Of a DNA stretch of 64,000 bases, positions 1 through 64,000 are shown in pieces (position 1 is the first letter of the stretch; the number at the start of each line of letters is the position of its first letter). This DNA comes from Patescibacteria group bacterium (GTDB lineage: Bacteria; Patescibacteriota; Patescibacteriia; UBA1558; UBA10009). The translations under genes were made by a program, and so were the position numbers. The notes below the pieces were generated by a model. It saw only the letters and a list, made by a program, of their open reading frames with translations, was not told the DNA's origin and searched no databases. The DNA is taken from the NCBI GenBank assembly GCA_018818425.1, contig JAHISB010000002.1, positions 2,819-66,818 on the forward strand. The letters are read 5' to 3'.

Positions 1-59
1 CGCTTGAGGATTATCTTGAAATTAAAGAAAATAACATTGCCCTGCCCGATTTTGGAGTA

Positions 60-599
60 ATGGAATTAAAATCGCAGAGAATAAAGGCATCTTCAATGCT
101 AACCTTATTTACTAAAAGTCCAGATGGGATTACCAATGCTGAAATTAGGGAACGATTTGGTTATCCAGATCCTGAATACCCAAAATTGAAAATAATTCAT
201 CAAACTATTAATAATGGCAAAGACAATGCTATGGGCTTTCATTTCACCATAGATGAAAATAGCGATATGCTTTTAATCGCTAAGGGTGGTGAAACTTTTG
301 GTTATTATAGTCTTGATTTTTTAAAACAGAAAGCAGTTGAGAAAATTGGCAATGGTTTAATCCTTGTTTTAGCTGAAACAAAAAAACAAAAAGGTCACGA
401 ATTTTTTTATTATAAGGAAGCTTATATTCTTAAAGATATTGATCCTAAGAAATTTTTAGCACATTCAAAATATGATATTAGATTAGGAATTTACCATAGT
501 GGCAAGCTTGCTGGCACGCTTCATGACCATGGTTCAGCCTTTCGTATTACTCAAAAATCAATCCCTGATTTTTTTAGAATTAAAAGGAAAATACTTTAA
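60..599 (+). CDS. hypothetical protein; candidate type II restriction endonuclease partner of the adjacent methyltransferase
   Basis: 179 aa ORF with ATG at 60. Convergent with the MTase gene, and the two stop codons overlap (596-599). Possible D...ExK-like segment (IDEN...VLAETKK). AT-rich like the rest of the island. No confident family match by eye. Confidence 0.35.
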   Translation: MELKSQRIKASSMLTLFTKSPDGITNAEIRERFGYPDPEYPKLKIIHQTINNGKDNAMGFHFTIDENSDMLLIAKGGETFGYYSLDFLKQKAVEKIGNGLILVLAETKKQKGHEFFYYKEAYILKDIDPKKFLAHSKYDIRLGIYHSGKLAGTLHDHGSAFRITQKSIPDFFRIKRKIL

Positions 600-2470
600 T
601 TCTTTCTTAAAACTACAATACTCTCTTTATTCATAGTTTCTTCCAATTCACCAGCAATATTTGTCGGTGAGTTTTTTTTAGGCATTCTTTTGCCAGGAAT
701 ATTTCTGATAATTATATCTTCACAGGCCAAACCAATATTTTCTCCTAATTCTGCGATTATAAAATCGGTAGGTATCCTTACTTGTTTTACCATGCGGTTG
801 CCGATTACTAAACAGAAGTATTTATTCTTTTTTAATATTTTATGGGCTTGTTTTAAGCATTTATTTAAGTCAACGTAGAAACTAAGTACCTCCTTAGCTC
901 TTTTATCATCCTTTTTTCTAATTTGATCTATTGTTTGGTTTAAATAATCAGAATTTAGATTGTGCTTTAATTCTTTAACAGCTTTGCCGCCTAAAAGTAT
1001 ATTATCAACTTTTGAAGCCTCACTTTGATCTTTAAAAATATCAATCCATTGCGCTGAAAGCCTGGAAAATTGTCCATAGGCCACAGTTGTTCTACTGTCG
1101 CCATATGGCGGAGAAGTTAAAATAAAGTCAATAGAATTTTCTTTAATGCCATTATCTTTAGATGAGTCGCTAAAAATAATTTTAGTCCAAGTTTTTTTAT
1201 CAACATTTTTCTCAAATTCGCCCATAGCTTTAATATTGTTTTCAGTTTTCTTTTTGAATATTTCCAGAACATTAGGATTGTATTTTTCCAATACTTCTTT
1301 TTTAATTCTTACCAATTTAAACTCGCCATTCTTTGTATTAGAAGCCAGTCGTACTGTTTCACTAAATCCAACTAAAAAGAAATTCTGAATATTTTTATTT
1401 TTAATCTCTTTTATAGCTTTTTTAATTTTTGCTAATTCAATAATAACCTTATCTTTAAACCAGAAATCAATATTTAGAAATTCAGGTTTTTTAATCTGAT
1501 TTTTTTTAATTTTTCTTATCCTATCTAGTAACTTAAAATATTCATTCTGAAGTTTTGATGATGATATTTCAGTAGTTTTTGCTTTTGCTAAAAAAATTGC
1601 CAAAGGATTAAGATCTATGCCATAAGAGTTTCTGCCTAATAATCTGCTTTCTATTAGCGCTGTACCTGACCCACAGAAAATATCGCAAATTGCATCACCC
1701 TTTTTGCTGTAATTTTGTAAAAGCCGGCGTGCCACTTGTGGGATAAACATCGCCGGATATGTATGCAAACCATGCGTATATGATTTAGTTTTTTCACCGC
1801 GAAAATCCCATGAGTAGTCAATTCTGCGAGTGTATTTTTCATTGCTTGTTTTATCCTCTTCAATGTCTTTTTCTATATTTCTAATAATTTTCACCACAAC
1901 GCCCCTTACTTCAACTTCTTTTCTGTAAAAAGGAAACAAGGTAGGATTTGCCGGCTGTAGCCGAAATCTATCTTTTTCACGATATAATTTTTTTAAGGTG
2001 GCTTCATTATCATCAATTATAGCTACAACCATTTCACCATTATCAGCTGTCACTTGTTTTTTTAAAACAACAATATCACCATCAAAAATACCTTCATCAA
2101 TCATGCTGTTACCTTGGACTCTTAAAGCGTAGTGGTTGTGATAATTATGAAAATTATCTTTAGTTATGGTTATGGTTTCGTCTGGCGCTTCCACTGCTTC
2201 TATGGGCTGTCCGGCGGCAATAGTGCCAATTAGGGGAATTTCTATAGTATTATTTTGGTTTGTTTTTAGCTCTAAACCTCGTGATAGATGCTCATTTTTA
2301 ACCAAAAACCCTTTATCTATCAAAGCGTCAATATGCTGATATACCCCAGATAGGGCCTTCAGCTTAAAATACCTCTTTATTTCTTCAAAAGTAGGGGAGA
2401 TACCTTTCTTATTTATGTATTTTTTGATGTAATCGTAGATTTCCTTCTGTTTTTTAGTTAGGGTTGGCAT
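596..2470 (-). CDS. LexA-like repressor (HTH + S24 peptidase) fused to an amino (N6-adenine/N4-cytosine) DNA methyltransferase
   Basis: Continuous 624 aa ORF. N-terminal ~200 aa match LexA: winged HTH (LTKKQKEIYDYIKKYI...GISPTFEEI...HIDALIDKGFL), canonical cleavage site IAAGQPI, Ser in GNSM and Lys in ATLKKL. The C-terminal ~415 aa carry MTase motif X-I (HTYPAMFIPQVARRLL...DIFCGSGTALIE) and motif IV (ILTSPPYGD), i.e. alpha-like order with a TRD between them. ATG at 2470. Confidence 0.75.
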   Translation of the reverse strand: MPTLTKKQKEIYDYIKKYINKKGISPTFEEIKRYFKLKALSGVYQHIDALIDKGFLVKNEHLSRGLELKTNQNNTIEIPLIGTIAAGQPIEAVEAPDETITITKDNFHNYHNHYALRVQGNSMIDEGIFDGDIVVLKKQVTADNGEMVVAIIDDNEATLKKLYREKDRFRLQPANPTLFPFYRKEVEVRGVVVKIIRNIEKDIEEDKTSNEKYTRRIDYSWDFRGEKTKSYTHGLHTYPAMFIPQVARRLLQNYSKKGDAICDIFCGSGTALIESRLLGRNSYGIDLNPLAIFLAKAKTTEISSSKLQNEYFKLLDRIRKIKKNQIKKPEFLNIDFWFKDKVIIELAKIKKAIKEIKNKNIQNFFLVGFSETVRLASNTKNGEFKLVRIKKEVLEKYNPNVLEIFKKKTENNIKAMGEFEKNVDKKTWTKIIFSDSSKDNGIKENSIDFILTSPPYGDSRTTVAYGQFSRLSAQWIDIFKDQSEASKVDNILLGGKAVKELKHNLNSDYLNQTIDQIRKKDDKRAKEVLSFYVDLNKCLKQAHKILKKNKYFCLVIGNRMVKQVRIPTDFIIAELGENIGLACEDIIIRNIPGKRMPKKNSPTNIAGELEETMNKESIVVLRKN

Positions 2471-2477
2471 AAATGAT

Positions 2478-2505
2478 TTGACTTATTCTTTAAATAATTT
2501 ATACT
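2478..2505 (+). promoter_or_regulatory. sigma70-like promoter candidate (TTGACT-16-TATACT) upstream of the 2624 ORF
   Basis: -35 TTGACT at 2478-2483, 16 nt spacer, -10 TATACT at 2500-2505. It also lies in the upstream region of the divergent lexA-MTase gene. Confidence 0.3.
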
Positions 2506-2623
2506 ACTTATCAGTATACCGAAAATTTACTGAATTTTAAATAGGGGTTATCCACATTTAATAATCAAAATGATAGCAAAAATTTATGTCGGGAATATCA
2601 AATAGAGAGAGATTGAAAAAAAT

Positions 2624-3130
2624 ATGAATAAGAAATCATCGTCCAATGCTAAAAAAATACGAACAGCAAGACTTTCAGTATCTGTTGCAATTCAAGAAGC
2701 TCTAGAAGTTGGCAAAATATTAAAAAAACTTGGAGAAATTTTTGATACTCATCATGAAACTAATCTTAGTAAAATTAAGAATTGTAAAGCTCCTAGCAGT
2801 GAAATAAATATTTGTTTATCCGGCTATGAGCTTGGCCGAATTAATGGAGCTTTGCGTGATTATATAACACTAAGAATAGCAAATATTGTTGATTCACATC
2901 CGGCTTCTTTATCGTTAAAGGCATTTGATAATATAAATTTAGATAGTATTAGTAAGATTCCGCAAATAAAACAAATTTTGGATGCTAGAAATAATTGGAT
3001 CGGACATATTAATCCTAGATTTATTGGACCTGTTAATAAAGATATTTTGTACAGTAAGGAAGTTGTTAGTTTGCTTGAAACTCTTCAAATGTTAATATGT
3101 ACAGGTGCTATAAAGGAAAGAAAGAAGTAA
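2624..3130 (+). CDS. hypothetical protein, possible HEPN-domain protein
   Basis: 168 aa ORF. Contains an Rx4-6H-type motif (ARNNWIGH) in the C-terminal half. Sits in the defence island between the RM pair and HicB. Assignment is weak. Confidence 0.3.
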   Translation: MNKKSSSNAKKIRTARLSVSVAIQEALEVGKILKKLGEIFDTHHETNLSKIKNCKAPSSEINICLSGYELGRINGALRDYITLRIANIVDSHPASLSLKAFDNINLDSISKIPQIKQILDARNNWIGHINPRFIGPVNKDILYSKEVVSLLETLQMLICTGAIKERKK

Positions 3131-3241
3131 AAAATTTGCCGTTTTTGGAAATCTGTTTAGATTTCTTCGTATAACCTCTGCCAAAAAAACGCATTGACAT
3201 TATCAATTAATTGAAGTAATCTAAAATAGATAAGCAATATT

Positions 3242-3436
3242 ATGAAGTTATTAATTAATCTACAATACGATTTTGAATACCAGGGCTATGTTGCTGATTG
3301 CCTTTCTTTGCCAGGATGTATGTCTCAAGGGAAAACCGGAAACGAGGCCTTGAAAAATATCAAGGAAGCCATTAGCGGCTATGTAAAAGTTCTCAAGAAG
3401 AATCATCAAACTGCCCCTCCCATGGTTACAGATTGA
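3242..3436 (+). CDS. HicB-like antitoxin (UPF0150 family), apparently orphan
   Basis: 64 aa. YVADCLSLPGCMSQGKTGNEALKNIKEAISGY matches the HicB/UPF0150 consensus (YxAxxPxLPGCxSQGxTxEEALxNxKEAI). No HicA-sized ORF found on either side. Confidence 0.65.
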   Translation: MKLLINLQYDFEYQGYVADCLSLPGCMSQGKTGNEALKNIKEAISGYVKVLKKNHQTAPPMVTD

Positions 3437-3452
3437 GAGTAAAATAAAAATC

Positions 3453-3480
3453 AGGCATTATTGCCTATTTTTTGTTTATT
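3453..3480 (+). terminator. weak rho-independent terminator candidate
   Basis: AGGCA-TTATT-TGCCT hairpin (5 bp stem) followed by ATTTTTTGTTTATT. Confidence 0.3.
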
Positions 3481-3544
3481 TGCCTTTTGAATAAAAAAAT
3501 GATAAGGTGAAGTCAAAATTAATAATCTAATTAATCTCAAATCT

Positions 3545-4237
3545 ATGCAAGGTAAAATTCAAATTGTAGGAGGATTTATTATTGTTTTTCTGTTAGGGTT
3601 AGTTTTGGGAGGGGCAGCCGGCTTTTATTTTCAAGACAGCAGTCAAAAGTCAGCCGGCAATCAGAAAAGCGAGGTTATAGCGGAATCAGCGGCAGAAAAC
3701 AGCGCCCAATCTGTTTTGCCACAAGAAATTATCGCCAAGCAGCAGCCGGCCGTTACTACTGCCACCACTACGGAAAATATTTTGGCCAACGATTATTTTG
3801 CTTTACAGTATCCTCTGGAATGGGAGCAATCGCAGGCGCCCGAAGGCATTTCCGCCATTATTGTGAACAACCAGGAAGAAATTACCAACCCCGAAGCCCA
3901 AAAAATAAATTTCCGCACTTATTTTTCGGTTATTTACGATTCTCTGCAGGGCAGGGGGCTGGAAGATTTTGTTAATAACTATAAGGCAGAAATCACAAGA
4001 GCTTTTCCCGACGCTTCTTTTGTCAGCGAGGTAGTAAATCAGGTTAATAATCAGCCAGCTTATTTTTTAGAAGTCCAGCTAGACGACCATGATCTGTCTT
4101 TAAAAGTTTTCTTTGCTTTAATCCAGGGTCAGGAAGACGATATGTGGATTCTGACTTTTAACACCCAGGAGAGCAATTGGAGCTTATATCAAGAAATTTT
4201 TTCCCAGATTGTCAATTCTTTTGAGCTAAAAGGCTGA
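3545..4237 (+). CDS. membrane-anchored hypothetical protein
   Basis: 230 aa. N-terminal TM (IVGGFIIVFLLGLVLGGAAGFYF) followed by a Q/A/T-rich linker and a globular domain. No family recognised. Confidence 0.55.
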   Translation: MQGKIQIVGGFIIVFLLGLVLGGAAGFYFQDSSQKSAGNQKSEVIAESAAENSAQSVLPQEIIAKQQPAVTTATTTENILANDYFALQYPLEWEQSQAPEGISAIIVNNQEEITNPEAQKINFRTYFSVIYDSLQGRGLEDFVNNYKAEITRAFPDASFVSEVVNQVNNQPAYFLEVQLDDHDLSLKVFFALIQGQEDDMWILTFNTQESNWSLYQEIFSQIVNSFELKG

Positions 4238-4244
4238 TAGCTTT

Positions 4245-4994
4245 ATGTTATACCAGAGAACTAGAAATAAATTTGATCCCCAATCCAAACAGCCCTTTAA
4301 ACTGTCGCGCAGCAAGCTGGAGTTGTTTTTGGAATGCCCCAGATGTTTTTATTTAGATAGAAGACTAGGTGTAAATAAACCGCCTGGCTTTCCTTTTACG
4401 TTAAACAGCGCAGTTGATGCCTTGCTTAAAAAAGAATTTGATATTCACCGCGCTAAAGGCCAGCCCCATCCTTTAATGAAGCATTATAAAATTAAAGCGG
4501 TGCCGTTTACTCATGACGACTTAAATAAATGGCGGGAGAATTTTGTGGGCGTCCAGCACCATCATCTTAAAACCAATTTAATTATTTTTGGCGCGATTGA
4601 CGATGTTTGGATAAATGATAAAGATGAATTGATGGTGGTGGATTATAAAGCAACCAGCACCAGCAGTAGCATATCGTTAGATGACGAGTATCGGCAGGTT
4701 TTTAAGAGGCAGATGGAAATTTACCAGTGGCTGCTGCGCCGGAATAATCATCAGGTTTCTGATACTGGCTATTTTGTTTACTGCAACGGCCGCCGGGATA
4801 AACAAGCTTTCGACAGTAAGCTGGAGTTTGATGTGGAAATTATCTCTTACCAAGGCAGCGATAAGTGGGTGGAACAGACAATTCTTGATGCCCATGCTTG
4901 CTTAAAGTCAGATGACCTGCCAGAACCGGATGCAGATTGTGATTATTGCAATTACCGCCGGGCCGTCAAGGAGGTTATCAAAAATTTTAAATAG
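4245..4994 (+). CDS. PD-(D/E)xK nuclease, Cas4/RecB-like with Cys cluster (standalone)
   Basis: 249 aa. N-terminal Cys (LFLECPRCFYLD) and C-terminal Cys triad (CLKSD...DCDYCNY) typical of Cas4/AddB-type 4Fe-4S nucleases. DYK motif (MVVDYKATS). No CRISPR array or cas genes nearby. Confidence 0.6.
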   Translation: MLYQRTRNKFDPQSKQPFKLSRSKLELFLECPRCFYLDRRLGVNKPPGFPFTLNSAVDALLKKEFDIHRAKGQPHPLMKHYKIKAVPFTHDDLNKWRENFVGVQHHHLKTNLIIFGAIDDVWINDKDELMVVDYKATSTSSSISLDDEYRQVFKRQMEIYQWLLRRNNHQVSDTGYFVYCNGRRDKQAFDSKLEFDVEIISYQGSDKWVEQTILDAHACLKSDDLPEPDADCDYCNYRRAVKEVIKNFK

Positions 4995-4996
4995 TT

Positions 4997-6352
4997 ATGA
5001 ATTTAAGCTCCAGCAAAAAAACCATTCTTTACGATCAAAACGCCATTTATTACGGCTTCTCTATAGAAAAACTGATGGAAAGGGCGGGCCAGGGCATTGC
5101 TAAAATCATTTTAAAAAAATATGGCCGCCATAAAAAAATTGGCTTTTTTTGCGGCCCGGGCAATAACGGCGGCGACGGCTTTGCGGCTGCCAGGCATTTG
5201 TCAGCCAGCTGCCGGCCGGAGGTTTATTTAATTCCTTCAGCCGAAAAAATCAGAACCAAGGAGTCACAAAAAAATTGGAAATTGTTCAAGGGTCAAAAAC
5301 AGGATAATGTTAAAGCCAAAGATATTCCTGATAATTTTGATGCGGTTGTTGAGTGTTTGTTCGGCGCCGGCCTTTCCGGAAAGGTTAAAGAACCCTATGC
5401 CTTGGTCATCAAAAAATTGAATCAGCTTAAAGGCAAAAAAGTAACTATAGATCTGCCGGCGCCCGGCTTTAAGCCCCAGCTCTGCATCTCTTTAATGTTC
5501 CCTAAAAGCCCTCAAGCCGAGGCGGTGGATATTGGCTACCCTAAATGGCTGGCAGAAAAAATCGGCGTCGGCCAGATAAAAGTTTTGCATCGGCCACTGC
5601 CCGATTCTCACAAGGGCGACAACGGCAAATTATTGATAATCGGCGGCAGCAGGCAGTATCATGGCGCGCCGCTTTTAGCCGCCAAGGTTGCCAGTAAGAT
5701 TGTCGATCTGGTCTATTTTTCATCAATTCCGGAAAACAATGAATTAATTAAAAAAATGAAGTCAAAACTGTGTGAATTTATGGCTGTGCCGCGCGAGTCA
5801 GTGCTCAATCAAGCCGGCAAGGTTGATGCCGTTTTAATTGGACCGGGCTTGGGAGTCAGTCAGGAGTCAAAAGCCTTAGTCAACAATCTTTTAAAAAAAT
5901 ATCCGAAGAAAAAGTTTATTCTGGATGCAGATAGCTTAAGGGTCGTCGATAAAAAACTGCTCAACAAGAATTGTCTTGTCACCCCGCATCATCAGGAATT
6001 TAAAATATTATTCGGCCAATCAGCCTCAAAGCAATCAATCAGGCAAATGTCCAAAAAATATGGCTGCGTCATCGTCCTCAAAGGCCAAACAGATTTTGTA
6101 GCCAGTCCTCAAGAATTCAAAATTAACGAAACCGGCAATGCCGGTATGACCAAAGGCGGAACAGGCGATGTGCTGGCCGGGCTGATTGCCTCATTTGCCT
6201 GTAAAAATGATCTGTTTTTAGCTGCCTGCGCCGGGGTGTTTATCAACGGCCTGGCCGGCGATCGTTTATATAATAAAGTTGGTAATATTTATAATGCCTC
6301 CGACCTCATTAAAGAGATCCCTTTAGCCGTCAAATGGTCGCTTGACTTCTAA
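4997..6352 (+). CDS. nnr: bifunctional NAD(P)H-hydrate repair enzyme Nnr (epimerase + ADP-dependent dehydratase)
   Basis: 451 aa. YjeF-N motif GFFCGPGNNGGDGFAAARHL. C-terminal carbohydrate-kinase-like domain (LLIIGGSRQYHGAPLLAAKVA, GPGLG, GTGDVLAGLIA). Confidence 0.85.
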   Translation: MNLSSSKKTILYDQNAIYYGFSIEKLMERAGQGIAKIILKKYGRHKKIGFFCGPGNNGGDGFAAARHLSASCRPEVYLIPSAEKIRTKESQKNWKLFKGQKQDNVKAKDIPDNFDAVVECLFGAGLSGKVKEPYALVIKKLNQLKGKKVTIDLPAPGFKPQLCISLMFPKSPQAEAVDIGYPKWLAEKIGVGQIKVLHRPLPDSHKGDNGKLLIIGGSRQYHGAPLLAAKVASKIVDLVYFSSIPENNELIKKMKSKLCEFMAVPRESVLNQAGKVDAVLIGPGLGVSQESKALVNNLLKKYPKKKFILDADSLRVVDKKLLNKNCLVTPHHQEFKILFGQSASKQSIRQMSKKYGCVIVLKGQTDFVASPQEFKINETGNAGMTKGGTGDVLAGLIASFACKNDLFLAACAGVFINGLAGDRLYNKVGNIYNASDLIKEIPLAVKWSLDF

Positions 6353-6418
6353 AAAATAGGTGCTAAAATAGCCAATCGTTCATTGAAATAGTCAATCATC
6401 AAGAAAATAGAGGAGGGC

Positions 6419-6817
6419 ATGGTGTCAACAATCCTAATGCCAATACTAACAGTACTAATAGTACTGACCTTGCTCTGGAACAGCTTGCGCTACAGCTATT
6501 ATCTGCTGGCCGTTGAGGGAAATGAGTTAATAGTGAAACGGCATAAGAAAACTTTGTATGTAATCTGGCTGCCTTATTTGTTGTTGCTGTTTCTGATAAT
6601 CCCTGGTTTTCCAGACCTGGCAAAGCACTTAACCAACGCTATTTTGTTCATTGGTTTAATTGTGGTGATGATATATAATGTCGTCCGTAAAATTGACAGC
6701 CAGAGAGAATCCAGAAACAAGAACATCATCTGGAAATTTAAAGTGGCTTATTGCCTGGCTTTAACTTTAGCATGGTTTGCTTTGAAAGTTATCAATTATT
6801 TCCAAATCAAAAACTGA
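6419..6817 (+). CDS. hypothetical membrane protein
   Basis: 132 aa, 3-4 predicted TM segments. Good RBS (AGGAGGG) before ATG 6419. Confidence 0.5.
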   Translation: MVSTILMPILTVLIVLTLLWNSLRYSYYLLAVEGNELIVKRHKKTLYVIWLPYLLLLFLIIPGFPDLAKHLTNAILFIGLIVVMIYNVVRKIDSQRESRNKNIIWKFKVAYCLALTLAWFALKVINYFQIKN

Positions 6818-6839
6818 AAGGAAATAATGGGAGGTAAAG

Positions 6840-7364
6840 ATGACACCTCATTTTATGAACGGCAGGTCAGTTATCTTTGTCCGGGCGCAAAGATTCAAAG
6901 AGCAGGAGATTTCGGCCGGCGAGATGGGCACAATTGTTGGACCAGCACGTAGGAGCTGGAGAGTGTTTTTGCCGCAAAGGAACCTGTCTCTATCGGTCGG
7001 GGACTCTGAAATCGTAATACTCTCCAGGCAAGTTCAAAAAATGTTAGAAGAAATCATCAAATTTTGCGGGAAAGCTTCAAGGACGCTTTCTAACGAGGAA
7101 CTGGTAATAATTGTTCAGCTCTTGGAAGCTGCTTATAATTCCCCTAAAGAAGATGGCATTGTTTTTACCGAGGGAATACCCCCAGAATTGATAGGCCTTC
7201 TCTTAAAAGTAAGGTTGAGAAGCGGTAAGATGCTTTGTAGGCCTGTTCGTTCGAGGAGAAAAAGACCAGTTGATAGTTTGATATTCCCAATTTTTATAGA
7301 GGGAAAAAATTTTCTGTTTGATCCATCAATTCTGGAACAGGATGAGATTGACGGGGAATATTAA
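6840..7364 (+). CDS. hypothetical protein
   Basis: 174 aa ORF. RBS GGGAGG upstream. No recognisable domain. Confidence 0.5.
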   Translation: MTPHFMNGRSVIFVRAQRFKEQEISAGEMGTIVGPARRSWRVFLPQRNLSLSVGDSEIVILSRQVQKMLEEIIKFCGKASRTLSNEELVIIVQLLEAAYNSPKEDGIVFTEGIPPELIGLLLKVRLRSGKMLCRPVRSRRKRPVDSLIFPIFIEGKNFLFDPSILEQDEIDGEY

Positions 7365-7523
7365 TGCGGCGTCTCTTTAAAGGGGCGCTTTTTTATATAT
7401 TGCCAATGGCGCATACCGCGTGTCGTTCGTCAAAATCTCCAAAACTCAATGGAGACCCTGTCTTTACTTCTTTTTAAATGCTATACTTAAAATAGAGTTA
7501 TCAACAATTAACCTATTTTGTCT

Positions 7524-7730
7524 ATGAAAAAAACATGTTGGTGCGGGGCTATTGCCTCGATTTTAATCATTGTTTTTACGTGGTTTTGGATCCCCAGCTG
7601 GGCTAGTATTGCCGTAACAGTGCTGGCTATTATCCTTTTGTTAGGAAGCTTATTCGGCTGCCAGTGCGGCAAAAAATGTTGTGTTAAGAATTCTGACGGA
7701 ACACCATCTCAAGCGCCCCCGGCCGCTTAA
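7524..7730 (+). CDS. small Cys-rich membrane protein (hypothetical)
   Basis: Track ORF starts at TTG 7518; first ATG is at 7524. Two TM helices then CQCGKKCCVKN. Confidence 0.4.
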   Translation: MKKTCWCGAIASILIIVFTWFWIPSWASIAVTVLAIILLLGSLFGCQCGKKCCVKNSDGTPSQAPPAA

Positions 7731-7808
7731 TTTTTTTTGGAAATAAATCCCTGTTCTAAAGTAGGAGCGGGGCTTTATTTTTGGCTAAAAATAAATTATA
7801 ATTTAACT

Positions 7809-9158
7809 ATGGCTAGTCAATCCAAGAACAAAAAAATTTGGCTGGTGACTGTGGATATGGGTTATGGTCATCAGCGGGCTACTTATCCTTTAAAGCACTT
7901 AGCTTACCGGGGATTAATCAGCGCCAATAACTATCAGGGTATTCCGTCTAAAGACAGGAAAGTTTGGCACGAACAGCGGAAATTTTACGAAGCGGTCTGC
8001 CGGTTTAAAAAAGTTCCGCTGGTCGGCAATTTAGCTTTTGAAGTTTTTGATCTTTTTCAGAGGATCCCTGAATTTTATCCCAAAAGAGATCTTTCGGGCA
8101 AAAGCATCCAGGTAATTTCTTCATTTAGATTAATTAAAGAAAAAAGCTTAGGCGAGCATTTAATTAATTTATTAAAAAAGAGGCCTCAATATCCATTGCT
8201 GACTTCATTTTTTTTAACTGCCTTTATGGCAGAAATTTTTAATTATCCCGGCGAAATTTATTGCATTATTTGCGATGCCGATATCAGCCGGGCCTGGGTT
8301 TCGGCCCTGCCTAAAAACAGCAAAATTAAATATTTTGCCCCCTGCCAGCGAGTGGTGGAAAGACTAAAACTTTACGGCGTGGCCGAAGACAGAATATTTT
8401 TAACCGGCTTTCCTCTGCCCAAAGAAAATATTGGCTCGGAACGGCTGCCCGTTCTTAAACAGGATTTAAAAAACAGGTTGGTTAATTTAGACCCCCAACG
8501 TTTATATTTGTCTAAGTATAAAGATACCCTTTGCAAGAATTTGTCTATTAAAAACTTTCCTAAAAAAGCTAATCATCCTTTAACCATAACTTTTGCGGTA
8601 GGCGGCGCCGGCGCTCAAAGAGAAATTGGCGCCCAGATTATTAAAGGTTTAAGTCAGGTGATTATTAAAAAACAAATAAGAATCAATCTCATTGCCGGCG
8701 TTCATCGCGATGTTAATAAATATTTTAAAGAGCAGATTCAAAAATTAAAGCTCCAAAGCCATTTAAATAAAGAAATCAGGATTTTATTCACTCAAAGTAA
8801 AATGGAATATTTTCAAAAGTTTAATGAGTGGCTAAGGACAACGGATATTTTATGGACCAAGCCGTCGGAACTTTCTTTTTACAGCGGTTTAGGCCTGCCT
8901 ATTGTGATGTCGCCGCCGATTGGCTCTCAAGAAGATTTTAATCGTAAATATTTAATTAATTTGGGCGCCGGCTTAGACCAGGAAGACCTAAAATATGTAG
9001 ATGAGTGGCTTTTTGATTGGATAAATTCCGGCCGCCTAGCCGAAGCTGCGGCCCAAGGTTTTTTGGAAGCCCCAAAGCTGGGAACGTTTAACATCGAAAA
9101 AATTTTGACTAAACGGACCATTAAAACCCGGGGAGTCAAGACGATTTCGCCGTATTAG
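7809..9158 (+). CDS. GT-B glycosyltransferase, MGDG synthase/UgtP (GT28)-like
   Basis: Track ORF begins at TTG 7737, overlapping the previous gene. In-frame ATG at 7809 gives MASQSKNKKIWLVTVDMGYGHQRA, the G-rich N-terminal motif of the MGDG-synthase family. C-terminal GT-B half (GLGLPIVMSPPIGSQEDFNRKYL). Confidence 0.5.
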   Translation: MASQSKNKKIWLVTVDMGYGHQRATYPLKHLAYRGLISANNYQGIPSKDRKVWHEQRKFYEAVCRFKKVPLVGNLAFEVFDLFQRIPEFYPKRDLSGKSIQVISSFRLIKEKSLGEHLINLLKKRPQYPLLTSFFLTAFMAEIFNYPGEIYCIICDADISRAWVSALPKNSKIKYFAPCQRVVERLKLYGVAEDRIFLTGFPLPKENIGSERLPVLKQDLKNRLVNLDPQRLYLSKYKDTLCKNLSIKNFPKKANHPLTITFAVGGAGAQREIGAQIIKGLSQVIIKKQIRINLIAGVHRDVNKYFKEQIQKLKLQSHLNKEIRILFTQSKMEYFQKFNEWLRTTDILWTKPSELSFYSGLGLPIVMSPPIGSQEDFNRKYLINLGAGLDQEDLKYVDEWLFDWINSGRLAEAAAQGFLEAPKLGTFNIEKILTKRTIKTRGVKTISPY

Positions 9159-9164
9159 TCGTGC

Positions 9165-9205
9165 CAGCCAAATGCTGGTCAGCCTCTGGCTGATATCGTG
9201 TTTAG
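9165..9205. repeat. copy of the GC-rich tandem-hairpin element family (CCAGCC-N-GCTGG TCAGCC-TCT-GGCTGA)
   Basis: gccagccaaatgctggtcagcctctggctgatatc aligns with copies at 34640-34672 and 35529-35591. Confidence 0.55.
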
Positions 9206-9235
9206 ATTAATAGTAAAGTTACAAGATATAAGATT

Positions 9236-10150
9236 ATGTGGTTTATAATCGCCATTATTTCAGTTTTTTTATTTGCTGTAACTGCTGTAGTGGATAAGTT
9301 TTTACTTTCTAAATCTCCATTAATCCCTATCAGTTACGCTTTCGTCATCTCTTTACTGGGCGCTTTAGCTTCAGTAGTTTTGGTGATTTTTGAGAAAGGA
9401 TTTTATTTTCCAGCCCAGCATTTTTTGGCTTTATTCATAGGCGGCGCTGGTTTTTATTTTGCTGTTTATTTTATGTATTTGGCAGTAGTCAAAAACGAAG
9501 TTTCTAGAGTCAACCCGATGATCAACAGTCTGGCGCCGGTAGTTATATATTTTTTAACTATGGTTTTAGCTGTCGAGCTAATCAGCGCCAGAAAATTATT
9601 AGGGGCAGCCGTAGTGATTAGCGGCGGCTATTTACTTTCGCAAGTTGGGTTAAAGAAAGCTCAACTCCATAAATCAGCTTTAGTTTTGATAATTTTAGCT
9701 GCCATTATGTTCGGAATATCGAATACTTTTAGTAAAATGGCCTATGATCAGCTGCCGTTTTTAACGTCCTTTATTTGGATTAGATGGCTGACTTTACTGA
9801 CTGCCTTAGTTTTTACTACTTTGATAGGCGGCTGGTCTAAAATATCTTTTAAAAGGAAAAAACAGCGTCAGACTCCAGCTAAAAAAAAGAATCCTTGGCC
9901 AGCTTTGGTTATTGGCCAGGTCAGCGGGGGCGCGGCCGTTATTTTGTTTCAGTATGCTATCAAACTCGGCAGCGTTACCATTGTCACAGCCCTCCAGGGT
10001 TTGCAATATTTTTTCTTGCTCCTGCTTACTATTCTTCTTTCCAAAAAATTTCCCCAGATTTTACAAGAAGCTATTGGCCCTGCCGTAATTAAAAAAAAGT
10101 TATTATATTGTTTAATTTTAGCTATTGGAGTAATTTTATTGCTGGTTTAA
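9236..10150 (+). CDS. DMT/EamA-like permease (10-TM membrane protein)
   Basis: 304 aa. Two ~5-TM halves separated by a basic loop (KRKKQRQTPAKKKN), typical of drug/metabolite transporter architecture. Confidence 0.45.
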   Translation: MWFIIAIISVFLFAVTAVVDKFLLSKSPLIPISYAFVISLLGALASVVLVIFEKGFYFPAQHFLALFIGGAGFYFAVYFMYLAVVKNEVSRVNPMINSLAPVVIYFLTMVLAVELISARKLLGAAVVISGGYLLSQVGLKKAQLHKSALVLIILAAIMFGISNTFSKMAYDQLPFLTSFIWIRWLTLLTALVFTTLIGGWSKISFKRKKQRQTPAKKKNPWPALVIGQVSGGAAVILFQYAIKLGSVTIVTALQGLQYFFLLLLTILLSKKFPQILQEAIGPAVIKKKLLYCLILAIGVILLLV

Positions 10151-10207
10151 TTAGTTGAATACTCACAAATTTATTGCGAATAATCGCGAACCTCTTTAAC
10201 ATCTTCT

Positions 10208-11200
10208 ATGAAAAAAAGATTCAAAAAATGGTTAGGCATTATTATTTTACTTTTTTTAATCTACCTAGTTTATTGGCTTTATACTGTCGATTTTTCTCAA
10301 GATAAAGAAGTAGAGTTTGGCGTAACCTTCAGCAATAAATATGCTCAAGAATTATCTTTAGATTCTCGCCAGGTTTTAATAGCTATTTTAGATGATTTAA
10401 AAGTTAAAAAGTTTCGTTTAATGGCCTACTGGGACGAAATTGAACAATTGCAAGACAGTTATAATTTCAGCCAGCTCGATTGGCAGCTCCAGGAGATTAG
10501 TCAGCGCCAGGGCGAAGTTATTTTGTCTATCGGCCACCGTCTGCCGCGCTGGCCAGAATGCCATTGGCCCGGCTGGACCTTTCAGCTTAGCCGGGAACAG
10601 CGCCAGCAGAAAATTTTAGAGCTTTTAGAAAAAACAGTAAAACGCTATCAAAATAATTCTGTTATCAAGGCCTGGCAAATAGAAAACGAACCATTTTTAA
10701 AAGTTTTTGGCGAATGCCCCAAGCCGGATAAAGATTTCTTTAAACAGGAGGTTCAGCTAGTCCGTTCATTGGATAATCGGCCCGTTATTATAACCGAAAG
10801 CGGCGAACTTTCTACCTGGCTTAGAGCCGCTAAACTGGCGGATTATGTTGGCAGCAGCGTTTATCGGATTACCTGGAATAAGCGCTGGGGTTATTTTTAT
10901 TATCCTCTGCCCCCCTCGCACTATTATTTAAAAGCCCAAATAGTCAGATTGCTGACTTCAGCTAAAGGTGTTTTTGTCAGCGAAATGCAAATGGAGCCGT
11001 GGCTGGGCATGCCTGCCCTGCTAACGCCTTTAAGCGAACAATATCATTCAATGAATGTCCAGCAGTTTCAAAAAAATCTTAATTATGCCAAAAGAACCGG
11101 CTTATCGCCGAATTATTTGTGGGGAGCGGAATGGTGGTATTGGCTTAGGGAGCAAGGTGATGGCAGCATCTGGCAGTTGGCTAAAGAGATTTGGCGATAA
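10208..11200 (+). CDS. membrane-anchored glycoside hydrolase, TIM-barrel (GH5-like)
   Basis: 330 aa. N-terminal TM, then WQIENEP (catalytic acid NEP motif) and ITESG (nucleophile-like TE) at GH5-like spacing. Confidence 0.5.
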   Translation: MKKRFKKWLGIIILLFLIYLVYWLYTVDFSQDKEVEFGVTFSNKYAQELSLDSRQVLIAILDDLKVKKFRLMAYWDEIEQLQDSYNFSQLDWQLQEISQRQGEVILSIGHRLPRWPECHWPGWTFQLSREQRQQKILELLEKTVKRYQNNSVIKAWQIENEPFLKVFGECPKPDKDFFKQEVQLVRSLDNRPVIITESGELSTWLRAAKLADYVGSSVYRITWNKRWGYFYYPLPPSHYYLKAQIVRLLTSAKGVFVSEMQMEPWLGMPALLTPLSEQYHSMNVQQFQKNLNYAKRTGLSPNYLWGAEWWYWLREQGDGSIWQLAKEIWR

Positions 11201-11204
11201 AACG

Positions 11205-11440
11205 TTTTGTCTTTCGACTCGTCGCTTTGCTCCTCGCTCAAGATATTCGACTCCTACTATGAGTGGTCGGAGTTTCTGAAGCGCAGCGAAGAAACGAAGA
11301 CTACCACTCGGCCTTGAGCTAGTGGCCGAAAGGTGAGCGGAGCCGAGCGATAGCGAGGCGGAGTCGAATAGTGGTACTGGCTCAAAGAACAGGGCGATAG
11401 CAGTATTTGGCAGCTGGCCAAAGAGATTTGGCCGGGCTAA
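11205..11440. repeat. imperfect ~170 nt palindrome followed by a diverged direct copy of the last ~73 nt of the upstream GH gene
   Basis: 11128-11200 (gene 3' end) and 11367-11440 are ~80% identical and in direct orientation. Between them, arms gctcaag.../...cttgagc and gagtggt/accactc pair. Both arms contain the CTCGGCT-N-CGCTC motif family. Confidence 0.6.
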
Positions 11441-11518
11441 GCCCGAGCGATTAAGTTGAGCTTGCCTTAAGCTTAATGGTCAAATTAAGGCAAAAGATGT
11501 TATAATTATCATTATCAT

Positions 11519-12583
11519 ATGACAGTCAGCTATAAAAAAATTATAAATATTTTTAGTCTTTCGCCGGAACGTCATCAAAAAGTAAAGAATCAGATCGCCG
11601 AAGAAGCCAAAGGCGATTTGGATTTTTACGTTCTTTCGGTGCTGTCCGGCGTAATTATTACCTTTGGCCTGATTATTGATAATACGGCCATGGTCATCGG
11701 CGGGATGCTGTTGGCGCCTCTAGTCTGGCCGATGCTGGCTTTGGGTTTGGCTATTACCAGAGGGAGCATCAGATCACTTGAAAGTTCCCTTTTTACCATA
11801 GTAAAGATAAGCGTTGTAATTATCATAACTTCTTTTTTGATTGGCTGGGTTTCGCCTTTTAATGAATTCGGTCGGGAGGTTCTTTCCAGAACCCAGCCCA
11901 CCATTGTAGAATTAATGGTGGCGTTTTGCGCCGGTTTTGTGGCCGCTTTTGTTATCGGGCACCCGGGCCTGGGCAGTTTTATTGCGGGTGTGGTGATTGC
12001 CGCGGCGATTGTGCCGCCTTTGTGCGTGGCCGGCCTTTCGATAGCTCATCAAAATTTAGCCCAAGCCGGCGGAGCGTTTTTACTGTTTACTTCCAATTTA
12101 ATTGCCATAATTTTATCCTCCACCATTTATTTTTTGCTGGCAAAGTTCAAGCCTATTTTCACCAAGGAGGGTAGAAAAAGAAGAATCAGCAATATTATTT
12201 GGCTGCTGGTTTTTTTAATGGTAATTTTAATACCGCTGTTAGTTATTACCAAAGATATTATTTCTCAAAATAAGCAGTATTACATAACCCAGAAAACTTT
12301 GCTGGCTAATTTAAAAGAGGGCAAGATAGCCGAACTGGAGCTTAAAGAAAAAGACGATGTTTTATTTATCACCGCGACTTTAAGAGCCGAGAGAAATTTA
12401 ACCAGCTGGGAATTAGATTATTTAGCCGATCATATTTCTCAAGCTTTAAATAAATCGGTTAATTTGCAAATTACAGTTATCCCCACTATGCAGGGCGGTA
12501 AGATTATCGAGGCCGGTCCAGCCATGCCGCCGGCTGACGCTGATTTTAATCAAAACCAAATTTTTCCTAAAACTAAACAATAA
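11519..12583 (+). CDS. hypothetical integral membrane protein (DUF389-like)
   Basis: 354 aa, ~8 TM. VIGGMLLAPLVWPML segment resembles the DUF389/TIGR00341 hydrophobic domain. Low certainty. Confidence 0.4.
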   Translation: MTVSYKKIINIFSLSPERHQKVKNQIAEEAKGDLDFYVLSVLSGVIITFGLIIDNTAMVIGGMLLAPLVWPMLALGLAITRGSIRSLESSLFTIVKISVVIIITSFLIGWVSPFNEFGREVLSRTQPTIVELMVAFCAGFVAAFVIGHPGLGSFIAGVVIAAAIVPPLCVAGLSIAHQNLAQAGGAFLLFTSNLIAIILSSTIYFLLAKFKPIFTKEGRKRRISNIIWLLVFLMVILIPLLVITKDIISQNKQYYITQKTLLANLKEGKIAELELKEKDDVLFITATLRAERNLTSWELDYLADHISQALNKSVNLQITVIPTMQGGKIIEAGPAMPPADADFNQNQIFPKTKQ

Positions 12584-13716
12584 TGGATAAAAAACTTCCT
12601 TTTTTAGAAGCCATTGCTATTTTAGTCGGCACTATTATTGGCGCCGGTATTTTAGGCATTCCTTACGTTGTGGCTCAAGCCGGTTTTTTAACCGGCGTGG
12701 CGGTTTTGGCGGTTTTGGCCGCGGCCGTTATTTTAATCAATCTTTTTATAGGCGAAATTGTTTTAAGCACTAAAAATAGATATCAATTAACCGGTTATGC
12801 TAATAAATATTTGGGGAAAGCCGGTAAATATTTAATGTTCGGAGCCACGGTTTTTGGCTTTTACGGAGCTTTGCTGGCTTACCTGATTGGCGAAGGCGAA
12901 GTTTTAGCCGCTTTAACCGGCGGCAATCCCTTGCTTTACAGCTTATTATTTTTTGTTTTTGGCTCTTTATTAATTTATCTGGGCTTAGCAATAATTAAAA
13001 AATTTGAATTTTTCATGACCTTGATAATTTTATTGATTGTTTTAGTAATTAGCTTGTGGAGCTTTGATGTGATTAATTTTGAAAATTTAGCCGAATTTAA
13101 TTTAGCCAAGCTGTTTATTCCCTATGGCGTAATCCTTTTTGCCATCGGCGGCAGTTCAGCTGTTCCCCAGCTAAGATTTGTTTTACAGGGCAGGGAAAAA
13201 TTAGTTAAGCGGGCCATTCTTATCGGTGTGGCCATTCCTTTTATTGTTTATCTGCTGTTTACTTTAGTGGTTGTAGGAGTTACCGGTTTAACAACTACCG
13301 AAGTAGCTACCATTGGTTTGGGTAATTTGGCAGGCAAGTCCATGATTATTTTTGGCAACCTTTTCGCTTTCTTTACTATGGGCACCAGTTTTTTAACTCT
13401 GGGACTGGCTTTAAAAGACACTTATCGTTTTGATTTAAATTTAAGTTATAAGTTCTCTTGGCTGCTGGCCTGCTTGCCGCCTTTAATTATTTTTATTTTA
13501 GGCCTCAACAGTTTTGTAAAAGTTTTAGGCACGGTCGGAGCCATTGGCGGGGGCATAGAAGGCCTGCTTATTTTAGCGATTTATCTTAAACTTAAATCAT
13601 TAAAGAAAACTGAACGGGAACCTGAATATAAAATACCCGTCCCCGGTTTTATAATTGGCATTTTGTCTTTAATTTTTATCGGCGGCATAGTTTATACCTT
13701 GCGGCAGTTTTCTTGA
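12583..13716 (+). CDS. amino acid permease (APC superfamily, aromatic/hydroxy amino acid permease-like)
   Basis: 377 aa, 10-11 TM. N-terminal LVGTIIGAGILGIPYV signature. ATG overlaps the upstream stop (TAATGG). Confidence 0.55.
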   Translation: MDKKLPFLEAIAILVGTIIGAGILGIPYVVAQAGFLTGVAVLAVLAAAVILINLFIGEIVLSTKNRYQLTGYANKYLGKAGKYLMFGATVFGFYGALLAYLIGEGEVLAALTGGNPLLYSLLFFVFGSLLIYLGLAIIKKFEFFMTLIILLIVLVISLWSFDVINFENLAEFNLAKLFIPYGVILFAIGGSSAVPQLRFVLQGREKLVKRAILIGVAIPFIVYLLFTLVVVGVTGLTTTEVATIGLGNLAGKSMIIFGNLFAFFTMGTSFLTLGLALKDTYRFDLNLSYKFSWLLACLPPLIIFILGLNSFVKVLGTVGAIGGGIEGLLILAIYLKLKSLKKTEREPEYKIPVPGFIIGILSLIFIGGIVYTLRQFS

Positions 13717-13814
13717 CAGATTATTAATATGGTGATATTATTATGAATATAGCAATATTGAAATTCTCCTTATTTCGCAAGAGGAGATTTTTTTACCTTA
13801 AATTGTTCTAAAAT

Positions 13815-15485
13815 ATGGAAATTATTAAAAAAGTTTTAAAAAGCAAGCTATGGTGGTTTTTTATCATCGTCATTATTGTTATTGGCGGCATAATTTACAA
13901 CCAAAAACAGCGGGGGGATCAAATAGAATATATTACCGACCTGGTCAAGCGCGGCGATCTGGTTCAGAGTGTTTCGGCCACCGGCCAGGTGGAGGCCGCT
14001 TCGGCGACAGATTTAAACTTTAAGATTGCCGGCCAGCTGGCAGCGCTGACAGTTAAAGTCGGCGATCAGGTAAAAAGCGGCCAATTGTTAGCCAGATTGG
14101 CATCCCAACAGGCGCAAAGCCAGGTGGCGAACGCCCAGGCCCAGCAGGCCGAAGCTCAAGCCGATTTAGATAAAATTATTGCCGGCAGCAGCGACGAAGA
14201 TCTGGCCGTGTCTCAAGCCAAAGTCAACCAAGCTCAGGCCGATTTAAGCGTTAAGGAAGCGGCTTTAGATAATTTAGTTTCAGAAAAAGAACAAAATCTG
14301 CTTTCTTATAAAGAGCAGGCTCTGAATGAAATTGCGGACAGCTTATTTTTATCTGCTGAATCTTTAGAAGATATCAATAACATAGTTAACGGCACTTATG
14401 AAAGCTATTTAAGAAATTATACGCCTACCAGTTATAATTTAGCTTGGAATAGTTACAATGATGCCGATCCGGTTATAAAAGCATTGGCCACAGCAGCGGA
14501 TCAGTATTCAACTGCCAGTTTAGTCAGCGAATTGATAAGTTTTTTAGATCAACTCAAAGCGGCAGTGGAGCAGGTCGATTCAACATTAAACAGTACTTAT
14601 AATTTGGCTGTGGCCGCTAATCCGTTGCTTGATTTAACGCAGGCCACTCTGGATACTTATAAATCGACTATTACTACCGATCAGACAAATATTTCTTCTG
14701 CCATCGCTAATCTGCAGACCGCTAAAGCCAATTTGCAGATTACATCGGTAGAGTACGATAACGACATCAAAGAAGCGGAATTGAATATTGCCAAAGCCCA
14801 GTCCGCTTTGGAGGTGGCCGAAGCCGAACTTAATTTGGTTTTGGCTGAACCCAAGGGTTTTGACATTAACCTGCATCAGGCCAGAGTAGCCATGGCCGAG
14901 GCCAAAGTGCAGTCTGCTTTGGCAGATTTGAGTGAATACAGCTTATTTGCTCCTGTCAGCGGAGTAATCACCCAGGTCAATTATGAACTGGGCGAACAGG
15001 TAAAATCCACAGAGCCGGTAGTTTCTTTAATTAATTTAAGTAATTTAGAGATTGAGGTGGATATACCGGAATCGGACATTGCCAAAGTTAAAGTGGGCGA
15101 CGAAGCGCAGATAACTTTAGATGCCTTTGGCGAGGAGCGGCCTTTTTCCAGCCAGATAATCTTTATTGACCCGGCCGAAACAGTTATTAACGATGTGGTT
15201 TATTATAAAGTCAAACTCGTTTTCAACGAAAAAGACGAGCAGATAAAATCGGGCATGACGGCTAATGTGACGATTAACACCAACGTCCGCCAAGATGTGT
15301 TATTTATTCCTCAACGAGCAGTGATTAGCCCTAATGGCGAGAGCATAGTCAGAGTACTTAACAACGGCCTGGTTGAAGAAAAAAAAGTTACCACCGGCCT
15401 CAAGGGCGACGGCGGTTTGATAGAAATTTTGACGGGCCTTAGCGAAAGCGAGGAAATTATTACTTATATTAAAAATGGCAAGTAA
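13815..15485 (+). CDS. efflux membrane-fusion (HlyD/MacA family) periplasmic adaptor subunit
   Basis: 556 aa. N-terminal TM, biotinyl/lipoyl-like beta hairpin (VSATGQVEAASATDLNFKIAGQLAALTVKVGDQVKSGQLLARL), long coiled coil, C-terminal beta-barrel. Confidence 0.75.
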   Translation: MEIIKKVLKSKLWWFFIIVIIVIGGIIYNQKQRGDQIEYITDLVKRGDLVQSVSATGQVEAASATDLNFKIAGQLAALTVKVGDQVKSGQLLARLASQQAQSQVANAQAQQAEAQADLDKIIAGSSDEDLAVSQAKVNQAQADLSVKEAALDNLVSEKEQNLLSYKEQALNEIADSLFLSAESLEDINNIVNGTYESYLRNYTPTSYNLAWNSYNDADPVIKALATAADQYSTASLVSELISFLDQLKAAVEQVDSTLNSTYNLAVAANPLLDLTQATLDTYKSTITTDQTNISSAIANLQTAKANLQITSVEYDNDIKEAELNIAKAQSALEVAEAELNLVLAEPKGFDINLHQARVAMAEAKVQSALADLSEYSLFAPVSGVITQVNYELGEQVKSTEPVVSLINLSNLEIEVDIPESDIAKVKVGDEAQITLDAFGEERPFSSQIIFIDPAETVINDVVYYKVKLVFNEKDEQIKSGMTANVTINTNVRQDVLFIPQRAVISPNGESIVRVLNNGLVEEKKVTTGLKGDGGLIEILTGLSESEEIITYIKNGK

Positions 15486-16197
15486 GAATTTAATCAAAAT
15501 TCAAAAATTATATAAAGAGTTTGTGGCCGACGAGGTAATAACCAAAGTTTTGTTTGATATTAATTTAGTAATCGATCGGGGGGAGTTTGTGGCTATTATG
15601 GGCCCCTCCGGTTCTGGCAAGTCAACTTTAATGCATATTCTGGGCTTTTTAGACCGGCCGTCAACCGGCCAGTATTTTTTTAAAGACCAGGAGACTTCAG
15701 AATTTAATGACGATAAATTAGCCGACATCAGAAACAAAGAGATTGGTTTTGTTTTTCAGACTTATTATCTTCTTCAAAAAACAACAATTTTAGAAAACGT
15801 CAAACTCCCATTAGTATATAGCGGCAGCAAAGAGAGCGAAGCCAAAGCCAAACAAGCTTTAAAAGCAGTCGGCTTAGAACATCGCTTGAAGTATTTTTCT
15901 AACCAGCTTTCGGGCGGCGAAAAACAAAGAGCGGCCATTGCCAGGGCTTTGGTCAATAATCCGGAAATAATATTTGCCGATGAGCCAACCGGTAATTTAG
16001 ATTCAAAATCAGGCGCCCAGGTAATGAAAATTTTAGAAAAGCTCAACCAAGAAGGCAAAACAATAATCTTAGTCACCCACGAACAAGATACAGCCAACCA
16101 TGCCAAGAGAATACTAAATATCAGGGACGGCAAAATCATCGATGATTATAAAGTCAATAACCGCAGCACAAGTGAAAACGGCGTTCTTATAAAATAA
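15475..16197 (+). CDS. ABC transporter ATP-binding protein (MacB/FtsE/LolD family)
   Basis: Walker A GPSGSGKST, signature LSGGEKQRAAIARAL, Walker B IIFADEPTGNLD. Confidence 0.85.
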   Translation: MASKNLIKIQKLYKEFVADEVITKVLFDINLVIDRGEFVAIMGPSGSGKSTLMHILGFLDRPSTGQYFFKDQETSEFNDDKLADIRNKEIGFVFQTYYLLQKTTILENVKLPLVYSGSKESEAKAKQALKAVGLEHRLKYFSNQLSGGEKQRAAIARALVNNPEIIFADEPTGNLDSKSGAQVMKILEKLNQEGKTIILVTHEQDTANHAKRILNIRDGKIIDDYKVNNRSTSENGVLIK

Positions 16198-16211
16198 GAA
16201 CGTTTTTATGT

Positions 16212-17447
16212 ATGAATTTTAAAGGCATCATCAACCTGTCTTTAATCGGCTTAAAGACTAATAAAACCAGAAGCGCCCTAACAATGTTAGGGATTATTAT
16301 TGGCATTGGAGCGGTCATTGTGATTATGTCGGTGGGCGCCGGCGCCCAAAGCTTAATTTTAGACCAGGTGCAAAAAGTCGGGACTAATTTAATCGGCATT
16401 ATGCCGGGCGCCCCCAGCGAAGAAGGCCCGCCGGCCACGGCTTTTGGCATTACGGTGACAACCTTAAAATACGAAGACGGCCTGGCTGTGGCGCGGGAAG
16501 TTCCTGAAATTTCAGCCGCCGCTTCTTTTGTCAGGGGCATAGAAACAGTTTCCTGGCAGAACCAAAAAAAGGACACTACCTTTGTGGGCACTACGGCCAG
16601 CTATATAGAGGTCGAAGATACCGAAGTGGAACTGGGGCATTTTTTCAGCGAACAGGAAGAAAAAAGCGTTATCCGGGTGGCGGCGCTGGGTTATCAGCTG
16701 GCCCAGGAATTATTCGGCCAGGCAGATCCCATTGGCCAGAAAGTAAAGATCCGCAGGGAATCATTCGAGGTGATTGGGGTTATGAAAGAAAGGGGCAGCG
16801 TGGGCTTTGAAAGCGTGGATGACCAGATTTTTATTCCCTTAAAAACAGCTCAAAAGCTTCTGTTAGGCATAAACCATGTCAGCGTCATCAGGGCCAAAGT
16901 TAAAGATAACGAAAACATTGACGCCATTATACCGGCAGTCAAGCAGATTATCAGAGACAGGCACGGCATCAGAAATTCTTCAGAAGATGATTTTGATGTC
17001 AGGAATCAGGCCGAAGCCCTGGCAATGCTGACCACCATAACTAACGCTCTCAACTATTTTTTAGCGGCTATGGCGGCTATTTCTTTAATTGTGGGCGGAA
17101 TCGGCATTATGAATATAATGTACGTGACGGTCAGCGAAAGATATCAGGAAATAGGCCTGCGTAAAGCCGTAGGCGCTAAAAAGAACAATTTGTTAAGCCA
17201 ATTTTTAATCGAAGCAATTATTGTAACTTTGCTTGGCGGCATTATCGGCATTATTGGCGGAGCTTTGGTTTCGGGTTCCGTGGCTTTGGGGGCAAACTAT
17301 TTGGGCTATAACTGGGCTTTTATTATCACGCCTTTTTCCATAATTATTGCCGTTTCTGTGGCCGCGGCCATTGGCTTAATCTTCGGTTATTTTCCGGCCA
17401 GGAAAGCGGCTAAGCTGGATCCTATCACCGCTTTAAGATACGAATAG
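16212..17447 (+). CDS. ABC transporter permease, FtsX/MacB type with periplasmic domain
   Basis: 411 aa. N-terminal TM, ~220 aa periplasmic domain, C-terminal 3-TM FtsX module (GGIGIMNIMYVTVSERYQEIGLRKAVGAKK). Confidence 0.8.
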   Translation: MNFKGIINLSLIGLKTNKTRSALTMLGIIIGIGAVIVIMSVGAGAQSLILDQVQKVGTNLIGIMPGAPSEEGPPATAFGITVTTLKYEDGLAVAREVPEISAAASFVRGIETVSWQNQKKDTTFVGTTASYIEVEDTEVELGHFFSEQEEKSVIRVAALGYQLAQELFGQADPIGQKVKIRRESFEVIGVMKERGSVGFESVDDQIFIPLKTAQKLLLGINHVSVIRAKVKDNENIDAIIPAVKQIIRDRHGIRNSSEDDFDVRNQAEALAMLTTITNALNYFLAAMAAISLIVGGIGIMNIMYVTVSERYQEIGLRKAVGAKKNNLLSQFLIEAIIVTLLGGIIGIIGGALVSGSVALGANYLGYNWAFIITPFSIIIAVSVAAAIGLIFGYFPARKAAKLDPITALRYE

Positions 17448-17492
17448 TAAAAAATGCGAAAATCGAAATAACAGAGATATCCACTGAAAACA

Positions 17493-17566
17493 CTGACAGT
17501 TCACGGATAACTCACCGAGGACTCACAGATATCAGTGTAACATCAGCCCGAATCAGTGAACTGTCA
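17493..17566. repeat. 12-bp perfect inverted repeat (ctgacagttcac / gtgaactgtcag) enclosing TCAC(N)GAT words
   Basis: Arms at 17493-17504 and 17555-17566. The interior has tcacggat and tcacagat words. The cagcgtatctcagcg motif follows at 17565-17579. Confidence 0.6.
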
Positions 17567-17596
17567 GCGTATCTCAGCGACCTAGGATTTAATAAA

Positions 17597-18847
17597 ATGT
17601 ATTTCATAACATCAATCAAAATAGCTTACATAGCTTTAACCACCCATAAATTAAGGAGTTTTTTGACGATTCTGGGCATTGTCATCGGCATTACCTCGGT
17701 GATTATGGTTTTTTCGGCCGGCGAGGGAGTAAAAAGTTTATTGTTGGGACAAATAGAAAGCTGGGGCTCTGATATGGTTGAAGTTGAAATAAAAACTCCC
17801 AGCGCTTCGCAGACTTCAATAGAAAACGCAACCAGCATGGTTATGGGCGTAAGCATCACCACTCTCAAGGAGGCCGATGCTCAGGCCATTTTGGAACACC
17901 CTAATATCAGCAATGTTTATTCGGGTAATATCGGGCAGGCCATGGTAACTTATGCCGATCAAGCTAAAATGCTGCAGCTATGGGGCGTATCTCCTTCTTA
18001 TATTGATATGGATGCTTCGGAAGTGGAAGAAGGCAGGTTTTTTACCGAAGACGAGAACAAAAGCTTGGCCAGAGTGGCGGTTATCGGCAGTGAAATTAAA
18101 AAGAAATTTTTTGGCGACCAGGAAGCAATTGGTAAAAATATTAAAATCGACAAAAATAGTTATAAAGTCATCGGCGTGATGGAGGAGCGGGGCGATATTA
18201 TGTACATGAATATGGATGAATGGATTTATATGCCAATCAGGACCTTGCAGAAATTAGTTATGGGCGTTGACCATGTAATGTTTATAATGGGCAAAATTAT
18301 TAATATGGATTTAGCCGATGCCACGGCCCAAGACCTCACTTTGTTGATGCGCGACCGCCACGGCATCACCGACCCGGTCAAGGATGATTTTGCCGTTATT
18401 ACCATGGAAGAAGCCATAGAAATTTATGGCAGCATTTTAGGAGCCGTCACCCTTTTGCTGATGGCCATTGTGGCCGTATCTTTAATTGTGGGGGGGGTGG
18501 GCATTATGAATATTATGTTTGTTTCGGTGACTGAAAGAACATCAGAAATCGGCTTAAGAAAAGCCGTCGGCGCCAGCGAAAAAAAGATTCTTTCCCAGTT
18601 TTTATGGGAAGCCATTACTTTAACTTTTATCGGCGGAATCATAGGAATTATTTTTGGCTTATTGATTTCGTTATTAACCTCCATCGGCGCCCAAAGCCAG
18701 GGTCTGGACTGGCCGTTTATAGTTAAACCAACGGCCATAATTATCAGCGCCGGCGCCTCCATAATCATCGGCCTGATTTTCGGCATTGTGCCTGCTCGCC
18801 GGGCCGCCAAAATGGACCCAATTATGGCTTTAAGGCATGAGCGGTAA
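17597..18847 (+). CDS. ABC transporter permease, FtsX/MacB type (second copy)
   Basis: 416 aa paralogue of the preceding permease (GGVGIMNIMFVSVTERTSEIGLRKAVGASEKK). Confidence 0.8.
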   Translation: MYFITSIKIAYIALTTHKLRSFLTILGIVIGITSVIMVFSAGEGVKSLLLGQIESWGSDMVEVEIKTPSASQTSIENATSMVMGVSITTLKEADAQAILEHPNISNVYSGNIGQAMVTYADQAKMLQLWGVSPSYIDMDASEVEEGRFFTEDENKSLARVAVIGSEIKKKFFGDQEAIGKNIKIDKNSYKVIGVMEERGDIMYMNMDEWIYMPIRTLQKLVMGVDHVMFIMGKIINMDLADATAQDLTLLMRDRHGITDPVKDDFAVITMEEAIEIYGSILGAVTLLLMAIVAVSLIVGGVGIMNIMFVSVTERTSEIGLRKAVGASEKKILSQFLWEAITLTFIGGIIGIIFGLLISLLTSIGAQSQGLDWPFIVKPTAIIISAGASIIIGLIFGIVPARRAAKMDPIMALRHER

Positions 18848-18888
18848 GTGAATACTAATGATAATTTATTTTTTTTGTGTTAAATCTC

Positions 18889-18916
18889 TTGACGCCTTTT
18901 TAAAATATGTTATACT
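18889..18916 (+). promoter_or_regulatory. sigma70-like promoter of the hrcA heat-shock cluster (TTGACG-16-TATACT)
   Basis: -35 TTGACG 18889-18894, -10 TATACT 18911-18916. Immediately followed by the CIRCE operator. Confidence 0.55.
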
Positions 18917-18919
18917 GAA

Positions 18920-18946
18920 TTAGCACTCTCAACGGTAGAGTGCCAA
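18920..18946 (+). promoter_or_regulatory. CIRCE element (HrcA operator)
   Basis: TTAGCACTC-N9-GAGTGCCAA, matching TTAGCACTC-N9-GAGTGCTAA with one mismatch. Located between the -10 box and hrcA. Confidence 0.8.
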
Positions 18947-18974
18947 CCCAAAAATCATCACAACTCATTGATAT

Positions 18975-19658
18975 ATGAATGAGCGAAAAATGGCTTTGCT
19001 TAGCCAAATTATCAAGCAATATATTAAATCTGCCACGCCTGTTGGCTCCAAACTCTTGGCCGATAAGAGCAGTTTTGATGTATCTTCCGCTACCATCCGC
19101 AACGAAATGGCCGAGCTGGAAAAAGACGGCTATATAATGCATCCGTATACTTCGGCCGGCAGAATTCCTACGGCCAAGGGCTATCAGTATTATTTAGAGC
19201 AGATTGAGGGCGGCAAGCTTTCGCAAATTGAGCAAAACTATTTATATAGGATATTAAAAAAGCATCAGGCAGACAAGAACGAAATTTTAATTAAAGAACT
19301 GGCGAAAAAGATAGTTGAACTTTCCCACAACACAGTGGTGATTGGCTTTTCGGAAAATGAGGTATACTATACCGGTATCTCAAATTTATTTTGCCAGCCG
19401 GAATTTCAAGATCCCGAAAAAATCCAGACCATGAGTTTAATTATCGACCATTTAGACAGCGTTATGTCCGATATATTCGACCAAATTCAAGAATTAGAAG
19501 TCAGAATCGGCGAAGATAATCCTTTCGACAATAATTGCAGCGTTCTCCTGATTCCATGGGGCAAGCGTAAAAAAGGCATTTTGGGCATCTTAGGACCGAT
19601 GAGGATGGATTATGAGAAGAATTTGGGCTTGGTAAATTTCATTATTCAAAATTTTTAA
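18975..19658 (+). CDS. hrcA: heat-inducible transcription repressor HrcA (compact form)
   Basis: 227 aa. N-terminal winged HTH (LSQIIKQYIKSATPVGSKLLADK...SATIRNEMAELEKDGYIMHPYTSAGRIPT) and C-terminal GPMRMDYEKNLGLV. Confidence 0.8.
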   Translation: MNERKMALLSQIIKQYIKSATPVGSKLLADKSSFDVSSATIRNEMAELEKDGYIMHPYTSAGRIPTAKGYQYYLEQIEGGKLSQIEQNYLYRILKKHQADKNEILIKELAKKIVELSHNTVVIGFSENEVYYTGISNLFCQPEFQDPEKIQTMSLIIDHLDSVMSDIFDQIQELEVRIGEDNPFDNNCSVLLIPWGKRKKGILGILGPMRMDYEKNLGLVNFIIQNF

Positions 19659-19788
19659 TGATCACTAACGACGCGAACTAACACGAACCTATCACGAACC
19701 GCTGACTAATTAAAGTAGGTTCGCGGTTCGCGGAGGTCAGCGAATGTTTGTGTCGTCAGTGATAAAGTGATAATTCGTGAAATTCAAT

Positions 19789-20292
19789 ATGGATAAACAG
19801 AAAACAGATTTAAAAGTCAAAAAAGATCATCAAAATAAACTGGAAGAGCTTCAGGCAAAGTGCGATGAATACTTAAACGGCTGGAAGCGGGCTAAAGCAG
19901 ATTATGAAAATTTTAAAAAAGAATCAGAAAAAAGAGTAACTGGCCTAGTTGAATTTGCCACTGCCGGAATGATTTTAGAAATCCTGCCGGTCCACAGTCA
20001 TTTTAAATTAGCATTGGAGCATGTGCCCGAGGATGATAAAAAAGCTGAATGGGTTCAGGGCATAATGCATATAAAAAGGGAATTTGAAGATTTTTTTAAA
20101 AAATTAGATATTGTTGAAATTAAAACTATCGGCGAAAAGTTCAATCCGGAATTTCACGAAGCGGTAAGTCATGAAGAATCGGACCAAGAAGATGATATAA
20201 TTATTAAAGAAGTTCAGCCGGGCTATATGCTTAAAGAACAGGTAATTCAGCCGGCCAAGGTCGTTGTTTCTAAACTAGTGAGTAGTGAGTAG
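19789..20292 (+). CDS. grpE: nucleotide exchange factor GrpE
   Basis: Track start is GTG 19777; in-frame ATG at 19789. YLNGWKRAKADYENFKK matches the GrpE coiled-coil signature. C-terminal beta domain (KEQVIQPAKVVVSK). Confidence 0.8.
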   Translation: MDKQKTDLKVKKDHQNKLEELQAKCDEYLNGWKRAKADYENFKKESEKRVTGLVEFATAGMILEILPVHSHFKLALEHVPEDDKKAEWVQGIMHIKREFEDFFKKLDIVEIKTIGEKFNPEFHEAVSHEESDQEDDIIIKEVQPGYMLKEQVIQPAKVVVSKLVSSE

Positions 20293-20309
20293 GGTGTAGG
20301 GGTAGAAGG
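20275..20309. repeat. left inverted-repeat arm (gtagtgagtagggtgtaggggtag words) flanking the four-helix-bundle gene
   Basis: Imperfectly complementary to 20701-20748 (tactccctacgcactacaacc). The word gtgtaggggtag recurs at 25297-25308. Confidence 0.5.
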
Positions 20310-20334
20310 ATTTCAATTATTAACAATTAAATAT

Positions 20335-20715
20335 ATGAAAAGCGATTTTATACAATCTTATAGGGATCTTATTGTATGGCAGAAGTCGATGGACCTAGTT
20401 AAAGTCATTTACGAATTGACTAAGCAATTTCCGGAAACAGAGAAATTTGGGCTAATATCCCAAATGAGAAGAGCGGCAGTTTCAATTCCTTCTAATATTG
20501 CCGAAGGGTTCAGAAGAGGCGCTAGAAAGGATTACCGTTACTTTCTGATAATAGCATTTGGCTCTGGCGCGGAATTAGAAACCCAAATAGAAATCTCTAA
20601 AAGGCTGGAATTTTGCAATAATTTTAACTATTCAAAAGTCGATGGTTTACTAGGGGAAATAATGAAAATATTGAATGTATTTATAAAAAAGCTAGGCAAT
20701 AGTACTACAACCTAG
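20335..20715 (+). CDS. four-helix-bundle protein (23S rRNA intervening-sequence protein family, TIGR02436-like)
   Basis: 126 aa. YRDLIVWQKSMDLVKVIYELTKQFPETEKFGLISQMRRAAVSIPSNIAEG...GSGAELETQIEIS closely matches the family consensus. Confidence 0.8.
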   Translation: MKSDFIQSYRDLIVWQKSMDLVKVIYELTKQFPETEKFGLISQMRRAAVSIPSNIAEGFRRGARKDYRYFLIIAFGSGAELETQIEISKRLEFCNNFNYSKVDGLLGEIMKILNVFIKKLGNSTTT

Positions 20716-20748
20716 TTTACTACAATCTACTCCCTACGCACTACAACC
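20701..20748. repeat. right inverted-repeat arm flanking the four-helix-bundle gene
   Basis: Reverse complement contains gtagtgcgtagggagtag, pairing with the left arm words. Confidence 0.5.
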
Positions 20749-20754
20749 TAAAAT

Positions 20755-21081
20755 ATGGACAACAAAGGACAATTCAGTTTAAAGCTAATCCAAAAATGCC
20801 CGGTCTGCAATCACGATTATCTGGAGGGCAAAATTCAGATTCTTGAAGAAGCCGATGTCAGCTTTTTGGCTTATTTGACTTGCGGCCATTGCCATTCCAG
20901 CATTATCGTCAGGGTTATGACTCTGCCACACGGCATGGTGGGCAATGCCATACTTACCGACCTTTCCAGCGATGAAGTGGGAAAATTCTCCGAAGCCGAG
21001 GTTTTAAACAGCAACGAAGTTTTACAAGTTTATCAGGAGCTTTGGCAAAGCGAGGGGTTTTTGGAGAAGATGAAACAATAA
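20755..21081 (+). CDS. zinc-ribbon-containing hypothetical protein
   Basis: 108 aa with CPVC...CGHC pairs. Confidence 0.45.
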   Translation: MDNKGQFSLKLIQKCPVCNHDYLEGKIQILEEADVSFLAYLTCGHCHSSIIVRVMTLPHGMVGNAILTDLSSDEVGKFSEAEVLNSNEVLQVYQELWQSEGFLEKMKQ

Positions 21082-21163
21082 TCACAGATAGTTCACGGAT
21101 GAATCACTGATGACTCACGGATATAATTATTAACATTTTATTATTAATTTAAAGATAAATATT

Positions 21164-23137
21164 ATGTCAAAAATACTAGGTATCGACCTCGGTACCACAA
21201 ATTCCGCCATGGCCATTATGGAAGGCGGACAGCCGAAAATTTTAGAAAATAAAGAAGGCAACAGAACCACCCCTTCGATGACGGCTATTTCTAAAAACGG
21301 CGATCGTTTGGTCGGCCAGTTAGCTAAACGCCAGGCCGTAACCAATCCGGAGAACACTTTATTTTCCATTAAGCGCTTAATCGGCAGAAAGTTTGAAGAC
21401 GAGGAAGTCCAGCGCGATATTAAAACCATGCCTTATAAAATTATTAAGGCGGGCCCTTCGGCAGGCTCAGGAGGGACCGAAGGCGTAAAAGTCATTATGA
21501 GCGATAAGGAATATACGCCCCAGGAAATTTCGGCCATGATTCTGCAAAAGCTTAAAGCAGACGCCGAAGCCAAGCTGGGCGAAAAAATAGAGGAAGCGGT
21601 TATAACCGTGCCTGCTTACTTTGACGATTCGCAAAGGCAGGCCACCAAAGACGCTGGAGAAATTGCCGGCTTTAAAGTCAGGCGCATTATCAACGAGCCC
21701 ACGGCCGCGGCTTTGGCCTACGGTTTTGACAAAAAAAAGAATCAACAGATCGCCGTTTACGATTTAGGCGGCGGCACTTTCGATATTTCTGTTTTGGATG
21801 TTTCCGAAGATACCGTGGAAGTTAAATCCACCAACGGCGACACTCACTTAGGCGGTGATGATTTTGATCAGAAAATTATCAACTGGATCATTGATGAATT
21901 TAATAAAGACCAGGGCATTAATCTGACCGGTGATGCCATGGCCATGCAGAGAGTTAAAGAAGCTGCCGAAAAAGCCAAGGTTGAACTTTCTACCTCTACG
22001 GAAACCGAAATCAACCAGCCCTTTATCACCACCGATGCCAACGGTCCAAAACATTTGGTTTTAAAATTAACCAGAGCCAAGCTTGAAGAGCTGGTCGGCA
22101 ATTTAGTTGATAAAACCTTTGAGTCAGTCGATTTAGCTATCAAAGATTCCGGCTTTAAAAAAGAAGAAATTGACGAAGTAGTTTTAGTGGGCGGCATGAC
22201 CAGAATGCCCATGGTGCAAAAGAAAGTTGAGGAATTCTTTGGCAAAAAGCCGAATATCAGCGTTAATCCGGATGAAGTGGTGGCTTTGGGCGCGGCTGTG
22301 CAGGCCGGCGTTTTGCAGGGCGATGTTAAAGATGTGCTGCTTTTAGATGTTACCCCGTTGACCTTGGGCATAGAAACTTTAGGCGGAGTCAGAACTCCTT
22401 TAATTGAAAAAAATACCACCATTCCCACTTCCAAATCCCAGATATTTTCCACGGCCGCCGACAGCCAGACCTCGGTAGAAATTCATGTTTTGCAGGGCGA
22501 AAGGGAAATGGCCGAAGACAATAAAACTTTGGGCCGGTTTATCCTTTCGGGCATTCTTCCCGCTCCTCGCGGGGTTCCTCAAGTGGAAGTTACTTTTGAT
22601 ATAGACGCTAACGGCATTGTCAACGTCAAAGCGGCAGATAAAGCCACCGGCAAGGAGCAATCAATTACCATTACCGCCTCATCCGGGCTTTCCAAAGATG
22701 AAGTGGAAAAAATGAAAAAAGAAGCCGAGCTTAATGCCGAAGAGGATAAAAAGAAAAGGGAACTGGTTGATGCCAAAAATAATGCCGATTCCGCCATCTT
22801 CCAGACCGAAAAAATCCTTAAAGAATCAGGCGACAAAGTCCCGGCAGATGTTAAAAAAGAAGTAACTGAAAAAATGGAAGCTTTGAAAAAAGTCAAAGAC
22901 GGCAACGATGCCGCAGTCATCAATAAAGCGTTGGAAGATATGAATCAAACAGTGCAGAAGATTGGGCAGGCCATGTATCAATCTCAACAAGCTGGACAGA
23001 CACCCCCAACTGGCAATCAAGAACCCCAGCCATCAACCTATGGTCAGCCATCCGAAGAAAAGAAGTCTGATGGACCGGTTGAGGCAGAATTTGAAGACGT
23101 CAAAGACGATCAGAAACCAGAAGAACCAAGTAAGTAA
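21164..23137 (+). CDS. dnaK: molecular chaperone DnaK (Hsp70)
   Basis: 657 aa. [19 protein letters not shown], full NBD and SBD, acidic C-terminus. Confidence 0.95.
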
Positions 23138-23213
23138 TATATAATCGGATAGGCCGGCGGGTTTATCCCGCCGTTCGCGAATAGCGGGGTTTATCCTTTC
23201 GCTTTAGAATAAT

Positions 23214-23948
23214 ATGAAACCATCTGATATAAAAAAAATCGTTAAAGAAAAATATCAGAAAATTGCCAGAAGTAGCGGCGGTTGTGGTTGCAGTTGCCAG
23301 AATCAGAGTGTATCTAAAAACATTGGTTACTCTAATGAAGAACTACAAACCGTTGGCCAAGCCAATATGGGCTTAGGTTGTGGCAATCCCATTGCTTTAA
23401 GTAAAATAAAAGAAGGCGATGTAGTAGTAGATTTAGGCAGTGGCGCTGGCATTGACTGTATTTTAGCCAGTAAGAAAGTTGGCTCAGCCGGCAAAGTTAT
23501 TGGCATAGACATGACCGAAGAAATGATAGCCAAGGCAGAAGCTAACGTAAAAAATTTAGGTCTATTTAATATTGAATTTATGCTGTCGGATATAGAAGAT
23601 TTACCGCTTAACAATGAATCTGCCGATGTCATTATTAGTAATTGCGTAATTAATTTGGCGCCGGATAAGTTAAAAGTTTTTATAGAATCTAACAGAATTT
23701 TAAAACCCGGCGGCAGAATGTATGTATCTGACATTGTACTGTTAAAAGAATTATCAGAAATACAAAGTAAAGACAAAGAGCTGATTTCAGGTTGCGTAGC
23801 CGGCGCTCTGCTTAAAGAAGATTATATAAATAAATTATCCCAAGCTGGATTTAAAATTAATATTCTTTCCGAAAATAAGGATATCAGCAAAGAGCAGTAT
23901 CAAGCCATTCCTTTAGAGAGTATTATGATAGAAGCAATAAAACAGTAA
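23214..23948 (+). CDS. arsM: arsenite S-adenosylmethionine methyltransferase ArsM family
   Basis: 244 aa. Matches ArsM throughout: VKEKY, GCGCSC, LGCGNP, VVDLGSGAGID, IGIDMTEEM, VIISNCVINL, LKPGGR, GCVAGAL. All four conserved Cys are present. Confidence 0.75.
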   Translation: MKPSDIKKIVKEKYQKIARSSGGCGCSCQNQSVSKNIGYSNEELQTVGQANMGLGCGNPIALSKIKEGDVVVDLGSGAGIDCILASKKVGSAGKVIGIDMTEEMIAKAEANVKNLGLFNIEFMLSDIEDLPLNNESADVIISNCVINLAPDKLKVFIESNRILKPGGRMYVSDIVLLKELSEIQSKDKELISGCVAGALLKEDYINKLSQAGFKINILSENKDISKEQYQAIPLESIMIEAIKQ

Positions 23949-23957
23949 AGAATATTT

Positions 23958-24044
23958 ATGGGCAAAGACTGCTACAAAACACTGGGCGTAGATAAAAACG
24001 CCTCTCGGCTTCGCTCGAGACTTTTAAGAATGACAAAAAAGTAA
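23958..24044 (+). pseudogene. diverged 5' fragment of a dnaJ J-domain (28 codons) immediately upstream of intact dnaJ
   Basis: Translates MGKDCYKTLGVDKNAS..., compared with MSKDYYNTLGINKEAS of the true DnaJ at 24055. Followed by the gcctctcggcttcgctcgagac motif. Confidence 0.5.
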
Positions 24045-24054
24045 GCAAATAAAC

Positions 24055-25161
24055 ATGAGTAAAGACTATTACAACACACTTGGTATTAACAAAGAAGCCA
24101 GTCAGGAAGAAATTAAGAAAGCTTTTCGCAAGAAAGCCCACGAACATCATCCGGACAAAGGCAATGGCAATGCCGACAAGTTTAAGGAAGTCAACGAAGC
24201 TTATCAGGTTTTGGGCAAGCCGGAAAAACGCCGGCAGTACGACCAGTTTGGCACCACTTTTGAAGGCATGGGCGGACAGGCCGCTTATGATGCGGGCTTT
24301 GACTGGGCCGATATGTTCAGGCAGGGCGGTCCTTCTTCTGGTTATAGAACTTCCGGCTTTAATATTAATTTTGATGATTTAGGCGATATCTTCGGCGACT
24401 TTTTCGGCGGGTCAAGAACATCCGGAAGATCCTCAAGGGGCGTGGACATGGAAGCCAGTTTAACCATTGGCTTTGAAGAGGCGGTTTTTGGCATAGAAAA
24501 AGTTTTAGATATTTCCAAGCAGATAGTCTGCGATAAGTGCCGCGGCAACGGAGCCGAGCCCAATACCAAAATCATCAACTGCAAAACCTGCGGTGGCAGC
24601 GGCCAGGTGACCACTACCCAGCAAACATTTTTTGGCGCCTTTCGCTCTAATTCAGTTTGTCAAAATTGCGGCGGTGAAGGCAAGGTTTCCGAAAAAAAAT
24701 GTACTCAATGTCATGGTTCCGGCGTAACCCAGGGCCAAGAAAGAATCAAGGTTAAAATTCCGGCCGGCATCAGCAACAATGAAACCATCAAGCTCTCGGG
24801 CAAAGGCGAGGCCGGGGTCAGCGGTTTGCCGGCGGGCGATTTATATATTCATATTACGGTTCCGCCTCATCATCAGTTTTCCAGAGAGGGCGATAATATT
24901 TTCACCGCTAAAAACATCAGTTTTAGCCAGGCCGCGCTGGGCGCTAAAGTCAGAGTTAAAACTTTAGACGGCGAGGTGAATTTAAAAATTCCGTCCGGCA
25001 CCCAGTCGGGCAGGCAGTTTATTTTAAAAAACAAGGGCTCTCATAAACTCCGGGGCCGGGGCAGGGGAGATATGATTGTGGAAGTCAAAATTCAGGTTCC
25101 CGGTAATCTTTCCCAAAAGCAGAAAAAATTATTGGAAGAGTTAGCTGATGAAGGACTCTAA
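24055..25161 (+). CDS. dnaJ: molecular chaperone DnaJ
   Basis: 368 aa. J domain with HPD, G/F-rich region, four CxxCxGxG zinc-finger repeats, C-terminal domains. Confidence 0.9.
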   Translation: MSKDYYNTLGINKEASQEEIKKAFRKKAHEHHPDKGNGNADKFKEVNEAYQVLGKPEKRRQYDQFGTTFEGMGGQAAYDAGFDWADMFRQGGPSSGYRTSGFNINFDDLGDIFGDFFGGSRTSGRSSRGVDMEASLTIGFEEAVFGIEKVLDISKQIVCDKCRGNGAEPNTKIINCKTCGGSGQVTTTQQTFFGAFRSNSVCQNCGGEGKVSEKKCTQCHGSGVTQGQERIKVKIPAGISNNETIKLSGKGEAGVSGLPAGDLYIHITVPPHHQFSREGDNIFTAKNISFSQAALGAKVRVKTLDGEVNLKIPSGTQSGRQFILKNKGSHKLRGRGRGDMIVEVKIQVPGNLSQKQKKLLEELADEGL

Positions 25162-25164
25162 AAA

Positions 25165-25290
25165 ATTCCAAGGACCAAAATTAAAAGATCCAAACAATTT
25201 TCAAAATAAAAAATAAAAAGTTTATTATTTCGGTTCTTTTGATTTGTTTGGTTCTTCGGTTCTTTTGATTTGGTTCTTTTCTTGTTATAA
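25165..25290. repeat. intergenic word palindrome (aaaagaaccaaa / ttggttcttttgatttg words)
   Basis: Same word family and architecture as 58155-58245. Confidence 0.5.
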
Positions 25291-25349
25291 TAAAAGTGTA
25301 GGGGTAGGTATGCGCCTCGGCGCGCTACAATATACCACTATTTTTGATT

Positions 25350-25973
25350 ATGTTGATAACTTCGACAGAAGAATTAATCACTTCAAACAGCAGAGAGCTG
25401 TTTATTTCGGCGCAGGATACCGCCGGCCAGGCCGGGGATTTTTTCAGCCATTTAGACTGGTCCGCGCCCAGCTGGGATTTATTCATTATTCTGTTTTTTT
25501 TAATAGCTTCGTTAATTTACGGCCTGTCGCTGGGCAGGGACAGAATCGTAATTATCCTAGTTTCTATTTATATGGCGCTGGCCGTGGTGGATTACGCGCC
25601 TTTTGCCGAGAAATTGATTGAAGGAACCTCTTTGGAGGGTTTCTTTTTATTTAGGGTAGTTTCGTTTATAGCGGTGTTTCTGCTGTTATTTTTTATTCTG
25701 GCCCAGTCGGCCCTTTTAAACACCTTTGCTTCCCGCAATGCTTCCCGCAGCTGGTGGCAGACCATTGTTTTCAGCATTCTCCACGTAGGGCTGATTATCA
25801 GCATCACCCTGTCGTTTCTGCCGGAATCGTTTGTTAACGAACTTTCGGATTTTACCTACCGGCTGTTTGCCACGGAAACGGCCAGGTTTGTTTGGATAAT
25901 TCTGCCCATCATTGCCATGGCCTTTATCAGAAAACCCCGCCGCAGACGGCGCGACATTGACGAATATCTTTAA
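25350..25973 (+). CDS. hypothetical membrane protein
   Basis: Track start is TTG 25344; ATG at 25350. ~5 TM. C-terminal KPRRRRRDIDEYL. Confidence 0.45.
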   Translation: MLITSTEELITSNSRELFISAQDTAGQAGDFFSHLDWSAPSWDLFIILFFLIASLIYGLSLGRDRIVIILVSIYMALAVVDYAPFAEKLIEGTSLEGFFLFRVVSFIAVFLLLFFILAQSALLNTFASRNASRSWWQTIVFSILHVGLIISITLSFLPESFVNELSDFTYRLFATETARFVWIILPIIAMAFIRKPRRRRRDIDEYL

Positions 25974-25974
25974 T

Positions 25975-26112
25975 CCGAATATATCACTAATAAATCACGA
26001 ATAATCTCACGAATATGTCACGAATTCACGAATAATCGCGAATAAAAAACTATTAGCGAATTCGTGTGATATTAGAGATGCAGATTAGCGATTTATTAGA
26101 GATATATTCGTG
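25975..26112. repeat. intergenic word palindrome (tcacgaata / tattcgtga words)
   Basis: Forward words in 25980-26040, reverse-complement words in 26050-26112. Confidence 0.5.
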
Positions 26113-27717
26113 TTATTTTATTTTGAACACACTGCTGTCATCAGTTTCAATTTTTTTTTCAAAGAATTCCGGACTCGCTTCCAGGAATTTTTTAAAATCC
26201 TGGTAGATGAAGTAATCGTTAATCCAGATGTATTCAGAATTAAATTGAGTTTTGATGGTTTGGGCGATCATAGCCGGTTGCCGCTGTTCGGCCATACAGC
26301 CCGAGGCCGTTAAATCATCCAAATCAATTAAATCGGCCGGCGCGTTGCAGGCGATTGATTTTTCGGTGATGTTGCGCCAAAGCCAGTAGAGGTTTTTGTC
26401 GTATAAATACATAAAGGTCGGGTCCAGGCCGACAATATAGTAGTTATGGTGATTATGAAAAAATAGTCTGGGGAAAGCATCCCAGGCAGTATGAAAAACT
26501 ATTGATTTTTCAGGGGTGTTGTTTTCAAGCCATTCGGCTGTTTGTTGGTAGCGGCTAATGGGGCAGGCATTTTTATACCCTAAATAGGCTTTTTTTACTG
26601 GTAAAAAGATAAGTGAAAAAAAAGTTAAAATCAATAAAGCTTTGAAAACTGGTTTTCTTATATATTTTTTAAAATCATTTATTAAGTTCTGTTGTTCATA
26701 AGATACCAGTGATTTTTTAAGCAAAGTAAAAGTATGAGCTGTTAAAAGAATTGTAAACGGGACAAAGTATTCTATAAAACGGATTGATTCAATAGTCCAG
26801 AGGCCGTAAAATATTGCTAAAATAAAGAGGGTATAGAGCAATATTTTTTCATTCATAGAGGCAATTTTCTTTTTTAAATAAATAGTTAGGATCCCACATA
26901 TAATTATCATGAAAGAAACTAAAAAAGTATCTTGAAAAAAAGTCAAAGAAGCATGAGCCTGTTCTTGTCCAACAGCCACTCCAGCATTTATTAAATTTAG
27001 ATAAAGAAGATCAAATGTTTGCTGAAAATTAAGAATAACAATATTTGGAAAGTCAGGCCTAATAATCAAAGTTAAAATTAGTGCCAGAAGAGGATAAGTA
27101 TAATATTTTAAATACAGTTTTTTAGTAAACAACCATTCAATAACCGTATAGATAATAATAATGATAAATATTTGTAACCAGCCAGCGTAACTAAGACAAT
27201 AAATTGTTGAAGAAAAAAATAAGAGTCCAAATTTTTTATTATGAACTGCATAAAGAATAATTAGAGTAAGAATAATAGAGATTAAAAAAGGCCGGGAAAT
27301 AAATAGTCGGAAAAAGAATATTGAAGAAGAAAATAATAAGAGGGTCAGCCACAATGTGTGATTTTTTATATCTAGTTTTTTTAAAAAAAATATAAAAAAG
27401 TTTATAAAGAAGAGCAATAATATAAGAACTAAAATTTTTACTGCAATAATTGGGTTTAAAAAAAGAAGCAAAGGATAAAGCAATAAATGGTAACCCAACG
27501 ATAAATCCGCAGGGAACAAGCTCCAGCTGGTATATTGAAACCAAGGAAGCTCGTTAATAACGTTTAAACCGTCCGTATTAAATAATTGAGAAATTTTAAG
27601 ATGATAAAAAATATCAGTGCCAATTATTGTTGGGCGAATAAATAAAATAAAAGTAAATAAAATCAGCAATAATAGATTGTAATAGATAATGGGCTTATTT
27701 TTGATAGCCTTGAACAT
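26113..27717 (-). CDS. GT-C-like integral membrane protein (ArnT/PMT-like putative glycosyltransferase), very AT-rich
   Basis: Track start is TTG 27759; ATG at 27717 gives MFKAIKNK... and sits ~7 nt after a minus-strand TATAAT. 10+ TM with C-terminal soluble domain. GC far below neighbours. Confidence 0.4.
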   Translation of the reverse strand: MFKAIKNKPIIYYNLLLLILFTFILFIRPTIIGTDIFYHLKISQLFNTDGLNVINELPWFQYTSWSLFPADLSLGYHLLLYPLLLFLNPIIAVKILVLILLLFFINFFIFFLKKLDIKNHTLWLTLLLFSSSIFFFRLFISRPFLISIILTLIILYAVHNKKFGLLFFSSTIYCLSYAGWLQIFIIIIIYTVIEWLFTKKLYLKYYTYPLLALILTLIIRPDFPNIVILNFQQTFDLLYLNLINAGVAVGQEQAHASLTFFQDTFLVSFMIIICGILTIYLKKKIASMNEKILLYTLFILAIFYGLWTIESIRFIEYFVPFTILLTAHTFTLLKKSLVSYEQQNLINDFKKYIRKPVFKALLILTFFSLIFLPVKKAYLGYKNACPISRYQQTAEWLENNTPEKSIVFHTAWDAFPRLFFHNHHNYYIVGLDPTFMYLYDKNLYWLWRNITEKSIACNAPADLIDLDDLTASGCMAEQRQPAMIAQTIKTQFNSEYIWINDYFIYQDFKKFLEASPEFFEKKIETDDSSVFKIK

Positions 27718-27740
27718 TATTATTATTATAAACTTTTTAG

Positions 27741-27776
27741 TAAAAAAAAGAAGGGGCAAACCTTGCGGTTTACCCC
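27741..27776 (-). terminator. rho-independent terminator for the 27797-31116 operon
   Basis: Minus strand reads GGGGTAAACC-GCAA-GGTTTGCCCC (9/10 bp stem) followed by TTCTTTTTTTTAC. Confidence 0.55.
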
Positions 27777-27796
27777 TATTGTTGACGATGTTATCG

Positions 27797-29440
27797 TCAA
27801 GTAGTTGTTTTACGGACTGTCAGATCGACTCTCCAATGCCCCAAGTTATCCCTGGCGCAATTGGAATCCCGCCCGTTAAACGGTTCATTCGGACCCACCA
27901 AGAGCAGGCCACCAGTTGGTGCTTCCAACCCATCTGTTAATGGGAAAGAGGCAAGCACTGTCTTGGTTTGAGGATCCAGGATGTGTCCTACCAAGGCCAT
28001 AAACTTAGCCTGAGGACAGACCAATTTTCGGTTCACTAAGAACCAAGGTGTTTGGTTTTCGGGCCAGCCTTCCGGGCTCCTGATTAATTTATATGCGCCA
28101 TCGCGGTTATTACCGGTGCTATTAACACCATTGCAGGTGATATCAAAGAACATTTCATCACCTTTTTGGATGGTTACACCGGTATTACACAGGATGTTAG
28201 GGCCTGCCGGGACATCCAGTATATAGTCGTTATTATTCTGTTCCAGCATCTCACAGTTGCCAACCGTAAGGTACTGGCCCATTAACCGGACCGTTGGCAA
28301 ACTTGGCGCCGCAGTTGAAATTTGCTGTGTTTCTTGGGGCGCTGGCTTTGAGACAATCAGTTCTTCGGCCTCTGCTTTCCTGACGTTTTTCAGCAGAATG
28401 TATTTTAATTCGCCAGAGGGCAGGTAGCAGTACAAAGCGTAATCCAGAGGATGGCCTTTATCCGGATATGGCTTTTCTCCGTCAATTTGGACGTTTATCT
28501 TTTTACCCGGAACAGTAAAGCCATTGGCCTTGAAGTTGGCGCCATCAAAATCGTAAACAGGGATGCTGTCTTGCTCACTAACCGTTATGTAAATTGGCCA
28601 GGCCTCCCATGTTTTGCTAGACAGTTTTGCCAGATACGAATCAGCGTCCTTTTTAGCGGCAACGTTGTGGTTATTCTGGGTAATGTTTTGCTTTTGGCTC
28701 ATAACAGAGGTTTTTACACCCAGCCAATCGCTTTCGTAAACAAAAGCTACAAAAGCGATTGCCAAGCAGGCGATGGTCAATCGGGTGGCCCATTTATAGT
28801 TAAAGGTTTTGCCTTCATGTATTGCCCAGAAAGTGTAGAACATAAACAGGGCAAAGATGAAGAAGATAGCTCCGGTCCAGACCATTCCAACAACCGGCAT
28901 TACCACCAGCAGCAACAGGGCGCCGGCGAAAAAGCCAAGCAAGAAGGCGCTAAAACCCTTCTTAGGCGCTTGACCCAAGACTATGGCCAGCAGTAGCCAT
29001 GGAACACCCAGAATTAACCAGGCAATGGCTGCATGCATTGGATTATACCAAATCAGCGAAACTACTAGCCAAACAACCAGAGCCAAGGGAACCGCTATCA
29101 GAATTGAAGCGAACGTATAGCGGGTCTTGGGATGGTCTTTCCAGAGCGCAACGAACCAGTTGTATATGTTGTGCGTTGCGGCGACAAAGTCATCTTTTTT
29201 GTCACCGGTATAACCCAGAATCGAGGCAAAAATGTTCTGCCAGAATCTGAGAACTTTCTTGCCTATCTTGGTTCCAATCAGCAGGGCGGTGATCATGAGT
29301 ATCCCGAGTATCGCCCATAATATCGAACCGAGTATTCCCCATCCTTTACTTTTCTGGAGAATTTTCTCCAGCTTTTCTGTTGCCTTGTCGAAAGTCGATT
29401 CGAATTCGGCGGCGTCATCTGTTACTTTTTTATCTGCCAT
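27797..29440 (-). CDS. hypothetical polytopic membrane protein with large Cys-containing extracytoplasmic C-terminal domain
   Basis: 547 aa. N-terminal cytoplasmic segment, ~7 TM, ~250 aa C-terminal domain with several Cys. No family recognised. Confidence 0.5.
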   Translation of the reverse strand: MADKKVTDDAAEFESTFDKATEKLEKILQKSKGWGILGSILWAILGILMITALLIGTKIGKKVLRFWQNIFASILGYTGDKKDDFVAATHNIYNWFVALWKDHPKTRYTFASILIAVPLALVVWLVVSLIWYNPMHAAIAWLILGVPWLLLAIVLGQAPKKGFSAFLLGFFAGALLLLVVMPVVGMVWTGAIFFIFALFMFYTFWAIHEGKTFNYKWATRLTIACLAIAFVAFVYESDWLGVKTSVMSQKQNITQNNHNVAAKKDADSYLAKLSSKTWEAWPIYITVSEQDSIPVYDFDGANFKANGFTVPGKKINVQIDGEKPYPDKGHPLDYALYCYLPSGELKYILLKNVRKAEAEELIVSKPAPQETQQISTAAPSLPTVRLMGQYLTVGNCEMLEQNNNDYILDVPAGPNILCNTGVTIQKGDEMFFDITCNGVNSTGNNRDGAYKLIRSPEGWPENQTPWFLVNRKLVCPQAKFMALVGHILDPQTKTVLASFPLTDGLEAPTGGLLLVGPNEPFNGRDSNCARDNLGHWRVDLTVRKTTT

Positions 29441-29462
29441 GATTTTTACTCCTTATCAGTTT

Positions 29463-30389
29463 TTACGCGCCAAGTTCGGCGAGTTGTTGTTCCAGTTTAG
29501 CGGTATTTCTACCGGCTCTCTCGTTGCTAGCAATCATACTCTTCAGTCTTCGTTTTTGATTTTCCAAGCGCTGTTTTTTATGCTTCTGCAGCGCAGCCTC
29601 CTGTTTTACCAGCACTTTATCAGCTTCGGCGGCCATGGAAGCGTCGAGTTGCTCAAGTTTTCGGAGTAGCTGGCGCGTTTTAGGTTTAAGTACATCATCC
29701 CAGAGGTTTTTTAAGTCAGCGGGGATGTATCTAACTCTTCTCTTGAGGTCTCGCCAGAAGAGCTTTACAGCAGCATCGCCGATGAGCCGTCTTTGGTCCA
29801 GCATCTTGCGAAGTTCTGTTTCAAATTCGTGCGCTGGAAGATTTTTAGCTTTTAATTTAATGTATTCTTCTACCAGTGCGTCAATTGTACTGCAGACGAT
29901 TTCAAAATTCTTTGGATCGGTCATGTTAATGCCGATCAAAAAAGATTTAATCTCATCTACAGGTGTCCTTGCTTTTTGATCGGTAATTGCTTTTGCACCT
30001 TTTTTCTTGCCTTGCTGCTGCTGTTTAGCCTGACCACCAGCTTCTTCTACAGTGGCTGTTATTACCAATTCAGCAATCAGGGCCAGAAAGAAGTCATTGC
30101 GTTCGGCCATGGTTAACTGTCCAGAAAGCTCCATGAAAGCATCGTGGTAATTTTGCCTTTGTTGAGTTTCTGGGTTTGTTACGTGCTCCAGGTAGAAGTG
30201 AAGAATTACCTGCTGGGCAGCGTTGTCATAAGGACCTTTTACGCTCACCAGATCAGCAGCAATTCTTTTTGCCATTTCTTCTGCCGCAGTACTGAAGATT
30301 GTACGCGCTCCTTCAGCGAGGAATCTTAATCCTAATTCTCCTCCAGCGCGAGTAGCCCCTTCCATTATTTGTGCAGGTATTTTTGGCAT
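29463..30389 (-). CDS. hypothetical cytoplasmic protein with C-terminal coiled coil
   Basis: 308 aa. 22 nt downstream of the preceding gene. Q/K-rich coiled coil at the C-terminus. Confidence 0.5.
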   Translation of the reverse strand: MPKIPAQIMEGATRAGGELGLRFLAEGARTIFSTAAEEMAKRIAADLVSVKGPYDNAAQQVILHFYLEHVTNPETQQRQNYHDAFMELSGQLTMAERNDFFLALIAELVITATVEEAGGQAKQQQQGKKKGAKAITDQKARTPVDEIKSFLIGINMTDPKNFEIVCSTIDALVEEYIKLKAKNLPAHEFETELRKMLDQRRLIGDAAVKLFWRDLKRRVRYIPADLKNLWDDVLKPKTRQLLRKLEQLDASMAAEADKVLVKQEAALQKHKKQRLENQKRRLKSMIASNERAGRNTAKLEQQLAELGA

Positions 30390-30432
30390 GTCTATTTCTC
30401 CTTATGCTTTTTTCTATTTTTCCGCGGGACTC

Positions 30433-31116
30433 TTAGTTGAACTCAATGCACCCGACACACCGTGTGCCGAGTATTTTGAACTCCATCTTTCCGGCAATGT
30501 TTTTGGTTGCCAGAACTTCCACCCTGGCTTGGGTGTTGCTGACCGATAGGGTATTAACATTAACCCCGTTCTGCCAGCTTTCTACTTGTTTGCCGGGGGT
30601 GGCTTGTCTACAGTTCTTGTAAGTGAAAGTGACTTGGTGCCAACTACAGTCAGCGCTGATGGTTGGGATGTTTGGTGTCATTTTGATTTCCCGGCCGGCA
30701 TCACCAACCATTAACCATACCAGGGTCAACAAAACGGCAGTTATAGCGATTGGAATGAAAGCGTAGCGTTTTTTCTTAAGCCATGGTTTGCATTTCTTGT
30801 TCCACCATACCTTAAAATTCTGCCATTTGTAGAGTAAGCGTGTTTTAATGTTTTGTCTTCTCCACCAGTTAAGCAGGCCGCCATGGCCGCTAGTCAAATC
30901 ACCTGCTCTTTGTCTACGGTTTTGTAGCCAGTCAAATATGTAAGCAACCAATGCGACCAAAACACCGAAGGCTGACAGAATTAGCCAACTTTCATTTGCC
31001 CATCCGAAGTTATATGTCAGAGCAGCGTGGAGCAGTAGTATTAATGCAACTACCATTAATGCAACTACCATTATGCCGACAAACTTCATCCCAAGTTTTG
31101 GCTTTTTGAATTCCAT
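30433..31116 (-). CDS. hypothetical membrane protein (first gene of the three-gene operon)
   Basis: Track start is TTG 31200; in-frame ATG at 31116 gives MEFKKPKLGMKFVGIMVVALMVVALILLL. Two TM regions and a W/K-rich basic loop. Confidence 0.45.
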   Translation of the reverse strand: MEFKKPKLGMKFVGIMVVALMVVALILLLHAALTYNFGWANESWLILSAFGVLVALVAYIFDWLQNRRQRAGDLTSGHGGLLNWWRRQNIKTRLLYKWQNFKVWWNKKCKPWLKKKRYAFIPIAITAVLLTLVWLMVGDAGREIKMTPNIPTISADCSWHQVTFTYKNCRQATPGKQVESWQNGVNVNTLSVSNTQARVEVLATKNIAGKMEFKILGTRCVGCIEFN

Positions 31117-31433
31117 GATTTTCACCCTTACCTTTCTGATATTTTTTTCTTTTATTTTTTTTGACTTTGTTATTAATCCTAGTAAAAAATGGAGAGTCAA
31201 TTTAGAGTTTTTGGTCTTCGGTCATCAATCATCAATTTTCACTAATAGCACAAACTAACAATAGACGAACACAAATATTCACAAACTTAACACAAACTAA
31301 CGTAGTAAATACAGCATTAACTACCCAGTTTTTACCAGGATTGTTTGTCAAAGTCCGTAAATTGACCCCTTACTGTAGCAAATTTTGGCGATTTTGTCAA
31401 CCCAAAAATAAAAAATGGCTGAAGTTAGCCAAA

Positions 31434-31735
31434 TATCACCGATCTATCACAGATGAATCACCGATCTATCACGGATAAATCACTGATAAATCACCGATCT
31501 ATCACGGATAAATCACTGATAAATCACAGATCTATCACGGATAAATCACCGATAAATCACCGATCTATCACCGATAAATCACGGATGAATCACTGATTGA
31601 TAATATAAAGTATCGGTGATTCATCCGTGGATATCCGTGATAGATCCGTGTATCTCCGTGATTTATCGGTGAGCCATCTGTGCGCTATCTGTCGATAGAC
31701 CCCGAGCTTATCGAGGAGTGAACTATCGGTGATTT
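31434..31735. repeat. ~300 bp imperfect palindrome built from ~25 tandem 10-bp units (ATCAC[C/G/T/A]GAT[C/A]TA)
   Basis: ~16 direct units (31434-31598), AT-rich centre (tgataatataaagta), then ~9 reverse-complement units (31610-31700). Extends into the last codons of dusB. Same TCACNGAT words at 17490-17570 and 21082-21125. Confidence 0.8.
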
Positions 31736-32696
31736 ATCCGTGAATTTCAGCCAAGATTTTTTCAATATCCTTAATACTTTCCACTCTTACCAACTCTGTT
31801 CTTAAATCAGAAGCATTTGGCAAACCTTTAACGTACCAGAGCAGGTGTTTGCGCAGTTCAATAAGGCCATGTTCACCTTTTGTTTTAAGAGCTAGTTGAG
31901 CATGCTTTAAGATAATTTGTTTTTTTTCTGGCCAACTGGGTTCTTCAAATTTTCCGGTTTTTAAATAGTCTTTGATTTGCTGAAAAAGCCAAGGTCTGCC
32001 ATAAGTTCCTCTGGCAAGGCCCAGGCCGTCAGCTTTGGTTTTTTTTAATAATTCTTTAGCGTCTTCAGGGGAGTTGACTCCGCCGTTGGCCAGGATTGTG
32101 CCTTTAAAGTATTTTCCGGCCTCTTTAATCATTTGATAGTCAATTTCGCCGCTAAAGCCCTGTTCATAAGAACGGCCGTGGATCATTACAGCGCTAATCG
32201 GCAGGTCAGCCATTTTTTTTAGAAAATCAATAACCGTTACTTTTTTGCCGATTTTTGATTTAATGGAAGTTCTGACTTTAACTGAAACCGGAAGCTTGGT
32301 GTTATCAATCGTCTGTTTTATTAGCTGATAGCATAAATTTAAATCTCTTATCAAAGTTACGCCGCCGCCGTGGCCGACAACTTTGCGGGCCGGACAGCCA
32401 AAGTTAATGTCAATGCCGCCGGCTCCCGACTTTTCGACAATCCGGGCAGCTTCACCGAATTTAGCCGGGTCCTTGCCGAAAAGTTGAACCACTAACGGTT
32501 GTTCAGCTTTTTCAAATTTTAACATCTCCAAAGTTTTTTTGCCTTCAAAAAAAAGCCCGTCCGCCGAAGTCATTTCCGAATAAACAACATCGGCGCCGTA
32601 TAAACGGCACAGCTGCCGAAAAGCCGAGTCGGTAATGCCGGCCATGGGCGCCAAGGCCAGAATCGGTTTATTTATTTGTTGCCAAAAGTTGGGCAT
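31734..32696 (-). CDS. dusB: tRNA-dihydrouridine synthase (DusB-like)
   Basis: 320 aa. LAPMAGITDSAFR, TIM-barrel FMN motifs (GIDINFGCPARKVVGHGGG), C-terminal helical domain. Confidence 0.85.
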   Translation of the reverse strand: MPNFWQQINKPILALAPMAGITDSAFRQLCRLYGADVVYSEMTSADGLFFEGKKTLEMLKFEKAEQPLVVQLFGKDPAKFGEAARIVEKSGAGGIDINFGCPARKVVGHGGGVTLIRDLNLCYQLIKQTIDNTKLPVSVKVRTSIKSKIGKKVTVIDFLKKMADLPISAVMIHGRSYEQGFSGEIDYQMIKEAGKYFKGTILANGGVNSPEDAKELLKKTKADGLGLARGTYGRPWLFQQIKDYLKTGKFEEPSWPEKKQIILKHAQLALKTKGEHGLIELRKHLLWYVKGLPNASDLRTELVRVESIKDIEKILAEIHG

Positions 32697-32699
32697 TGA

Positions 32700-32810
32700 G
32701 TTGGGTGATTAGGTTAATTAGGTGATTAGGTGATTAGGTCTTAGGTCTTTAGTCTTCAATCTTTAGTCCTCAGTCATCAATCCTCAATCCTTAGTCTTCA
32801 GTCTTTAAAA
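32700..32810. repeat. degenerate tandem word repeats (ggtgattag; tcaatcc / tcttcag)
   Basis: The tcaatcc word also recurs at 34620-34680, 38200-38260 and 44810-44870. Confidence 0.5.
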
Positions 32811-32830
32811 TATACCTTTTCAAAGCGGTC

Positions 32831-32859
32831 TTGACAAGCGGAAATAACTGGTTTATACT
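32831..32859 (+). promoter_or_regulatory. sigma70-like promoter (TTGACA-17-TATACT) for the 32877 gene
   Basis: Consensus -35, 17 nt spacer, 5/6 -10 box, ~18 nt before the ATG. Confidence 0.55.
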
Positions 32860-32876
32860 GGGTTTTGATTAGTTTT

Positions 32877-33257
32877 ATGAAATCAGATCAAAAAGGCCTA
32901 GCTATGCTTATTGTGCCCATAACTATTGCCATTATAGGGCTTTTGGGCACTGGCGCAATGGCAGCTTTGGACCACGAGAAAAATTTAGCCAAAGAGCGGG
33001 AGGCGCAGCGCGCGGCCGATATTGAATTTGTCCAAAACAAGCTGGCTGATTATTTTACTCAAAATTTAAATTATCCCGCGCAAAAAAATGAAAGCATCAG
33101 CGGCTGGGATATTTTGGAAAGTTCTCTCGGCGATTTGCCCGACGACCCTCTAAAAAACAAGGGCTGGAGCTATGTTTACTGGAGCGACGGCCAGAGCTAT
33201 ACTTTAAGATACATGCTGGAAAAAACTTTAGAAGAACAGATAGTTTTTGGGTATTAG
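32877..33257 (+). CDS. hypothetical membrane-anchored protein, weakly pilin/pseudopilin-like
   Basis: Track start is TTG 32865; ATG at 32877 gives MKSDQKG-LAMLIVPITIAIIGLLG. Hydrophobic N-terminus after a Gly but no Glu+5, so not a canonical type IV prepilin. Confidence 0.35.
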   Translation: MKSDQKGLAMLIVPITIAIIGLLGTGAMAALDHEKNLAKEREAQRAADIEFVQNKLADYFTQNLNYPAQKNESISGWDILESSLGDLPDDPLKNKGWSYVYWSDGQSYTLRYMLEKTLEEQIVFGY

Positions 33258-33329
33258 TTAATTTTACCCAGTATCAACTTGGTGCTGGTTTACATAAAAT
33301 ATGAAAAGACCTCTGCAGGTCTATTTTTT

Positions 33330-33460
33330 GTTGATTTACAAATTATCACTGATTATCACTGACCACACGAACAGCCACTGACTTGCCACAAACCACTGAC
33401 GAAAAATGTCAGTGGTCAGTGAATGTTCGCGCCGGTTCGCGTCGTTCGCGATTCAGAGGA
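33330..33460. repeat. intergenic word palindrome (atcactga / tcagtg words)
   Basis: attatcactgattatcactgacc...gtcagtggtcagtgaat. Confidence 0.5.
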
Positions 33461-33462
33461 TA

Positions 33463-34395
33463 TTACAAAAACTTTTTCTTTTTAAAGAAAGTTATCAATA
33501 CTACAATCAAGGCGGCCATTAAGCCTAAAATTATCCAAAAACCGTGAGGGCGGTTGACTAGCGGCATGATGGGAGTGTTCATGCCAAAAATACTGGCTAC
33601 CAGATTAACTGGCAGCAGAATAACGGTGATAATAGTCAGAATTTTCATGATGTCGTTGAGCCGGAAAGAAATCAGCGATTCGTTGGTGTTGTGAAGGGCG
33701 TCGATATTTTCTTTTAAGCTTTCCAAAATGTCCCAAATATCCTTGGTTTGCTCCAAGGTATTATTAAAGTAGATAGCGATGGTGCGGGGAATAAAGTACT
33801 TTTCTTTTTTAGTCAGCAGTTTTCTGATGACGTTTTTGTGGGCCTGCATGATCTTTCTTAAGTTAACAATATTGCGTTTGATAATCAGAATCTCTTTAAC
33901 CATTTTTTTCTCATAACCGCCAAAGATTATTTTTTGGATATCATTAATATCTTCGGCCACGTGGTCGAGCATGGGATAGCAGTAAAGCTGCAGGCGGTTG
34001 ATGATTTCGTATAACAGGTAGGTGGGAGCGTCGTTCATGAATTTTCCCCGGTAGATATCGTTGATTTGGCACTGTTCAAAAAATTTCAGCAGGGGCGTCA
34101 ACCGGCCGTCGGTAACGGTGATTAAATAGTCCGGACCGATAAAAAAATTAACTTCCGAGGCCTGAATTTCGCGGTTAGCCGCATCGTAATAAGGAAAGGT
34201 TAAAATCAAAAAAAGATAATTTTCATACTCGTCCAGTTTGGGCCTTTGAGCGGGCGAGATGCAGTCTTCGATATCCAGAGGATGGAATTTATATTCAAGC
34301 TTTAAATTTTCTAATTGTTTGCCGCTGGGCTTGACAAAATGCAGCCACTTTACTTTATTGGTTTTAATTTCCCGCGCTCTTTGATCTTGTTTCAT
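33463..34395 (-). CDS. corA: magnesium/cobalt transporter CorA family
   Basis: 310 aa. C-terminal two TM with GMN motif (ASIFGMNTPIMP). Confidence 0.75.
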   Translation of the reverse strand: MKQDQRAREIKTNKVKWLHFVKPSGKQLENLKLEYKFHPLDIEDCISPAQRPKLDEYENYLFLILTFPYYDAANREIQASEVNFFIGPDYLITVTDGRLTPLLKFFEQCQINDIYRGKFMNDAPTYLLYEIINRLQLYCYPMLDHVAEDINDIQKIIFGGYEKKMVKEILIIKRNIVNLRKIMQAHKNVIRKLLTKKEKYFIPRTIAIYFNNTLEQTKDIWDILESLKENIDALHNTNESLISFRLNDIMKILTIITVILLPVNLVASIFGMNTPIMPLVNRPHGFWIILGLMAALIVVLITFFKKKKFL

Positions 34396-34481
34396 GCTGA
34401 TATTATAACATAAAATTTGACATTTTTCTATAATCCTTAATTTTAAATTTCAAAACTCCTTTGTTAATCGTAAATCGTTAA

Positions 34482-34545
34482 TCGGTAACCTGCCTGCCGG
34501 CTTTGCTCCGCTGAAGCTATGCGAAAGCGATGCAGGCAGGTTACC
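34482..34545. other. 15-bp perfect inverted repeat hairpin (CGGTAACCTGCCTGC...GCAGGCAGGTTACCG) with 34-nt GC-rich loop
   Basis: Arms at 34482-34496 and 34531-34545. Lies in the corA / 34720 divergent intergenic region. Confidence 0.7.
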
Positions 34546-34639
34546 GCTAAACTCCTAACAAAAGAACAAGGCACCTCAGCGTATCTCAGCGGTTATCAGT
34601 GAATAATTCTTGATTTTTGATCCTCAATCATCAATCCTC

Positions 34640-34672
34640 CCAGCCAGAGGCTGGTCGGCCTTTGGCCGAAAT
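34640..34672. repeat. short variant of the GC-rich tandem-hairpin element
   Basis: cccagccagaggctggtcggcctttggccgaaatc equals copy B with the inner 28 nt deleted. Confidence 0.6.
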
Positions 34673-34719
34673 CATCAATCCTCATTGTCCTAATTGCCAA
34701 AAAAAGGTATAATTTAGCC

Positions 34720-35244
34720 ATGCCAAAGATAAGTAAAATTGATAAGGAAACATTGGCCGGTTTAGAATTGCCGGTTCAGGAAAAACCGCCTCAAAAAATC
34801 GCCAAAGAGGCCGAGCCGGCTGTTGCAGGGCAAAAAGTAGAGATTCAAAAAAAGCTGGAGCAAGAGCAAAAACAGTCACTTGAAGGCGCTGGCGAAGGCA
34901 AAGACAACGAAGCTGTTTCTGCTCCAACCCCGGTTCCGGCCGCCGCCAAACAGTCGCCTTATTATCCAGAAATAGAAAAAATTTTGGAGGCGGATTTAGG
35001 AGAAGTTTACAACAATCTTTCACCTCAACAGCAAGAGGAGTTTAAAATTAAAGGCGAAGAAACCGCCGTTCAGGTATCACAGCTTTTAAATTCCGCCAAA
35101 ATTAAATTTTCTTATTTAGCTAAACAAATTTTTGGCCTGATTATCAACTGGCTAAAAATTATCCCCGGAGTCAATAAATTTTTTGTAGAGCAGGAAGCCA
35201 AAATAAAGTCGGATAAAATTTTAGCTTTGAAAAAGAAAGAATAA
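34720..35244 (+). CDS. hypothetical protein
   Basis: 174 aa. ATG 8 nt after a TATAAT (34706-34711). Acidic/Lys-rich. Confidence 0.45.
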   Translation: MPKISKIDKETLAGLELPVQEKPPQKIAKEAEPAVAGQKVEIQKKLEQEQKQSLEGAGEGKDNEAVSAPTPVPAAAKQSPYYPEIEKILEADLGEVYNNLSPQQQEEFKIKGEETAVQVSQLLNSAKIKFSYLAKQIFGLIINWLKIIPGVNKFFVEQEAKIKSDKILALKKKE

Positions 35245-35528
35245 TAGTCTAAAAGTTTTCTTTGAATTTTTTGTGTAGAGTATGAACAATGGGATAATCG
35301 TTGTATTAACAATACCGGTTAGAGAAATTCCAAATCCAAAATCACAAATAACAAATAAATTCCAAATTCCAAAAATAAAATATCACTGATCATCACTAAG
35401 ATATGCTGACCATTTGCTGATACACGCTCGCCTTGAGCGAAGTCGAGAGGCGAAGCAGGCTGATAATCCGCGGATATCAGCGTACCTCGGCGCATCTCGG
35501 CGGTTATTGGTGAATAATTCTCAATCCT

Positions 35529-35591
35529 CCCAGCCAGCCTTCGGCCGTGAGCTCAGGCCGAACGGAGGCTGGTCGGCCTCTGGCCGAAATC
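35529..35591. repeat. full-length GC-rich tandem-hairpin element (copy B)
   Basis: cccagccagccttcggccgtgagctcaggccgaacggaggctggtcggcctctggccgaaatc. 35529-35574 is the exact reverse complement of 54130-54175. Confidence 0.85.
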
Positions 35592-35601
35592 CTCAACATC
35601 A

Positions 35602-38142
35602 ATGCCTCTCATTGCCGACATTTTTTTAAAAAGTTTTTCTACTTTGCTGGCCAATCCATGGGCCATCACTTTTCTAATAGCGATAATTTTTTTTATTGTT
35701 TTGGCAGCAATGGTCAATTTAATCAGAAAAAGTTTTGCCAAAGGCAGCCGTTTGCCGACTGCGCTGCAGCAGCAAATTTTATTGATTTCGGTGCCTAAAG
35801 AGTCATTGCGCGACAAAGAAAGAGCGGCTACCCCCCAAGATATCCAAGATGATATTGGAGCGGCCGAAAATTTATTTTCGGTTTTAGGAAGTTTGTCGGC
35901 CCAGCGGGGCGCCAGGCCATGGCTTTACGGCCGGACCGACCATTTTTCTTTTGAGATGGTGGCTCAAAATGGCCAGATCTTTTTTTATGTGGCAGCGCCT
36001 AATTATTTAAGCGATTCCTTGAAACAGCAGCTGTTAGCGGTTTATCCTCATGCGCATATTGAAGAAGTCAGCGATTATAACTTTTTTTCGCCGCAAGGCG
36101 CGGTTTTGGGCGCCTATTTAAAATTAGGCCGGGAGTTTATTTTTCCCATCAAGACTTTTAAAAAAATGGAAGGCAGCGATCCTTTGGAGGGCTTAGTTAA
36201 TCCTTTAAGCAAGGTGGCTAAGACAGACGGAGCGGCCATTCAATTTATTGTTCGCTCGGCTTATAAAAAGTGGCATCGCAAAGGCATGCGGGTAGCCCGC
36301 GAGATGCAGCAGGGCAAAGCTATGGCTATGGCTCTGCGCCAGGCGGGACTGGGCAATATTTTTGACAAATTTTTTGGTTTATTTAGTTTTATTTTCAGTT
36401 TTTTTAGAACTAAGCCCCAAGATGAGCGCAATTTAGACAAACTGGAAGAACAATACCGGCTTTCACCTATGGAAGAAGAGGCGGTTAAAGGCATAGAAGA
36501 AAAAACCAGCAGGGCCGGTTTTGATGTTAATGTCAGAATTGTAACTTCGGCAGTTAAGCGGGAGCAGGCCAAAAATTATTTAGATAATATTATTAATGCT
36601 TTCGGCCAGTATAATATTTATCAGTATGGCAATGGTTTTAAAAAAATCGCCAAAGTTAATATTGATCGCTTAGTTTCCGATTTTATCAGCCGCTCTTATC
36701 ATTCTAAATACCATTTATTGCTTAACAGCGAAGAAATGACCAGCTTGTGGCATTTGCCTCTGCCTTCCACCGGAGCTCCCAATATTCATTGGCTGGAAGC
36801 CAGAAAAGCCCAGCCGCCCGTCAACCTGCCACAGGAAGGGATTTTGCTGGGCGAGAATATTTACCGCGGAGTTACAACTCCTATAAGAATAAAAGAAGAA
36901 GACCGCCAAAGGCACGTTTATATTATCGGCAAATCGGGCACCGGCAAGTCGGTTCTGCAGGCCAATATGATTATTCAGGATATGCAGAACGGCGAAGGCG
37001 TTTGTGTAATCGATCCGCACGGCGATTTAGTGGAAGCGGTTTTAGAGCATGTGCCGCCGGAACGGGCCGAGGACGTGATTTTATTTGACCCGGCCGACTA
37101 TCAGCGGCCCATGGGCATTAATATGCTGGAGTTTCATAATCCCGAGCAAAAGACCTTTGTTATTAACGAAATGATAAAGATATTTGATAAGCTTTACGAC
37201 TTAAAAGCCACCGGCGGCCCCATGTTTGAGCAGTATATGCGCAACGCCATGCTGTTAATGATGGAAGATTCCCAGTCGGGCTCAACTTTGTTGGAAATTC
37301 CCAAAGTTTTGGCCGATGCCAATTTTAGAAGATACAAACTGTCCCGGTGCGTTAATCCGGTGGTTAAAGATTTTTGGGAAAAAGAAGCGGAAAAGGCCGG
37401 CGGCGAAGCCTCGCTGGCCAATATGGTGCCTTACATAACCAGCAAGCTGACCCCTTTTATCTCCAGCGATTTAATGAGGCCGATTATTGCCCAGCAGAAA
37501 AGTTCTTTTAATTTTCGGGAAGCTATGGACGGCCAGAAGATTATTTTAGTTAAATTATCCAAAGGCGCTATCGGCGAAATGAGCTGTAATTTGCTGGGCA
37601 TGGTTATTGTCGGCAAAATTTTAATGGCGGCCCTTTCCCGGGTAGATATCCCCCAGGAACGGCGCAGAAGTTTTTATTTATATATTGATGAGTTTCAGAA
37701 TTTTATCACCGATACCATTTCCGTTATTCTTTCCGAAGCCCGCAAGTATAAGCTTTGCCTGACCATTGCCCACCAGTACATCGGCCAGCTGGTCAAAAAT
37801 AACGATACCTCTATCCGCGACGCTGTAATGGGCAATGCCGGAACTATGATTGCTTTTAGAATCGGCCCTGATGATGCCGAAATAGTGGCTAAACAGCTGG
37901 CCCCGGTTTTTAATGAGTACGATGTAATTAATATTCCTAAATATAATGCTTATCTTAAGCTGTTAATTGATAATCAAAACCCGCCGGCTTTTAATATCAA
38001 GCCCCTGCCTCCCCAGCTAGGCGATAAAGCCATAGCCGCTAAAATCAGAGAGCTTTCCAGATTAAAATACGGCCGGGATCGAGAAATAGTTGAACGGGAA
38101 ATTTTAGAAAGAGTGAAGGCGGTTCAAAAGCCGGAAGTGTGA
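35602..38142 (+). CDS. TraD/VirD4 (type IV coupling protein)-like P-loop ATPase with N-terminal TM
   Basis: 846 aa. Walker A IIGKSGTGKS, Walker B-like LYIDEFQNF, TrwB/TraD-type C-terminal domain. The N-terminal ~400 aa is unassigned. Confidence 0.5.
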   Translation: MPLIADIFLKSFSTLLANPWAITFLIAIIFFIVLAAMVNLIRKSFAKGSRLPTALQQQILLISVPKESLRDKERAATPQDIQDDIGAAENLFSVLGSLSAQRGARPWLYGRTDHFSFEMVAQNGQIFFYVAAPNYLSDSLKQQLLAVYPHAHIEEVSDYNFFSPQGAVLGAYLKLGREFIFPIKTFKKMEGSDPLEGLVNPLSKVAKTDGAAIQFIVRSAYKKWHRKGMRVAREMQQGKAMAMALRQAGLGNIFDKFFGLFSFIFSFFRTKPQDERNLDKLEEQYRLSPMEEEAVKGIEEKTSRAGFDVNVRIVTSAVKREQAKNYLDNIINAFGQYNIYQYGNGFKKIAKVNIDRLVSDFISRSYHSKYHLLLNSEEMTSLWHLPLPSTGAPNIHWLEARKAQPPVNLPQEGILLGENIYRGVTTPIRIKEEDRQRHVYIIGKSGTGKSVLQANMIIQDMQNGEGVCVIDPHGDLVEAVLEHVPPERAEDVILFDPADYQRPMGINMLEFHNPEQKTFVINEMIKIFDKLYDLKATGGPMFEQYMRNAMLLMMEDSQSGSTLLEIPKVLADANFRRYKLSRCVNPVVKDFWEKEAEKAGGEASLANMVPYITSKLTPFISSDLMRPIIAQQKSSFNFREAMDGQKIILVKLSKGAIGEMSCNLLGMVIVGKILMAALSRVDIPQERRRSFYLYIDEFQNFITDTISVILSEARKYKLCLTIAHQYIGQLVKNNDTSIRDAVMGNAGTMIAFRIGPDDAEIVAKQLAPVFNEYDVINIPKYNAYLKLLIDNQNPPAFNIKPLPPQLGDKAIAAKIRELSRLKYGRDREIVEREILERVKAVQKPEV

Positions 38143-38169
38143 AAATGTAAATAAGAGCTCCTAAATCTT

Positions 38170-38262
38170 AAACCAATCCATAAAATCAATTTTCAATTTT
38201 CAGTGATTTTTCAATTTCTAATCCTCAATCATAAATCCTCAATCCTTAATCCTTAATTAGTT
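38170..38262. repeat. intergenic word repeats (caattttca; tcaatcc / taatcct)
   Basis: tcaattttcaattttcagtgatttttcaatttctaatcctcaatcataaatcctcaatccttaatcctta. Confidence 0.45.
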
Positions 38263-38787
38263 ATGCTCTATATATCAACTATCCTGGTTTTTATAATTTT
38301 TATTATTTTATTGAACTTCGCCTATGCCGGCGTTTCCGCGGCGCCATGGGTGCCCTCCCGGAAAAAAGATTATCAAAGAGTTTTAGAACTGGCCGGGATT
38401 AAAAATGGAGACACTGTCTACGACCTGGGCAGCGGCGACGGGCGCTGGCTTTTTTATTTTGCTAAGCATTCCCCGGCCCAAGAGATCAGGGGCTATGAAA
38501 TTTCTTTAATCATGTATTTAATTTGCTGGATAAAAAAGTTGTTCAGCGGATATCCACAGGTAAAATTATCCTTTGGCAATTTTTATAAATTTAATTTAAG
38601 TAAAGCTGATGTGCTGATTTGTTTTTTAACTCCCCGGGCCATGAAAAAATTATTGCCTAAATTAAAAAAAGAAATGAAGCCCGGCTCCAGATTAGTTTCC
38701 TACGCTTTCACCATGCCTAATGTGGAAGCTGAAAAAGTAAGCAAGGTTAGCCAAAAAAGCGTGTCTATTTATCTTTATAGATTTTAG
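38263..38787 (+). CDS. small class I SAM-dependent methyltransferase with N-terminal TM
   Basis: 174 aa. Motif I VYDLGSGDGRWLFYFAKH. Confidence 0.5.
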   Translation: MLYISTILVFIIFIILLNFAYAGVSAAPWVPSRKKDYQRVLELAGIKNGDTVYDLGSGDGRWLFYFAKHSPAQEIRGYEISLIMYLICWIKKLFSGYPQVKLSFGNFYKFNLSKADVLICFLTPRAMKKLLPKLKKEMKPGSRLVSYAFTMPNVEAEKVSKVSQKSVSIYLYRF

Positions 38788-38903
38788 AAGCCGTTAAGTA
38801 AATTATGCCTTAAGTTCTTTAATTCCGTTGAGTTTGCCGCAGCAACAACTTAATACTTAACGGACTTAACGCTTTATATTTCAATTTAATTTCAATTTTA
38901 TTG

Positions 38904-38931
38904 TTGACAAAAATAAAAACTATGCTATATT
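38904..38931 (+). promoter_or_regulatory. sigma70-like promoter (TTGACA-16-TATATT) for the 38985 gene
   Basis: -35 38904-38909, -10 38926-38931. Confidence 0.4.
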
Positions 38932-38984
38932 TAAAAGGTAAATCAAAAAAGTTAAAAATATAAATTAAAATTAAAAATAAAAGT

Positions 38985-39521
38985 ATGAAAAATATAGATG
39001 AACTAAAACAAATTTTGGATAATATTGAAATCCAAATACAAAAATGCAAATTAATTTTGGAGGGCGGCAGCTTAACTCCCGCCAAATCCAGCAGGGCCGA
39101 TTTAACCGACAAGCTAATCGATCTCAATGAGCCGGTGGCCAGAGAAAATGAAAAGGTCATTGAAGGGGTTTTTGACGGCCAAAAAATGATTGGGCCCGAC
39201 GGCCGGCAGTATTCCATTCCGGCCAACTATATTTCTAAATCAAAACTGGTTGAGGGCGATATTTTAAAACTTACCATCGATGAGAATGGTAATTTTATTT
39301 ATAAGCAGATTGGCCCGGTGGACCGGGAGAGGTTGGTCGGTAAATTAATCAAGGACGAAGCTGCCGATGAATTTGTGGTGATGTCGGATAATAAAACTTA
39401 TAAAGTAATTATGGCCAGCGTTACTTATTTTAAGGGCGATGAGGGCGACGAGGTAGTTTTCTTAGTGCCCAAGGGCAGCGACAGCCAGTGGGCAGCCATT
39501 GAGAATATAATAAAGAAATAG
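38985..39521 (+). CDS. hypothetical protein
   Basis: 178 aa soluble. No family recognised. Confidence 0.45.
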   Translation: MKNIDELKQILDNIEIQIQKCKLILEGGSLTPAKSSRADLTDKLIDLNEPVARENEKVIEGVFDGQKMIGPDGRQYSIPANYISKSKLVEGDILKLTIDENGNFIYKQIGPVDRERLVGKLIKDEAADEFVVMSDNKTYKVIMASVTYFKGDEGDEVVFLVPKGSDSQWAAIENIIKK

Positions 39522-39608
39522 CCGATAATAAAAATTTTGCCTTTTATCATTCCGAGCTTACCTGAGGAATCTTGTTACTTTAACGATAATCATGTTGTGT
39601 CAAGATCC

Positions 39609-39657
39609 CTCCGCGTTGGCCGTTCGGCCGCGAGCTCACGGCCGAGTGGTCGGGATG
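39609..39657. repeat. diverged copy of the GC-rich tandem-hairpin element (copy D orientation)
   Basis: ccgcgttggccgttcggccgcgagctcacggccgagtggtcggg shares ttcggccg(c/t)gagctca(c/g)ggccga with copies B and D. Confidence 0.6.
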
Positions 39658-39708
39658 ACATTTTAAGCGAAATTTTTTATTTGCCAATTTATCAATCAAT
39701 CGTTATAA

Positions 39709-39836
39709 TATACCCAATTGCTTTAATAAAATAGAAAATACTCCAAAGCGATGCGTTAATATTAATACTAATATTAGATAAAATAATTCAAATTATTCAA
39801 TTAGCAAAATCGGAATTATTAAAGCGAAGGAGTATA
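39709..39836. repeat. ~130 bp AT-rich dispersed element, copy 1 (directly upstream of dnaX)
   Basis: Near-identical to 62841-63006. Ends AAAGCGAAGGAGTATA (SD-like AAGGAG) 9 nt before the dnaX ATG. Internal inverted 7-mers atactcc / ggagtat. Confidence 0.85.
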
Positions 39837-39844
39837 CATTCACT

Positions 39845-40939
39845 ATGTCAACCACTTTATACCGCAAATATCGTCCGCAAACCTTTGCCGAGGTCATCAA
39901 TCAGAACCATGTTAAAGTTACTTTGCGGAACGAGGTTGCTTCCGGCAAACTAGCCCATGCTTATCTTTTTTCGGGCCCAAGGGGCATTGGTAAAACCACT
40001 ATGGCCAGAATTTTGGCCAAGAGCGTCAACTGCCCCAATCAAAAAAAAGCCGAGCCCTGCAATAAGTGCCAGTCGTGCCTAGAAATCACCCAGGGCAACT
40101 GCTTGGATTTAATAGAAATTGACGCCGCTTCCAACCGGGGCATTAACGAAATCAGAGAACTGCGCGAGCACGTTAAGTATGCTCCGAGCAAGAATAAATA
40201 TAAAGTTTTTATCATCGACGAAGTCCATATGCTGACCGCCGAAGCTTTTAACGCCCTGTTAAAAACTTTAGAAGAGCCGCCCGGCCATGTTATTTTTATT
40301 CTGGCCACCACCGAACTTCATCAGCTGCCGGAAACAATTATTTCCCGCTGCCAGCGCTTTGACTTTAGAAAAATTTCTTTTAAAGAAATCGCCGGCCATT
40401 TAGAAATGATTGCGGCCGCCGAAAAAGTCAAGGTGGCTAAAAAGGTTATAGAAACTATCGCCCGCACCAGCGAAGGTTATGTCAGGGATGCTATTTCGCT
40501 CTTGGGCCAGATTTTGGCTTTGGGCGAAAAAGAAATCAGCGAAGCAGAGGCCTCGTTGGTTTTGCCCCGTTCGGACATCAATCAAATCATCATTTTTATC
40601 AAACAGCTTTTAGAACATCAATCGGCCGCAAGCATCCGCTTAATCAACCAGTATCTTAATGACGGCGGAGAGCTGGAAAATTTTACCAAGGAGGCCATCG
40701 AAGTTTTAAGAAAAATTTTGGTAGCTAAAGTAACTGACGGCTGGCAGGAGCTGGCCTGGGAAGTTCCCGAGGAGGAATCAAAATCATTGATGGTTTTGTT
40801 GGAGAAAGTTGAAGCTGATTATTTAGTTCAAGTAATCGAAATTTTGCTGGAGGCCTTGACCCGGCTAAAGCGCGCTGATATAATCCAGCTTCCGCTGGAA
40901 ATGGCCATCGTTAAAATCAGCGAATTAAAGAGTGAATAA
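39845..40939 (+). CDS. dnaX: DNA polymerase III subunit gamma/tau (short form)
   Basis: 364 aa. YRPQTFAEVINQ, Walker A GPRGIGKTT, zinc module CNKCQSC, SRC motif. Confidence 0.85.
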   Translation: MSTTLYRKYRPQTFAEVINQNHVKVTLRNEVASGKLAHAYLFSGPRGIGKTTMARILAKSVNCPNQKKAEPCNKCQSCLEITQGNCLDLIEIDAASNRGINEIRELREHVKYAPSKNKYKVFIIDEVHMLTAEAFNALLKTLEEPPGHVIFILATTELHQLPETIISRCQRFDFRKISFKEIAGHLEMIAAAEKVKVAKKVIETIARTSEGYVRDAISLLGQILALGEKEISEAEASLVLPRSDINQIIIFIKQLLEHQSAASIRLINQYLNDGGELENFTKEAIEVLRKILVAKVTDGWQELAWEVPEEESKSLMVLLEKVEADYLVQVIEILLEALTRLKRADIIQLPLEMAIVKISELKSE

Positions 40940-40944
40940 CTATT

Positions 40945-41005
40945 CGGAGGTCGTCTAATGGCCGCCCGCCTTCGCCTCTCGGCTGCGCTCGAGGCTTCGG
41001 CGGAC
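40945..41005. repeat. tRNA 5'-fragment-like sequence plus CTCGGCT-N-CGCTCGAG motif upstream of tRNA-Gln
   Basis: cggaggtcgtctaatggccgcc resembles the 5' acceptor/D-arm of the downstream tRNA (cggggatcgtctaatggtagga). Followed by cctctcggctgcgctcgaggc. Confidence 0.45.
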
Positions 41006-41061
41006 TTTGATCAGCACATGGAAAATTGTTTTAAATCATTCGAAGCTTCAGCGTAGAATGA

Positions 41062-41135
41062 TCGGGGATCGTCTAATGGTAGGACACTGGGTTCTGGTCC
41101 CAGCAATCGGGGTTCGAGTCCCTGTCCCCGAGCCA
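41062..41135 (+). tRNA. tRNA-Gln (anticodon CUG), CCA encoded
   Basis: Cloverleaf by hand: acceptor TCGGGGA/TCCCCGA (U1-A72), D arm GTCT-AATGGTA-GGAC, anticodon arm CTGGG-TTCTGGT-CCCAG (U33, CUG, G37), variable CAAT, T arm CGGGG-TTCGAGT-CCCTG, discriminator G, CCA. Confidence 0.8.
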
Positions 41136-41274
41136 GTCTTCGTCTCTCGGCTCGTTACACTCGCTCGAGGCTGCGGCTGGCAGGCCGATTATCAAAAGGC
41201 AGTATTAGCACTGTTTTTTAATAAAACTGTGGAAAGAAACTAAGTTTCAAATATCAAATTATCAAGTTTCAAGT

Positions 41275-42873
41275 ATGTATACCAAGCAGGCGGAAAAGTT
41301 AATAACAACTTTAAAGCAGGGAATACCGGAGAATTTTTATGCCGGCGAAGGCATAAGCCGCATTCAGGTTGATGTTTTTGTCAGCCGCATCGCCAAGATT
41401 TACGAAAAAATCCGCAACGCCATCGATTACAAGGAAGAGCATCTGTTAAGAAAGAATGCCATTTTGAGGATTATTCAAAGAAGATTAACCATTAAAATTT
41501 CTTCAGACGTTATAGCTTTTGGCTTGATTAAGGAGCTGGTTAGAGCCGGTTATTTAGATAACAATTTTATCCCCGAAAGAAAAGTTGACCAGGCGCAGAA
41601 AATTATTGAAAAATACCTGGCTATTTTTAATTTAAGCGGAGCCAGAAGGACCAACGGCCGGGGGCAAAAACTTTTTCGCTGGCTGCTGGAAATTTGCGCC
41701 TGCGAAATAGAAGAATCGCTGATGCCGCCCTTGCAGCAGCGGGCTTTGGTGGAATTTGTTTATCAGCTTTTAAGGCCCGAAATTAAACTTTTAGATAAAG
41801 ACCTTTCTCCTAAAGATAAGGATCTGCATGTTTACTTGGCTATTTACAGAGCTTTGGTTAAATCCGACGCTTCAATGATCAACTTTTTATTATTTAAGTA
41901 TTATTATCCCGGCTGGGTTAAAGTAAGCGAACAGACGCAGATAATGGAAGCGGCTAAAAAAATCAGAAATTTGAAAAAAGAAATTGAAAGGCACCAAAAG
42001 CACCCCCTTAATGAAAAGCTGTTTAGAATCTTTAAGAAGCAGGCCTTCACCTTTTTTGTTTTGCGGGACATTATTTTAGCCAACCCCAAGCAGGCCGAGG
42101 ACATTTTTAATAATCCGCAGCAGTTAGAATATCATATCAGAACCACCTGCGATAAACTTTATAAAAAGGCCAGGACCAAGCTTAGGCGCAGCATTGTCAG
42201 GGTTACCATTTATATTTTTATCACTAAAATGTTTTTAGCTCTGCTGTTGGAATTTCCTTATGATTATTATATTGCCAAGGAAATTACTTATCTGCCTCTG
42301 GCCATCAACGCTTTATTCCCTCCTTTATTGATGGTTTTTATCGGCACCTTTATCAGAGTGCCTTCCAAAAAAAATACCGATAAAGTGGTCAAATTGTCTA
42401 ACGAAATTATTTATCATAATAAAATCGGCGATATCAAGGGATTAGGCAATACTGTTAAACATAATTCTTTCTTTAAGCTGATGTTTAATATCTTGTATTT
42501 TGTTTTATTTAGTGTTTCGTTTGGGGTTTTAATCTATATTTTATTGCAGCTCCAGTTTAATGTTTTTAGCATTTTGGTTTTTCTCCTCTTTTTATCGCTC
42601 ATCAGTTTTTTTGGCATCAAACTCCGCTATAATATCAGGGATTTAATAGTTTTTGACAAAAAAGAAAATCCTTTAGTTTTTTTGATAAATCTGTTTTCTT
42701 TGCCATTTTTGAACGCGGGCCATTGGCTTTCGGTTAAATTTCAAAAGATCAATGTTTTTGCTTTTATTTTGGATTTTATCATCGAAGCGCCTTTCAAGAT
42801 ATTTTTAGAAGTGATAGAAGACTGGATCAGCTTTTTGCGCGAAAAGAAAGAGGAAATTTACAATCAAGAGTGA
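41275..42873 (+). CDS. hypothetical protein with C-terminal multi-TM domain
   Basis: 532 aa. N-terminal ~300 aa soluble and helical, then ~6 TM. Confidence 0.45.
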   Translation: MYTKQAEKLITTLKQGIPENFYAGEGISRIQVDVFVSRIAKIYEKIRNAIDYKEEHLLRKNAILRIIQRRLTIKISSDVIAFGLIKELVRAGYLDNNFIPERKVDQAQKIIEKYLAIFNLSGARRTNGRGQKLFRWLLEICACEIEESLMPPLQQRALVEFVYQLLRPEIKLLDKDLSPKDKDLHVYLAIYRALVKSDASMINFLLFKYYYPGWVKVSEQTQIMEAAKKIRNLKKEIERHQKHPLNEKLFRIFKKQAFTFFVLRDIILANPKQAEDIFNNPQQLEYHIRTTCDKLYKKARTKLRRSIVRVTIYIFITKMFLALLLEFPYDYYIAKEITYLPLAINALFPPLLMVFIGTFIRVPSKKNTDKVVKLSNEIIYHNKIGDIKGLGNTVKHNSFFKLMFNILYFVLFSVSFGVLIYILLQLQFNVFSILVFLLFLSLISFFGIKLRYNIRDLIVFDKKENPLVFLINLFSLPFLNAGHWLSVKFQKINVFAFILDFIIEAPFKIFLEVIEDWISFLREKKEEIYNQE

Positions 42874-42939
42874 GTTCGCTGTTCGCATATCGCGAGTCGC
42901 ATGCCTCAATTAATTTTATTATTATCGATACACGATAAA

Positions 42940-43070
42940 GGTAGCCAAAGGGCTATTTTTTTAGTATAATGTTAGATATGGGAACATGTGAACATGGGAA
43001 CATTAGAACACTTGCTCCCATGCTCCCATGTTCTAATGCTTTAATGCTTTAATGCTTTAATGCTTTAATT
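42940..43070. repeat. intergenic word palindrome (gaacatggga / tcccatgttc) plus tandem aatgcttta x4
   Basis: Word family shared with 63030-63135. Confidence 0.55.
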
Positions 43071-44051
43071 ATGAAACACAATATCATCACCATCGGCGGC
43101 TCAACAGAAGACATCATGTTTTATACCAAAGAAGCCGTGTTGGTCAGAAACAACAAGGATATTCTTAGGCAGCAGTTGCTGGGTTTTGAATTTGGCGCCA
43201 AGATCGTCGGCGAGAAAGTTTTTTTTACTTATGGCGGCGGCGGTTCTAATACGGCTGTCAACTTTTCTAAACTGGGCTTAAAAACCGGCGTTATCACAGC
43301 AATCGGCGATGACGACAACGGCCAGAGAATCATCAAAAATTTCAAAAATAATAAGGTTAGCGCTGCTAATATTCAGACAATCAAAAAAGTCCCCAGCGGG
43401 CTTTCTTTTATTGTCAATTTTTCCGGCACCACCGAGCATGTTATTTTCACTTATCGTTCGGCCAATAATCAGTTGCTAATTTCAGAAAAGAGTTTAAGCA
43501 AAGCCAAAGCAGACTGGTTTTACCTTGCTTCGCTGTCAGGGCCAAAGTGGCCGGCTAATCTGAAAAATATTTTTGAGCATTCCGCCAAAAAGAAAATCAA
43601 GATTGGCTGGAACCCCGGCGCTAGCCAGTTAGCCAAGGGCTATTCATCATTAAAAAAATATCTTCAACAAACAGAAGTTTTAATTTTAAATAAGGACGAA
43701 GCCATTGAACTGGTTTTAAGCTCCGGCTATAAAACGCAAAACATCAATCAACTGTTAAAATATTTAAAACTGATGGGCCCGGCAGTTGTTGCCATAACCC
43801 AAGGCGCTAAAGGAGCTGCGGTTTGCTCCGGCAATCAAATCTGTTCGGAAAAAGCTTTACCAATCCAAGGTATTAATACCACGGGCGCCGGCGATGCCTT
43901 TGGTTCCAGCTTGGTTGCCGGTTTGATTATTTATAAAGATTTAGCCAAAGCTCTAAAACTGGCCATCCATCAGAGTAATTATGTTATCCGAGAAATTGGA
44001 GCGCAGAAAGGGCTGCTTTCGATTGCTCAATTAAAAAAGAATGTTGAATAA
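43071..44051 (+). CDS. PfkB-family carbohydrate kinase
   Basis: 326 aa. C-terminal NTTGAGDAFGSSLVAGL motif. Confidence 0.7.
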   Translation: MKHNIITIGGSTEDIMFYTKEAVLVRNNKDILRQQLLGFEFGAKIVGEKVFFTYGGGGSNTAVNFSKLGLKTGVITAIGDDDNGQRIIKNFKNNKVSAANIQTIKKVPSGLSFIVNFSGTTEHVIFTYRSANNQLLISEKSLSKAKADWFYLASLSGPKWPANLKNIFEHSAKKKIKIGWNPGASQLAKGYSSLKKYLQQTEVLILNKDEAIELVLSSGYKTQNINQLLKYLKLMGPAVVAITQGAKGAAVCSGNQICSEKALPIQGINTTGAGDAFGSSLVAGLIIYKDLAKALKLAIHQSNYVIREIGAQKGLLSIAQLKKNVE

Positions 44052-44107
44052 GTCGGATAAGTTTACTTATAATTCATACGACTTATTCAACTTATACAAC
44101 TAAGAAC

Positions 44108-44677
44108 ATGCCCAAAATTCCCGTAGAAATCTCTGCCCGTCATATACATCTTTCTCAAAAAGATTTAGATGCGCTTTTTGGGAAGGGCTTTAAGTTGAAA
44201 AAAATTAAGGATTTATCACAGCCAGGCGAGTTTGCCAGCAGCCAGACAGTTGAACTTATCGGCCCAAAATCTTCATATAAAAAAGTCAGAGTTATAGGTC
44301 CGGTCAGAAAAAATACTCAAGTGGAAATTACCGCTACTGATTGCCGAGTTTTGGGCATCAACGCCCCTGTCAGATTATCGGGCAATGTCAAAGGTTCAGC
44401 TCAAGCAACTATTAAAGGTCCTAAAGCCAGAATCAAATTAAAGCAGGGAGTTATTATTGCCCAACGCCACCTTCATTTATCAGCAGAGGAAGCAAAAAAA
44501 CTAAAAGTCAGAAATAATCAAAAAGTTTCAGTCAGAATTAAAGGCGAAAGAAGCATTACTTTTCATGAAGTTGTAGTCAGAGCCGGCCGGCAGTATAAAA
44601 AGGCCTGTCATCTAGATACTGATGAAGGTAATAGCGCGGGCATGAAGACATGCGAGTATGGAGAGCTAGTTAAATAA
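44108..44677 (+). CDS. PduL/EutD-type phosphate acyltransferase (phosphotransacetylase-like)
   Basis: 189 aa with two internal repeats, each carrying an xxRH(I/L)HLS motif (SARHIHLS; AQRHLHLS). Confidence 0.6.
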   Translation: MPKIPVEISARHIHLSQKDLDALFGKGFKLKKIKDLSQPGEFASSQTVELIGPKSSYKKVRVIGPVRKNTQVEITATDCRVLGINAPVRLSGNVKGSAQATIKGPKARIKLKQGVIIAQRHLHLSAEEAKKLKVRNNQKVSVRIKGERSITFHEVVVRAGRQYKKACHLDTDEGNSAGMKTCEYGELVK

Positions 44678-44689
44678 TAAGGTACAAGA

Positions 44690-44878
44690 AACAACCAACC
44701 CCTCGATAAACTCGGGGCCTATCGGCAAGAAACAAACAAATTCCAATCCCCGATTATCCCCGATTCAATCGGGGAGGGGACAAATTACAAATAACAAATA
44801 AATCCCAAAATACAAATCCTCAATCCTCAATCCTTAAGCTTCAATCCTCAATCCTTTAAGCTTTGAGTTTTAAGATTT
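44690..44878. repeat. intergenic region of G/C-clamped mini-hairpins and tcaatcc word repeats
   Basis: cccctcgataaactcgggg and ccccgattcaatcgggg hairpins, then caaataa and tcaatcctcaatcc words. Confidence 0.5.
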
Positions 44879-46018
44879 ATGAAATACATTTTAGCCATAA
44901 ATTCTGGCAGCGCTACGTTGAAAGTTAAAGTTTTTGATGAAAAATTAAAGGAAGTTTTTAAAGCGCAAATGGAAAGGGTGGGCCTGCCTCAATCTTTTTT
45001 AGTTTATCAAAAAAATAAAAGGATAAATTTTTCTGCGGGCATTAATAATCACCAGCGGGCTCTTAAAGAAATTATTAAAGTTCTGCCCGATATAATTTAT
45101 CGTGGTATAAAACTGGCGGGCCACCGGATTGTTCACGGCGGCGAGGATTTTGTAGAGCCGACAGTTCTGAATAAAACTATTTTAAAGCAAATCGGCAAGT
45201 ATAATGATTTTGCGCCGATACATAATCCCATAAATTTAAAAACAGCCCTAGCAGCCATAGCCGAATTTCCCAACGCCCGCCAAATCGGAGTTTTTGATAC
45301 TCAATTTTTTAAAGACCTTCCTGAATATACTTATCTATATTCAATTCCGGTGAAGTATTATCAGCGCTATGGCTTGAGAAAATACGGCTTTCACGGCCTT
45401 TCTCACGAAAATATGTTTCAGGAAGCCGCAGCCAGGCTGGGCAGAAAAAATTTGAATTTAATCACCTGCCATTTGGGCAACGGCGCCAGCGTCACTGTCA
45501 TTAAAGCAGGGAAAGCGCTGGATACTTCCATGGGCTTAACGCCTTTAGCCGGCATTACCATGGGCGCCCGGTCAGGCGATTTAGATCCTTACATCCCTTT
45601 ATTTTTGGTTAAAGAATTAAAGATGCCGCCGGACCAGGTTTATAAGGAGCTGAACTTTAACTCGGGCCTAAAAGGCATTTGCGGCTTGGCTGACTTCAGG
45701 GACATATTGGCTGTGGCAGGAGTTAAAGTCCCGGGTTATAAATTAGCCTTCAAGCCGACCAGATATAAAAAAGAGCTTGCCAAACTGGCTTTAAGAATAT
45801 ATCTTTACGATGTGCAAAGATACGTGGCCAGCTACAGCGGCCTTTTAGGCAGGGTTGATGCCGTAGTTTTTAGCGGGGGCGTTGGCCAGAACAGCCAGAT
45901 TGTCCGGGAGCTGATTGTGAGCGGCGTCTATTTTATCAACCGTCCCAAAATTTTGGCAATTAAATCAAATGAGGAACTGCTGATTGCCAGGAAAATTGTG
46001 AAATTTTTAGAAAAATAA
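44879..46018 (+). CDS. ackA: acetate kinase
   Basis: 379 aa. ILAINSGSATLKV, HLGNGASV, ASKEPTIDE ATPase fold. Confidence 0.85.
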   Translation: MKYILAINSGSATLKVKVFDEKLKEVFKAQMERVGLPQSFLVYQKNKRINFSAGINNHQRALKEIIKVLPDIIYRGIKLAGHRIVHGGEDFVEPTVLNKTILKQIGKYNDFAPIHNPINLKTALAAIAEFPNARQIGVFDTQFFKDLPEYTYLYSIPVKYYQRYGLRKYGFHGLSHENMFQEAAARLGRKNLNLITCHLGNGASVTVIKAGKALDTSMGLTPLAGITMGARSGDLDPYIPLFLVKELKMPPDQVYKELNFNSGLKGICGLADFRDILAVAGVKVPGYKLAFKPTRYKKELAKLALRIYLYDVQRYVASYSGLLGRVDAVVFSGGVGQNSQIVRELIVSGVYFINRPKILAIKSNEELLIARKIVKFLEK

Positions 46019-46030
46019 GATCGCATAATT

Positions 46031-46372
46031 ATGCAAATAATTGAAAATAAAATCAATCTATCGGAGTTGAAAAAAATAGCTCAAGAACGATTTGGCGATA
46101 TGCTCAAAGCCGTGGTTGATATTGAAAAAGAAATAATGGCTATTGGCGGTGAAATGCATGCAGATGAAGAGGCCTTGCTTTTGGAAAAAGGTTCAAAGCA
46201 GGAAAATCTCTGGGGCATTAACATCTATCCCGATCACATTAATGATGACTTGATTGAATTTAATTCAATGATAAATCTTCGTCCTCGTCAAAATAATCGC
46301 AGCCGCGGTGTAGATAATCCTGAACTTCGGGATAAAATTAAGCAGATAATTGATAAATTAATAATAAAATGA
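46031..46372 (+). CDS. hypothetical protein (DUF5674-like)
   Basis: 113 aa. Motifs AIGGEMHADEEALLLEKGSKQENLWGINIYPD...NLRPRQNNRSRG. Recalled from memory as a widespread conserved family; low certainty. Confidence 0.4.
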   Translation: MQIIENKINLSELKKIAQERFGDMLKAVVDIEKEIMAIGGEMHADEEALLLEKGSKQENLWGINIYPDHINDDLIEFNSMINLRPRQNNRSRGVDNPELRDKIKQIIDKLIIK

Positions 46373-46701
46373 CCTATATTCATAAAGAAATGGCCGCAGG
46401 CCGCTGGTTTGAATTTTCTTTAATGGAGCAGCTGGCCAATGTTGGCAGTGAAATAGAACGAACCATCAATTGGCGCAATAAAGGGGACATGAAATATTCC
46501 AATAACGCTTTTGAACGGGGTCTGGAGCTTTTGGATTTGACCATTGCCGATAAAAAGAACAGCGGCAGATTGAAAGAATTAACCCGCCTGCGCGAGGTCT
46601 TGGTTGATTATTTTTTCGGCGATAATCAGTACTCTTCGTCGGACAGATTATGGCAAAAATATTTTTATTATTATAATTACGCGGCGAGGATTAATTGTTA
46701 A
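46369..46701 (+). CDS. hypothetical protein
   Basis: 110 aa. ATGA overlap with the upstream gene. Confidence 0.4.
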   Translation: MTYIHKEMAAGRWFEFSLMEQLANVGSEIERTINWRNKGDMKYSNNAFERGLELLDLTIADKKNSGRLKELTRLREVLVDYFFGDNQYSSSDRLWQKYFYYYNYAARINC

Positions 46702-46883
46702 TTTACAAGCCGAATGAGGAAGGGTTGATGGTAGGTTAATTAAATATTAAATACTATATATGGGTTTAATTATTCTGATAATAATCTTACTAATTGTAAT
46801 CGGAGTTATCGCTTATATAGCCGTAAAAAATGATTAATGCCGCTGGTAAAAAAATTAATTAATTTAATAATACATTTTAATTT

Positions 46884-47618
46884 ATGATAAATGAGTTAGA
46901 AATTACTGATCAGTATGATTTAATAAAAAAGTATCACGAAAAGTATTTGAAAAAATTTGGTGTAAAAATACCAAAATTGTTGGACAATAGCGGTCAATTT
47001 ACAAAAAATGCCCTAATGTTAGTTTATCTATCATTAGGTTATCCAAAAACCAAAGTAGTTTCTAAAACAGAATTAACCAAATTTATTAGAATATACTTTT
47101 CAGATACAAATGATGTTCAGCAGGCCAGACACCTTGGTGCTCAAGATGGTTGGTGGATTGTAGCCGGTGGCCGTGATAATATTGTTGCAGATCTTAAATC
47201 AGGCGAATATCAGCTTTATACTTTAGAACAACCCTACCCATCTTTTAAGAAAGGGCATAGAATTATTGATACAGGCGATTGGAATAAATTAAAGGAACAA
47301 TATAGCTTTCGCTGCGCAACTTGCGGTTCTCGGGAAGGGGAGCCGCAATTTAACTGGCCCGGTACAAAAACAAAATTACAGAAATCTCATAAAGATCCCA
47401 ACAAACCTTTGATAGCTGGTAATATAATCCCTCAATGTCAAAAATGTAATCGTGCTGATAGAAATAGATGGGTTTATGATGAAAAAGGCAGGGTTATTAA
47501 ATTAGCTAACCCTAAATTTGTTAAAAATTTTGATAAAGATGTTCGCTGGGAAATATATAAAATTCTTTTTAATGAATTTAAAGGGGAAAATCTTAATGAA
47601 AAAAAGTCAAAAAAATAA
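46884..47618 (+). CDS. HNH/zinc-ribbon nuclease, candidate restriction endonuclease
   Basis: 244 aa. C-terminal RCATCGSREGE...HKD...CQKCNRADRN. Immediately followed by and overlapping a DNA methyltransferase gene. Confidence 0.5.
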   Translation: MINELEITDQYDLIKKYHEKYLKKFGVKIPKLLDNSGQFTKNALMLVYLSLGYPKTKVVSKTELTKFIRIYFSDTNDVQQARHLGAQDGWWIVAGGRDNIVADLKSGEYQLYTLEQPYPSFKKGHRIIDTGDWNKLKEQYSFRCATCGSREGEPQFNWPGTKTKLQKSHKDPNKPLIAGNIIPQCQKCNRADRNRWVYDEKGRVIKLANPKFVKNFDKDVRWEIYKILFNEFKGENLNEKKSKK

Positions 47619-48546
47619 CCAATTATTAAATAAAATCATTTTAGGCGATGCTTTGGATATCATAAAAAAAATTGATGATGATTCAATTGATGTTGCGCTG
47701 ACTGATCCGCCTTATTTTTTAGATAAGTTAGACAATAATTGGCAATTCAATAAAGTAAGCGATCAACGAAATAGACAGGTTATTAAATCTTTGCCAGCCG
47801 GGATGAAATTTGATAGAAATCAAGGTATAAATTTTTATAATTGGTATTTAAAAGTTGCTAAAGAAATTTATAGAGTGTTAAAACCTGGCGGCTTCTTTTT
47901 TTCTTTTTCTAGCCCCAGATTATATCATAGAATGGCCAGCGCCATAGATGACGCGGGCTTATTAATCAAGGATTGCTTTTTGTGGGTTTATACGCAAAAT
48001 CAGGCAAAGGCAATGGGGCTGGATCATTTTATTGATAAAATGGAAATCAGTCAAAAAGAAAAAGATAAACTCAAAGATAAATTAAAGGACTGGAAAACTC
48101 CTCAAATTAAATCGGTTTTTGAACCTATAGTGATGGCGCAAAAGCCCACTGACGGCACTTTTTTAGAAAATATGATCAAAAATAAAGTAGGCCTTTTTAA
48201 TACGCGGGTAAAAGTCGGCGCTAATATGTTCCCGTCAAACCTGTTTATAATTGATGGCATAAATGAAATAATGGATAAGTATTTTTTAATTGGCAAACCA
48301 TCTAAAAATGAAAAGTTGTATTTTAATAAACATATGACTGTCAAGCCATTAACTTTATGCGAGCATCTGCTAAAACTTTCGGTCTTTGATAATAATGGTG
48401 TTGTTTTAGATCCTTTCACTGGTAGCGGCACCACATTGTTAGCGGCAAAAAATTTAAAATTAAATTATATAGGAATTGATATTAACAAAGAATATATTGA
48501 TATTGCCAATGAGAGGTTGAATATGCAATCAAATAAACTTTTATGA
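47596..48546 (+). CDS. beta-class amino DNA methyltransferase (DPPY; N6-adenine or N4-cytosine)
   Basis: Track start 47518 overlaps the upstream gene; ATG 47596 gives MKKSQKNNQLLNKIILGDALDIIKKIDDDSIDVALTDPPYF (motif IV). C-terminal HPTQKP-like region plus VLDPFTGSGTTLLAAKNLKLNYIGIDINKEYIDIA (motif I). Confidence 0.8.
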   Translation: MKKSQKNNQLLNKIILGDALDIIKKIDDDSIDVALTDPPYFLDKLDNNWQFNKVSDQRNRQVIKSLPAGMKFDRNQGINFYNWYLKVAKEIYRVLKPGGFFFSFSSPRLYHRMASAIDDAGLLIKDCFLWVYTQNQAKAMGLDHFIDKMEISQKEKDKLKDKLKDWKTPQIKSVFEPIVMAQKPTDGTFLENMIKNKVGLFNTRVKVGANMFPSNLFIIDGINEIMDKYFLIGKPSKNEKLYFNKHMTVKPLTLCEHLLKLSVFDNNGVVLDPFTGSGTTLLAAKNLKLNYIGIDINKEYIDIANERLNMQSNKLL

Positions 48547-49064
48547 ACCTAAAATCCAAAATCCGCGAAATACCGGATTGGCCCATCAAGGGCGTGAATT
48601 TTAAAGATATTTCCACGATTATAGAAGATAAAGAAGCGTTTAGGTATGTCATTGATAAGTTATTGGAACCATATCAAGGGCAAAAAATTGATAAAGTGGT
48701 GGGCATTGATGCCCGAGGGTTTTTATTTTGTTCGGCCATGGCTTACCGCTTGGGCGCCGGCTGCGTGATGATTCGGAAAAAAGGCAAACTGCCCTGGAAA
48801 ACCATCGGCCAGGATTATGCTTTGGAATACGGCGCCAATACCATTGAAATGCATCAGGACAGCATCAAGCCGGGAGAGAGAGTGATAATCGTTGATGATT
48901 TATTAGCCACGGGCGGTACCATGGCCGCGACCGTTGATTTAGTCAAACAATTGGGCGGCGAGATTGCGGGCATCAGCTTTATCATCGATCTGGTATTTTT
49001 AAAAGGCAAAGAGAAAATCAAAGATTATCCAGTTCATACCTTGGTTGAATATGAGAGTGAGTAG
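48543..49064 (+). CDS. apt: adenine phosphoribosyltransferase
   Basis: 173 aa. PRPP-binding VIIVDDLLATGGT. Confidence 0.85.
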   Translation: MNLKSKIREIPDWPIKGVNFKDISTIIEDKEAFRYVIDKLLEPYQGQKIDKVVGIDARGFLFCSAMAYRLGAGCVMIRKKGKLPWKTIGQDYALEYGANTIEMHQDSIKPGERVIIVDDLLATGGTMAATVDLVKQLGGEIAGISFIIDLVFLKGKEKIKDYPVHTLVEYESE

Positions 49065-49066
49065 TT

Positions 49067-49206
49067 ACACTGTCATTGCGAGGAGCCGTGAACCAGAGCG
49101 CAAGCGATTGGTTCAGGGCGACGAAGCAATCCCCTTACTGAACGGACGTCCATTGGCAAGGGGATTGCTTCGTCCCTCCTAACGTCGGGACTCGCAATGA
49201 CAGTGG
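49067..49206. repeat. GC-rich compound hairpin element of the TGTCATTGCGAG family
   Basis: Outer stem cactgtcattgcgagg / cctcgcaatgacagtg. 17-bp perfect inner stem gacgaagcaatcccctt (49120-49136) / aaggggattgcttcgtc (49158-49174). Extra hairpin gaacc...ggttc. Confidence 0.8.
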
Positions 49207-49223
49207 TATAATATTATTATTCT

Positions 49224-50039
49224 ATGACACAACAAGATATTCAAACAGCCGAAATCGGCATTATCGGCGGTTCTGGCTTTTATGAATTTATTGAAAATGG
49301 CGAGGAGTTTGAGATTGACACCGACTGGGGCAAACCCAGCGCTAAAATCACTGTCGGCGAAGTGGAGGGCAAAAAAGTGGCTTTTTTGCCGCGCCATGGC
49401 AAAAAGCATATTTTTCCGCCTCACCGGGTTCCATACCTTGCCAATATCGCCGCTTTAAAGAAAATCGGCGTTAAATACATTATTGCTCCTTCGAGCTGCG
49501 GTTCTCTTCAGGCAAACATCAAACCGGGCGATTTTATAATTTGCGATCAGTTTGTGGACAGGACTAAAAACAGGCCCGATACTTATTACAACGGTCCGGA
49601 GGTTGTTCATATTGTTGGGGCAGAACCATATTGCCCCACCCTTCGTCAAATTGCCATTGCCTCTTGTGAAAAACTCAACATTGCTCACCATCCTGCTGGC
49701 ACGGCCGTAGTTGTCAACGGCCCCAGATTTTCTACCAAAGCAGAAAGCTTATGGTTTACTAAAATGGGCTGGCAGGTGGTAAACATGACCCAGTATCCAG
49801 AAGTAGTTCTGGCTAGGGAGCAAGATATTCATTATGTTAATATTTCTTTAAGTACTGATTATGATGTCGGTATAGTGGCTGAACAAGAAATGCCGCCGGT
49901 GAATATTGAAGAAGTATTAAAAACCTTCAAGAACAATATCGAAAAAGTCAAAAATTTAATCAAAGAAATAATAAAACAACTGCCGCCGGAAGAATTAAAG
50001 TGTGAGTGCCATCGGACTTTGGAGAAATCAAAGTTGTAA
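49224..50039 (+). CDS. mtnP: S-methyl-5'-thioadenosine phosphorylase
   Basis: 271 aa. IGIIGGSGFYEF, PNP/MTAP family 2 motifs. Extended -10 TGGTATAAT at 49203-49211, 12 nt before the ATG. Confidence 0.8.
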   Translation: MTQQDIQTAEIGIIGGSGFYEFIENGEEFEIDTDWGKPSAKITVGEVEGKKVAFLPRHGKKHIFPPHRVPYLANIAALKKIGVKYIIAPSSCGSLQANIKPGDFIICDQFVDRTKNRPDTYYNGPEVVHIVGAEPYCPTLRQIAIASCEKLNIAHHPAGTAVVVNGPRFSTKAESLWFTKMGWQVVNMTQYPEVVLAREQDIHYVNISLSTDYDVGIVAEQEMPPVNIEEVLKTFKNNIEKVKNLIKEIIKQLPPEELKCECHRTLEKSKL

Positions 50040-50040
50040 T

Positions 50041-50160
50041 CTTGTATCGCTGTTCGTGTATCGTATATCGTGTATCGTAATCGTGTATCGTGTATCTCTA
50101 TCATCATTATTAAATAATTCAATAATTAACGATACACGATACACGAACAGCGATATACGA
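50041..50160. repeat. intergenic word palindrome (cgtgtatcg / cgatacacg words)
   Basis: Forward words 50041-50100, reverse-complement words 50120-50160. Confidence 0.6.
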
Positions 50161-50202
50161 CTTGCTATTGTTTTATATTTTATAGTCTAGTATAATAATT
50201 TT

Positions 50203-51480
50203 ATGTTCAAGAGAATCAAAACTTTAATCATTTTGGCATTAAGTTTGATTCTTTTTATTTTTGTTTGCTCGCCGGCTCAGTCAGCGGATTATGATTATGA
50301 TTTAGCAATCGGTCCGACCGACATCTATTTTTCCGAAGAAATTTTAATAACCGGAGAGCAGGTGAGGATTTACGCCAAAGTTCATAATGTTGGCAATTAT
50401 GATATGTTGGGCTACGTTTCTTTTTTTCGGGGCATTGAATTAATCGGCAATTCCCAGGTGGTTTCGGTATTGCCCAATAGCAGCGACGATGTTTTTGTCG
50501 ATTTTACGGTGCCGGAAGATTCATTCAATATTCAGGCAAAAATTCAGGGCACCGACCCCCAGGACCAGAACACCGGCAATAACGAAACTCAAACAGCTCT
50601 TTTTTATCCCGAAGTAGATACCGACGGCGACGGTATTGTCGACAGCATAGATGAAGACGATGATAACGACGGCTTAACTGACAGCCAGGAAGCGGGCATG
50701 TGCACCGATCCTTTAGATGCCGACACCGATAACGACGGAGTTAACGATAATAATGATAACTTTCCCTGCGATCCGGCGGAAACCTTGGATACTGACGGCG
50801 ACGGCATTGGCGATAATGCCGATGTTGACGATGACAACGACGGCTGGTCCGATAGCCAGGAGTTAACGGCCGGCACCGATCCTTTAAGAAAAGACACCGA
50901 TGGCGACGGCGTTAACGACCCTCAAGATGCTTATCCTTTAGACCCTGATAAATGGGAAGAGGAAGCGCCTCAAAATATTTTTCAGCCGCCGCAGCTGCCT
51001 TCATTGTCTAATCAAAACACTAATCAAGCAACTGGCGAAACCACTGCCAATCAGAATGTTAATCAGGGAGATTCAGAAAATACCAGTCAAATTATTCAAA
51101 TTCTTGATGATATAGAAATGAAGCTGGGCAGTTCCAATCAATCAGACGAGCTTGCCGCTCAAGACAAAATTCAGCCATTAAATAAGTTAGGCGAAACGAT
51201 AGAAAAAGTAACCGGCGTTTCAGGACCATTTTTTAGATTAAATAATTGGTTCTTTTGGCTGATATTAGCCATTTTTATTGTTTTGATAACCATTGCAGTT
51301 ATTTTGATAATAAATAAGAAAAGGGCCGGCTCTGGTTTAAAAATGGATTCGTTAAAAAGTAAGACTTCAAAAAAAGTAGAAATTCAAAAAATAACGCCAT
51401 CACAGCCGTCAGCTAAGCCAAAACTGCCGCCCAATGTGGTTAATCTTAAAGAGATAATGAAGAAAAAGAATAAACAATAA
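50203..51480 (+). CDS. cell-surface protein with thrombospondin type-3-like Ca-binding repeats and C-terminal TM anchor
   Basis: Signal peptide. Repeated DTDGDG..D..D.DDDNDG motifs. C-terminal TM plus basic tail. Confidence 0.65.
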   Translation: MFKRIKTLIILALSLILFIFVCSPAQSADYDYDLAIGPTDIYFSEEILITGEQVRIYAKVHNVGNYDMLGYVSFFRGIELIGNSQVVSVLPNSSDDVFVDFTVPEDSFNIQAKIQGTDPQDQNTGNNETQTALFYPEVDTDGDGIVDSIDEDDDNDGLTDSQEAGMCTDPLDADTDNDGVNDNNDNFPCDPAETLDTDGDGIGDNADVDDDNDGWSDSQELTAGTDPLRKDTDGDGVNDPQDAYPLDPDKWEEEAPQNIFQPPQLPSLSNQNTNQATGETTANQNVNQGDSENTSQIIQILDDIEMKLGSSNQSDELAAQDKIQPLNKLGETIEKVTGVSGPFFRLNNWFFWLILAIFIVLITIAVILIINKKRAGSGLKMDSLKSKTSKKVEIQKITPSQPSAKPKLPPNVVNLKEIMKKKNKQ

Positions 51481-51525
51481 TCAATGAACAGTGATCAATA
51501 AACAATAATCAATGAACAATGATTT

Positions 51526-51580
51526 TCTTTGTCATTTCGGGCGGAATGAAATGGAGCCCAAGAAATCTCTTAAAATGCCT
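51526..51580. repeat. TTTGTCATTTCG(G/A)GCGGAATGAAATGGAG element copy
   Basis: Near-identical over ~50 nt to 58627-58678. Confidence 0.7.
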
Positions 51581-51779
51581 GGAAGGGCGTTTTTTCTTGC
51601 TTTAGTTATAATGATTGGTTACAATACAATACATAATAAAAAGTACCAATTAATCGCAAACGACCCAAACATTCGCGAACCAATCACGAACGATTTTATC
51701 AACAATACACGATACCCCTCGACTCGCTACGCTCGATCGGGGCCTGTCGGCACGATATACGATACATGATATACGATTT

Positions 51780-53504
51780 ATGAACAAATACCAATGGAAA
51801 ATTAAAAAGCCGATTGCCGAAGAAATCAGGCAGAAATTTCCTGAAGTAAATCCCATTATTCTTCAGCTGTTAATCGATAGAGGCCTTACCACTCAAGAGC
51901 AGATCGACGAGTTTTTGCATCCGGATTATTCGCAGGATATTCATGATCCTTTTTTATTTTCTCAAATGAAGCAAGCAGTAGACCGCATTTATCAATCAAA
52001 AGAAAATCAGGGAAAGGCGGTAATTTACGGCGACTATGATGCTGACGGAGTTTGCGGGTCGGCTATCTTGGCCAAAGTTTTTAAAGAGATCGGTCTTGAT
52101 TTTGAAGTTTATTTACCCGACAGAGGGCTGGAGGGCTATGGTTTAAATGAGGAGGCCATTAAGGAGCTGGCCAGCCAGAACGTCAAATTGATTATTACCG
52201 TTGACTGCGGCATCAGCAATGTCAAAGAAGTCAGCTTAGCCAACGAGCTGGGCCTAGAGGTGATAATCACCGACCATCACCACGTGGCCGAAGAATTGCC
52301 AAAAGCGCTGGCCATTATTCATCCGGGCTGGGATAAAAACTATCCTTTTAAAAAATTGGCCGGCGGGGGAGTGGCCTTTAAATTAGCCCAAGCCATTTTA
52401 CAAGATCCAAGATTGAATATCAAAGAAACAAATGTTAGTACTTTAGAGAAATGGCTTTTAGATTTGGTGGCCATTAGCACGGTGGCCGATATGGTGCCGC
52501 TGGTTGGCGAGAACCGGACCTTAGTTAAACACGGGCTTATTGTTCTTTCTAAAACCAAAAATCTTGGCCTGCAGAAATTAATAGAGATCACTGGCATCAA
52601 AAAAACAGACACTTATACTATTGGCTGGCAGATTGCGCCCAGAATCAATGCGGCCGGCCGCATGGATCATGCCAACAGCGCTTATCAATTATTAACGACC
52701 GAAAATATAGAAGAGGCCATAACTATTGCCCATGGCTTAAATAAAAGCAATCAGGAGCGCCAGTCGCTTACCGAAAGTTTAATTGAGCAGGCCAAAGAAC
52801 AGGTCGGCGAAGCCAAAGATGATTTACCAATAATTTTTGCCCAGGGCAAGGGCTGGCCGCCCGGGGTAATTGGCTTGGTTTCTTCTAAATTAACTAATAT
52901 TTATGCCAGGCCTTCAATTGTCCTGTCGGAAAAAGATGATCATTTGGTGGCTTCGGGCAGAAGCATTGGTGAATTTAATTTAATCGAAGCTCTGGACCGG
53001 TTTAAAGATTATTTTGAAAAGTATGGCGGCCACAGCGGCGCCGCCGGGTTTTCTATTAAAATTGAAAGATACGAGGATTTTAAGGCTAAGTTTACTGATT
53101 ATGCCAAAGAAAAATTAACAGGCGTTAAATTTATTCCCAAGCTGATTATTGATTTAGAAATATCATTAAAAGAAATCGACTGGCCGTTGATTGAATCATT
53201 GAACCAGTTTGAACCGTTTGGACAAAGCAATTACTGCCCCCGTTTTTTAATCAGAAATGTAAAAGTTATGTCCCGTGACAGCGTGGGCCATGATAATAAG
53301 CATTTGCGTCTGATAGTTGGCCAGGAGAATCTTCAGCGCAAGGTTATCTGCTTTAGCTTTGGCGATTACTGCCAAAAAATTGAACCGGAAGATATAATCG
53401 ATATTGTCTGCGAAGCCAGCGTTAACGAGTGGAACGGGACTAGGGAGATACAGCTTTCGTTGGTAGATTTGAAAATATCTAATGAACGCCAAGGCCTTGC
53501 CTAA
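51780..53504 (+). CDS. recJ: single-stranded-DNA-specific exonuclease RecJ
   Basis: 574 aa. DHH motifs (YGDYDADGVCG, ITDHHH), DHHA1 domain (GGHSGAAG), C-terminal OB fold. Confidence 0.85.
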   Translation: MNKYQWKIKKPIAEEIRQKFPEVNPIILQLLIDRGLTTQEQIDEFLHPDYSQDIHDPFLFSQMKQAVDRIYQSKENQGKAVIYGDYDADGVCGSAILAKVFKEIGLDFEVYLPDRGLEGYGLNEEAIKELASQNVKLIITVDCGISNVKEVSLANELGLEVIITDHHHVAEELPKALAIIHPGWDKNYPFKKLAGGGVAFKLAQAILQDPRLNIKETNVSTLEKWLLDLVAISTVADMVPLVGENRTLVKHGLIVLSKTKNLGLQKLIEITGIKKTDTYTIGWQIAPRINAAGRMDHANSAYQLLTTENIEEAITIAHGLNKSNQERQSLTESLIEQAKEQVGEAKDDLPIIFAQGKGWPPGVIGLVSSKLTNIYARPSIVLSEKDDHLVASGRSIGEFNLIEALDRFKDYFEKYGGHSGAAGFSIKIERYEDFKAKFTDYAKEKLTGVKFIPKLIIDLEISLKEIDWPLIESLNQFEPFGQSNYCPRFLIRNVKVMSRDSVGHDNKHLRLIVGQENLQRKVICFSFGDYCQKIEPEDIIDIVCEASVNEWNGTREIQLSLVDLKISNERQGLA

Positions 53505-53634
53505 TATGTCATTGCGAGGAGTGTGATCCCTCACTCCGTTCAGGACAGGCTCCACAATCCCATTGAGTTACGAACTTTCGTTCAACAAGGAGATTGCTTC
53601 GCTCGTGCCTCGCTCGCAATGACAGCAAGGCCAA
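53490..53634. repeat. TGTCATTGCGAG-family compound hairpin overlapping the recJ stop
   Basis: aaggccttgcctaatatgtcattgcgagg pairs with cctcgctcgcaatgacagcaaggcc. Interior related to the 49067 and 58605 copies. Confidence 0.7.
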
Positions 53635-53656
53635 TCAGACTTTATTCAATAAATTC

Positions 53657-54064
53657 ATGAAACAGCAAAAACTTAAAATATATTCCGATGGCGGGGCCAG
53701 GGGCAATCCCGGACCGGCGGCCTGCGGCGTGGTTATTAAAGATGCTAAAAGTCAGACCATCAGCAAACATTCAAAATATCTTGGTGAAACCACCAATAAT
53801 CAGGCAGAATATGCCGGAGTCTTGTTAGGTTTACAAGAAGCTAAAAAATTAGGCGCTCAAGAAGCCCATTTTTATTTAGACAGCGAACTGGTTGTTAATC
53901 AACTTTCGCAGAATTATAAAGTCAAAAATTTAGACATTCAAACGGCTTTTGTTAAAATTTGGAATTTGAGCGTTGGTTTTGCCAAAGTCAAATATCACCA
54001 TATTCCCAGAGAAGAGAATAAAGAAGCCGATCGGCTGGTTAATCAGGAACTTGATAGGAATTGA
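53657..54064 (+). CDS. rnhA: ribonuclease HI
   Basis: Track start is TTG 53594, inside the repeat; ATG 53657 gives MKQQKLKIYSDGGARGNPGPAA... DEDD catalytic residues and C-terminal NKEADRL. Confidence 0.8.
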   Translation: MKQQKLKIYSDGGARGNPGPAACGVVIKDAKSQTISKHSKYLGETTNNQAEYAGVLLGLQEAKKLGAQEAHFYLDSELVVNQLSQNYKVKNLDIQTAFVKIWNLSVGFAKVKYHHIPREENKEADRLVNQELDRN

Positions 54065-54077
54065 TCTTTGATCTAAG

Positions 54078-54176
54078 ACCGAAGACTTCGGCCATGAGCC
54101 ATAGGCCATCATCCTTTGGCTGAAAGGCCGACCAGCCTCCGTTCGGCCTGAGCTCACGGCCGAAGGCTGGCTGGGA
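54078..54176. repeat. GC-rich tandem-hairpin element, copy D (inverted relative to copy B)
   Basis: 54130-54175 is the exact reverse complement of 35529-35574. The flanks share the ggctggtcggcct core. Confidence 0.85.
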
Positions 54177-54241
54177 AAACTGAAGACTAATAAGATTCAT
54201 AATTGACGAAAAGCTTTGTAAACTGTTATAATAAATTCACT

Positions 54242-55174
54242 ATGGAAGAAAATTGGGGCATGATTGGACATCAAAAAATAGTCCAGTTTTTAGATAAAAG
54301 CATTAAAGTTAATCGTTTAGCCCACGCTTATTTGTTTTACGGCCAGGGTTCGCTGGGCAAAACCACGCTGGCCGAAAAATTTGCCGAAACCCTTTTAAAA
54401 ACACCCGAGGCGGTAGTTACCGATCTTTATAAAGTAGGGCCCCTGGAGGGCAAAAAGAATATTGCCATAGAGCAAGTCAGGGAATGGCGCCTTAAGCTGC
54501 AGATGAAGTCCTTGCATCAGGGTTATAAAGTGGGCATAATTTACGAAGCGGAAAAGCTGAATTTGGAATCAGCCAACGCCCTGCTCAAAACCATCGAGGA
54601 GCCCACGCCGCAGACCGTAATCATTTTAATTACCTCTGCCTGGGATAAAATTCTGCCGACCATTATCTCCCGGAGCCAGCTTATAAGGTTTTCACCGGTC
54701 ATCAACCAAGAAATTATTAACTGTCTTTCGGTTAGAGAATTTCCGGCTGCTGAAATTGAAAAGATGGTTAATTTTGTTGGCGGTTATCCAGGGAAAATTA
54801 TCGCTTATTTGGAAAGTCCGGAACTTTTTACAGAATTTCAGAAATTAAATAAAGAGGTTATTAAAATTTTTAACAGCAATTTGGCTGAAAGGTTTTTAAC
54901 CATAGATAAATTTCTTTCTTCGGCCAAAGAGTTTAATAAAAAAGTTATTTTGACCTATGAATTTTTAAAGCATTTCAGAATTATTTTCAGGGATATGCTT
55001 TTGAAGAATTATAATTTGCCTAATCTTTTGCAGAATAAATCCTTAAAAATAGAGAAAAATTATTCTGTCAACGAGCTTTTAACCATCGGCCTTAAAATGG
55101 AAGAAGCCGAAAACCAGCTTAAAAGCAATGTCCAGCCCCGGCTGATTTTAGAAAATTTAATGTTACATATATGA
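54242..55174 (+). CDS. holB: DNA polymerase III subunit delta' (HolB)
   Basis: Track start is TTG 54203; ATG 54242 (10 nt after TATAAT 54226-54231) gives MEENWGMIGHQKIV...AHAYLFYGQGSLGKTTLA. Confidence 0.7.
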   Translation: MEENWGMIGHQKIVQFLDKSIKVNRLAHAYLFYGQGSLGKTTLAEKFAETLLKTPEAVVTDLYKVGPLEGKKNIAIEQVREWRLKLQMKSLHQGYKVGIIYEAEKLNLESANALLKTIEEPTPQTVIILITSAWDKILPTIISRSQLIRFSPVINQEIINCLSVREFPAAEIEKMVNFVGGYPGKIIAYLESPELFTEFQKLNKEVIKIFNSNLAERFLTIDKFLSSAKEFNKKVILTYEFLKHFRIIFRDMLLKNYNLPNLLQNKSLKIEKNYSVNELLTIGLKMEEAENQLKSNVQPRLILENLMLHI

Positions 55175-56241
55175 AATCACCAATTAAATTAATTATCAGT
55201 TTATTATTTATCACCTTGGTTTTAAGCGGCTGTCTTATTAATGTAAAAACCACGGGCGGCGGTTTCAGCGACGGGGGCGTGTTTGTTTCCGGTAATAGCG
55301 GCGATGACTGGCAGCAGATTTCTTTAATTTACCGGGTCAGCGATGTGGAGAAAACTTTCAGCAATGTTGATTTAACGGCCATGGTTATGGATCCTTTGGA
55401 TAATAAGGCAATTTACATAGCCACTCACGATCAGGGCTTATTTTACACTTACGATGCCGGCGCGGGCTGGCATCAAACTTTGCAGGATAAGGGCAGAATC
55501 AACGCCCTGGCCATCAGCCCCAGCGAATCCTGCATTATCTACGCCGCTATTTCCAACAGAGTTTATAAATCCGTTGATTGCAACAGGCACTGGGATTATA
55601 AGCTGATAGAATCCCGGGCCGATCCTGACAATCAAATTACCTCTTTAGCCATTGATAATTACAATACCAATGTTATTTACGCCGGCACTTCCGGCAAAGG
55701 TTTATTTAGAAGCGATGACGGCGGCTACTCCTGGCACGTGGTTAAATTTTTTAATGACCGGGTGGACAAAGTTTTAATCCTGCCCGCTAACAATCAGGTA
55801 ATCTATGTCGTCACAGCTTCCCAGGGCATATTTAAAACCGCCGATCAGGGAGAAAGCTGGCTGGAAGTTTTTGATGAAGCCATGAAGAAAGAGTATGGCA
55901 ATTTATTAACTTATCGGGATTTAATTTTAGATCCCACGGTAGAAGACGGCCTTTTTTACGCCTGTAATTATGGCTTGTTCAGGTCGGCTGACGGCGGAGC
56001 TGCCTGGAAGAATATCGATTTATTAACCCCGCCTAACACAGCTGTTATTTATTCTTTGGCTATCAATCCTCAAAATGGCCAGGAGATTTATTATGGCATC
56101 GACACTTTGTTATATCGTTCCGAAGACGGCGGAGCCAACTGGATTACCAGGACTTTGCCCACCTCCAGAGCGGCCAAGTATTTAATCGCCGATCCCCGGC
56201 AGTCTGCCAGGGTATATTTAGGAGTAAAGAAGATTAAGTGA
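55171..56241 (+). CDS. BNR/Asp-box repeat beta-propeller lipoprotein (Ycf48-like)
   Basis: Lipoprotein signal (LSGC). Repeated S-x-D-x-G-x-x-W motifs (SDDGGYSW, TADQGESW, SADGGAAW, SEDGGANW). Confidence 0.6.
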   Translation: MKSPIKLIISLLFITLVLSGCLINVKTTGGGFSDGGVFVSGNSGDDWQQISLIYRVSDVEKTFSNVDLTAMVMDPLDNKAIYIATHDQGLFYTYDAGAGWHQTLQDKGRINALAISPSESCIIYAAISNRVYKSVDCNRHWDYKLIESRADPDNQITSLAIDNYNTNVIYAGTSGKGLFRSDDGGYSWHVVKFFNDRVDKVLILPANNQVIYVVTASQGIFKTADQGESWLEVFDEAMKKEYGNLLTYRDLILDPTVEDGLFYACNYGLFRSADGGAAWKNIDLLTPPNTAVIYSLAINPQNGQEIYYGIDTLLYRSEDGGANWITRTLPTSRAAKYLIADPRQSARVYLGVKKIK

Positions 56242-56251
56242 GTTGCTAGGC

Positions 56252-56390
56252 TGAATAAGTTTGATAAGTCATATAAGTTTAATGAGTTTAATAAGTTGAG
56301 TAAGTTCGATAAACTACGGAAGTAAACTTATTCAACTTATTCAACATATTCAACTTATTCAACGTATTCAACTTATTCAACATTTTAAAT
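56252..56390. repeat. intergenic palindrome of ~14 nine-bp units (gaataagtt ... aacttattc)
   Basis: Seven forward units, centre acggaagta, seven reverse-complement units. Confidence 0.75.
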
Positions 56391-56403
56391 TAACAACAAA
56401 CAT

Positions 56404-56958
56404 ATGGGTGAATTTATTAACAGCCACAAACCAGACCTGACCAAGGTTATCGAGCATTTTAAAAAAGAAACAGCGGCCTTAAGAGTAGGCCGGGCCGCTC
56501 CTTCTCTAATAGAAAATATCAAGGCCGAGTCTTACGGCGTGCTAACGCCCATTATCCATTTGGCCAGCATTACGGTTCAGGATCCTAAAAATATGGTAGT
56601 CCAGCCCTGGGATAAAAATAATTTAAAACCCATTGAAAAAGTTTTGCAGTCAGCCGAGCTGGGGGCCAGTATTTCGGTTGATGGCGGCGTCATCAGGATA
56701 GCTATTTCATCAATGACCGAGGAGGCCAGAAAAGAAGTGACTAAAAAATTACATCAAAAAACAGAAGAGGCGCGGGTCAGCATCAGGGGCAAAAGAGAAA
56801 AGATTAAAGAAGAGGTGATAAATCAGGAAAAAAATAAAGAGATTTCCGAGGACGATAAATTTAAATTTTTAGAAGAGCTTGATAATCTGGTTAAAGATTA
56901 TAACGAAGAAATCAAGGAACTGGCCGCTAAAAAAGAGCAAGAAATAATGACAATTTAA
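56404..56958 (+). CDS. frr: ribosome recycling factor
   Basis: 184 aa. Typical Frr three-helix bundle and beta domain (VDGGVIRIAI). Confidence 0.85.
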   Translation: MGEFINSHKPDLTKVIEHFKKETAALRVGRAAPSLIENIKAESYGVLTPIIHLASITVQDPKNMVVQPWDKNNLKPIEKVLQSAELGASISVDGGVIRIAISSMTEEARKEVTKKLHQKTEEARVSIRGKREKIKEEVINQEKNKEISEDDKFKFLEELDNLVKDYNEEIKELAAKKEQEIMTI

Positions 56959-57037
56959 CAAGACGTATGATGTATGACGTGAGTCGTCTGACATCTTTCG
57001 TTATTCGTCATACGTTTTTCAGATAAATACTATAATT

Positions 57038-58153
57038 ATGATTACCATATTAACCTTCATCATTGTTTTAGGCATTTTAATCCTAGCCCACGAGTTTGGG
57101 CATTTTATTACGGCTAAAAAATCAGGCGTTAAGGTAGAAGAGTTTGGCATTGGTTTTCCACCCAGATTGTGGGGCAGAAAAGGCAAAGACGGCGTTTTTT
57201 ACTCTATTAACTGGATACCTTTTGGCGGCTTCGTTAAGTTAAAAGGCGAAGGCGGCGAACATCAAGAAGATCAGGACAGCTTTGCCAATAGACCGGCCCG
57301 TACAAGGGCTTTAATTCTTTCGGCGGGCGTTTTAATGAACGTGGTTTTGGCTTTTGTCCTTTTTTCCGTTGGCTTTATGCTGGGTTTGCCCGCTACCATT
57401 GGCGAGGAGCAAATCAACGATCCGGCCGTTAAAAATGTCAAGGTGCAAATTGCTTCGGTGGTTATGGATTCGCCCGCTTATGCCTCGGGCTTAATAGTCG
57501 GCGACCAGCTTTTGGCTATCGATAATCAGGAAATGCGGCTGGTCAGCCAGTTTCAGAGTTATATCAGCGAGCATCAAGACAGCCAGTTAACTCTGCAAAT
57601 TGCCAGAAGCAAGGAAAATCAAGAAATCAAAGTTGTCCCGCAAATAATTGAGGGCTTTGCGGAGGAAAAGGTGATGGGAGTGACTCTGATTCAAACTGGC
57701 ATTGTCAGGCATAATTTTTTTGCCAGCTGGTATTATGGCTTGAAAACAACCGTCAGTATTTTAGCGATGATAGTGTTGGCTTTTTACAATCTGCTTAAAA
57801 ATCTTGTTCTTGGCTTGGGCGTTTCTATAGACCTTAGGGGCCCGGTGGGCGTGGCTATTATGACGGGCCAGGTGGTTTCTTTGGGCTGGATTTATGTTCT
57901 GCAGTTTACCGCTATTTTATCTTTGAATTTGGCAGTAATCAATTTTTTTCCTTTCCCGGCTTTAGACGGCGGCAGATTTTTATTCTTAATCATTGAAAAA
58001 ATCCGGCGCCGGCCCAATAATCAAAAAGTAGAGAATTTAATCCATAACATCGGCTTTACTATTTTAATAATTTTAGTGTTAGTGGTTACTTATCGCGATA
58101 TTGCGTATTACGGAGCCGGCTTTATAGAAAAAATTAAGGGAATGTTCGGGTAA
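57038..58153 (+). CDS. rseP: RIP metalloprotease RseP (site-2 protease)
   Basis: HEFGHFITAK (HExxH), PDZ domain, NLAVINFFPFPALDGGR (LDG motif). ATG directly after TATAAT 57032-57037. Confidence 0.85.
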   Translation: MITILTFIIVLGILILAHEFGHFITAKKSGVKVEEFGIGFPPRLWGRKGKDGVFYSINWIPFGGFVKLKGEGGEHQEDQDSFANRPARTRALILSAGVLMNVVLAFVLFSVGFMLGLPATIGEEQINDPAVKNVKVQIASVVMDSPAYASGLIVGDQLLAIDNQEMRLVSQFQSYISEHQDSQLTLQIARSKENQEIKVVPQIIEGFAEEKVMGVTLIQTGIVRHNFFASWYYGLKTTVSILAMIVLAFYNLLKNLVLGLGVSIDLRGPVGVAIMTGQVVSLGWIYVLQFTAILSLNLAVINFFPFPALDGGRFLFLIIEKIRRRPNNQKVENLIHNIGFTILIILVLVVTYRDIAYYGAGFIEKIKGMFG

Positions 58154-58154
58154 A

Positions 58155-58245
58155 ATAATCAAATTAAAAGAACCAAGAACCAAACAAGAACCAAAATTAA
58201 AAAATAAAAAACTTTTTTATTTCGGTCCTTTTGATTTGTTTGCCT
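58155..58245. repeat. intergenic word palindrome (aagaaccaa / ggtccttttgatttg), sibling of 25165-25290
   Basis: Shared words and order. Confidence 0.5.
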
Positions 58246-58304
58246 GTCCCGAGGAAAGTCGAGGGGGTTCTTAAGCGCTTCGGCTCTTATTCATTTTAAA
58301 AATT

Positions 58305-58604
58305 ATGAAATTCAACATACAAAAAACCCAACTTCAAAAAAACCTCCGAGATGCCCTTCGTCGCGCAGGATACTTCAGTATCAGCGATAGAAAATCCGGA
58401 CAGTTAAGTTATGTCAAACGTCTCTCTAAAACCCAGCATTATCCCAGGTTTCATTTATATTTTACCGAAGATCAGGATTCATACACATTCAACCTTCATT
58501 TAGACCAGAAAAAACCCAGCTATGCCGGCCAACATGCCCACAGCGGCGAATATGATGAGCCATTGGTTAAAGAGGAGGCGGAAAGGATTCAATCAATAAT
58601 ATAA
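58305..58604 (+). CDS. hypothetical protein
   Basis: 99 aa basic/His-rich. No family recognised. Confidence 0.35.
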   Translation: MKFNIQKTQLQKNLRDALRRAGYFSISDRKSGQLSYVKRLSKTQHYPRFHLYFTEDQDSYTFNLHLDQKKPSYAGQHAHSGEYDEPLVKEEAERIQSII

Positions 58605-58626
58605 AAATCCATTGAGAGTTCATTAC

Positions 58627-58678
58627 TCTTTGTCATTTCGAGCGGAATGAAATGGAGTCGAGAAATCCCTTAAGAAAG
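58627..58678. repeat. TTTGTCATTTCGAGCGGAATGAAATGGAG element upstream of the GIY-YIG gene
   Basis: Matches 51526-51580. Preceded by atccattgagagttcattac, related to 53557-53576. Confidence 0.7.
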
Positions 58679-58686
58679 GCGATTAT

Positions 58687-58989
58687 ATGGTAAAAAGAGA
58701 ATATAACTTTTATGTTTATATCATGGCCAGCGCATCAGGCACATTATATGTGGGCATGACTAATGATTTAGAACGTCGGGTAGATGAGCATAAACGAGGA
58801 TTAATTGAATGCTTTACTAAAAAGTATTCATGTCATAAATTAGTCTATTATGAACATTTTACGGATGTTTATGAAGCTATTGAAAGAGAAAAACAGATAA
58901 AAAGATGGCGCAGAGAAAAAAAACAGAACCTTATCAGAACTATTAACCCTATCTGGAAAGATTTAGGTTTAGAATCAGAATGGGAATAA
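58687..58989 (+). CDS. GIY-YIG nuclease family protein (small, standalone)
   Basis: 100 aa. YNFYVYIMASASGTLYVGMTNDLERRVDEHKRG... (GIY...YVG motif, Arg, Glu). Confidence 0.75.
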   Translation: MVKREYNFYVYIMASASGTLYVGMTNDLERRVDEHKRGLIECFTKKYSCHKLVYYEHFTDVYEAIEREKQIKRWRREKKQNLIRTINPIWKDLGLESEWE

Positions 58990-59023
58990 TCATTTTTCTT
59001 TTTATTTCATTATCCTTTGTCAT

Positions 59024-59136
59024 TTCGACTGGAGCGGAGCGGAACGGAGAAATCCCTTGATTAGAAGAAGTAAGGGATCTCTCCGCTCACCTTCATTCAC
59101 TTCGCTCATTACGGTTCGGTCGAGATGACAAAGAGG
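59024..59136. repeat. TGTCATTTCGAC-family nested hairpin downstream of the GIY-YIG gene
   Basis: cctttgtcatttcgac / gtcgagatgacaaagagg outer stem. ggagaaatccctt / aagggatctctcc inner stem. Confidence 0.7.
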
Positions 59137-59302
59137 GTCAAAATAACAGCGATTATCAAAACACAATGAAATTAATAAAAAACAGCCACTAAAAGATGGC
59201 TGTCTCACTCTATATCGCTATAGAGCGCTGAAATTTTTCAATTAAATTATAAGCAAATGGTTTTTAACTTGTAACTAATTTATCAACATATCCAATTCCA
59301 TT

Positions 59303-59578
59303 ATGAATAAGGATGTAAAATGTAGTCAATGTAGAAATTTAAAGGATGTTAATAATCCCAGATTTAATAATGTACAGGAAATATCTATACAACGTCAAAT
59401 AAAAAAATTTCGTTGTGAAGCTGATATACCAAATTATTTTTCATGTGTAGAAGTTAAAAAGATACGAAATTGTGATAAATTTAGACCAAGGACTTTATCA
59501 TTTTGGCAGGAATTATTAAATAAATTATTAATTCTTCCAAAATGGATAGCAAATTACTTTTTAAATAAAATAAAATAA
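59303..59578 (+). CDS. hypothetical small Cys-containing protein
   Basis: 91 aa, AT-rich, weak. Confidence 0.3.
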   Translation: MNKDVKCSQCRNLKDVNNPRFNNVQEISIQRQIKKFRCEADIPNYFSCVEVKKIRNCDKFRPRTLSFWQELLNKLLILPKWIANYFLNKIK

Positions 59579-59582
59579 CAAT

Positions 59583-60824
59583 ATGCTCCAATCAAAACTA
59601 TTCGGCAAAACTTTAAGGGAAGCGCCCAGAGGCGAGGTTTCTAACAACGCCATTCTTTTATCCAGAGCCGGTTATATTGACAAGCTGATGGCAGGGGCTT
59701 ACAGCTATCTGCCGCTGGGCTATAAAGTTTTGGCTAAAATTCAGCAAATCGTCAGGGAGGAAATGGAAGCTATCGGCGGACAGGAAATTTACATGCCGGC
59801 TTTGCAGCCCAAAGAACTGTGGCAAGAAACCGGTCGCTGGGAAGTTTTAAAAGAAATAATGTTTCAGTTTAAGGGCCGGGGAGATAAAGAATTCGGTTTA
59901 GCGACAACTCACGAAGAAGTAATTGTTGATATAGTCAGAAAGCGCCTGACTTCTTACCGCGATCTGCCTTTGCATTTATTTCAGATTCAGGATAAATTCC
60001 GCAACGAGCCCAGGGCCAAATCAGGACTTTTGCGGGGCAGGGAGTTCAGTATGAAGGATTTATACAGTTTTCATGCCAGCCAAAAAGATTTAGAAGACTA
60101 TTATCAAAAAGCCATTCCAGCTTATCAAAAAATATTTAAGCGCTGCGGTTTGCAATCAATTGTTACCGAAGCATCGGGCGGGGTTTTTACCAAAGAATTT
60201 TCTCATGAATTTCAGGCGCCTACGCCTTACGGCGAAGATGAAATTATAACTTGCGAACTATGCGATTTTTCTCAAAACACCGAAATTTGTAAATTAAAAG
60301 AAGGAGATAAATGTCCAAAGTGCGGGGGAAAAGTCAAATTGACCAAATCCATCGAAGTAGGCAATATTTTTAAATTGGGCTGTAAGTATTCCGCAGATAT
60401 GGGCTTGACCTACGCAGATGAAAGTGGTAAGAAACAAGAGGTTATTATGGGCTGTTACGGCATTGGCCCCTCCAGGGTTATGGGTTCAGTTGTTGAGGTT
60501 CACCATGATGACAAAGGCATTGTTTGGCCAAAAAATTTAACTCCGTATCATGTTCATTTATTACAAATTTCAGATAAAAGGAAAAAAGATGCCGAAAAAA
60601 TTTATCAAGATTTAATTAAACAAAACATCGCTGTTTTGTATGATGATCGCGAGGAATCGGCAGGAGTCAAGTTAAATGACGCTGATTTAATCGGCATTAA
60701 TCTTCAACTCATTGTAGGCGATAAAACTAAAGATAAAATTGAGTATCGGACCAGAAGCGGCAAAGATCGGGGTATAATCAAAATGGACGAGGTTGTTAAA
60801 GCGGTGGAGAAAATATATCACTAA
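59583..60824 (+). CDS. proS: proline--tRNA ligase, short bacterial-type lacking the INS editing domain, with Cys4 insertion
   Basis: 413 aa. N-terminus FGKTLREAPRGEVSNNAILLSRAGYI typical of bacterial ProRS. Class II motifs. CELCDF...CPKCGG zinc-ribbon-like insertion. C-terminal anticodon-binding domain. Confidence 0.8.
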   Translation: MLQSKLFGKTLREAPRGEVSNNAILLSRAGYIDKLMAGAYSYLPLGYKVLAKIQQIVREEMEAIGGQEIYMPALQPKELWQETGRWEVLKEIMFQFKGRGDKEFGLATTHEEVIVDIVRKRLTSYRDLPLHLFQIQDKFRNEPRAKSGLLRGREFSMKDLYSFHASQKDLEDYYQKAIPAYQKIFKRCGLQSIVTEASGGVFTKEFSHEFQAPTPYGEDEIITCELCDFSQNTEICKLKEGDKCPKCGGKVKLTKSIEVGNIFKLGCKYSADMGLTYADESGKKQEVIMGCYGIGPSRVMGSVVEVHHDDKGIVWPKNLTPYHVHLLQISDKRKKDAEKIYQDLIKQNIAVLYDDREESAGVKLNDADLIGINLQLIVGDKTKDKIEYRTRSGKDRGIIKMDEVVKAVEKIYH

Positions 60825-60829
60825 GAAAT

Positions 60830-60965
60830 CCTAAGCGCCAAATCCCATCCCCGAATAAATCGGGGACTAAATAAATCCAAAATCCAAAATTATAATATAA
60901 TTTAATGTTTTGAATTTTGATATTAGAATTTTGATATTATTTAGGATTTGGAATTTAATAGTATT
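60830..60965. repeat. intergenic region with ccccgaataaatcgggg mini-hairpin and aatccaaaat / attttgatatt word palindrome
   Basis: Immediately upstream of mreB. Confidence 0.5.
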
Positions 60966-60966
60966 T

Positions 60967-62007
60967 ATGTTCAACAAACTTCTCGGCAGATTTTCCAAAG
61001 ATATGGGTATTGATCTGGGCACAGCCAATACCCTTGTTTATATTCGGGATAAAGGCATTGTCATCAACGAACCGTCGGTCGTGGCCATTAATAAAAGAAA
61101 CGATCAGATAATCGCCGTGGGCGAGGATGCCAAAAAGATGGTGGGTAAAACTCCCTCCCATATTCAAATCGTTAAACCTTTAGTGGGAGGGGTTATTTCT
61201 GATTTTGAAGTGACCGAAAGAATGATCAAATATTTTATTAATAAGATTCATCAGGAAAGTTTTAGTTTGGTGCCCCGCCCCCGCGTAGTTATCAGCATTC
61301 CTTTAGATGTAACCGAGGTAGAAAGGAAGGCCGTAGAAGATGCCACCAAATCGGCCGGCGCCAGAGAAGTTTATTTAATCGAACAGCCCTTAGCGGCCGC
61401 CATTGGTTCGCGTCTGCCTATTCAGGAGTCGGCCGGCTTTATGGTGGTGGAGATCGGCGGCGGCACCACCGAGATTGCTGTTATTTCTTTGGGCGGGATT
61501 GTTACCTTTAATTCTTTGCCTACCGCCGGCAACGAATTAGATGAAAATATAGTTCAATACGCCAGGGAAAATTTTAATTTGCTTTTAGGCGAACGGACAG
61601 CCGAAACCATTAAGATAAAAATCGGCACCGTAGCCAGCGATTTCGAAAAACAAGAAACCACTATGCGTGGCCGGGATTTAATTTCCGGTTTGCCTAAAGA
61701 AGTAATTATTACCAATCAGCATATTAAAGAGGCCATTTATCGCTCGGTCAGAAAAATTGTGGAAGCCATTAGAGACGCTATAGAAAAAACGCCGCCGGAG
61801 CTGGTAGCCGATATCTACCAGCGCGGCCTGGTGCTTTCCGGGGGCGGGGCTTTGTTAAAGGGACTGGACAGGATGATTTTTCAGGAAATTAAAATTCCGG
61901 TTCATATCGCCGACGATCCTTTAACGTCGGTGGTTAGGGGCACGGGCATAATTTTAGAAGATTTAGATAATTTAAAGGAGGTTTTACTGCCTTCTACTTC
62001 GGATTAG
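60967..62007 (+). CDS. mreB: rod shape-determining protein MreB
   Basis: Track start is TTG 60910; ATG 60967 gives MFNKLLGRFSKDMGIDLGTANTLVY. Actin-fold motifs throughout. Confidence 0.9.
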   Translation: MFNKLLGRFSKDMGIDLGTANTLVYIRDKGIVINEPSVVAINKRNDQIIAVGEDAKKMVGKTPSHIQIVKPLVGGVISDFEVTERMIKYFINKIHQESFSLVPRPRVVISIPLDVTEVERKAVEDATKSAGAREVYLIEQPLAAAIGSRLPIQESAGFMVVEIGGGTTEIAVISLGGIVTFNSLPTAGNELDENIVQYARENFNLLLGERTAETIKIKIGTVASDFEKQETTMRGRDLISGLPKEVIITNQHIKEAIYRSVRKIVEAIRDAIEKTPPELVADIYQRGLVLSGGGALLKGLDRMIFQEIKIPVHIADDPLTSVVRGTGIILEDLDNLKEVLLPSTSD

Positions 62008-62010
62008 CCA

Positions 62011-62811
62011 ATGAGTAAAAGAAGAAAAAATACCATAATTATTGTTTTGTTAGCTTTAGTTATTTTTATAGGTTACTATGCCGGCTTGGTTAATTTATTA
62101 GAACAAGGTTTGTTAAAATTATTTTCACCGGTTCAGCAGCAGCTGTATAACTGGAGCCTGGTTCTTAAAAAAATCAATAATCTGGGAGAAATTTTAGAAG
62201 AAAACACCTATCTTAAAAGCGAACTGTCTAAACTGGTTGTTGATTACGTTAAATTGTCCAATATTGAATCGGAAAATGAATATTTAAAAAAAGAGCTAGA
62301 TTACTTAAAAGAAAATAAGTATAATTATCAAATAGCCGGTGTTATCGGCGGCCAGCCTTACCAAGGGCAGATTTTGTTTATTAATAAAGGCAGTCAAGAT
62401 GGTTTACTGGAGAATTTAGCGGTTACGGCCGGCCAGGGGATTATTATTGGCAAGGTGGTTTCAGTTTTGCCCCGCCGCTCCCAGGTTCAGCTGTTAACCG
62501 ACCCCGATAGCCGTTTGGCCGCTTCTTTTAGCCAACAAACCGGCACTCAAGGACTGGTCAGAGGCAAGGCAGGCAGCAGTTTAATTATGGAATTTGTTCC
62601 TCAAAATTTAGAGATAAAAGAAGGGGATTTAGTGATTACCTCCGGCCTTGAGGAAAATATTCCCCGCGGACTGCTGGTGGGCAGAGTGACAGAGGTAAAT
62701 AATTTAGCGGGTCAGATTTTTCAGCAGGTCAATATTTTAACGCCATTTAATTATCAGAATTTTTCAACTCTTACTATAATCATGCCGGCTTCCGATGATA
62801 TTAATGAGTGA
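62011..62811 (+). CDS. mreC: rod shape-determining protein MreC
   Basis: 266 aa. N-terminal TM, coiled coil, C-terminal GDLVITSGLEENIPRGLLVGRV. Confidence 0.8.
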   Translation: MSKRRKNTIIIVLLALVIFIGYYAGLVNLLEQGLLKLFSPVQQQLYNWSLVLKKINNLGEILEENTYLKSELSKLVVDYVKLSNIESENEYLKKELDYLKENKYNYQIAGVIGGQPYQGQILFINKGSQDGLLENLAVTAGQGIIIGKVVSVLPRRSQVQLLTDPDSRLAASFSQQTGTQGLVRGKAGSSLIMEFVPQNLEIKEGDLVITSGLEENIPRGLLVGRVTEVNNLAGQIFQQVNILTPFNYQNFSTLTIIMPASDDINE

Positions 62812-62840
62812 TTATTATTCAAGCTATACCCCTTCGCTTT

Positions 62841-63006
62841 TATACCCAATTACTTTAATAAAATAGAAAATACTCCGACCTGTCCCGCGAAGTTTTAACG
62901 TAGCGGGAAGCGATGCGTTAATATTGATACTAATATTAGATAAAATAATTCAATAATTCAAATTATTCAATTAGCAAAATCGGAATTATTAAAGCGAAGG
63001 AGTATA
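62841..63006. repeat. ~130 bp AT-rich dispersed element, copy 2 (between mreC and mreD)
   Basis: Matches 39709-39836, with a 34-nt hairpin insertion (cccgcgaagttttaacgtagcggg) and an 8-nt duplication. Followed by the gaacatgggagca word palindrome (63030-63135). Confidence 0.85.
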
Positions 63007-63189
63007 TAACTCCGAAGCGGCGGAGCTTAGTATGAGAACATGGGAGCATGAGAACATGGGAGCACTAGAACATGGGAGCATTAGAACATTGGAGCACTTG
63101 CTCTTATGCTCCCATGTTCCAATGTTCTCATGCTAAACTTCGGGGCATTATACGGAATTATTTAAGCAATTGAGTATAAATTAAAATGA

Positions 63190-63261
63190 ATCCCGCACCA
63201 CAGGAAACCACTGGCGTAAGTCCATAATCAAGTTGTGCTGGGTAAGCCTGTGGTGCGGGAT
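63190..63261. other. 15-bp perfect inverted repeat (ATCCCGCACCACAGG / CCTGTGGTGCGGGAT) overlapping the mreD start codon
   Basis: Arms at 63190-63204 and 63247-63261, 42-nt loop. The ATG of mreD (63260) lies in the 3' arm. Confidence 0.7.
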
Positions 63262-63742
63262 GAATTTTAAAAAAGCGGTCTTCATTATTATTTTAACTGC
63301 GGTTATTTTTTTTATTCAACAGAGTTTTTTAGTCAAGCTGCTACCCGTTAATTTGTTGCTTTTATTGATAATTTGGCTAAGTTTTAGCCGAAGGCCGGAG
63401 AGCTGGCTGGCGGCTTTAACAGCCGGTTTGCTTTTAGATTTTTATTCGGGTATTTTAGGCCCGGCTTTGATAAGTTATAGTTTAGTTAATTTTTTAATTA
63501 TTTATTTGGCTAAGCACATTTCTTTAGAAAGCTTCAGCCACTTTTTGTTGGTTTCTTTTGCCGGCTTGTCGGCTTTTTTTATCAGTTATTATTTGTTTTT
63601 ATATATTTTTGCGGAATGGCTGACTAATAAAGAGATCAGCTGGATTTGGAAAATGTCATGGTGGAGCTTTATTAAAATTATTATCAGCCATCAGTTATTA
63701 CTGCTTATGGGTTATTTAGTTAAACCGAAAGTTAACCGATAA
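63260..63742 (+). CDS. mreD: rod shape-determining protein MreD
   Basis: Track start is TTG 63233; ATG at 63260. ~5 TM. LLLDFYSGILGPALISY resembles the MreD conserved motif. Position is after mreC. Confidence 0.55.
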   Translation: MNFKKAVFIIILTAVIFFIQQSFLVKLLPVNLLLLLIIWLSFSRRPESWLAALTAGLLLDFYSGILGPALISYSLVNFLIIYLAKHISLESFSHFLLVSFAGLSAFFISYYLFLYIFAEWLTNKEISWIWKMSWWSFIKIIISHQLLLLMGYLVKPKVNR

Positions 63743-63745
63743 TTT

Positions 63746-64000
63746 ATGGTTAATGACACAAATCCTTTTGTTATTCCCAGCGGGCTGAAAGAATCTAAAA
63801 AAGGGAAATTAAATCGCGTCGGTTCTGTGGAAATAAGCGACAGTTTTTTGGCGGGCGGGAGCCCTTCGCTATGGCTGGGCGGCATTATTTCCGGCGCCAA
63901 GTCATCATTTTTTTTCTTAGCGGTTATTTTATTATTTTTGCTGTTAGGTTCACGGCTTTTTTATCTGCAGATTATTAAAGGCGACTATTATCGGCAATTG
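63746..64000 (+). CDS. mrdA: penicillin-binding protein 2 (MrdA), N-terminal fragment running off the window
   Basis: ATG 63746, open to the window end. N-terminal TM plus RLFYLQIIKGDYY typical of the PBP2 dimerisation-domain start. Follows mreBCD. Confidence 0.5.
   Translation, partial: MVNDTNPFVIPSGLKESKKGKLNRVGSVEISDSFLAGGSPSLWLGGIISGAKSSFFFLAVILLFLLLGSRLFYLQIIKGDYYRQL

What the first reader, a model, noticed from the sequence alone, without database searches (positions are those of the whole stretch)
60..2470. Restriction-modification pair whose methyltransferase is fused to a complete, cleavage-competent LexA
The 624-aa minus-strand ORF begins with a textbook LexA. It has the winged HTH, the Ala-Gly autocleavage site IAAGQPI, and the Ser (GNSM) / Lys (ATLKKL) dyad. 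With no intervening stop, it continues into an alpha-like amino-DNA methyltransferase (motif X-I HTYPAMFIPQ...DIFCGSGT, ~170 aa TRD, motif IV TSPPY). The stop codons of this ORF and the convergent 179-aa ORF physically overlap, as in many restriction-modification pairs. Methyltransferases with N-terminal HTH autoregulators are known (for example SsoII-type methyltransferases). A LexA module with an intact RecA*-responsive cleavage site is not something I know to be described. It would make methyltransferase DNA-tethering or autorepression sensitive to the SOS response. That in turn could tie restriction/modification balance or anti-restriction to DNA damage or phage induction.
Basis: partly seen in the sequence, partly recalled or inferred. 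Interest (0 to 1): 0.85.

Follow-up and report, generated by a model that had tools for sequence, protein, structure and literature searches.

The report
LexA repressor fused to restriction-system methyltransferase
A bacterial restriction-modification cassette has its protective DNA methyltransferase built onto a complete, apparently self-cleaving LexA DNA-damage repressor, and this turns out to be one member of a large, seemingly undescribed family that probably links self-protection against restriction to the SOS response.

Summary
Window 596-2470(-) is one uninterrupted 624-aa ORF. It consists of a full LexA (TIGR00498, 181.8 bits against a cutoff of 110.95), a ~20-aa linker and a complete Type II MTase. 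It converges on an MvaI-like REase with a 4-nt stop/stop overlap.

It is not an artefact. More than 120 cluster representatives and 49 genome loci from many Patescibacteria lineages carry the same fusion, with Ala-Gly, Ser and Lys invariant.

New findings here:
1. The LexA module is fused to at least four unrelated DNA-MTase families (N6_N4, C5, D12/Dam, N6/Eco57I), and no non-MTase partner was identified.
2. The fusion gene keeps a lexA-type promoter. An 11-bp-period direct repeat (window 2517-2534) fills the -35/-10 spacer, and its sequence co-varies with the LexA recognition helix in both fused and stand-alone lexA genes.
3. M and R stop codons overlap in 40/40 loci.
4. Stand-alone host LexAs coexist with the fusion (L043).

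Most likely mechanism, inferred only: the fusion is an SOS-gated autorepressor of the M gene, a Type II analogue of restriction alleviation. Nothing in the searchable literature, including a 2025 R-M review, describes it.

The parts
3..599 (+). C-terminal ~198 codons of an MvaI/BcnI-family Type II restriction endonuclease. The N-terminus lies outside the window.
   Evidence: The frame is open from base 3. Pfam MvaI_BcnI scores 92.6 bits over profile positions 47-226 of 227. R.MvaI 2oa9 matches at 4.5e-24 and R.BcnI at 2e-11. PADLOC REase_II also matches.
596..599 (.). TTAA shared by the two convergent stop codons (M and R overlap by 4 nt).
   Evidence: Read directly from the sequence. The same overlap is conserved: -4 nt in 35/40 loci, and -8 or -9 nt in the other 5. 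No terminator-like site occurs in 1-3300.
596..2470 (-). 624-aa LexA::DNA-methyltransferase fusion ORF.
2276..2470 (-). LexA winged-HTH DNA-binding domain (aa 1-65). The recognition helix is ALSGVYQHIDAL.
   Evidence: Pfam PF01726 scores 48.9 bits. The helix type co-varies with the operator type.
2210..2215 (-). Ala86-Gly87 autocleavage site.
   Evidence: Invariant in 120/120 fusion proteins and in 61/61 long representatives.
1892..2236 (-). Peptidase S24 cleavage and dimerisation domain (aa 79-193). Ser122 is encoded at 2105-2107 and Lys160 at 1991-1993.
   Evidence: Pfam PF00717 scores 104.9 bits. Ser and Lys are invariant. The region matches LexA crystal structures such as 3k2z and 1jhh.
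1814..1876 (-). Charged, poorly conserved linker (aa ~199-219) between the end of LexA and the start of the MTase.
   Evidence: Conservation is 0.56. pLDDT is below 50 for residues 199-210. Unfused MTases start 8-15 aa before the WDFxGxxTKxYTH block.
602..1825 (-). Complete Type II amino-MTase domain (aa 216-623). Motif I FCGSG is at 1664-1678 and motif IV SPPY at 1103-1114, giving the order I...IV (alpha-like).
   Evidence: PADLOC MTase_II scores 459.7 bits. Pfam N6_N4_Mtase matches. The motifs are invariant. JGI names a homologue a cytosine-N4-specific MTase.
2513..2541 (-). Putative promoter of the fusion gene: -35 TTTAAA (2541-2536), 17-nt spacer, -10 TATACT (2518-2513).
   Evidence: Found by the promoter scan. 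The same layout occurs in relatives L062, L072-L087 and L085.
2517..2534 (-). Putative LexA operator: the 11-bp-period direct repeat TTCAGTA-aatt-TTCGGTA, which fills the spacer and overlaps the -10.
   Evidence: Unique in the window at 0 mismatches. Of 21 exact metagenome matches, 12 lie in promoters of LexA::MTase genes with the same recognition helix. Helix and operator co-vary. Stand-alone lexA genes have analogous repeats.
2548..2556 (-). DnaA-box-like 9-mer TGTGGATAA, 6 nt upstream of the -35. Its function is unknown.
   Evidence: It is the only copy in 64 kb. It is present with at most 1 mismatch in 37/45 fusion promoters against 5% of shuffles, and also at stand-alone lexA promoters.

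Best explanation
Window 3-2556 is a chromosomally integrated Type II restriction-modification cassette of a Patescibacteria (CPR) bacterium. It has an MvaI-like endonuclease and an SPPY (probably N4-cytosine, CCWGG-type) methyltransferase.

Shown: the M gene is a translational fusion of a complete LexA, a ~20-aa linker and a complete MTase. It is expressed from a lexA-type promoter.

Inferred mechanism: the fusion protein dimerises through its S24 domain and binds the direct-repeat operator TTCAGTA-N4-TTCGGTA lying between the -35 and -10. It thereby represses its own synthesis and holds MTase at a low set-point. This is the job done by the fused HTH of SsoII/Ecl18kI/EcoRII MTases or by C proteins. 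DNA damage, including breaks made by the cassette's own endonuclease at unmethylated sites, generates RecA-ssDNA filaments. These stimulate autocleavage at Ala86-Gly87, the DNA-binding domain falls off, and the M promoter opens, so MTase rises. Because M and R converge with overlapping stop codons and no terminator, increased M transcription should also run into the R gene. The net effect would be a transient shift from restriction to modification, a Type II analogue of restriction alleviation and an autoimmunity feedback.

The window protein is one member of a modular family in which the unit of promoter, operator and LexA is joined to at least four unrelated DNA-MTase families.
For: Architecture and integrity:
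- Ala-Gly, Ser and Lys, and MTase motifs I and IV, are invariant in 120 fusions.
- AGSK is retained in 61/61 long representatives.

Not an artefact and under selection:
- More than 120 clusters share the architecture.
- 49 genome loci in more than 12 CPR lineages carry it.

R-M context:
- A convergent REase is present in all ~40 loci that extend far enough past the M gene, including one where it has been swapped for a BsaWI-like REase.
- A C-protein gene lies upstream of R in about half of the loci.
- Stop codons overlap in 40/40 loci.
- No terminator-like site is found.

Generality:
- LexA-N-terminal proteins partner with N6_N4 (31), Eco57I/N6_Mtase (7/5), D12 (5) and C5 (3) MTases. No non-MTase partner family was detected; a few short or truncated C-terminal extensions had no hit.
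- The same R-M layout appears for the C5, gamma and Dam types.

Operator:
- A conserved promoter block carries 11-bp-period direct repeats between the -35 and -10.
- Stand-alone CPR lexA genes have the same architecture.
- The recognition helix co-varies with the repeat unit across fused and stand-alone genes and across MTase classes.
- 12/21 metagenome-wide exact matches to the window-type operator lie in LexA::MTase promoters with the ALSG[VI]YQH helix, spread over three MTase classes.
- LexA proteins are documented to have evolved direct-repeat operators such as GTTC-N7-GTTC, and this has been reported for Patescibacteria (PMC8565304; PMC7739468).

Precedent for the logic:
- Fused MTase repressors, C proteins and ClpXP-mediated restriction alleviation are described in PMC12707154, PMC2760811 and PMC3978073, and PMC4231737 and PMC11109961.
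Against: No experiment exists. DNA binding, dimerisation, RecA*-stimulated cleavage and activity of the cleaved CTD-MTase are all inferred.

The helix-operator covariation is partly confounded by co-inheritance. The metagenome pattern included part of the -10, which biases hits toward similar promoters.

The window contains no recA or uvr gene, so linkage to a host SOS regulon could not be tested. No stand-alone lexA or recA promoter with the window-type operator was found.

The AF2 model is mediocre (pLDDT 65.7) and says nothing about whether the MTase obstructs dimerisation or RecA docking. CCWGG and CCSGG are not avoided in the window (observed/expected 0.87 and 0.96), so specificity is unconfirmed.

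More MTase during a phage-triggered SOS response could be counter-productive for defence.
Confidence: 0.6

Rival explanations
1. The LexA module serves only as a dimeric autorepressor (SsoII-like set-point control). Cleavage is vestigial or not coupled to RecA*, so there is no SOS input.
For: Fused repressor domains on MTases are an established solution. The operator position between -35 and -10 fits simple autorepression. No host SOS genes carrying the window-type operator were found.
Against: Ala-Gly, Ser and Lys are invariant in 181 fusion sequences across at least 4 MTase classes. The DNA-binding domain, by contrast, drifts to 36-53% identity. A 70-aa HTH would be enough for autorepression alone, and non-cleaving LexA-like proteins usually lose these residues (own knowledge).
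Confidence: 0.17
2. The fusion is the cell's actual, or a co-equal, SOS repressor. The R-M cassette has captured the host lexA function, either for addiction or to plug into the whole SOS regulon. The MTase rides along.
For: It passes the lexA equivalog cutoff and NCBI names it 'transcriptional repressor LexA'. In L043 the host lexA promoter and the fusion promoter carry the same TTCTAT-N5-TTCTAT repeat, so cross-regulation is plausible.
Against: L043 has a separate host lexA outside the cassette. A well-populated orthologous group of 196-aa stand-alone CPR LexAs exists, and fusion modules are only 55-63% identical to it. Cassette flanks differ between genomes, which indicates a mobile element. 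One genome carries two copies. The window-type operator hits only fusion promoters.
Confidence: 0.12
3. Suicide or abortive-infection switch. SOS-triggered cleavage destabilises the MTase, for example through degradation of the fragments as happens with E. coli LexA. The endonuclease then kills the damaged or infected cell.
For: Cleaved LexA fragments are protease substrates in E. coli (own knowledge). After cleavage the N-terminal fragment ends in ...IAA. Cassettes lie in defence islands in L001 and L065.
Against: Cleavage removes only the 86-aa DNA-binding domain. The MTase remains attached to a folded S24 domain and its promoter is simultaneously derepressed. Nothing in the sequence marks the CTD-MTase for degradation. 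This rival cannot be tested here.
Confidence: 0.07
4. Artefact: a frameshift, a missed stop codon or a chimeric assembly joined separate lexA and M genes.
For: None found. L044 and L045 are disrupted copies, which shows that decay can occur.
Against: The ORF is uninterrupted. The same junction occurs in more than 120 protein clusters from NCBI, JGI, ENA and Logan assemblies and in 49 genome loci. Linker length is conserved.
Confidence: 0.01

Closest known systems
Dual-function MTase repressors: M.SsoII, M.Ecl18kI, M.EcoRII (PMC3978073, PMC2760811, PMC12707154)
   Same: A DNA-binding domain is translationally fused to the N-terminus of an R-M methyltransferase through a flexible linker. The operator lies in the M promoter, and the result is autogenous repression of M.
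   Different: The known examples carry a ~70-aa HTH on C5 MTases with no protease and no external signal input. Here the module is a 200-aa LexA with an intact S24 autoprotease and cleavage site. It is found on at least 4 MTase families, in a convergent rather than divergent or overlapping-promoter layout.
LexA / SOS repressor family (TIGR00498), and the relatives lambda CI, UmuD, HdiR and UmuDAb (PMC8565304)
   Same: Winged HTH plus S24 domain, Ala-Gly cleavage site, Ser/Lys dyad, an autoregulated promoter, and a direct-repeat operator like those of some LexA clades.
   Different: It carries a 400-aa DNA-MTase at the C-terminus and is embedded in a mobile R-M cassette. No DNA-repair regulon is linked to it so far, and it coexists with a stand-alone host LexA in L043.
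C-protein-controlled convergent R-M systems (PvuII PMC2175313; Esp1396I from own knowledge)
   Same: A small HTH_3 C gene sits upstream of R, with conserved C-box-like repeats, in about half of the related cassettes. M and C-R units converge. R expression is delayed relative to M.
   Different: In Esp1396I the C protein also represses the M promoter. Here that role appears to be taken over by the LexA module fused to M. Whether this window's cassette has a C gene is unknown, because that region lies outside the window.
Restriction alleviation of Type I systems (ClpXP degradation of HsdR; PMC4231737, PMC11109961)
   Same: The proposed purpose is the same: relieve self-restriction when unmodified sites arise after DNA damage or recombination.
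   Different: The known mechanism is post-translational proteolysis of the R subunit in Type I systems. The one proposed here is transcriptional induction of M, and possibly interference with R, gated by RecA*-induced LexA cleavage in Type II systems.
MvaI R-M system (R.MvaI structures 2oa9 and 2oaa)
   Same: The REase is a clear homologue (4.5e-24). The MTase has the SPPY motif typical of N4-cytosine enzymes. The genes are adjacent.
   Different: M.MvaI has no LexA module (own knowledge). The specificity of the window enzyme is unverified.

Membership tests
LexA (SOS repressor, TIGR00498) | N-terminal LexA-type winged HTH | tested here: met
   PF01726 covers aa 1-65 at 48.9 bits. TIGR00498 covers aa 1-199 at 181.8 bits, above the 110.95 cutoff.
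LexA (SOS repressor, TIGR00498) | S24 domain with Ala-Gly scissile bond and Ser/Lys dyad | tested here: met
   PF00717 scores 104.9 bits. A86, G87, S122 and K160 are invariant in 120/120 and 61/61 sequences.
LexA (SOS repressor, TIGR00498) | Operator within its own promoter (autoregulation) | tested here: met
   This holds at sequence level only. The direct repeat at 2517-2534 lies between the -35 and -10, is shared with stand-alone lexA promoters and co-varies with the recognition helix. Binding itself was not tested.
LexA (SOS repressor, TIGR00498) | RecA*-stimulated autocleavage | not testable with these tools
   This needs purified protein together with RecA, ssDNA and ATPgammaS, or an alkaline pH assay.
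LexA (SOS repressor, TIGR00498) | Controls a DNA-repair regulon (recA, uvr, TLS polymerases) | tested here: inconclusive
   The window has no such genes. The operator is unique in the window. Metagenome matches fall at fusion promoters, not at recA or lexA.
LexA (SOS repressor, TIGR00498) | Stand-alone ~200-aa protein | tested here: not met
   The protein is 624 aa with a complete MTase attached. Genuine 196-aa CPR LexAs form a separate group.
Type II restriction-modification system (MvaI/BcnI type) | MTase with SAM-binding motif I and catalytic (S/D/N)PP(Y/F) motif IV, matching a full-length Type II MTase profile | tested here: met
   FCGSG is at 265-269 and SPPY at 453-456, both invariant. 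PADLOC MTase_II scores 459.7 bits over profile positions 20-442 of 446.
Type II restriction-modification system (MvaI/BcnI type) | Adjacent cognate restriction endonuclease | tested here: met
   PF15515 scores 92.6 bits. R.MvaI matches at 4.5e-24. The pairing is conserved in ~40 loci. The REase N-terminus is outside the window.
Type II restriction-modification system (MvaI/BcnI type) | Recognition of CCWGG or CCSGG with m4C modification | tested here: inconclusive
   No site avoidance is seen (observed/expected 0.87 and 0.96). The only hints are the SPPY motif and a JGI 'cytosine-N4-specific' label on a homologue. Methylome or enzyme data are needed.
Dual-function MTase repressors (SsoII/Ecl18kI/EcoRII type) | DNA-binding regulatory domain fused N-terminally to the MTase, with an operator at the M promoter | tested here: met
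   Searches support this at sequence level.
Dual-function MTase repressors (SsoII/Ecl18kI/EcoRII type) | Short (~70 aa) simple HTH region homologous to that of SsoII-like C5 MTases | tested here: not met
   The module is a 200-aa LexA with an S24 protease and is joined to an amino-MTase. No homology to the SsoII N-terminal region was detected in the family scans.
C-protein-controlled R-M systems | C (HTH_3) gene immediately upstream of R, with C-boxes | not testable with these tools
   The relevant DNA lies left of window base 1. In related cassettes a C gene is present in 17 loci, with conserved repeats upstream, and is absent in others.

The most novel reading that the evidence does not exclude
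LexA::DNA-methyltransferase fusions are a general SOS-gated control principle for restriction-modification systems, so far unrecognised. The R-M cassette uses RecA*-induced LexA cleavage as a read-out of self-inflicted or other DNA breaks. It responds by boosting modification and, through obligatory convergent transcription, damping restriction. Because the LexA-operator pairs come in several specificity classes shared between unrelated MTases, they may also define incompatibility or cross-regulation groups among R-M systems and with the host SOS regulon.
Probability: 0.4. Interest if true: 0.88.

Novelty: new variant of a known kind. Interest (0 to 1): 0.8.

Why it matters
How Type II R-M systems avoid autoimmunity after DNA damage, repair synthesis or recombination is an open question. 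A proteolytic answer is known only for Type I systems. A methyltransferase whose own repressor domain is the canonical DNA-damage sensor offers a concrete, directly testable mechanism.

The family is large and is concentrated in Patescibacteria, which rely heavily on R-M for defence.

There are practical consequences too. These proteins are currently annotated simply as 'transcriptional repressor LexA', which can mislead reconstructions of the SOS regulon and lexA phylogeny in CPR bacteria. The naturally diversified LexA-operator pairs would also be a resource for orthogonal, damage-inducible regulators.

Tried and rejected
1. Palindromic LexA box in 2471-2623. Several short AT-rich inverted repeats exist, such as TCAGTA-N11-TACTGA and TATACT-N7-AGTATA. 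They are not conserved in the closest relatives L085, L076 and L072, so I rejected them in favour of the direct repeat.

2. Target-site avoidance as a route to specificity. CCWGG is at 0.87 and CCSGG at 0.96 of expectation, which is uninformative.

3. Host SOS boxes in the window. No second operator copy beyond chance was found, and there are no recA or uvr genes.

4. Metagenome-wide operator search. It found fusion promoters but no recA or stand-alone lexA promoter. Five hits are one conserved GntR/ABC-transporter intergenic region of a non-CPR organism, judged coincidental.

5. Phage origin. No relatives were found in viral contigs.

6. AF2 model. Mean pLDDT was 65.7. Foldseek recovered only LexA and generic Rossmann MTases, so no conclusions about inter-domain geometry are drawn.

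No match was found. Co-occurrence is shown only for L043.

8. The Patescibacteria SOS paper (Sanchez-Osuna et al. 2017, Environ Microbiol 19:3465) is not held. I could not check its published motif or whether it mentions fusions.

9. (DNA alignment) used wrong minus-strand coordinates and should be ignored. One search holds the correctly extracted promoters.
Full report
**1. The observation**

The minus-strand ORF 596..2470 is 624 codons long with no internal stop.

- Pfam places LexA_DNA_bind at aa 1-65, Peptidase_S24 at 79-193, and N6_N4_Mtase in two permuted stretches.
- NCBI's lexA equivalog model TIGR00498 scores 181.8 bits against a cutoff of 110.95, aligned end to end over aa 1-199 of 203 profile positions.
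- PADLOC's best Type II MTase profile aligns to aa 216-623, covering profile positions 20-442 of 446, at 459.7 bits.

The protein is therefore a whole LexA, a ~20-aa linker and a whole MTase. The N-terminal 200 aa match solved LexA structures over their full length: T. maritima 3k2z at 1.4e-31, and E. coli 1jhh.

The convergent gene is an MvaI/BcnI-family endonuclease (Pfam 92.6 bits). It is closest to R.MvaI (4.5e-24) and more distant from R.BcnI (2e-11). Its frame is open to window base 3. The segment LPDFGVMELK, which aligns to R.MvaI APDFHDIEIK, starts upstream of that ATG. The two stop codons share TTAA at 596-599.

**2. Not an artefact, and widespread**

A word-indexed search of 5.8 billion proteins returned more than 120 cluster representatives of 619-648 aa. 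They cover 100% of the query at 69-87% identity and carry the same four Pfam domains. They come from NCBI, JGI, ENA and Logan assemblies of Patescibacteria, and NCBI calls them 'transcriptional repressor LexA'.

One scan of GTDB species genomes gave 49 loci with the fusion in many lineages: Wolfe-, Staskawicz-, Levy-, Roizman-, Gottesman-, Kerfeld-, Nomura-, Vogel-, Campbell-, Uhr-, Zambryski- and Peregrinibacteria, and Paceibacterota. All are ~66-71% identical to the window protein. Unfused MTase+REase pairs were found only in a DPANN archaeon (L050) and a Bacilli MAG (L051).

Conservation in an alignment of 120 fusions:

| Region | Result |
|---|---|
| Ala86-Gly87, Ser122, Lys160, FCGSG, SPPY | invariant |
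| wHTH | 0.36-0.53 identity (least conserved) |
| S24 domain | 0.75-0.89 |
| MTase | 0.46-0.95 |

Unfused relatives begin 8-15 residues before the WDFxGxxTKxYTH block. This places the junction exactly at the domain borders.

**3. Cassette anatomy**

- The convergent REase is present in every one of the ~40 loci that extend far enough past the M gene. It is much more divergent than the MTase, with groups at 82-100% and at 33-38% identity to the L001 enzyme. In L029 it has been replaced by a BsaWI-like REase.
- Despite this divergence, M and R stop codons overlap in 40/40 loci: by 4 nt in 35, and by 8-9 nt in 5. No terminator-like hairpin is found in the window copy.
- About half of the cassettes have a 73-aa HTH_3 'C' gene upstream of R, with conserved C-box-like repeats.
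- C-less variants sit immediately behind a tRNA-Ser gene, sometimes with an extra tRNA 3' fragment.
- Sequence upstream of the M promoter is unrelated between genomes, as expected for a mobile cassette.
- The window itself is ordinary CPR chromosome carrying DnaK/J, DnaX, RecJ, MreB, AckA and RseP.
- No relative was found in viral contigs.

**4. The fusion is a general design**

An exhaustive HMMER search with the LexA module alone (aa 1-205) against 1.84 billion representatives gave 444 hits at E<=1e-30. Of the best 150, 61 are long proteins (269-890 aa) with LexA at the N-terminus.

Pfam on 53 of them found LexA_DNA_bind plus Peptidase_S24 in all 53. Their C-terminal partners were:

| Partner family | Members |
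|---|---|
| N6_N4_Mtase | 31 |
| Eco57I | 7 |
| N6_Mtase | 5 |
| MethyltransfD12 | 5 |
| C5 DNA_methylase | 3 |

No non-MTase partner family was detected; a few short or truncated C-terminal extensions gave no hit. All 61 keep Ala-Gly, Ser and Lys.

Context look-ups for a C5 fusion (P0122), a gamma-N6 fusion (P0137) and a Dam-type fusion (P0133) showed the same layout: a convergent downstream gene that overlaps or abuts the M gene, and in L068 a C gene. Named members come from Patescibacteria, including Nealsonbacteria and an ACD bin.

**5. Promoter and operator**

The main subfamily carries an almost invariant block upstream of the fusion gene:

`TGTGGATAAC-N5-TTGTATAC-WTTCTAWTTATTTTCTATAAT`

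That is a -35, a 17-nt spacer containing an 11-bp-period direct repeat (TTCTA...TTCTA), and a -10 followed 7 nt later by the ATG.

Other subfamilies have the same geometry with other repeat units: TTCGG, ATCGG, TTTCGAT and GTTC.

The window reads TTTAAA(-35)-ATTCAGTAAATTTTCGG-TATACT(-10) at 2541-2513, with the repeat TTCAGTA/TTCGGTA at 2534-2517.

Stand-alone lexA genes of CPR bacteria have the same architecture. Examples are the host lexA in L043 (TGTGGATAAG-N5-TTGTAGAC-CTTCTATTTTCCTTCTATAAT), L052 (TTCGG repeats) and L057-61 (TTTCAAA repeats). The fusion therefore retained a lexA promoter and operator.

The recognition helix co-varies with the repeat unit across fused and stand-alone genes and across MTase classes:

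| Recognition helix | Repeat unit | Where seen |
|---|---|---|
| STAHYY / STSHYY / STAHFH / STVHFH | TTCTA | |
| ST[IV]H[EQ]H / ATVHQH | TTCGG | |
| GSVQRY | TTACGCA | Bacteriovorax |
| ALSGVYQH | TTCWGT...TTCGGT | window |

A metagenome-wide exact search for the window-type operator gave 21 hits. Twelve are promoters of LexA::MTase genes with the ALSG[VI]YQH helix:

- ten C5 fusions
- one window-type fusion (L085)
- one different 599-aa N6_N4-type fusion (L076)

The C5 fusion P0122 has a helix identical to the window's.

Published work establishes that LexA has repeatedly evolved direct-repeat operators, such as GTTC-N7-GTTC, and cites Patescibacteria among these cases (PMC8565304; PMC7739468).

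**6. Relation to the host LexA**

In L043 the cassette (fusion, REase, tRNA-Ser) is followed 1.8 kb away by an ordinary 196-aa lexA with the same operator type.

Searching with that protein found a dense orthologous group of 196-aa stand-alone CPR LexAs at 70-98% identity. Fusion modules appear only below ~63%.

The fusion module is therefore a paralogue that coexists with a housekeeping LexA, at least in this lineage. Where specificities match, cross-regulation is plausible. For the window's specificity class no stand-alone partner was seen.

**7. Mechanism**

*Shown:* the architecture, the conservation of catalytic residues, the R-M context, the lexA-type promoter with a co-varying direct repeat, and the obligatory M/R 3' overlap.

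*Inferred:*
- The fusion dimerises via S24 and binds its operator, which autorepresses M. This is functionally like SsoII, Ecl18kI and EcoRII (PMC12707154; PMC2760811 and PMC3978073).
- RecA* induces cleavage at A86-G87, which releases repression and raises MTase.
- Convergent read-through may lower R.

The physiological logic I favour is an autoimmunity feedback, a Type II counterpart of restriction alleviation. That is so far known as ClpXP proteolysis of Type I HsdR (PMC4231737 and PMC11109961).

Rivals and my confidence in each:
- Plain autorepression without SOS input: 0.17.
- The fusion acting as the main SOS repressor: 0.12.
- A suicide switch: 0.07.
- Artefact: 0.01.

**8. Novelty**

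Full-text searches combining LexA with Patescibacteria or CPR, methyltransferase, restriction-modification, fusion, or the Pfam names found nothing relevant.

A 270,000-character 2025 review of R-M biology discusses fused MTase repressors and C proteins but never mentions LexA. A 2021 survey of S24-family regulators lists LexA, CI, C2, UmuD, HdiR and UmuDAb but no MTase fusions.

Caveat: the 2017 Patescibacteria SOS paper could not be read, and subscription literature and REBASE are not searchable here.

I rate this a new variant of a known kind. R-M MTases with a fused repressor are known. What is new is that the repressor here is a complete damage-sensing LexA, with a family-wide modular distribution.

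**9. Limits**

- There are no experiments, and specificity is unverified.
- The AF2 model is poor.
- The covariation evidence is partly phylogenetically confounded.
- Some MAG taxon labels outside Patescibacteria (Omnitrophota, 'Gammaproteobacteria', archaea) were not resolved and may reflect binning or labelling.

Noticed in passing
window 2548-2556 (-); also L001-L048, L062, L065, L068, L043 (5040-5060), L058: A perfect DnaA-box-like 9-mer, TGTGGATAA(C), sits 5-7 nt upstream of the -35 of lexA-type promoters, in both fused and stand-alone genes. It is the only copy in the 64-kb window. It occurs with at most 1 mismatch in 37/45 fusion promoters against 5% of shuffles, and occasionally in inverted orientation. 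It may be a replication-linked (DnaA) input. The function is unknown.
   Followed up: partly
L005, L006, L010, L011, L017, L021, L023, L037, L043 (for example L043 3333-3422): In cassette variants that lack the C gene, the REase lies ~40-60 nt downstream of a co-oriented tRNA-Ser gene (anticodons TGA, GGA or GCT). A conserved spacer, CCAGATGTCCAAGTTYGAACC..AAAATAAGG, follows the tRNA. L005, L017 and L037 carry an extra partial tRNA 3' fragment. This looks like integration at tRNA-Ser, or an R gene driven by the tRNA promoter.
   Followed up: partly
L029 3350-4105 (-): The same LexA::MTase (73-76% identical in the MTase part) is paired with a BsaWI-family REase instead of an MvaI/BcnI one, and the 4-nt stop overlap is kept. 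Across loci the MvaI-like REases fall into groups only 33-38% identical to each other while the MTase stays at 70-77%.
   Followed up: partly
L001 12788-12910, and the equivalent regions in L003-L049 and L068: Conserved C-box-like repeats lie upstream of the 73-aa HTH_3 gene. Two variants occur: ATAACAAYTTGGAATATAACACAACGGAATACTAT and ATCCCATTTTGGGATTATACCATAAAAGGATATAT. The first is shared between the N4-type and Dam-type (L068) cassettes.
   Followed up: no
main subfamily promoters, for example L001 9974-10003: The start codon lies only ~7 nt after the TATAAT box, which implies leaderless mRNAs for most fusion genes. The window copy instead has a ~40-nt leader.
   Followed up: no
window, whole 64 kb: The most under-represented 5-mers are CTCAG/CTGAG (observed/expected 0.23) and AGGCT/AGCCT (0.36). 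CCWGG and CCSGG are not avoided. This suggests past pressure from other restriction systems.
   Followed up: no
window 2624-3130 (+) and 2478-2505 (+): A divergent 168-aa ORF has no Pfam, NCBIfam or PADLOC match. A promoter-like TTGACT-16-TATACT lies on the + strand inside the same intergenic region. A HicB-like antitoxin fragment (3242-3436) and a PD-(D/E)XK nuclease (4245-4994) follow.
   Followed up: no
window 35602-38142 (+): An 846-aa VirD4/TrwB-like type IV coupling-protein ATPase lies in an otherwise housekeeping CPR chromosomal stretch.
   Followed up: no
L080 1954-1974 and L088 1219-1239: An exact copy of the window-type operator lies ~300 nt upstream of a 255-aa NOV_C/DUF3883 (restriction-endonuclease-like) ORF. 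It is a possible additional target of this LexA specificity class.
   Followed up: partly
L044 2906-4723; L045 4001-5867: These are disrupted copies of the fusion. L044 lacks LexA residues ~42-73 and has the MTase in two frames. L045's MTase part aligns in two frames. Cassettes therefore do decay.
   Followed up: no
cluster of P0133: The 90%-identity cluster of a 512-aa LexA::Dam-type fusion also contains 338-aa proteins from Patescibacteria and Nealsonbacteria annotated 'DNA adenine methylase'. These are either alternative gene calls or very recent loss or gain of the LexA module.
   Followed up: no
L001 9062-9940; L065 and L066 flanks: Cassettes lie in defence or toxin-antitoxin neighbourhoods. 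In L001 a CD-NTase/SMODS gene is divergent from the fusion. L065 has AbiEii, HicA, NYN and SNase genes nearby.
   Followed up: no

What the first reader, a model, noticed from the sequence alone, without database searches (positions are those of the whole stretch)
11128..11440. Duplicated 3' end of the glycoside-hydrolase gene separated by a 170-nt palindrome carrying CTCGGCT-N-CGCTC motifs
The last 73 nt of the GH gene (11128-11200, encoding ...EWWYWLREQGDGSIWQLAKEIWR*) reappear ~80% identical at 11367-11440 (in frame: ...WYWLKEQGDSSIWQLAKEIWPG*). Between the two copies lies an imperfect palindrome. Its arms contain CTCGTCGCTTTGCTCCTCGCTCAAG on one side and the reverse-complement CGCTCGGCTCCGCTC on the other. 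This is the signature of an element that inserted into, or recombined at, the gene's 3' end and regenerated a terminus.
Basis: seen in the sequence. Interest (0 to 1): 0.55.

Follow-up and report, generated by a model that had tools for sequence, protein, structure and literature searches.

The report
Hairpin element with duplicated gene tail
A small, protein-less, hairpin-forming DNA element sits just after a sugar-cleaving enzyme gene of an uncultured Patescibacteria bacterium; the gene's displaced old tail lies behind the element, and the same arrangement at the same codons recurs in at least six other lineages, so it is a recurring site-specific event, not a one-off accident.

Summary
Window 11123-11195 and 11360-11432 are 79% identical direct repeats. 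They flank about 165 nt that fold into one closed, imperfect stem-loop, which is clearer as + strand RNA than as DNA.

Syntenic relatives have only 35-59 nt between the glycoside hydrolase (GH) gene and the DUF389 gene, where the window has 318 nt. This is therefore a lineage-specific insertion of about 237 nt. The downstream copy is colinear with the ancestral gene end and spacer. It is untranslated, because TGG has become TAG.

The same architecture occurs in six other Patescibacteria GH loci: intact GH, its own stop, a 117-150-nt structured body, then a second tail starting exactly at E-W-W-(Y/F)-W.
- Their bodies are one homologous family with covarying stems.
- A 5' arm of the body is complementary to the EWWYW-coding site.
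- Body identity is 68-93%, against 59-62% for the gene itself.

The window's body is only a distant relative. It shares the core motif GAGKGGTCGGR, the 12-mer GAGCGATAGCGA at the same place, and a weak covariance-model match.

No recombinase, transposase or true reverse transcriptase lies in the 64 kb. The likeliest reading is a small non-autonomous element that integrates, or is recombined in, at the conserved block with a substitute gene tail. The mechanism is unresolved. A cis-acting RNA switch is the main rival.

The parts
10208..11200 (+). Functional GH gene (330 aa; cellulase/GH42-like), ending in the substitute tail and a new stop
   Evidence: ORF. Pfam Glyco_hydro_42, 25.9 bits. 1689 homologues, named cellulase-family glycosylhydrolase or beta-galactosidase in Patescibacteria.
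11123..11200 (+). Copy 1: the expressed tail. Codons E-W-W-Y-W...EIWR, stop TAA at 11198-11200. The homology with copy 2 ends at 11195.
11201..11365 (+). Non-coding body (165 nt): one closed stem-loop domain that encloses two inner hairpins
   Evidence: RNA fold z=-3.3 on the + strand. No Rfam family. Weak match to covariance model R1 at 11240-11373, 9.4 bits, E=0.013 over 801 nt.
11213..11242 (+). Left arm of the closing stem (complement of GAGCG-type units)
11261..11272 (+). Core motif GAGTGGTCGGAG, shared with every member of the element family
   Evidence: Motif GAG[GT]GG+TCGG[GA] has 7 hits in 1.0 Mb, all inside these elements; shuffles give 0-4.
11273..11295 (+). Inner hairpin GTTTCT...AGAAAC
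   Evidence: It is aligned to hairpin 1 of the family by cmsearch.
11303..11333 (+). Inner hairpin module (GGCC...GGCC with flanks), repeated at 39620-39650 on the - strand
   Evidence: 27/31 identical, blastn E=1.6e-5. Pattern search gives 2 hits against 0 expected.
11335..11368 (+). Right arm of the closing stem, built of 5-6-nt GAGCG-like units. It contains GAGCGATAGCGA (11345-11356), the conserved right-end motif of the family.
   Evidence: The same 12-mer lies at the same position before copy 2 in L175. The family consensus there is GGAGCGAAGCGACG.
11360..11440 (+). Copy 2: the displaced resident tail, untranslated (E*WYWLKEQGDSSIWQLAKEIWPG*)
   Evidence: It is colinear with the GH end and spacer of L083.
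11441..11518 (+). Resident GH-DUF389 spacer with promoter-like TGGTCA-18-TATAAT (11477-11506), conserved in L083

Best explanation
The feature is an insertion-duplication made by a small (about 120-170 nt), protein-less, hairpin-rich element. The element occupies a fixed site in a conserved Patescibacteria GH gene.

The join lies at the invariant E-W-W-Y-W coding block (GAATGGTGGTAYTGG). Upstream of the element the gene reads through a substitute copy of its last 22 or so codons into a new stop. Downstream, the resident tail survives as an untranslated, decaying remnant that still abuts the original spacer and promoter.

It works like integrative elements that restore the gene they interrupt, such as phage 21 and e14 at icd, or islands at tRNA 3' ends. 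It differs in having no recombinase of its own.

I infer that it is moved in trans or by the host's own recombination after DNA uptake. In the main family, recognition of the site involves the element's 5' arm, which is complementary to the EWWYW-coding site.

Shown:
- the insertion relative to relatives;
- recurrence at the same codon;
- homology and covarying structure of the elements;
- decay of copy 2;
- absence of a recombinase in 64 kb.

Inferred:
- mobility;
- the direction of the event;
- the recombination mechanism.
For: (1) Empty sites. L083 and L003 have the same gene order (EamA-GH-DUF389-permease) with 59- and 35-nt spacers, against 318 nt here. The GH end and spacer of L083 align with copy 2 onward. 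Of 143 evaluable GH loci from the genome and metagenome scans, only the window and L122 have a duplicated tail.

(2) Recurrence. L122, L173, L174, L175, L176 and L177 all show GH, stop, a 117-150-nt body, then a second tail starting at E-W-W-(Y/F)-W, with spacing 198-231 nt. They were found through short ORFs that read from the body into the remnant.

(3) Copy 2 is the resident tail. In L173 and L174 its stop overlaps the next gene's ATG, as in relatives without the element. Copy 2 of L122 ends EARKLF*, like L061.

(4) One element family. Alignment A6 is 78% identical per column, with 35 predicted pairs, 5 of them compensatory. Bodies are 68-93% identical, while the GH genes upstream of EWW are 59-62% identical.

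(5) The 5' arm a' pairs with the EWWYW site and tracks the Y/F codon of the functional copy. Two columns covary: A-T/T-A and C-G/T-A.

(6) Links between the window and the family.
- The core motif has 7 hits per Mb, all inside these elements.
- The 12-mer GAGCGATAGCGA lies at the same place as in L175.
- There is a collinear covariance-model match, E=0.013.

(7) In the window, 9 of 12 differing codons between the copies are synonymous. Simulated in-situ duplication with a neutral copy 2 gives P<=0.004, even with transitions only. Hence one copy evolved as a coding end elsewhere.

(8) Related cores sit in non-GH intergenic sites: L122 1501-1593 (28.7 bits, circularly permuted) and window 39.6 kb. 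The core therefore is not tied to GH.
Against: - No recombinase, transposase or true reverse transcriptase is present in the 64-kb window (Pfam). None of the loci shows one next to the element.
- No free, circular or viral copy was found.
- The window's body is not recognised by model R1 with default filters. It is only about 50% identical to the family and lacks the target-complementary arm. Its membership rests on short motifs.
- In L122, pieces of the body match nearby sequences of the same contig: a permuted intergenic element 2 kb upstream, and a 16-nt exact inverted match inside the DUF6938 gene. That looks like templated patchwork rather than a discrete element.
- In L175, L176, L173 and L174, differences between the copies are mostly non-synonymous. 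That fits in-situ duplication followed by decay, not import of a foreign tail.
- The strong conservation of the body could reflect function rather than mobility.
Confidence: 0.42

Rival explanations
1. It is a cis-acting RNA device, not a mobile element. The body is a conserved 3'-UTR structure. Its arm a' can pair either with a1 (inside the GH coding region) or with a2 (the start of the remnant). A ribosome translating a1 would free a' to pair with a2, which changes termination, processing, or translation of the downstream gene. That gene's start abuts or overlaps the remnant's stop. On this view the duplicated tail is kept because a2 is the alternative partner, as in three-segment attenuators.
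For: - The body is more conserved than the gene (68-93% vs 59-62%), and its stems covary.
- a' tracks the codon variant of a1.
- a2's first 15 nt stay nearly intact in L175 and L174 while the rest drifts; in L177 they carry an insertion.
- The + strand folds better than the - strand in both loci tested, with G-U pairs.
- In six loci an ORF stays open from near the GH stop through the body to the remnant's stop, which overlaps the next gene's ATG in L173 and L174.
Against: - The window member has no a' and has a TAG in the remnant frame.
- No U-tract terminator is present.
- The element is absent from the closest relatives of both the window's and L122's GH. It would therefore have to be lost very often.
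- L177's a2 carries an insertion.
- No expression data are available.
Confidence: 0.22
2. These are independent recombination scars, not an element. DNA taken up from a related lineage, carrying a complete GH end plus its ordinary hairpin-rich 3' UTR, was joined by homology-facilitated illegitimate recombination or by aborted repair synthesis. The EWWYW block is a hot spot because it is the only near-identical stretch between diverged GH genes. GGAGCG-rich hairpins also offer microhomology to GGGGAGCGGAATGG.
For: - The synonymous-biased divergence in the window points to a foreign coding tail.
- GC-rich hairpins containing GAGCGAAGCG are about 6 times enriched in these loci and occur right after GH in L079 and L106.
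- Homology-facilitated illegitimate recombination joins at 3-10-bp microhomologies, and efficient RecA exchange needs 25-35 bp of identity (PMC6382021).
- Transformation can create duplications (PMC3784515, abstract).
- Other truncated GH tails that start at another conserved block (ELQAEPW), fused to unrelated ORFs, appeared.
Against: - Six loci share a homologous body with the same ends and the same arm a'. Independent captures of random 3' UTRs would not give this.
- In every case the junction lies exactly at the base of a closed hairpin domain.
Confidence: 0.18
3. It is a local replication error: template switching or snap-back synthesis duplicated the tail in place and filled the gap with locally templated pieces. 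Drift followed.
For: L122's body contains three locally matching pieces:
- a 19/20 inverted copy of the site 85 nt upstream;
- a permuted copy of an element 2 kb upstream;
- an exact 16-nt inverted match 3.1 kb upstream.
In L122 and L175 the two copies are 86-91% alike.
Against: - For the window, P<=0.004 under this model.
- Local errors would not produce homologous bodies in six lineages whose GH genes are only about 60% identical.
Confidence: 0.1
4. It is a diversity-generating retroelement, with a template repeat and a variable repeat at the gene's 3' end.
For: Two about 75-nt repeats lie at the end of a gene. Such retroelements are common in Patescibacteria (PMC8144416, abstract). A bAvd-like gene lies at 20335-20715.
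Against: - Only 6 of 13 differences fall at adenines of copy 2, and 1 at adenines of copy 1; all 13 differences are transitions.
- No reverse transcriptase lies in the 64 kb.
- The downstream repeat is the ancestral gene end.
Confidence: 0.01

Closest known systems
Integrative elements that carry a substitute end of their target gene (phage 21 and e14 at icd of E. coli; genomic islands at tRNA/tmRNA 3' ends). From my own knowledge, not tested here.
   Same: The insertion lies inside the 3' part of a conserved gene. The gene stays intact through an element-side copy of its end. The displaced resident end remains as a direct repeat on the far side. The target is a highly conserved sequence reused in different hosts.
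   Different: Those elements are kilobases long and encode an integrase next to the attachment site. Here the whole unit is 200-240 nt with no ORF, and no recombinase lies within 64 kb.
Cis-mobilizable elements derived from integrative elements (attL-remnant-attR without an integrase). From my own knowledge.
   Same: Direct-repeat attachment sites flank a non-autonomous remnant.
   Different: Known examples are 1-14 kb decay products with no conserved structured core. Here the small body is itself the conserved part.
Bacterial MITE/REP-type intergenic elements (REP/BIME, Correia, RPE, NIME)
   Same: Small, structured, non-coding and repeated, with modules shared between intergenic sites (window 39.6 kb; L122 1501-1593).
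   Different: Those elements make 0-10-bp target duplications and occur in many copies per genome. Here the duplication is 70-85 nt, runs from a fixed codon to the stop, and is tied to one gene.
Guide-to-target base pairing in IS200/IS605 (4-nt guide) and in IS110 bridge RNAs
   Same: In the main family a segment of the element is complementary to its target site.
   Different: Here the complementarity is 15-19 nt, continuous, and to the coding strand of one gene. No TnpA or IS110 recombinase is present. The window member lacks the arm.
Transcription/translation attenuators with mutually exclusive pairings (1:2 vs 2:3)
   Same: Three segments (a1, a', a2) can form two exclusive stems, and the first lies in a translated region.
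   Different: The arrangement sits at the 3' end of a gene rather than in a leader. No terminator U-tract is present, and no function has been shown.
Homology-facilitated illegitimate recombination and transformation-generated merodiploids (PMC6382021, PMC3240628, PMC3784515)
   Same: These routes can insert foreign DNA next to a homologous anchor, or duplicate a segment after DNA uptake, without a dedicated recombinase.
   Different: Those are sporadic events. They do not explain a conserved inserted body with fixed ends.

Membership tests
GH-tail element family defined here (L122, L173-L177) | Lies between the GH stop codon and a second GH tail that starts at E-W-W-(Y/F)-W | tested here: met
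   Window 11201-11365 lies between the stop at 11198-11200 and copy 2 at 11366. The same layout holds in six loci.
GH-tail element family defined here (L122, L173-L177) | Core motif GAGGGGGTCGGGG followed by a hairpin, and right-end motif GGAGCGA(A/TA)GCGACG just before GAATGG | tested here: met
   GAGTGGTCGGAG at 11261-11272 followed by the hairpin at 11273-11295. GAGCGATAGCGA at 11345-11356 is identical to the right end of L175.
GH-tail element family defined here (L122, L173-L177) | Overall match to the covariance model of the family | tested here: inconclusive
   No hit with default filters over 64 kb. With filters off on 801 nt the best hit is 11240-11373, 9.4 bits, E=0.013, against 146-169 bits for members and 28.7 bits for the permuted L122 copy.
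GH-tail element family defined here (L122, L173-L177) | 5' arm a' complementary to GAATGGTGGTAYTGG | tested here: not met
   The best inverted match after the window's stop has 8-9 mismatches of 15, against 0-4 in members. The window's closing stem is made of GAGCG-type units instead.
Site-specific integrative element with substitute gene end (phage 21/e14 type) | Direct repeats of the target gene's 3' part flank the insert, and the upstream copy keeps the ORF intact | tested here: met
Site-specific integrative element with substitute gene end (phage 21/e14 type) | Integrase or another recombinase encoded in the element | tested here: not met
   The 165-nt body has no credible ORF. Pfam scans of 60 ORFs across the window found no integrase, transposase or reverse transcriptase.
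Site-specific integrative element with substitute gene end (phage 21/e14 type) | Same attachment site used in independent hosts | tested here: met
   Seven loci share the same codon, with GH genes only 51-62% identical at the nucleotide level.
MITE / REP-like element | Many copies per genome and a short (0-10 bp) target duplication | tested here: not met
   The arms are unique in 64 kb. Only a 31-nt module recurs. The duplication is 73 nt.
Diversity-generating retroelement | Template/variable repeat differences confined to template adenines, with a reverse transcriptase nearby | tested here: not met
   6 of 13 differences at adenines of copy 2, all 13 being transitions. No reverse transcriptase.
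Intrinsic terminator | GC-rich hairpin followed by a U-tract | tested here: not met
   No terminator-like site on the + strand in 10900-11700. The right arm runs straight into copy 2.
Known RNA families (Rfam 15, including ribozymes and group I/II introns) | Covariance-model match | tested here: not met
   No hit at E<=1 in 10000-12500. Only a tRNA in the whole window at gathering score. Nothing relevant in L122.
Integron cassette / attC | R''/R' core sites (RYYYAAC ... GTTRRRY) at the hairpin ends | tested here: not met
   On reading, neither end carries these cores.

The most novel reading that the evidence does not exclude
A previously undescribed class of tiny (about 120-170 nt), protein-less structured elements in Patescibacteria is bound to one codon block of one conserved gene. 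The element carries an arm complementary to that block. It sits between a regenerated gene tail and the displaced old tail, and it is conserved more strongly than the host gene.

It could be either of two things:
- a nucleic-acid-guided mobile element that uses host recombination;
- a translation-sensing three-segment RNA switch (a1/a'/a2) whose second partner was created by duplicating the gene's own tail.
Probability: 0.3. Interest if true: 0.8.

Novelty: new variant of a known kind. Interest (0 to 1): 0.6.

Why it matters
If the element is mobile, it would be the smallest known unit that integrates into a protein gene while restoring it. It would have no enzyme of its own, and its target recognition appears to be written in a complementary arm. 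That offers a way to study how streamlined, naturally competent Patescibacteria exchange DNA.

If instead it is an RNA device, it shows a regulatory structure built by duplicating a gene's own tail.

Either way, it supplies a concrete, searchable signature for annotating many Patescibacteria genomes: GH stop, then the core GAGGGGGTCGGGG, then GGAGCGAAGCGACG|GAATGGTGG. The short ORFs of 63-73 aa now called across the element are probably not real proteins.

Tried and rejected
Searches that found nothing
- Rfam on the locus, on the whole window and on L122: nothing relevant.
- Exact 24-mer and 31-mer of the hairpin in viral and JGI metagenome contigs: 0 hits.
- GH-site patterns in viral contigs, looking for a phage-borne attachment site: 0 hits.
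- blastn of the window body against all loci: only itself.
- Literature searches found no description of such elements in Patescibacteria.

Hypotheses rejected
- Diversity-generating retroelement: rejected on the substitution pattern and the lack of a reverse transcriptase.
- attC site, terminator, MITE: defining features not met.
- tRNA-like element: ARAGORN finds only tRNA-Gln at 41062.
- Tandem-repeat origin of the arms: Tandem Repeats Finder finds nothing. The 5-6-nt units are visible only by eye.
- Assembly artefact: rejected.

Tests that were uninformative
- Other local direct repeats in the loci turned out to be paralogue pairs or N-gap artefacts.
- Sliding-window identity to L083 shows no block of foreign DNA around the junction, but L083 is too distant to be informative.
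- The 15-nt match between the window's left arm (reverse complement) and L122's right end scored above all 500 shuffles. I discounted it because GAGCGAAGCG is generally enriched in these hairpins.
- GH proteins with C-terminal extensions (L166, L169, L171) have lineage-specific hairpins after or within the gene end, but no duplication.
Full report
**1. The observation**

The 330-aa ORF 10208-11200 (+) is a cellulase/GH42-like glycoside hydrolase (GH). It has more than 1600 homologues, nearly all from Patescibacteria.

Its last 73 nt (11123-11195) recur at 11360-11432 with 79% identity and 237-nt spacing. This is far above chance: blastn E=1.7e-10 and z=22-25 against shuffles. No other gene of the window shows such a repeat.

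In frame, the second copy reads E*WYWLKEQGDSSIWQLAKEIWPG*.

Between the copies, 11213-11368 forms one closed stem-loop with two inner hairpins.
- As + strand RNA it is clearly better than shuffles: -69.7 kcal/mol, z=-3.3.
- On the - strand it is weaker: -58.1 kcal/mol, z=-2.5.
- As DNA it is barely significant: z=-1.6.

The identical sequence is found in an ENA MEGAHIT contig and in a Logan k=31 contig. An assembly artefact is therefore very unlikely.

**2. It is an insertion, and the downstream copy is the old gene end**

The closest relative with the same gene order (EamA-GH-DUF389-permease) is L083, at 73% aa identity. It has only 59 nt between GH and DUF389. L003 (60% identity) has 35 nt. 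The window has 318 nt.

The GH end of L083 (..IWSS*), its spacer and its promoter-like TGGTCA-N18-TATAAT align with copy 2 and what follows it. About 237 nt were therefore added, and copy 1 with its new stop is the regenerated terminus.

Copy 2 also matches the family consensus (LKEQGDSSIW) better than copy 1 does.

**3. The two copies of the window diverged as coding sequence**

Twelve codons differ between the copies. Nine differences are synonymous. By codon position the differences fall 2/2/9, and all 13 base changes are transitions.

I simulated a duplication in place, with the downstream copy then drifting neutrally. It gives at least 9 synonymous of 12 with P<=0.001 for kappa 4-10, and P=0.004 with transitions only. 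A model with both copies under coding selection gives P=0.24-0.48.

For this locus, one of the tails therefore spent most of the divergence as a functional gene end elsewhere. The alternative is that copy 1 was later replaced by a foreign allele.

**4. The event is recurrent**

The genome and metagenome scans gave 143 evaluable GH loci. Only one other, L122 (JGI), has a duplicated tail. Its GH is about 46% identical in protein to the window's, and the duplication starts at the same codon.

L122's annotation calls a 71-aa ORF that runs from the GH stop through the insert into the remnant. I searched this ORF against 1.84 billion representative proteins. The search returned six more short ORFs of the same kind.

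Their contigs are L173 (NCBI), L174, L175 and L176 (ENA), and L177/L178 (JGI). All show the same layout:
- an intact GH with its own stop;
- a 117-150-nt body;
- a second tail starting at E-W-W-(Y/F)-W, with spacing 198-231 nt;
- then the next gene.

In L173 and L174 the remnant's stop overlaps the next gene's ATG, which is the native arrangement in relatives without the insert.

The remnants decay. L177 is frameshifted, L175 has W->G, and the window has TGG->TAG. In L173-L176 most codon differences are non-synonymous.

**5. The inserted bodies are one structured family**

The bodies of L122 and L173-L177 align along their whole length. Their order of parts is:
- an arm a' complementary to GAATGGTGGTAYTGG;
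- CACAGAGGGGGTCGGGG;
- hairpin 1;
- GT(R)TAGGAAAACAGCGA;
- a variable hairpin 2;
- hairpin 3 (AGAAACC..GGTTTCT);
- GGAGCGAAGCGACG, directly before GAATGG of the remnant.

RNAalifold predicts 35 pairs, 5 of them with compensatory changes.

Arm a' forms 12-15 of 15 pairs with the site in the functional gene. It tracks that gene's Y/F codon (TAC, TAT, TTT, TTC), giving two covarying columns. It fits the remnant's site less well in L174, L175 and L177.

The bodies are 68-93% identical between loci, while the GH genes upstream of EWW are only 59-62% identical. The non-coding body is thus better conserved than the gene it follows.

A circularly permuted relative of the core lies in another intergenic region of L122 (1501-1593; 28.7 bits, E=1.3e-5).

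**6. How the window's element relates to the family**

It is a distant relative, not a clear member.

Evidence for a relationship:
- It has the same position and the same junction codon.
- It carries the core motif GAGTGGTCGGAG followed by a hairpin. This motif has 7 hits in 1.0 Mb of Patescibacteria DNA, all inside these elements, against 0-4 in shuffles.
- It carries the 12-mer GAGCGATAGCGA at the same place before the remnant as in L175.
- It gives a collinear but weak covariance-model match: 9.4 bits, E=0.013 over 801 nt, filters off.

Evidence against:
- There is no match with default filters.
- It is about 50% identical to the family.
- It has no arm a'. Its closing stem is built from GAGCG-like 5-6-nt units and their complement.

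A second element of the window (about 39546-39661) shares the core motif and a 31-nt hairpin module.

**7. What it is not**

- No Rfam family matches.
- It is not a U-tract terminator.
- It is not a diversity-generating retroelement: differences are not confined to adenines and there is no reverse transcriptase.
- It has no attC cores, and it lacks MITE-like copy number and short target duplication.
- No viral copy was found.
- Pfam scans of 60 ORFs across the 64 kb found no integrase, transposase or reverse transcriptase.

**8. Mechanism**

Most likely (confidence about 0.4): a small non-autonomous element, or element-bearing DNA from a related lineage, recombines into the GH gene at the invariant EWWYW block. 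The gene stays whole because a copy of its tail precedes the element, and the resident tail is left behind.

This works like phage 21 or e14 at icd, or like islands at tRNA genes (my own knowledge). It fails the membership test for that kind, because no recombinase is present.

Spread by DNA uptake and the host's own recombination is conceivable. Transformation can create duplications (PMC3784515, abstract), and foreign DNA can be joined at 3-10-bp microhomologies next to a homologous anchor (PMC6382021). At about 21% divergence, however, ordinary RecA exchange is inefficient (PMC6382021). That favours either a site-specific step or exchange confined to the conserved block.

The main rival is a functional RNA (about 0.2). 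Segments a1, a' and a2 can form two exclusive stems, and a1 is translated, so the arrangement has the logic of an attenuator. The strong conservation of the body, the covariation of a' with a1, and the stronger fold of the + strand fit this view. The window member, which lacks a', does not fit it, and neither does the absence of the element from the nearest relatives.

Independent recombination scars (about 0.18) explain the window's foreign-looking tail. They also explain the enrichment of GAGCGAAGCG hairpins downstream of GH genes. They do not explain a homologous body with fixed ends.

Local template switching (about 0.1) fits L122, whose body contains locally matching pieces. It does not fit the window or the shared family.

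**9. Verdict**

The recurrence turns a local oddity into a defined, searchable class. That recurrence consists of the fixed junction codon and the conserved structured body with a target-complementary arm.

The mechanism and the window's exact membership remain open.

Limits of this work:
- The family rests on seven loci.
- The covariance model was built from four sequences with rough E-values.
- There are no read-level, expression or population data.

Noticed in passing
window 39546-39661: A second structured intergenic element lies between a hypothetical gene and a dnaX-like gene. It carries the same core motif (GAGTGGTCGGGA at 39644) and a 31-nt hairpin module that is 27/31 identical to 11303-11333 in opposite orientation. 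RNA fold z=-3.2 on the + strand and -4.1 on the - strand. It may be flanked by imperfect direct repeats ATTTTGCCTTTTATCA / ATTTGCCAATTTATCA.
   Followed up: partly
window 25971-26115, 31449-31746, 50040-50160, 56247-56389, 63021-63142, 38785-38878: Several 100-300-nt intergenic palindromes have arms made of short (5-11 nt) degenerate tandem units in opposite orientation, each with its own unit sequence. Most lie just after stop codons. The same style occurs after GH in another lineage (L171 2515-2627). Their origin and function are unknown.
   Followed up: partly
window 39709-39836 and 62841-63006: About 130-nt AT-rich segments, 91-97% identical, lie upstream of two genes (the dnaX-like gene at 39845 and the ORF at 63233). 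The motif AATAATTCAATAATT also occurs at 50108-50128.
   Followed up: no
window 35528-35579 and 54125-54176: A 52-nt sequence is 100% identical in inverted orientation at two places 18.6 kb apart. Further short repeats link 34573-34698 with 35484-35616.
   Followed up: no
window 58687-58989: A stand-alone 100-aa GIY-YIG nuclease ORF is flanked by 47-53-nt repeats (58619-58671 ~ 59006-59058). The repeat recurs at 51526-51573, upstream of recJ. It may be a small mobile nuclease cassette.
   Followed up: no
window 20335-20715: A gene of the 23S rRNA intervening-sequence protein / bAvd-like family (130 bits) lies between grpE and dnaK. No reverse transcriptase is present in the window.
   Followed up: no
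window 60-2470: An MvaI/BcnI-family restriction endonuclease ORF lies next to a long ORF that combines LexA DNA-binding, S24 peptidase and N6/N4 DNA-methylase domains. This may be two genes read as one.
   Followed up: no
L122 1501-1593, 402-417: The intergenic element between the DUF6938 and EamA genes is a circularly permuted relative of the GH-tail body (S1-X-S1' versus S1'-loop-S1-X). The loop of the body's hairpin 1 is an exact 16-nt inverted copy of coding sequence (ISRFRR) in the DUF6938 gene, 3.1 kb upstream.
   Followed up: partly
P0248, P0249, P0253 (proteins; contigs not fetched): These are ORFs in which unrelated N-terminal parts (EamA-like, RecR-like, lipoyl-domain-like) are fused to the last 60-90 residues of a GH, starting near ..ELQAEPW. 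They may be further displaced GH tails with a junction at another conserved block.
   Followed up: no
L035 2681-2785: Covariance model R1 gives a 23-bit hit (E=0.0011, GC 0.66) inside the 5' part of another lineage's GH gene. It was not inspected.
   Followed up: no
L166 2488-2553, L169 2482-2601: In other GH loci the ORF is lengthened by lineage-specific hairpins inserted after ..KLF (for example the widespread 340-aa form ending NRTDIYVSEG). In L169 two 27-nt direct repeats, each itself a hairpin, flank a third hairpin. None of these loci has a tail duplication.
   Followed up: partly

What the first reader, a model, noticed from the sequence alone, without database searches (positions are those of the whole stretch)
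20275..20748. Four-helix-bundle (23S-IVS-type) gene cassette flanked by inverted word repeats, inserted inside the hrcA-grpE-dnaK cluster
The 126-aa ORF is a clear member of the four-helix-bundle family usually encoded inside 23S rRNA intervening sequences. Here it sits between grpE and dnaK. It is bracketed by imperfect inverted repeats (gtagtgagtagggtgtaggggtag on the left, ctactccctacgcactacaacc on the right). The left word gtgtaggggtag recurs at 25297. This suggests the family can move as a small IR-flanked cassette into protein-coding operons, where it becomes heat-shock co-transcribed.
Basis: partly seen in the sequence, partly recalled or inferred. Interest (0 to 1): 0.5.

Follow-up and report, generated by a model that had tools for sequence, protein, structure and literature searches.

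The report
IVS-type hairpin cassette in heat-shock operon
A small gene of the family first found inside ribosomal-RNA 'intervening sequences' sits here in the loop of a long hairpin made of 7-base repeats, between two heat-shock genes. The same hairpin-plus-gene layout surrounds most sampled members of this large family of unknown function, in several bacterial phyla.

Summary
ORF 20335-20715 is an intact PF05635/TIGR02436 four-helix-bundle gene. It is bracketed by inverted arrays of about 7-nt units: TAGTGAG-type at 20276-20305 and CTACNNN-type at 20704-20753 (IR p=0.001; arm duplex -39 kcal/mol).

- **Family-wide anatomy.** 67% of 69 homologues have inverted flanking arrays, against 3% of other genes in the same loci. 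Unit sequences differ between loci, and in one orthologous pair they differ in a compensatory way.
- **Match to a true IVS.** The Coxiella 23S IVS has the same anatomy: heptamer repeats and a terminal stem cut by RNase III.
- **An addition here.** GrpE reads 5 codons into the left arm. The closest relatives carry hsp20 in this slot, and 80 more distant relatives lack the gene in the grpE-dnaK gap.
- **Likely co-transcribed.** A promoter-like site and CIRCE lie upstream of hrcA. The gene has no promoter-like or terminator-like site of its own.

Corrections:
- None of the 81 homologue genes examined lies in rRNA.
- The arms are the same kind of structure as the many ORF-less array hairpins between genes in this Patescibacteria genome.
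- Most cassettes look vertically inherited, and the protein is under purifying selection (dN/dS about 0.1).
- Whether the stem acts in RNA or DNA is undecided.

The parts
18889..18946 (+). Promoter-like site (TTGACG-16-TATACT, 10 of 12 matches, TG extension) followed directly by a CIRCE operator with one mismatch (18920-18946). This is the likely start of the transcript that carries the cassette.
18975..19658 (+). hrcA
   Evidence: PF01628, E 3e-21
19660..19775 (+). ORF-less inverted-array hairpin that fills the hrcA|grpE spacer. It is a structure of the same kind as the cassette arms.
   Evidence: -48.4 kcal/mol, z -5.5; sequence
19777..20292 (+). grpE. The last 5 codons (LVSSE) and the stop codon TAG (20290-20292) are supplied by the left arm.
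   Evidence: PF01025. Twenty relatives end about four to six codons earlier, at ...PAKV(V/I)V(S/A)(E/K)* or a close variant.
20276..20305 (+). Left arm: about 4.3 tandem units (TAGTGAG, TAGTGAG, TAGGGTG, TAGGGG, TAG). The TAGs fall in all three reading frames.
20335..20715 (+). Four-helix-bundle gene (PF05635 / TIGR02436), 126 aa and intact. It lies in the loop of the long-range stem.
20704..20753 (+). Right arm: seven units of 7-8 nt (ACTACAA, CCTAGTTT, ACTACAA, TCTACTC, CCTACGC, ACTACAA, CCTAAAA), complementary to the left arm. It starts in the last codons of the ORF and ends 1 nt before the ATG of orf108.
20755..21081 (+). orf108, a CxxC...CxxC protein with no Pfam family. It is a native member of the cluster and not part of the cassette.
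   Evidence: Homologues at 83-96% identity sit before dnaK in the closest relatives.
21080..21122 (+). Direct array of 11-nt units (TCACGGATGAA type) in the orf108|dnaK spacer.
21164..23137 (+). dnaK
25291..25340 (+). Small spacer element after dnaJ. It carries the left-arm word GTGTAGGGGTAG (25296-25307) and, 17 nt later, the right-arm word CTACAAT around a GC-rich mini-hairpin. It may be an ORF-less relative of the arms.

Best explanation
The region 20276-20753 is an IVS-type hairpin-loop cassette. An intact four-helix-bundle gene lies in the loop of a long stem. The two strands of that stem are inverted arrays of about 7-nt units.

**Shown**
- This layout is typical of the gene family across Patescibacteria, and examples occur in Cyanobacteria and Bacteroidota.
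- It is the same layout as the ORF-bearing 23S rRNA intervening sequence of Coxiella.
- In this genome the cassette is an addition. It occupies the slot where the closest relatives have hsp20, and its left arm now supplies the stop codon of grpE.
- It points the same way as the operon and has no promoter-like or terminator-like site of its own.
- In homologues the protein is under purifying selection.

**Inferred**
- It is transcribed from the CIRCE/HrcA-controlled promoter as part of hrcA-grpE-(cassette)-orf108-dnaK.
- In that transcript the arms pair into an interrupted stem: about 24 bp in the core and about 40 pairs in all.
- As in true IVSs, this stem is a substrate for RNase III or another double-strand-specific processing step. 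Cutting would release the small mRNA and separate the grpE and dnaK parts of the transcript.
- The period-7 TAG/CTA units give stop codons in every frame on both strands. This insulates the neighbours from read-through translation.
- The cassette is a long-lived, mostly vertically inherited passenger that is occasionally gained, lost or replaced. It is not a functional partner of the chaperones.

The biochemical role of the protein remains unknown.

**How sure.** The stated confidence of 0.6 is for the whole package. The anatomy and the 'addition to this operon' part stand at about 0.85. The RNase III processing step stands at about 0.45.
For: **Gene identity:**

**Stem in the window:** IR p = 0.001. 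Duplex -39.2 against -23.2 +/- 3.9 kcal/mol. The stem is present in both the MFE and the centroid fold.

**Family-wide layout**
- For 71 homologue genes, the flank-complementarity score has a median of 30, against 14 for flanks mispaired across loci. 68% exceed the null 95th percentile. Among 69 unique genes, 46 (67%) have inverted arrays.
- Only 3% of 235 non-adjacent control genes in the same loci reach that score.
- The arm period is 7 in 33 of 46 loci and 8 in 13 of 46.
- At least one heptamer-type array is present in 56 of 69.
- Unit sequences differ between loci. The orthologous pair L103/L129 changed TAGnnCG/CTACGnn to TAGnnTG/CTACAnn.
- Cultured organisms show the same layout: Anabaena sp. 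90 and Riemerella.

**Coxiella IVS:** a 28-bp terminal-repeat stem cut by RNase III, and tandem heptamers (GACAGAT) upstream of the ORF (PMC4990558).

**An addition here**
- The GrpE tail is 5 codons longer than in relatives.
- hsp20 occupies the slot in L170-L174, and L175 has an ORF-less hairpin there.
- The gene is absent from the grpE-dnaK gap in 80 relatives.
- L038 has a cassette at another junction of the operon, with a 26-nt, 92% complementary IR of different sequence.

**No functional link to neighbours:** 136 Pfam families among 95 neighbouring proteins.

**Orientation:** co-oriented with the upstream gene in 56 of 67 cases, with tiny spacers.

**Transcription signals:**

**Selection:** dN/dS 0.07-0.14 in five pairs.
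Against: - No transcript data exist. Co-transcription and RNase III cutting are both inferences.
- Mismatches in the arms show no preference for G.U (40) over A.C (43) on the sense strand. So nothing says the pairing is selected in RNA rather than in DNA, or is simply young.
- Five of 69 homologues have direct rather than inverted arrays, and 18 fall below the threshold.
- In L146, L151 and L141 the cassette lies inside a methyltransferase ORF that stays open through it. Efficient cutting of the stem there would destroy the host mRNA.
- ORF-less array hairpins are common in this genome and at the orthologous spacer in relatives. The arms may therefore belong to the site rather than travel with the gene.
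- The window's own IR is only mid-range for the family (score 28).
Confidence: 0.6

Rival explanations
1. The hairpin came first. Array hairpins are this clade's normal intergenic punctuation. The four-helix-bundle ORF was inserted into, or captured by, the loop of a pre-existing grpE|orf108 hairpin. On this reading the arms belong to the site and not to the cassette.
For: - ORF-less array hairpins fill many spacers in the window.
- There are 19 of them in 437 kb of Patescibacteria grpE loci, and several lie exactly in the grpE-dnaK spacer.
- Every close relative has one directly upstream of orf108.
- L175 has grpE|hairpin|orf111, with TAGTGAG-like and CTACTAA units resembling the window's arms.
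- In L086 the ORF-less hairpins share the unit TAGCTTN with the arms of the gene.
- In L117 and L135 the array occurs three times: before the ORF, at its 3' end, and inverted after it.
Against: - At the identical sdhA|sdhB site in two genomes whose neighbouring genes are 91% and 89% identical, both the arms and the ORF differ, with 55% protein identity. This fits arms and ORF changing together.
- Within the window, no ORF-less array uses the TAGTGAG/TAGGGTG unit, apart from one 12-mer at 25296.
- In the Coxiella IVS the stem with its heptamers is part of the IVS and not of 23S helix 45.
- Arrays turn over so fast that neither argument is decisive.
Confidence: 0.3
2. The arms act in DNA. They are terminal inverted repeats, or cruciform or hairpin-forming ends, used by a recombinase, transposase or replication-linked template switching acting in trans. 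The cassette would then be a non-autonomous mobile element with a passenger gene, and RNA processing would be irrelevant.
For: - There is no G.U over A.C excess in the arms.
- Distribution is patchy, and there is a same-site replacement.
- Cassettes occur inside ORFs.
- Arm sequences at orthologous sites turn over wholesale among close relatives. This looks more like repeated re-creation than slow compensatory drift.
Against: - Arm sequences are not conserved between cassettes, so no shared recombinase site is evident.
- No target-site duplication could be defined.
- No transposase or integrase is adjacent in the window.
- Most orthologous-site pairs look vertically inherited over 70-90% neighbour identity.
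- The strong bias towards sense orientation (56 of 67) points to dependence on host transcription.
Confidence: 0.2
3. The gene is a bona fide heat-shock regulon member working with GrpE and DnaK, and the flanking repeats are incidental.
For: - It lies inside the CIRCE-controlled cluster, in the same orientation.
- A second Parcubacteria genome also has one within its dnaK-dnaJ region.
Against: - It is absent from the cluster in 79 of 80 relatives and in the five closest.
- Neighbours of homologues span 136 unrelated Pfam families.
- The flank complementarity is family-wide and not incidental.
Confidence: 0.03

Closest known systems
ORF-bearing 23S rRNA intervening sequences (Coxiella burnetii helix-45 IVS; Leptospira IVSs as described in that paper)
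   Same: - An element of about 430-480 nt.
- A PF05635 ('S23p') ORF in the loop.
- Terminal inverted repeats forming a 24-28-bp stem.
- Tandem heptamers between the stem and the start codon, with variable copy number.
- Sense orientation in a highly transcribed host unit (PMC4990558; window).
   Different: - The host is a protein-coding heat-shock operon and not 23S rRNA. Rfam finds no rRNA in the window.
- The arm supplies a stop codon to the upstream gene.
- The ORF is intact, and homologues are under purifying selection, whereas the Coxiella ORF was reported to be decaying and probably untranslated.
- RNase III cutting is untested here.
ORF-less 23S IVS hairpins (Salmonella and others, as cited in PMC4990558) and intercistronic RNase III hairpins of phage T7 and E. 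coli operons (from general knowledge)
   Same: Long, imperfect hairpins in transcribed spacers, cut by RNase III. They resemble the ORF-less array hairpins that fill spacers in this genome.
   Different: - The hairpins here are built from tandem 7-11-nt units.
- They change sequence completely between close relatives.
- Processing has not been shown.
Cyanobacterial STRR (short tandemly repeated repetitive) heptamers (from general knowledge)
   Same: Tandem heptamer arrays in intergenic DNA. In Anabaena sp. 90 and Pseudanabaena, such arrays flank the four-helix-bundle gene.
   Different: - Literature searches in the held library turned up no link between STRR and PF05635 genes.
- STRR are usually described as direct arrays and not as hairpins.
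DGR accessory protein Avd
   Same: The same four-helix-bundle superfamily. There are weak hits to bAvd (30.1 bits) and NF033474 (25.3 bits).
   Different: - Both scores are below the curated cut-offs of 40 and 80.
- Neither flanking gene is a reverse transcriptase, and no template or variable repeat is apparent.
MITEs and other non-autonomous elements with terminal inverted repeats
   Same: - Small size.
- Inverted ends.
- No transposase of its own.
- Patchy distribution.
   Different: - The ends are tandem arrays that are not conserved in sequence between copies.
- No target-site duplication was found.
- The element carries a conserved, selected gene.

Membership tests
PF05635 / TIGR02436 four-helix-bundle protein | Profile score above the curated cut-off over the full domain | tested here: met
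   PF05635: 130.1 bits against 33.8, residues 10-114 of the protein matching 1-105 of 106 profile positions. TIGR02436: 123.8 bits against 24.
PF05635 / TIGR02436 four-helix-bundle protein | Homology to solved homopentameric four-helix-bundle structures | tested here: met
   2gsc (XCC0516, 5 chains) at E 1e-24; 2rld at E 2.9e-6. This is sequence-level evidence only, and no model was built.
PF05635 / TIGR02436 four-helix-bundle protein | Conserved family motifs are intact (SIPSNIAEG, GSGAELETQ) | tested here: met
   The window protein carries all 28 columns that are invariant across the 26-sequence alignment, which includes it.
23S rRNA intervening sequence (IVS) element | Inserted in a 23S rRNA helix (helix 25 or 45) | tested here: not met
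   Rfam finds only one tRNA in the 64 kb. The flanking genes are grpE and orf108.
23S rRNA intervening sequence (IVS) element | Complementary termini form a stem of at least about 20 bp enclosing the element | tested here: met
23S rRNA intervening sequence (IVS) element | Tandem heptamers next to the ORF, as in Coxiella | tested here: met
   TAGTGAG x2, TAGGGTG, TAGGGG. Compare PMC4990558.
23S rRNA intervening sequence (IVS) element | Excised from the transcript by RNase III | not testable with these tools
   This needs RNA end mapping or an in vitro cleavage assay.
DGR Avd | Profile score above cut-off, with an adjacent reverse transcriptase and template/variable repeats | tested here: not met
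   bAvd 30.1 bits (cut-off 40); NF033474 25.3 bits (cut-off 80). The neighbouring genes are chaperone genes.
Transposon-like element with terminal inverted repeats (MITE/IS type) | Terminal repeat sequence shared between copies, plus a target-site duplication | tested here: not met
   Arm units differ between loci. No consistent flanking duplication was seen in the window, L038, or L111/L131.
Known anti-phage defence proteins (PADLOC) | Match to a defence-system profile | tested here: not met
   No hit.

The most novel reading that the evidence does not exclude
PF05635 four-helix-bundle genes may be obligate residents of heptamer-array hairpins in many phyla, and the protein may be the element's own factor. 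For example, the pentameric ring could bind about five tandem units of its flanking arrays in RNA or single-stranded DNA. It would thereby protect, process or propagate these hairpins. On this reading the 23S IVSs, the cyanobacterial STRR-type arrays and the fast-turning-over ORF-less hairpins that punctuate Patescibacteria operons are all facets of one system.
Probability: 0.15. Interest if true: 0.85.

Novelty: new variant of a known kind. Interest (0 to 1): 0.66.

Why it matters
**A concrete genomic habit for an unexplained family.** It is known mainly from a few rRNA intervening sequences and from its relative Avd. Most sampled members turn out to sit in the loop of a heptamer-array hairpin, co-oriented inside ordinary operons and sometimes inside ORFs.

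**It reframes 23S IVSs.** They become the rRNA-borne subset of a wider class of element.

**It makes the function testable.** Possible tests include RNase III cutting, protein binding to the arrays, and effects on operon expression.

**It exposes a second phenomenon.** Patescibacteria operons are punctuated by array hairpins that keep their structure while their sequence is replaced between close relatives.

**It matters for annotation.** Such cassettes can alter neighbours' C-termini, as with GrpE here. They can also be mistaken for functional operon partners, as in the heat-shock cluster here or in cas operons.

Tried and rejected
- **Other copies in the window.** tblastn found none.
- **Known RNA families.** Rfam found only a tRNA in the window, and no rRNA next to the gene in 20 homologue loci.
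- **Strand-specific wobble test** for an RNA-level stem. G.U 40 against A.C 43, so it is uninformative or negative.
- **More ORF-less hairpins on contigs that carry the gene?** No: 2.9 per 100 kb on both those contigs and the grpE contigs. This gives no support for a contig-level link.
- **Phage carriage.** No phage record matches at E<=1e-5.
- **Defence role.** No PADLOC hit.
- **Strain-level empty site.**
  - A contig from a second sample is identical.
  - Exact-sequence look-ups of P0001 and of the window's hrcA product found nothing.
  - The nearest relatives differ by an hsp20-for-cassette swap and not by a clean presence/absence.
- **Target-site duplication.** Only short A-rich matches (CTAAA / TAAAA), which are not convincing.
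- **The 25296 word as a second cassette.** It is a small spacer element whose fold is not significant.
- **RNase III signature motif in the window.** None was found by regular expression. The gene may lie elsewhere in the genome.
- **Literature.** Four of the five searches, those on the gene family, IVSs and STRR, found no description of PF05635 genes as repeat-flanked cassettes outside rRNA. The fifth found no description of array hairpins in CPR genomes. Only the held open-access library was searched.
Full report
**What is there.** The window is a 40% GC contig of a Patescibacteria (CPR) genome (ENA ERZ27247128, k141_1652439). The gene order is:
- a promoter-like site at 18889-18916
- CIRCE with one mismatch at 18920-18946
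- hrcA 18975-19658
- grpE 19777-20292
- a 126-aa ORF at 20335-20715
- orf108 at 20755-21081 (four Cys, no Pfam family)
- dnaK 21164-23137
- a SAM-methyltransferase
- dnaJ

The 126-aa ORF is a clear PF05635 / TIGR02436 four-helix-bundle protein: 130 bits against a cut-off of 34, and 124 bits against 24. It is related to the solved pentamer XCC0516 (2gsc, E 1e-24). It falls below the cut-offs for DGR Avd. It is the only copy in the window.

**The repeats.**
- The best inverted repeat is 20276-20299 against 20720-20743: 24 nt at 83%, extending to 37 nt at 70%.
- It is not chance. The score of 28 compares with 15.2 +/- 2.3 in 2000 dinucleotide shuffles (p = 0.001).
- The arm duplex is -39.2 against -23.2 +/- 3.9 kcal/mol, with 0 of 500 shuffles as good.
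- The stem closes the ORF in both the MFE and the centroid fold.

Both arms are tandem arrays. The left arm is TAGTGAG, TAGTGAG, TAGGGTG, TAGGGG, TAG. The right arm has seven ACTACAA/CCTACGC-type units. It starts in the last codons of the ORF and ends 1 nt before the ATG of orf108. The period-7 TAGs fall in all three frames, and grpE ends at the third of them.

**It is a family property.** I collected 81 homologue genes: one from the window, one from L038 and 79 from a metagenome scan at 46-67% identity.
- For the 71 with both flanks, the best complementarity between the 110 nt upstream and the region around and after the stop codon has a median score of 30. Flanks mispaired across loci give 14. 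68% exceed the null 95th percentile and 31% the 99th.
- The same statistic on 235 non-adjacent genes of the same loci passes that threshold in 3% of cases.
- Among 69 unique genes, 46 (67%) have inverted arrays and 5 have direct arrays only. 18 fall below the threshold, and several of those still show visible heptamers.
- 56 of 69 have at least one heptamer-type array.
- The period is 7 in 33 of 46 arms and 8 in 13. 32 of 46 left arms have at least two TAGs.
- Unit sequences differ from locus to locus (TAGCTTN, TAGTGGN, AGTGAAR, CAGGGGC and others), yet each pair of arms matches.
- In the orthologous pair L103/L129 (same neighbours, 67% protein identity) the unit changed from TAGnnCG/CTACGnn to TAGnnTG/CTACAnn. 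That change is compensatory.
- Cultured organisms show the same thing: Anabaena sp. 90 (AGGTGAC arrays, score 49) and Riemerella anatipestifer (AAGGTTN, score 40). Pseudanabaena has long direct arrays instead.

**Link to true IVSs.** The Coxiella burnetii 23S IVS is described as follows (PMC4990558):
- an S23p (PF05635) ORF in the loop of a 28-bp terminal-repeat stem
- RNase III cuts that stem
- tandem heptamers (GACAGAT) of variable number lie upstream of the ORF

The window element has this anatomy, but it sits in an mRNA operon. Conversely, none of the 81 homologue genes is in rRNA. All have protein-coding neighbours at short distance, and Rfam found no rRNA in the 20 loci scanned. The premise that the family is 'usually' IVS-encoded therefore reflects its name and not its distribution.

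**It is an addition to this operon.**
- In 80 GTDB relatives (GrpE at most 58% identical) the usual order is hrcA-grpE-hsp20-dnaK-(variable)-dnaJ. An HMM search finds the gene in only one of them, L038, and at a different junction. There it sits just before dnaJ, with a 26-nt, 92% complementary IR of different sequence.
- Closer relatives were found through a GrpE search (orf108 83-96% identical, DnaK 87-92%). They have hrcA-grpE-hsp20-orf108-dnaK.
- A further relative, L175, has grpE-orf111 separated by a 52-nt ORF-less hairpin.
- The window has no hsp20 anywhere in its 64 kb. The cassette therefore sits where hsp20 is in its nearest kin.
- GrpE of 20 relatives ends at ...PAKV(V/I)V(S/A)(E/K)* or a close variant. 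The window's GrpE runs 5 codons further (LVSSE), into the left arm.
- A contig from a second sample is identical.

**Context and evolution of the family.**
- The gene is co-oriented with its upstream neighbour in 56 of 67 cases, with spacers of a few tens of nt.
- The neighbours belong to 136 different Pfam families among 95 proteins, including sdhA/sdhB, ABC transporters, DnaB and HisRS. There is no functional linkage.
- Most pairs at orthologous sites have protein identity similar to that of their neighbours, so they look vertically inherited and long-lived.
- L111/L131 is the exception. Their neighbours are 91% and 89% identical and the flanks match up to the boundaries, but the protein is only 55% identical and the arms are different. 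This suggests replacement or independent insertion.
- dN/dS is 0.07-0.14 in five pairs, so the protein is functional.

**The arms are not unique to the cassette.**
- The window has about a dozen intergenic arrays of 7-11-nt units. Most are inverted pairs that fill the whole spacer, for example hrcA|grpE at -48.4 kcal/mol and z -5.5.
- Such ORF-less hairpins occur 19 times in 437 kb of Patescibacteria grpE loci, often exactly after grpE or before dnaK.
- Every close relative has one directly upstream of orf108. Each has a wholly different unit even though orf108 is 83-96% identical. The structure is kept while the sequence is replaced.
- In L086 the ORF-less hairpins share their unit with the arms of the gene.
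- Whether the arms travel with the gene or belong to the site therefore stays open. L111/L131 and the Coxiella IVS favour the first view. L175 and L086 favour the second.

**Mechanism.** The best-supported reading is as follows.
- The cassette has no promoter of its own and is co-transcribed from the CIRCE promoter.
- Its arms pair in the transcript into an interrupted stem long enough for RNase III, as in true IVSs.
- Stop codons in the arrays insulate the neighbours.

Three points argue against a purely RNA-level role:
- mismatches in the arms show no G.U excess over A.C (40 against 43)
- a minority of cassettes have direct arrays
- some cassettes lie inside ORFs

I put the anatomical and evolutionary part at high confidence, and the RNase III step at about even odds.

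**Comparison with what is known.** The element fails the defining location of a 23S IVS but meets its structural features. It is not an Avd, not a PADLOC defence protein, and not a classical element with conserved terminal repeats. Four searches of the held literature found no description of PF05635 genes as repeat-flanked cassettes outside rRNA. A fifth found no description of array hairpins in CPR genomes. I rate it a new variant of a known kind.

Noticed in passing
window 19660-19775, 21080-21122, 25220-25340, 25971-26115, 31435-31692, 32704-32808, 38220-38257, 42978-43069, 44815-44879, 50039-50160, 51465-51777, 56247-56389, 63021-63142: About a dozen intergenic spacers are filled by tandem arrays of 7-11-nt units. 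Most are inverted pairs forming one long hairpin from stop codon to start codon. Units differ between spacers (ATCACNGATNN, ATGRGAAC, ATCGTGT, ATAAGTTTG, AATCCTC). No ORF lies in their loops.
   Followed up: partly
L174:1627-1744, L173:3108-3204, L170:3253-3354, L175:1670-1745 (spacer upstream of the orf108 homologue): At the orthologous spacer in close relatives (orf108 83-96% identical) there is always an array hairpin, but its sequence and unit are entirely different in each genome. The structure is conserved and the sequence is replaced far faster than in the flanking genes.
   Followed up: partly
L146:385-5001 (cassettes at 1424-1783 and 3980-4351); L151:1620-3839; L141:40-2613: Four-helix-bundle cassettes lie inside Eco57I/PglX-type N6-adenine methyltransferase genes. 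The host ORF stays open through the whole cassette in frame +2. Only these 4 of 81 genes have an open alternative frame (the mean is 8 stops). The inner gene still has dN/dS of 0.07-0.11.
   Followed up: partly
L165 (Anabaena sp. 90 pANA02) and L166 (Pseudanabaena galeata pPg_01): The gene sits between cas6 and cas4 of type I-D CRISPR-Cas loci in two cyanobacteria. Anabaena has inverted AGGTGAC arrays. Pseudanabaena has direct arrays (CTAAAAG about 15 times upstream, CCAAAAG about 10 times downstream). This may explain why the family is listed as CRISPR-associated in PMC10910872.
   Followed up: partly
L111:3094-3468 versus L131:3995-4366 (also L121, L126): Four loci carry a cassette at the same sdhA|sdhB junction. 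In L111 and L131 the neighbours are 91% and 89% identical, but the cassette protein is only 55% identical and the arms differ. This suggests replacement or independent insertion at one site.
   Followed up: partly
L150:1098-3433: A 1176-bp segment containing a whole cassette (CAGGGGC-type arms) is tandemly duplicated at 99.7% identity.
   Followed up: no
window 20293-20755 compared with L170-L174: The window genome lacks hsp20 anywhere in its 64 kb, whereas its closest relatives carry hsp20 between grpE and orf108. The cassette occupies that slot.
   Followed up: yes
window 23214-23948: A SAM-dependent methyltransferase lies between dnaK and dnaJ. The dnaK-dnaJ gap is a variable slot in relatives, ranging from about 20 nt to 1.9 kb with different genes.
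   Followed up: no
window 25220-25272: A 26-nt unit (GTTTAGTACTTCGGTTCTTTTGATTT) is repeated twice directly after dnaJ, just upstream of the second copy of GTGTAGGGGTAG.
   Followed up: no
L038:5602-6024: In this Parcubacteria genome the hsp20 gene itself scores as IR-flanked (score 28), one of the few control genes to pass the threshold. Why was not examined. Flank complementarity alone is therefore not proof of a cassette.
   Followed up: no
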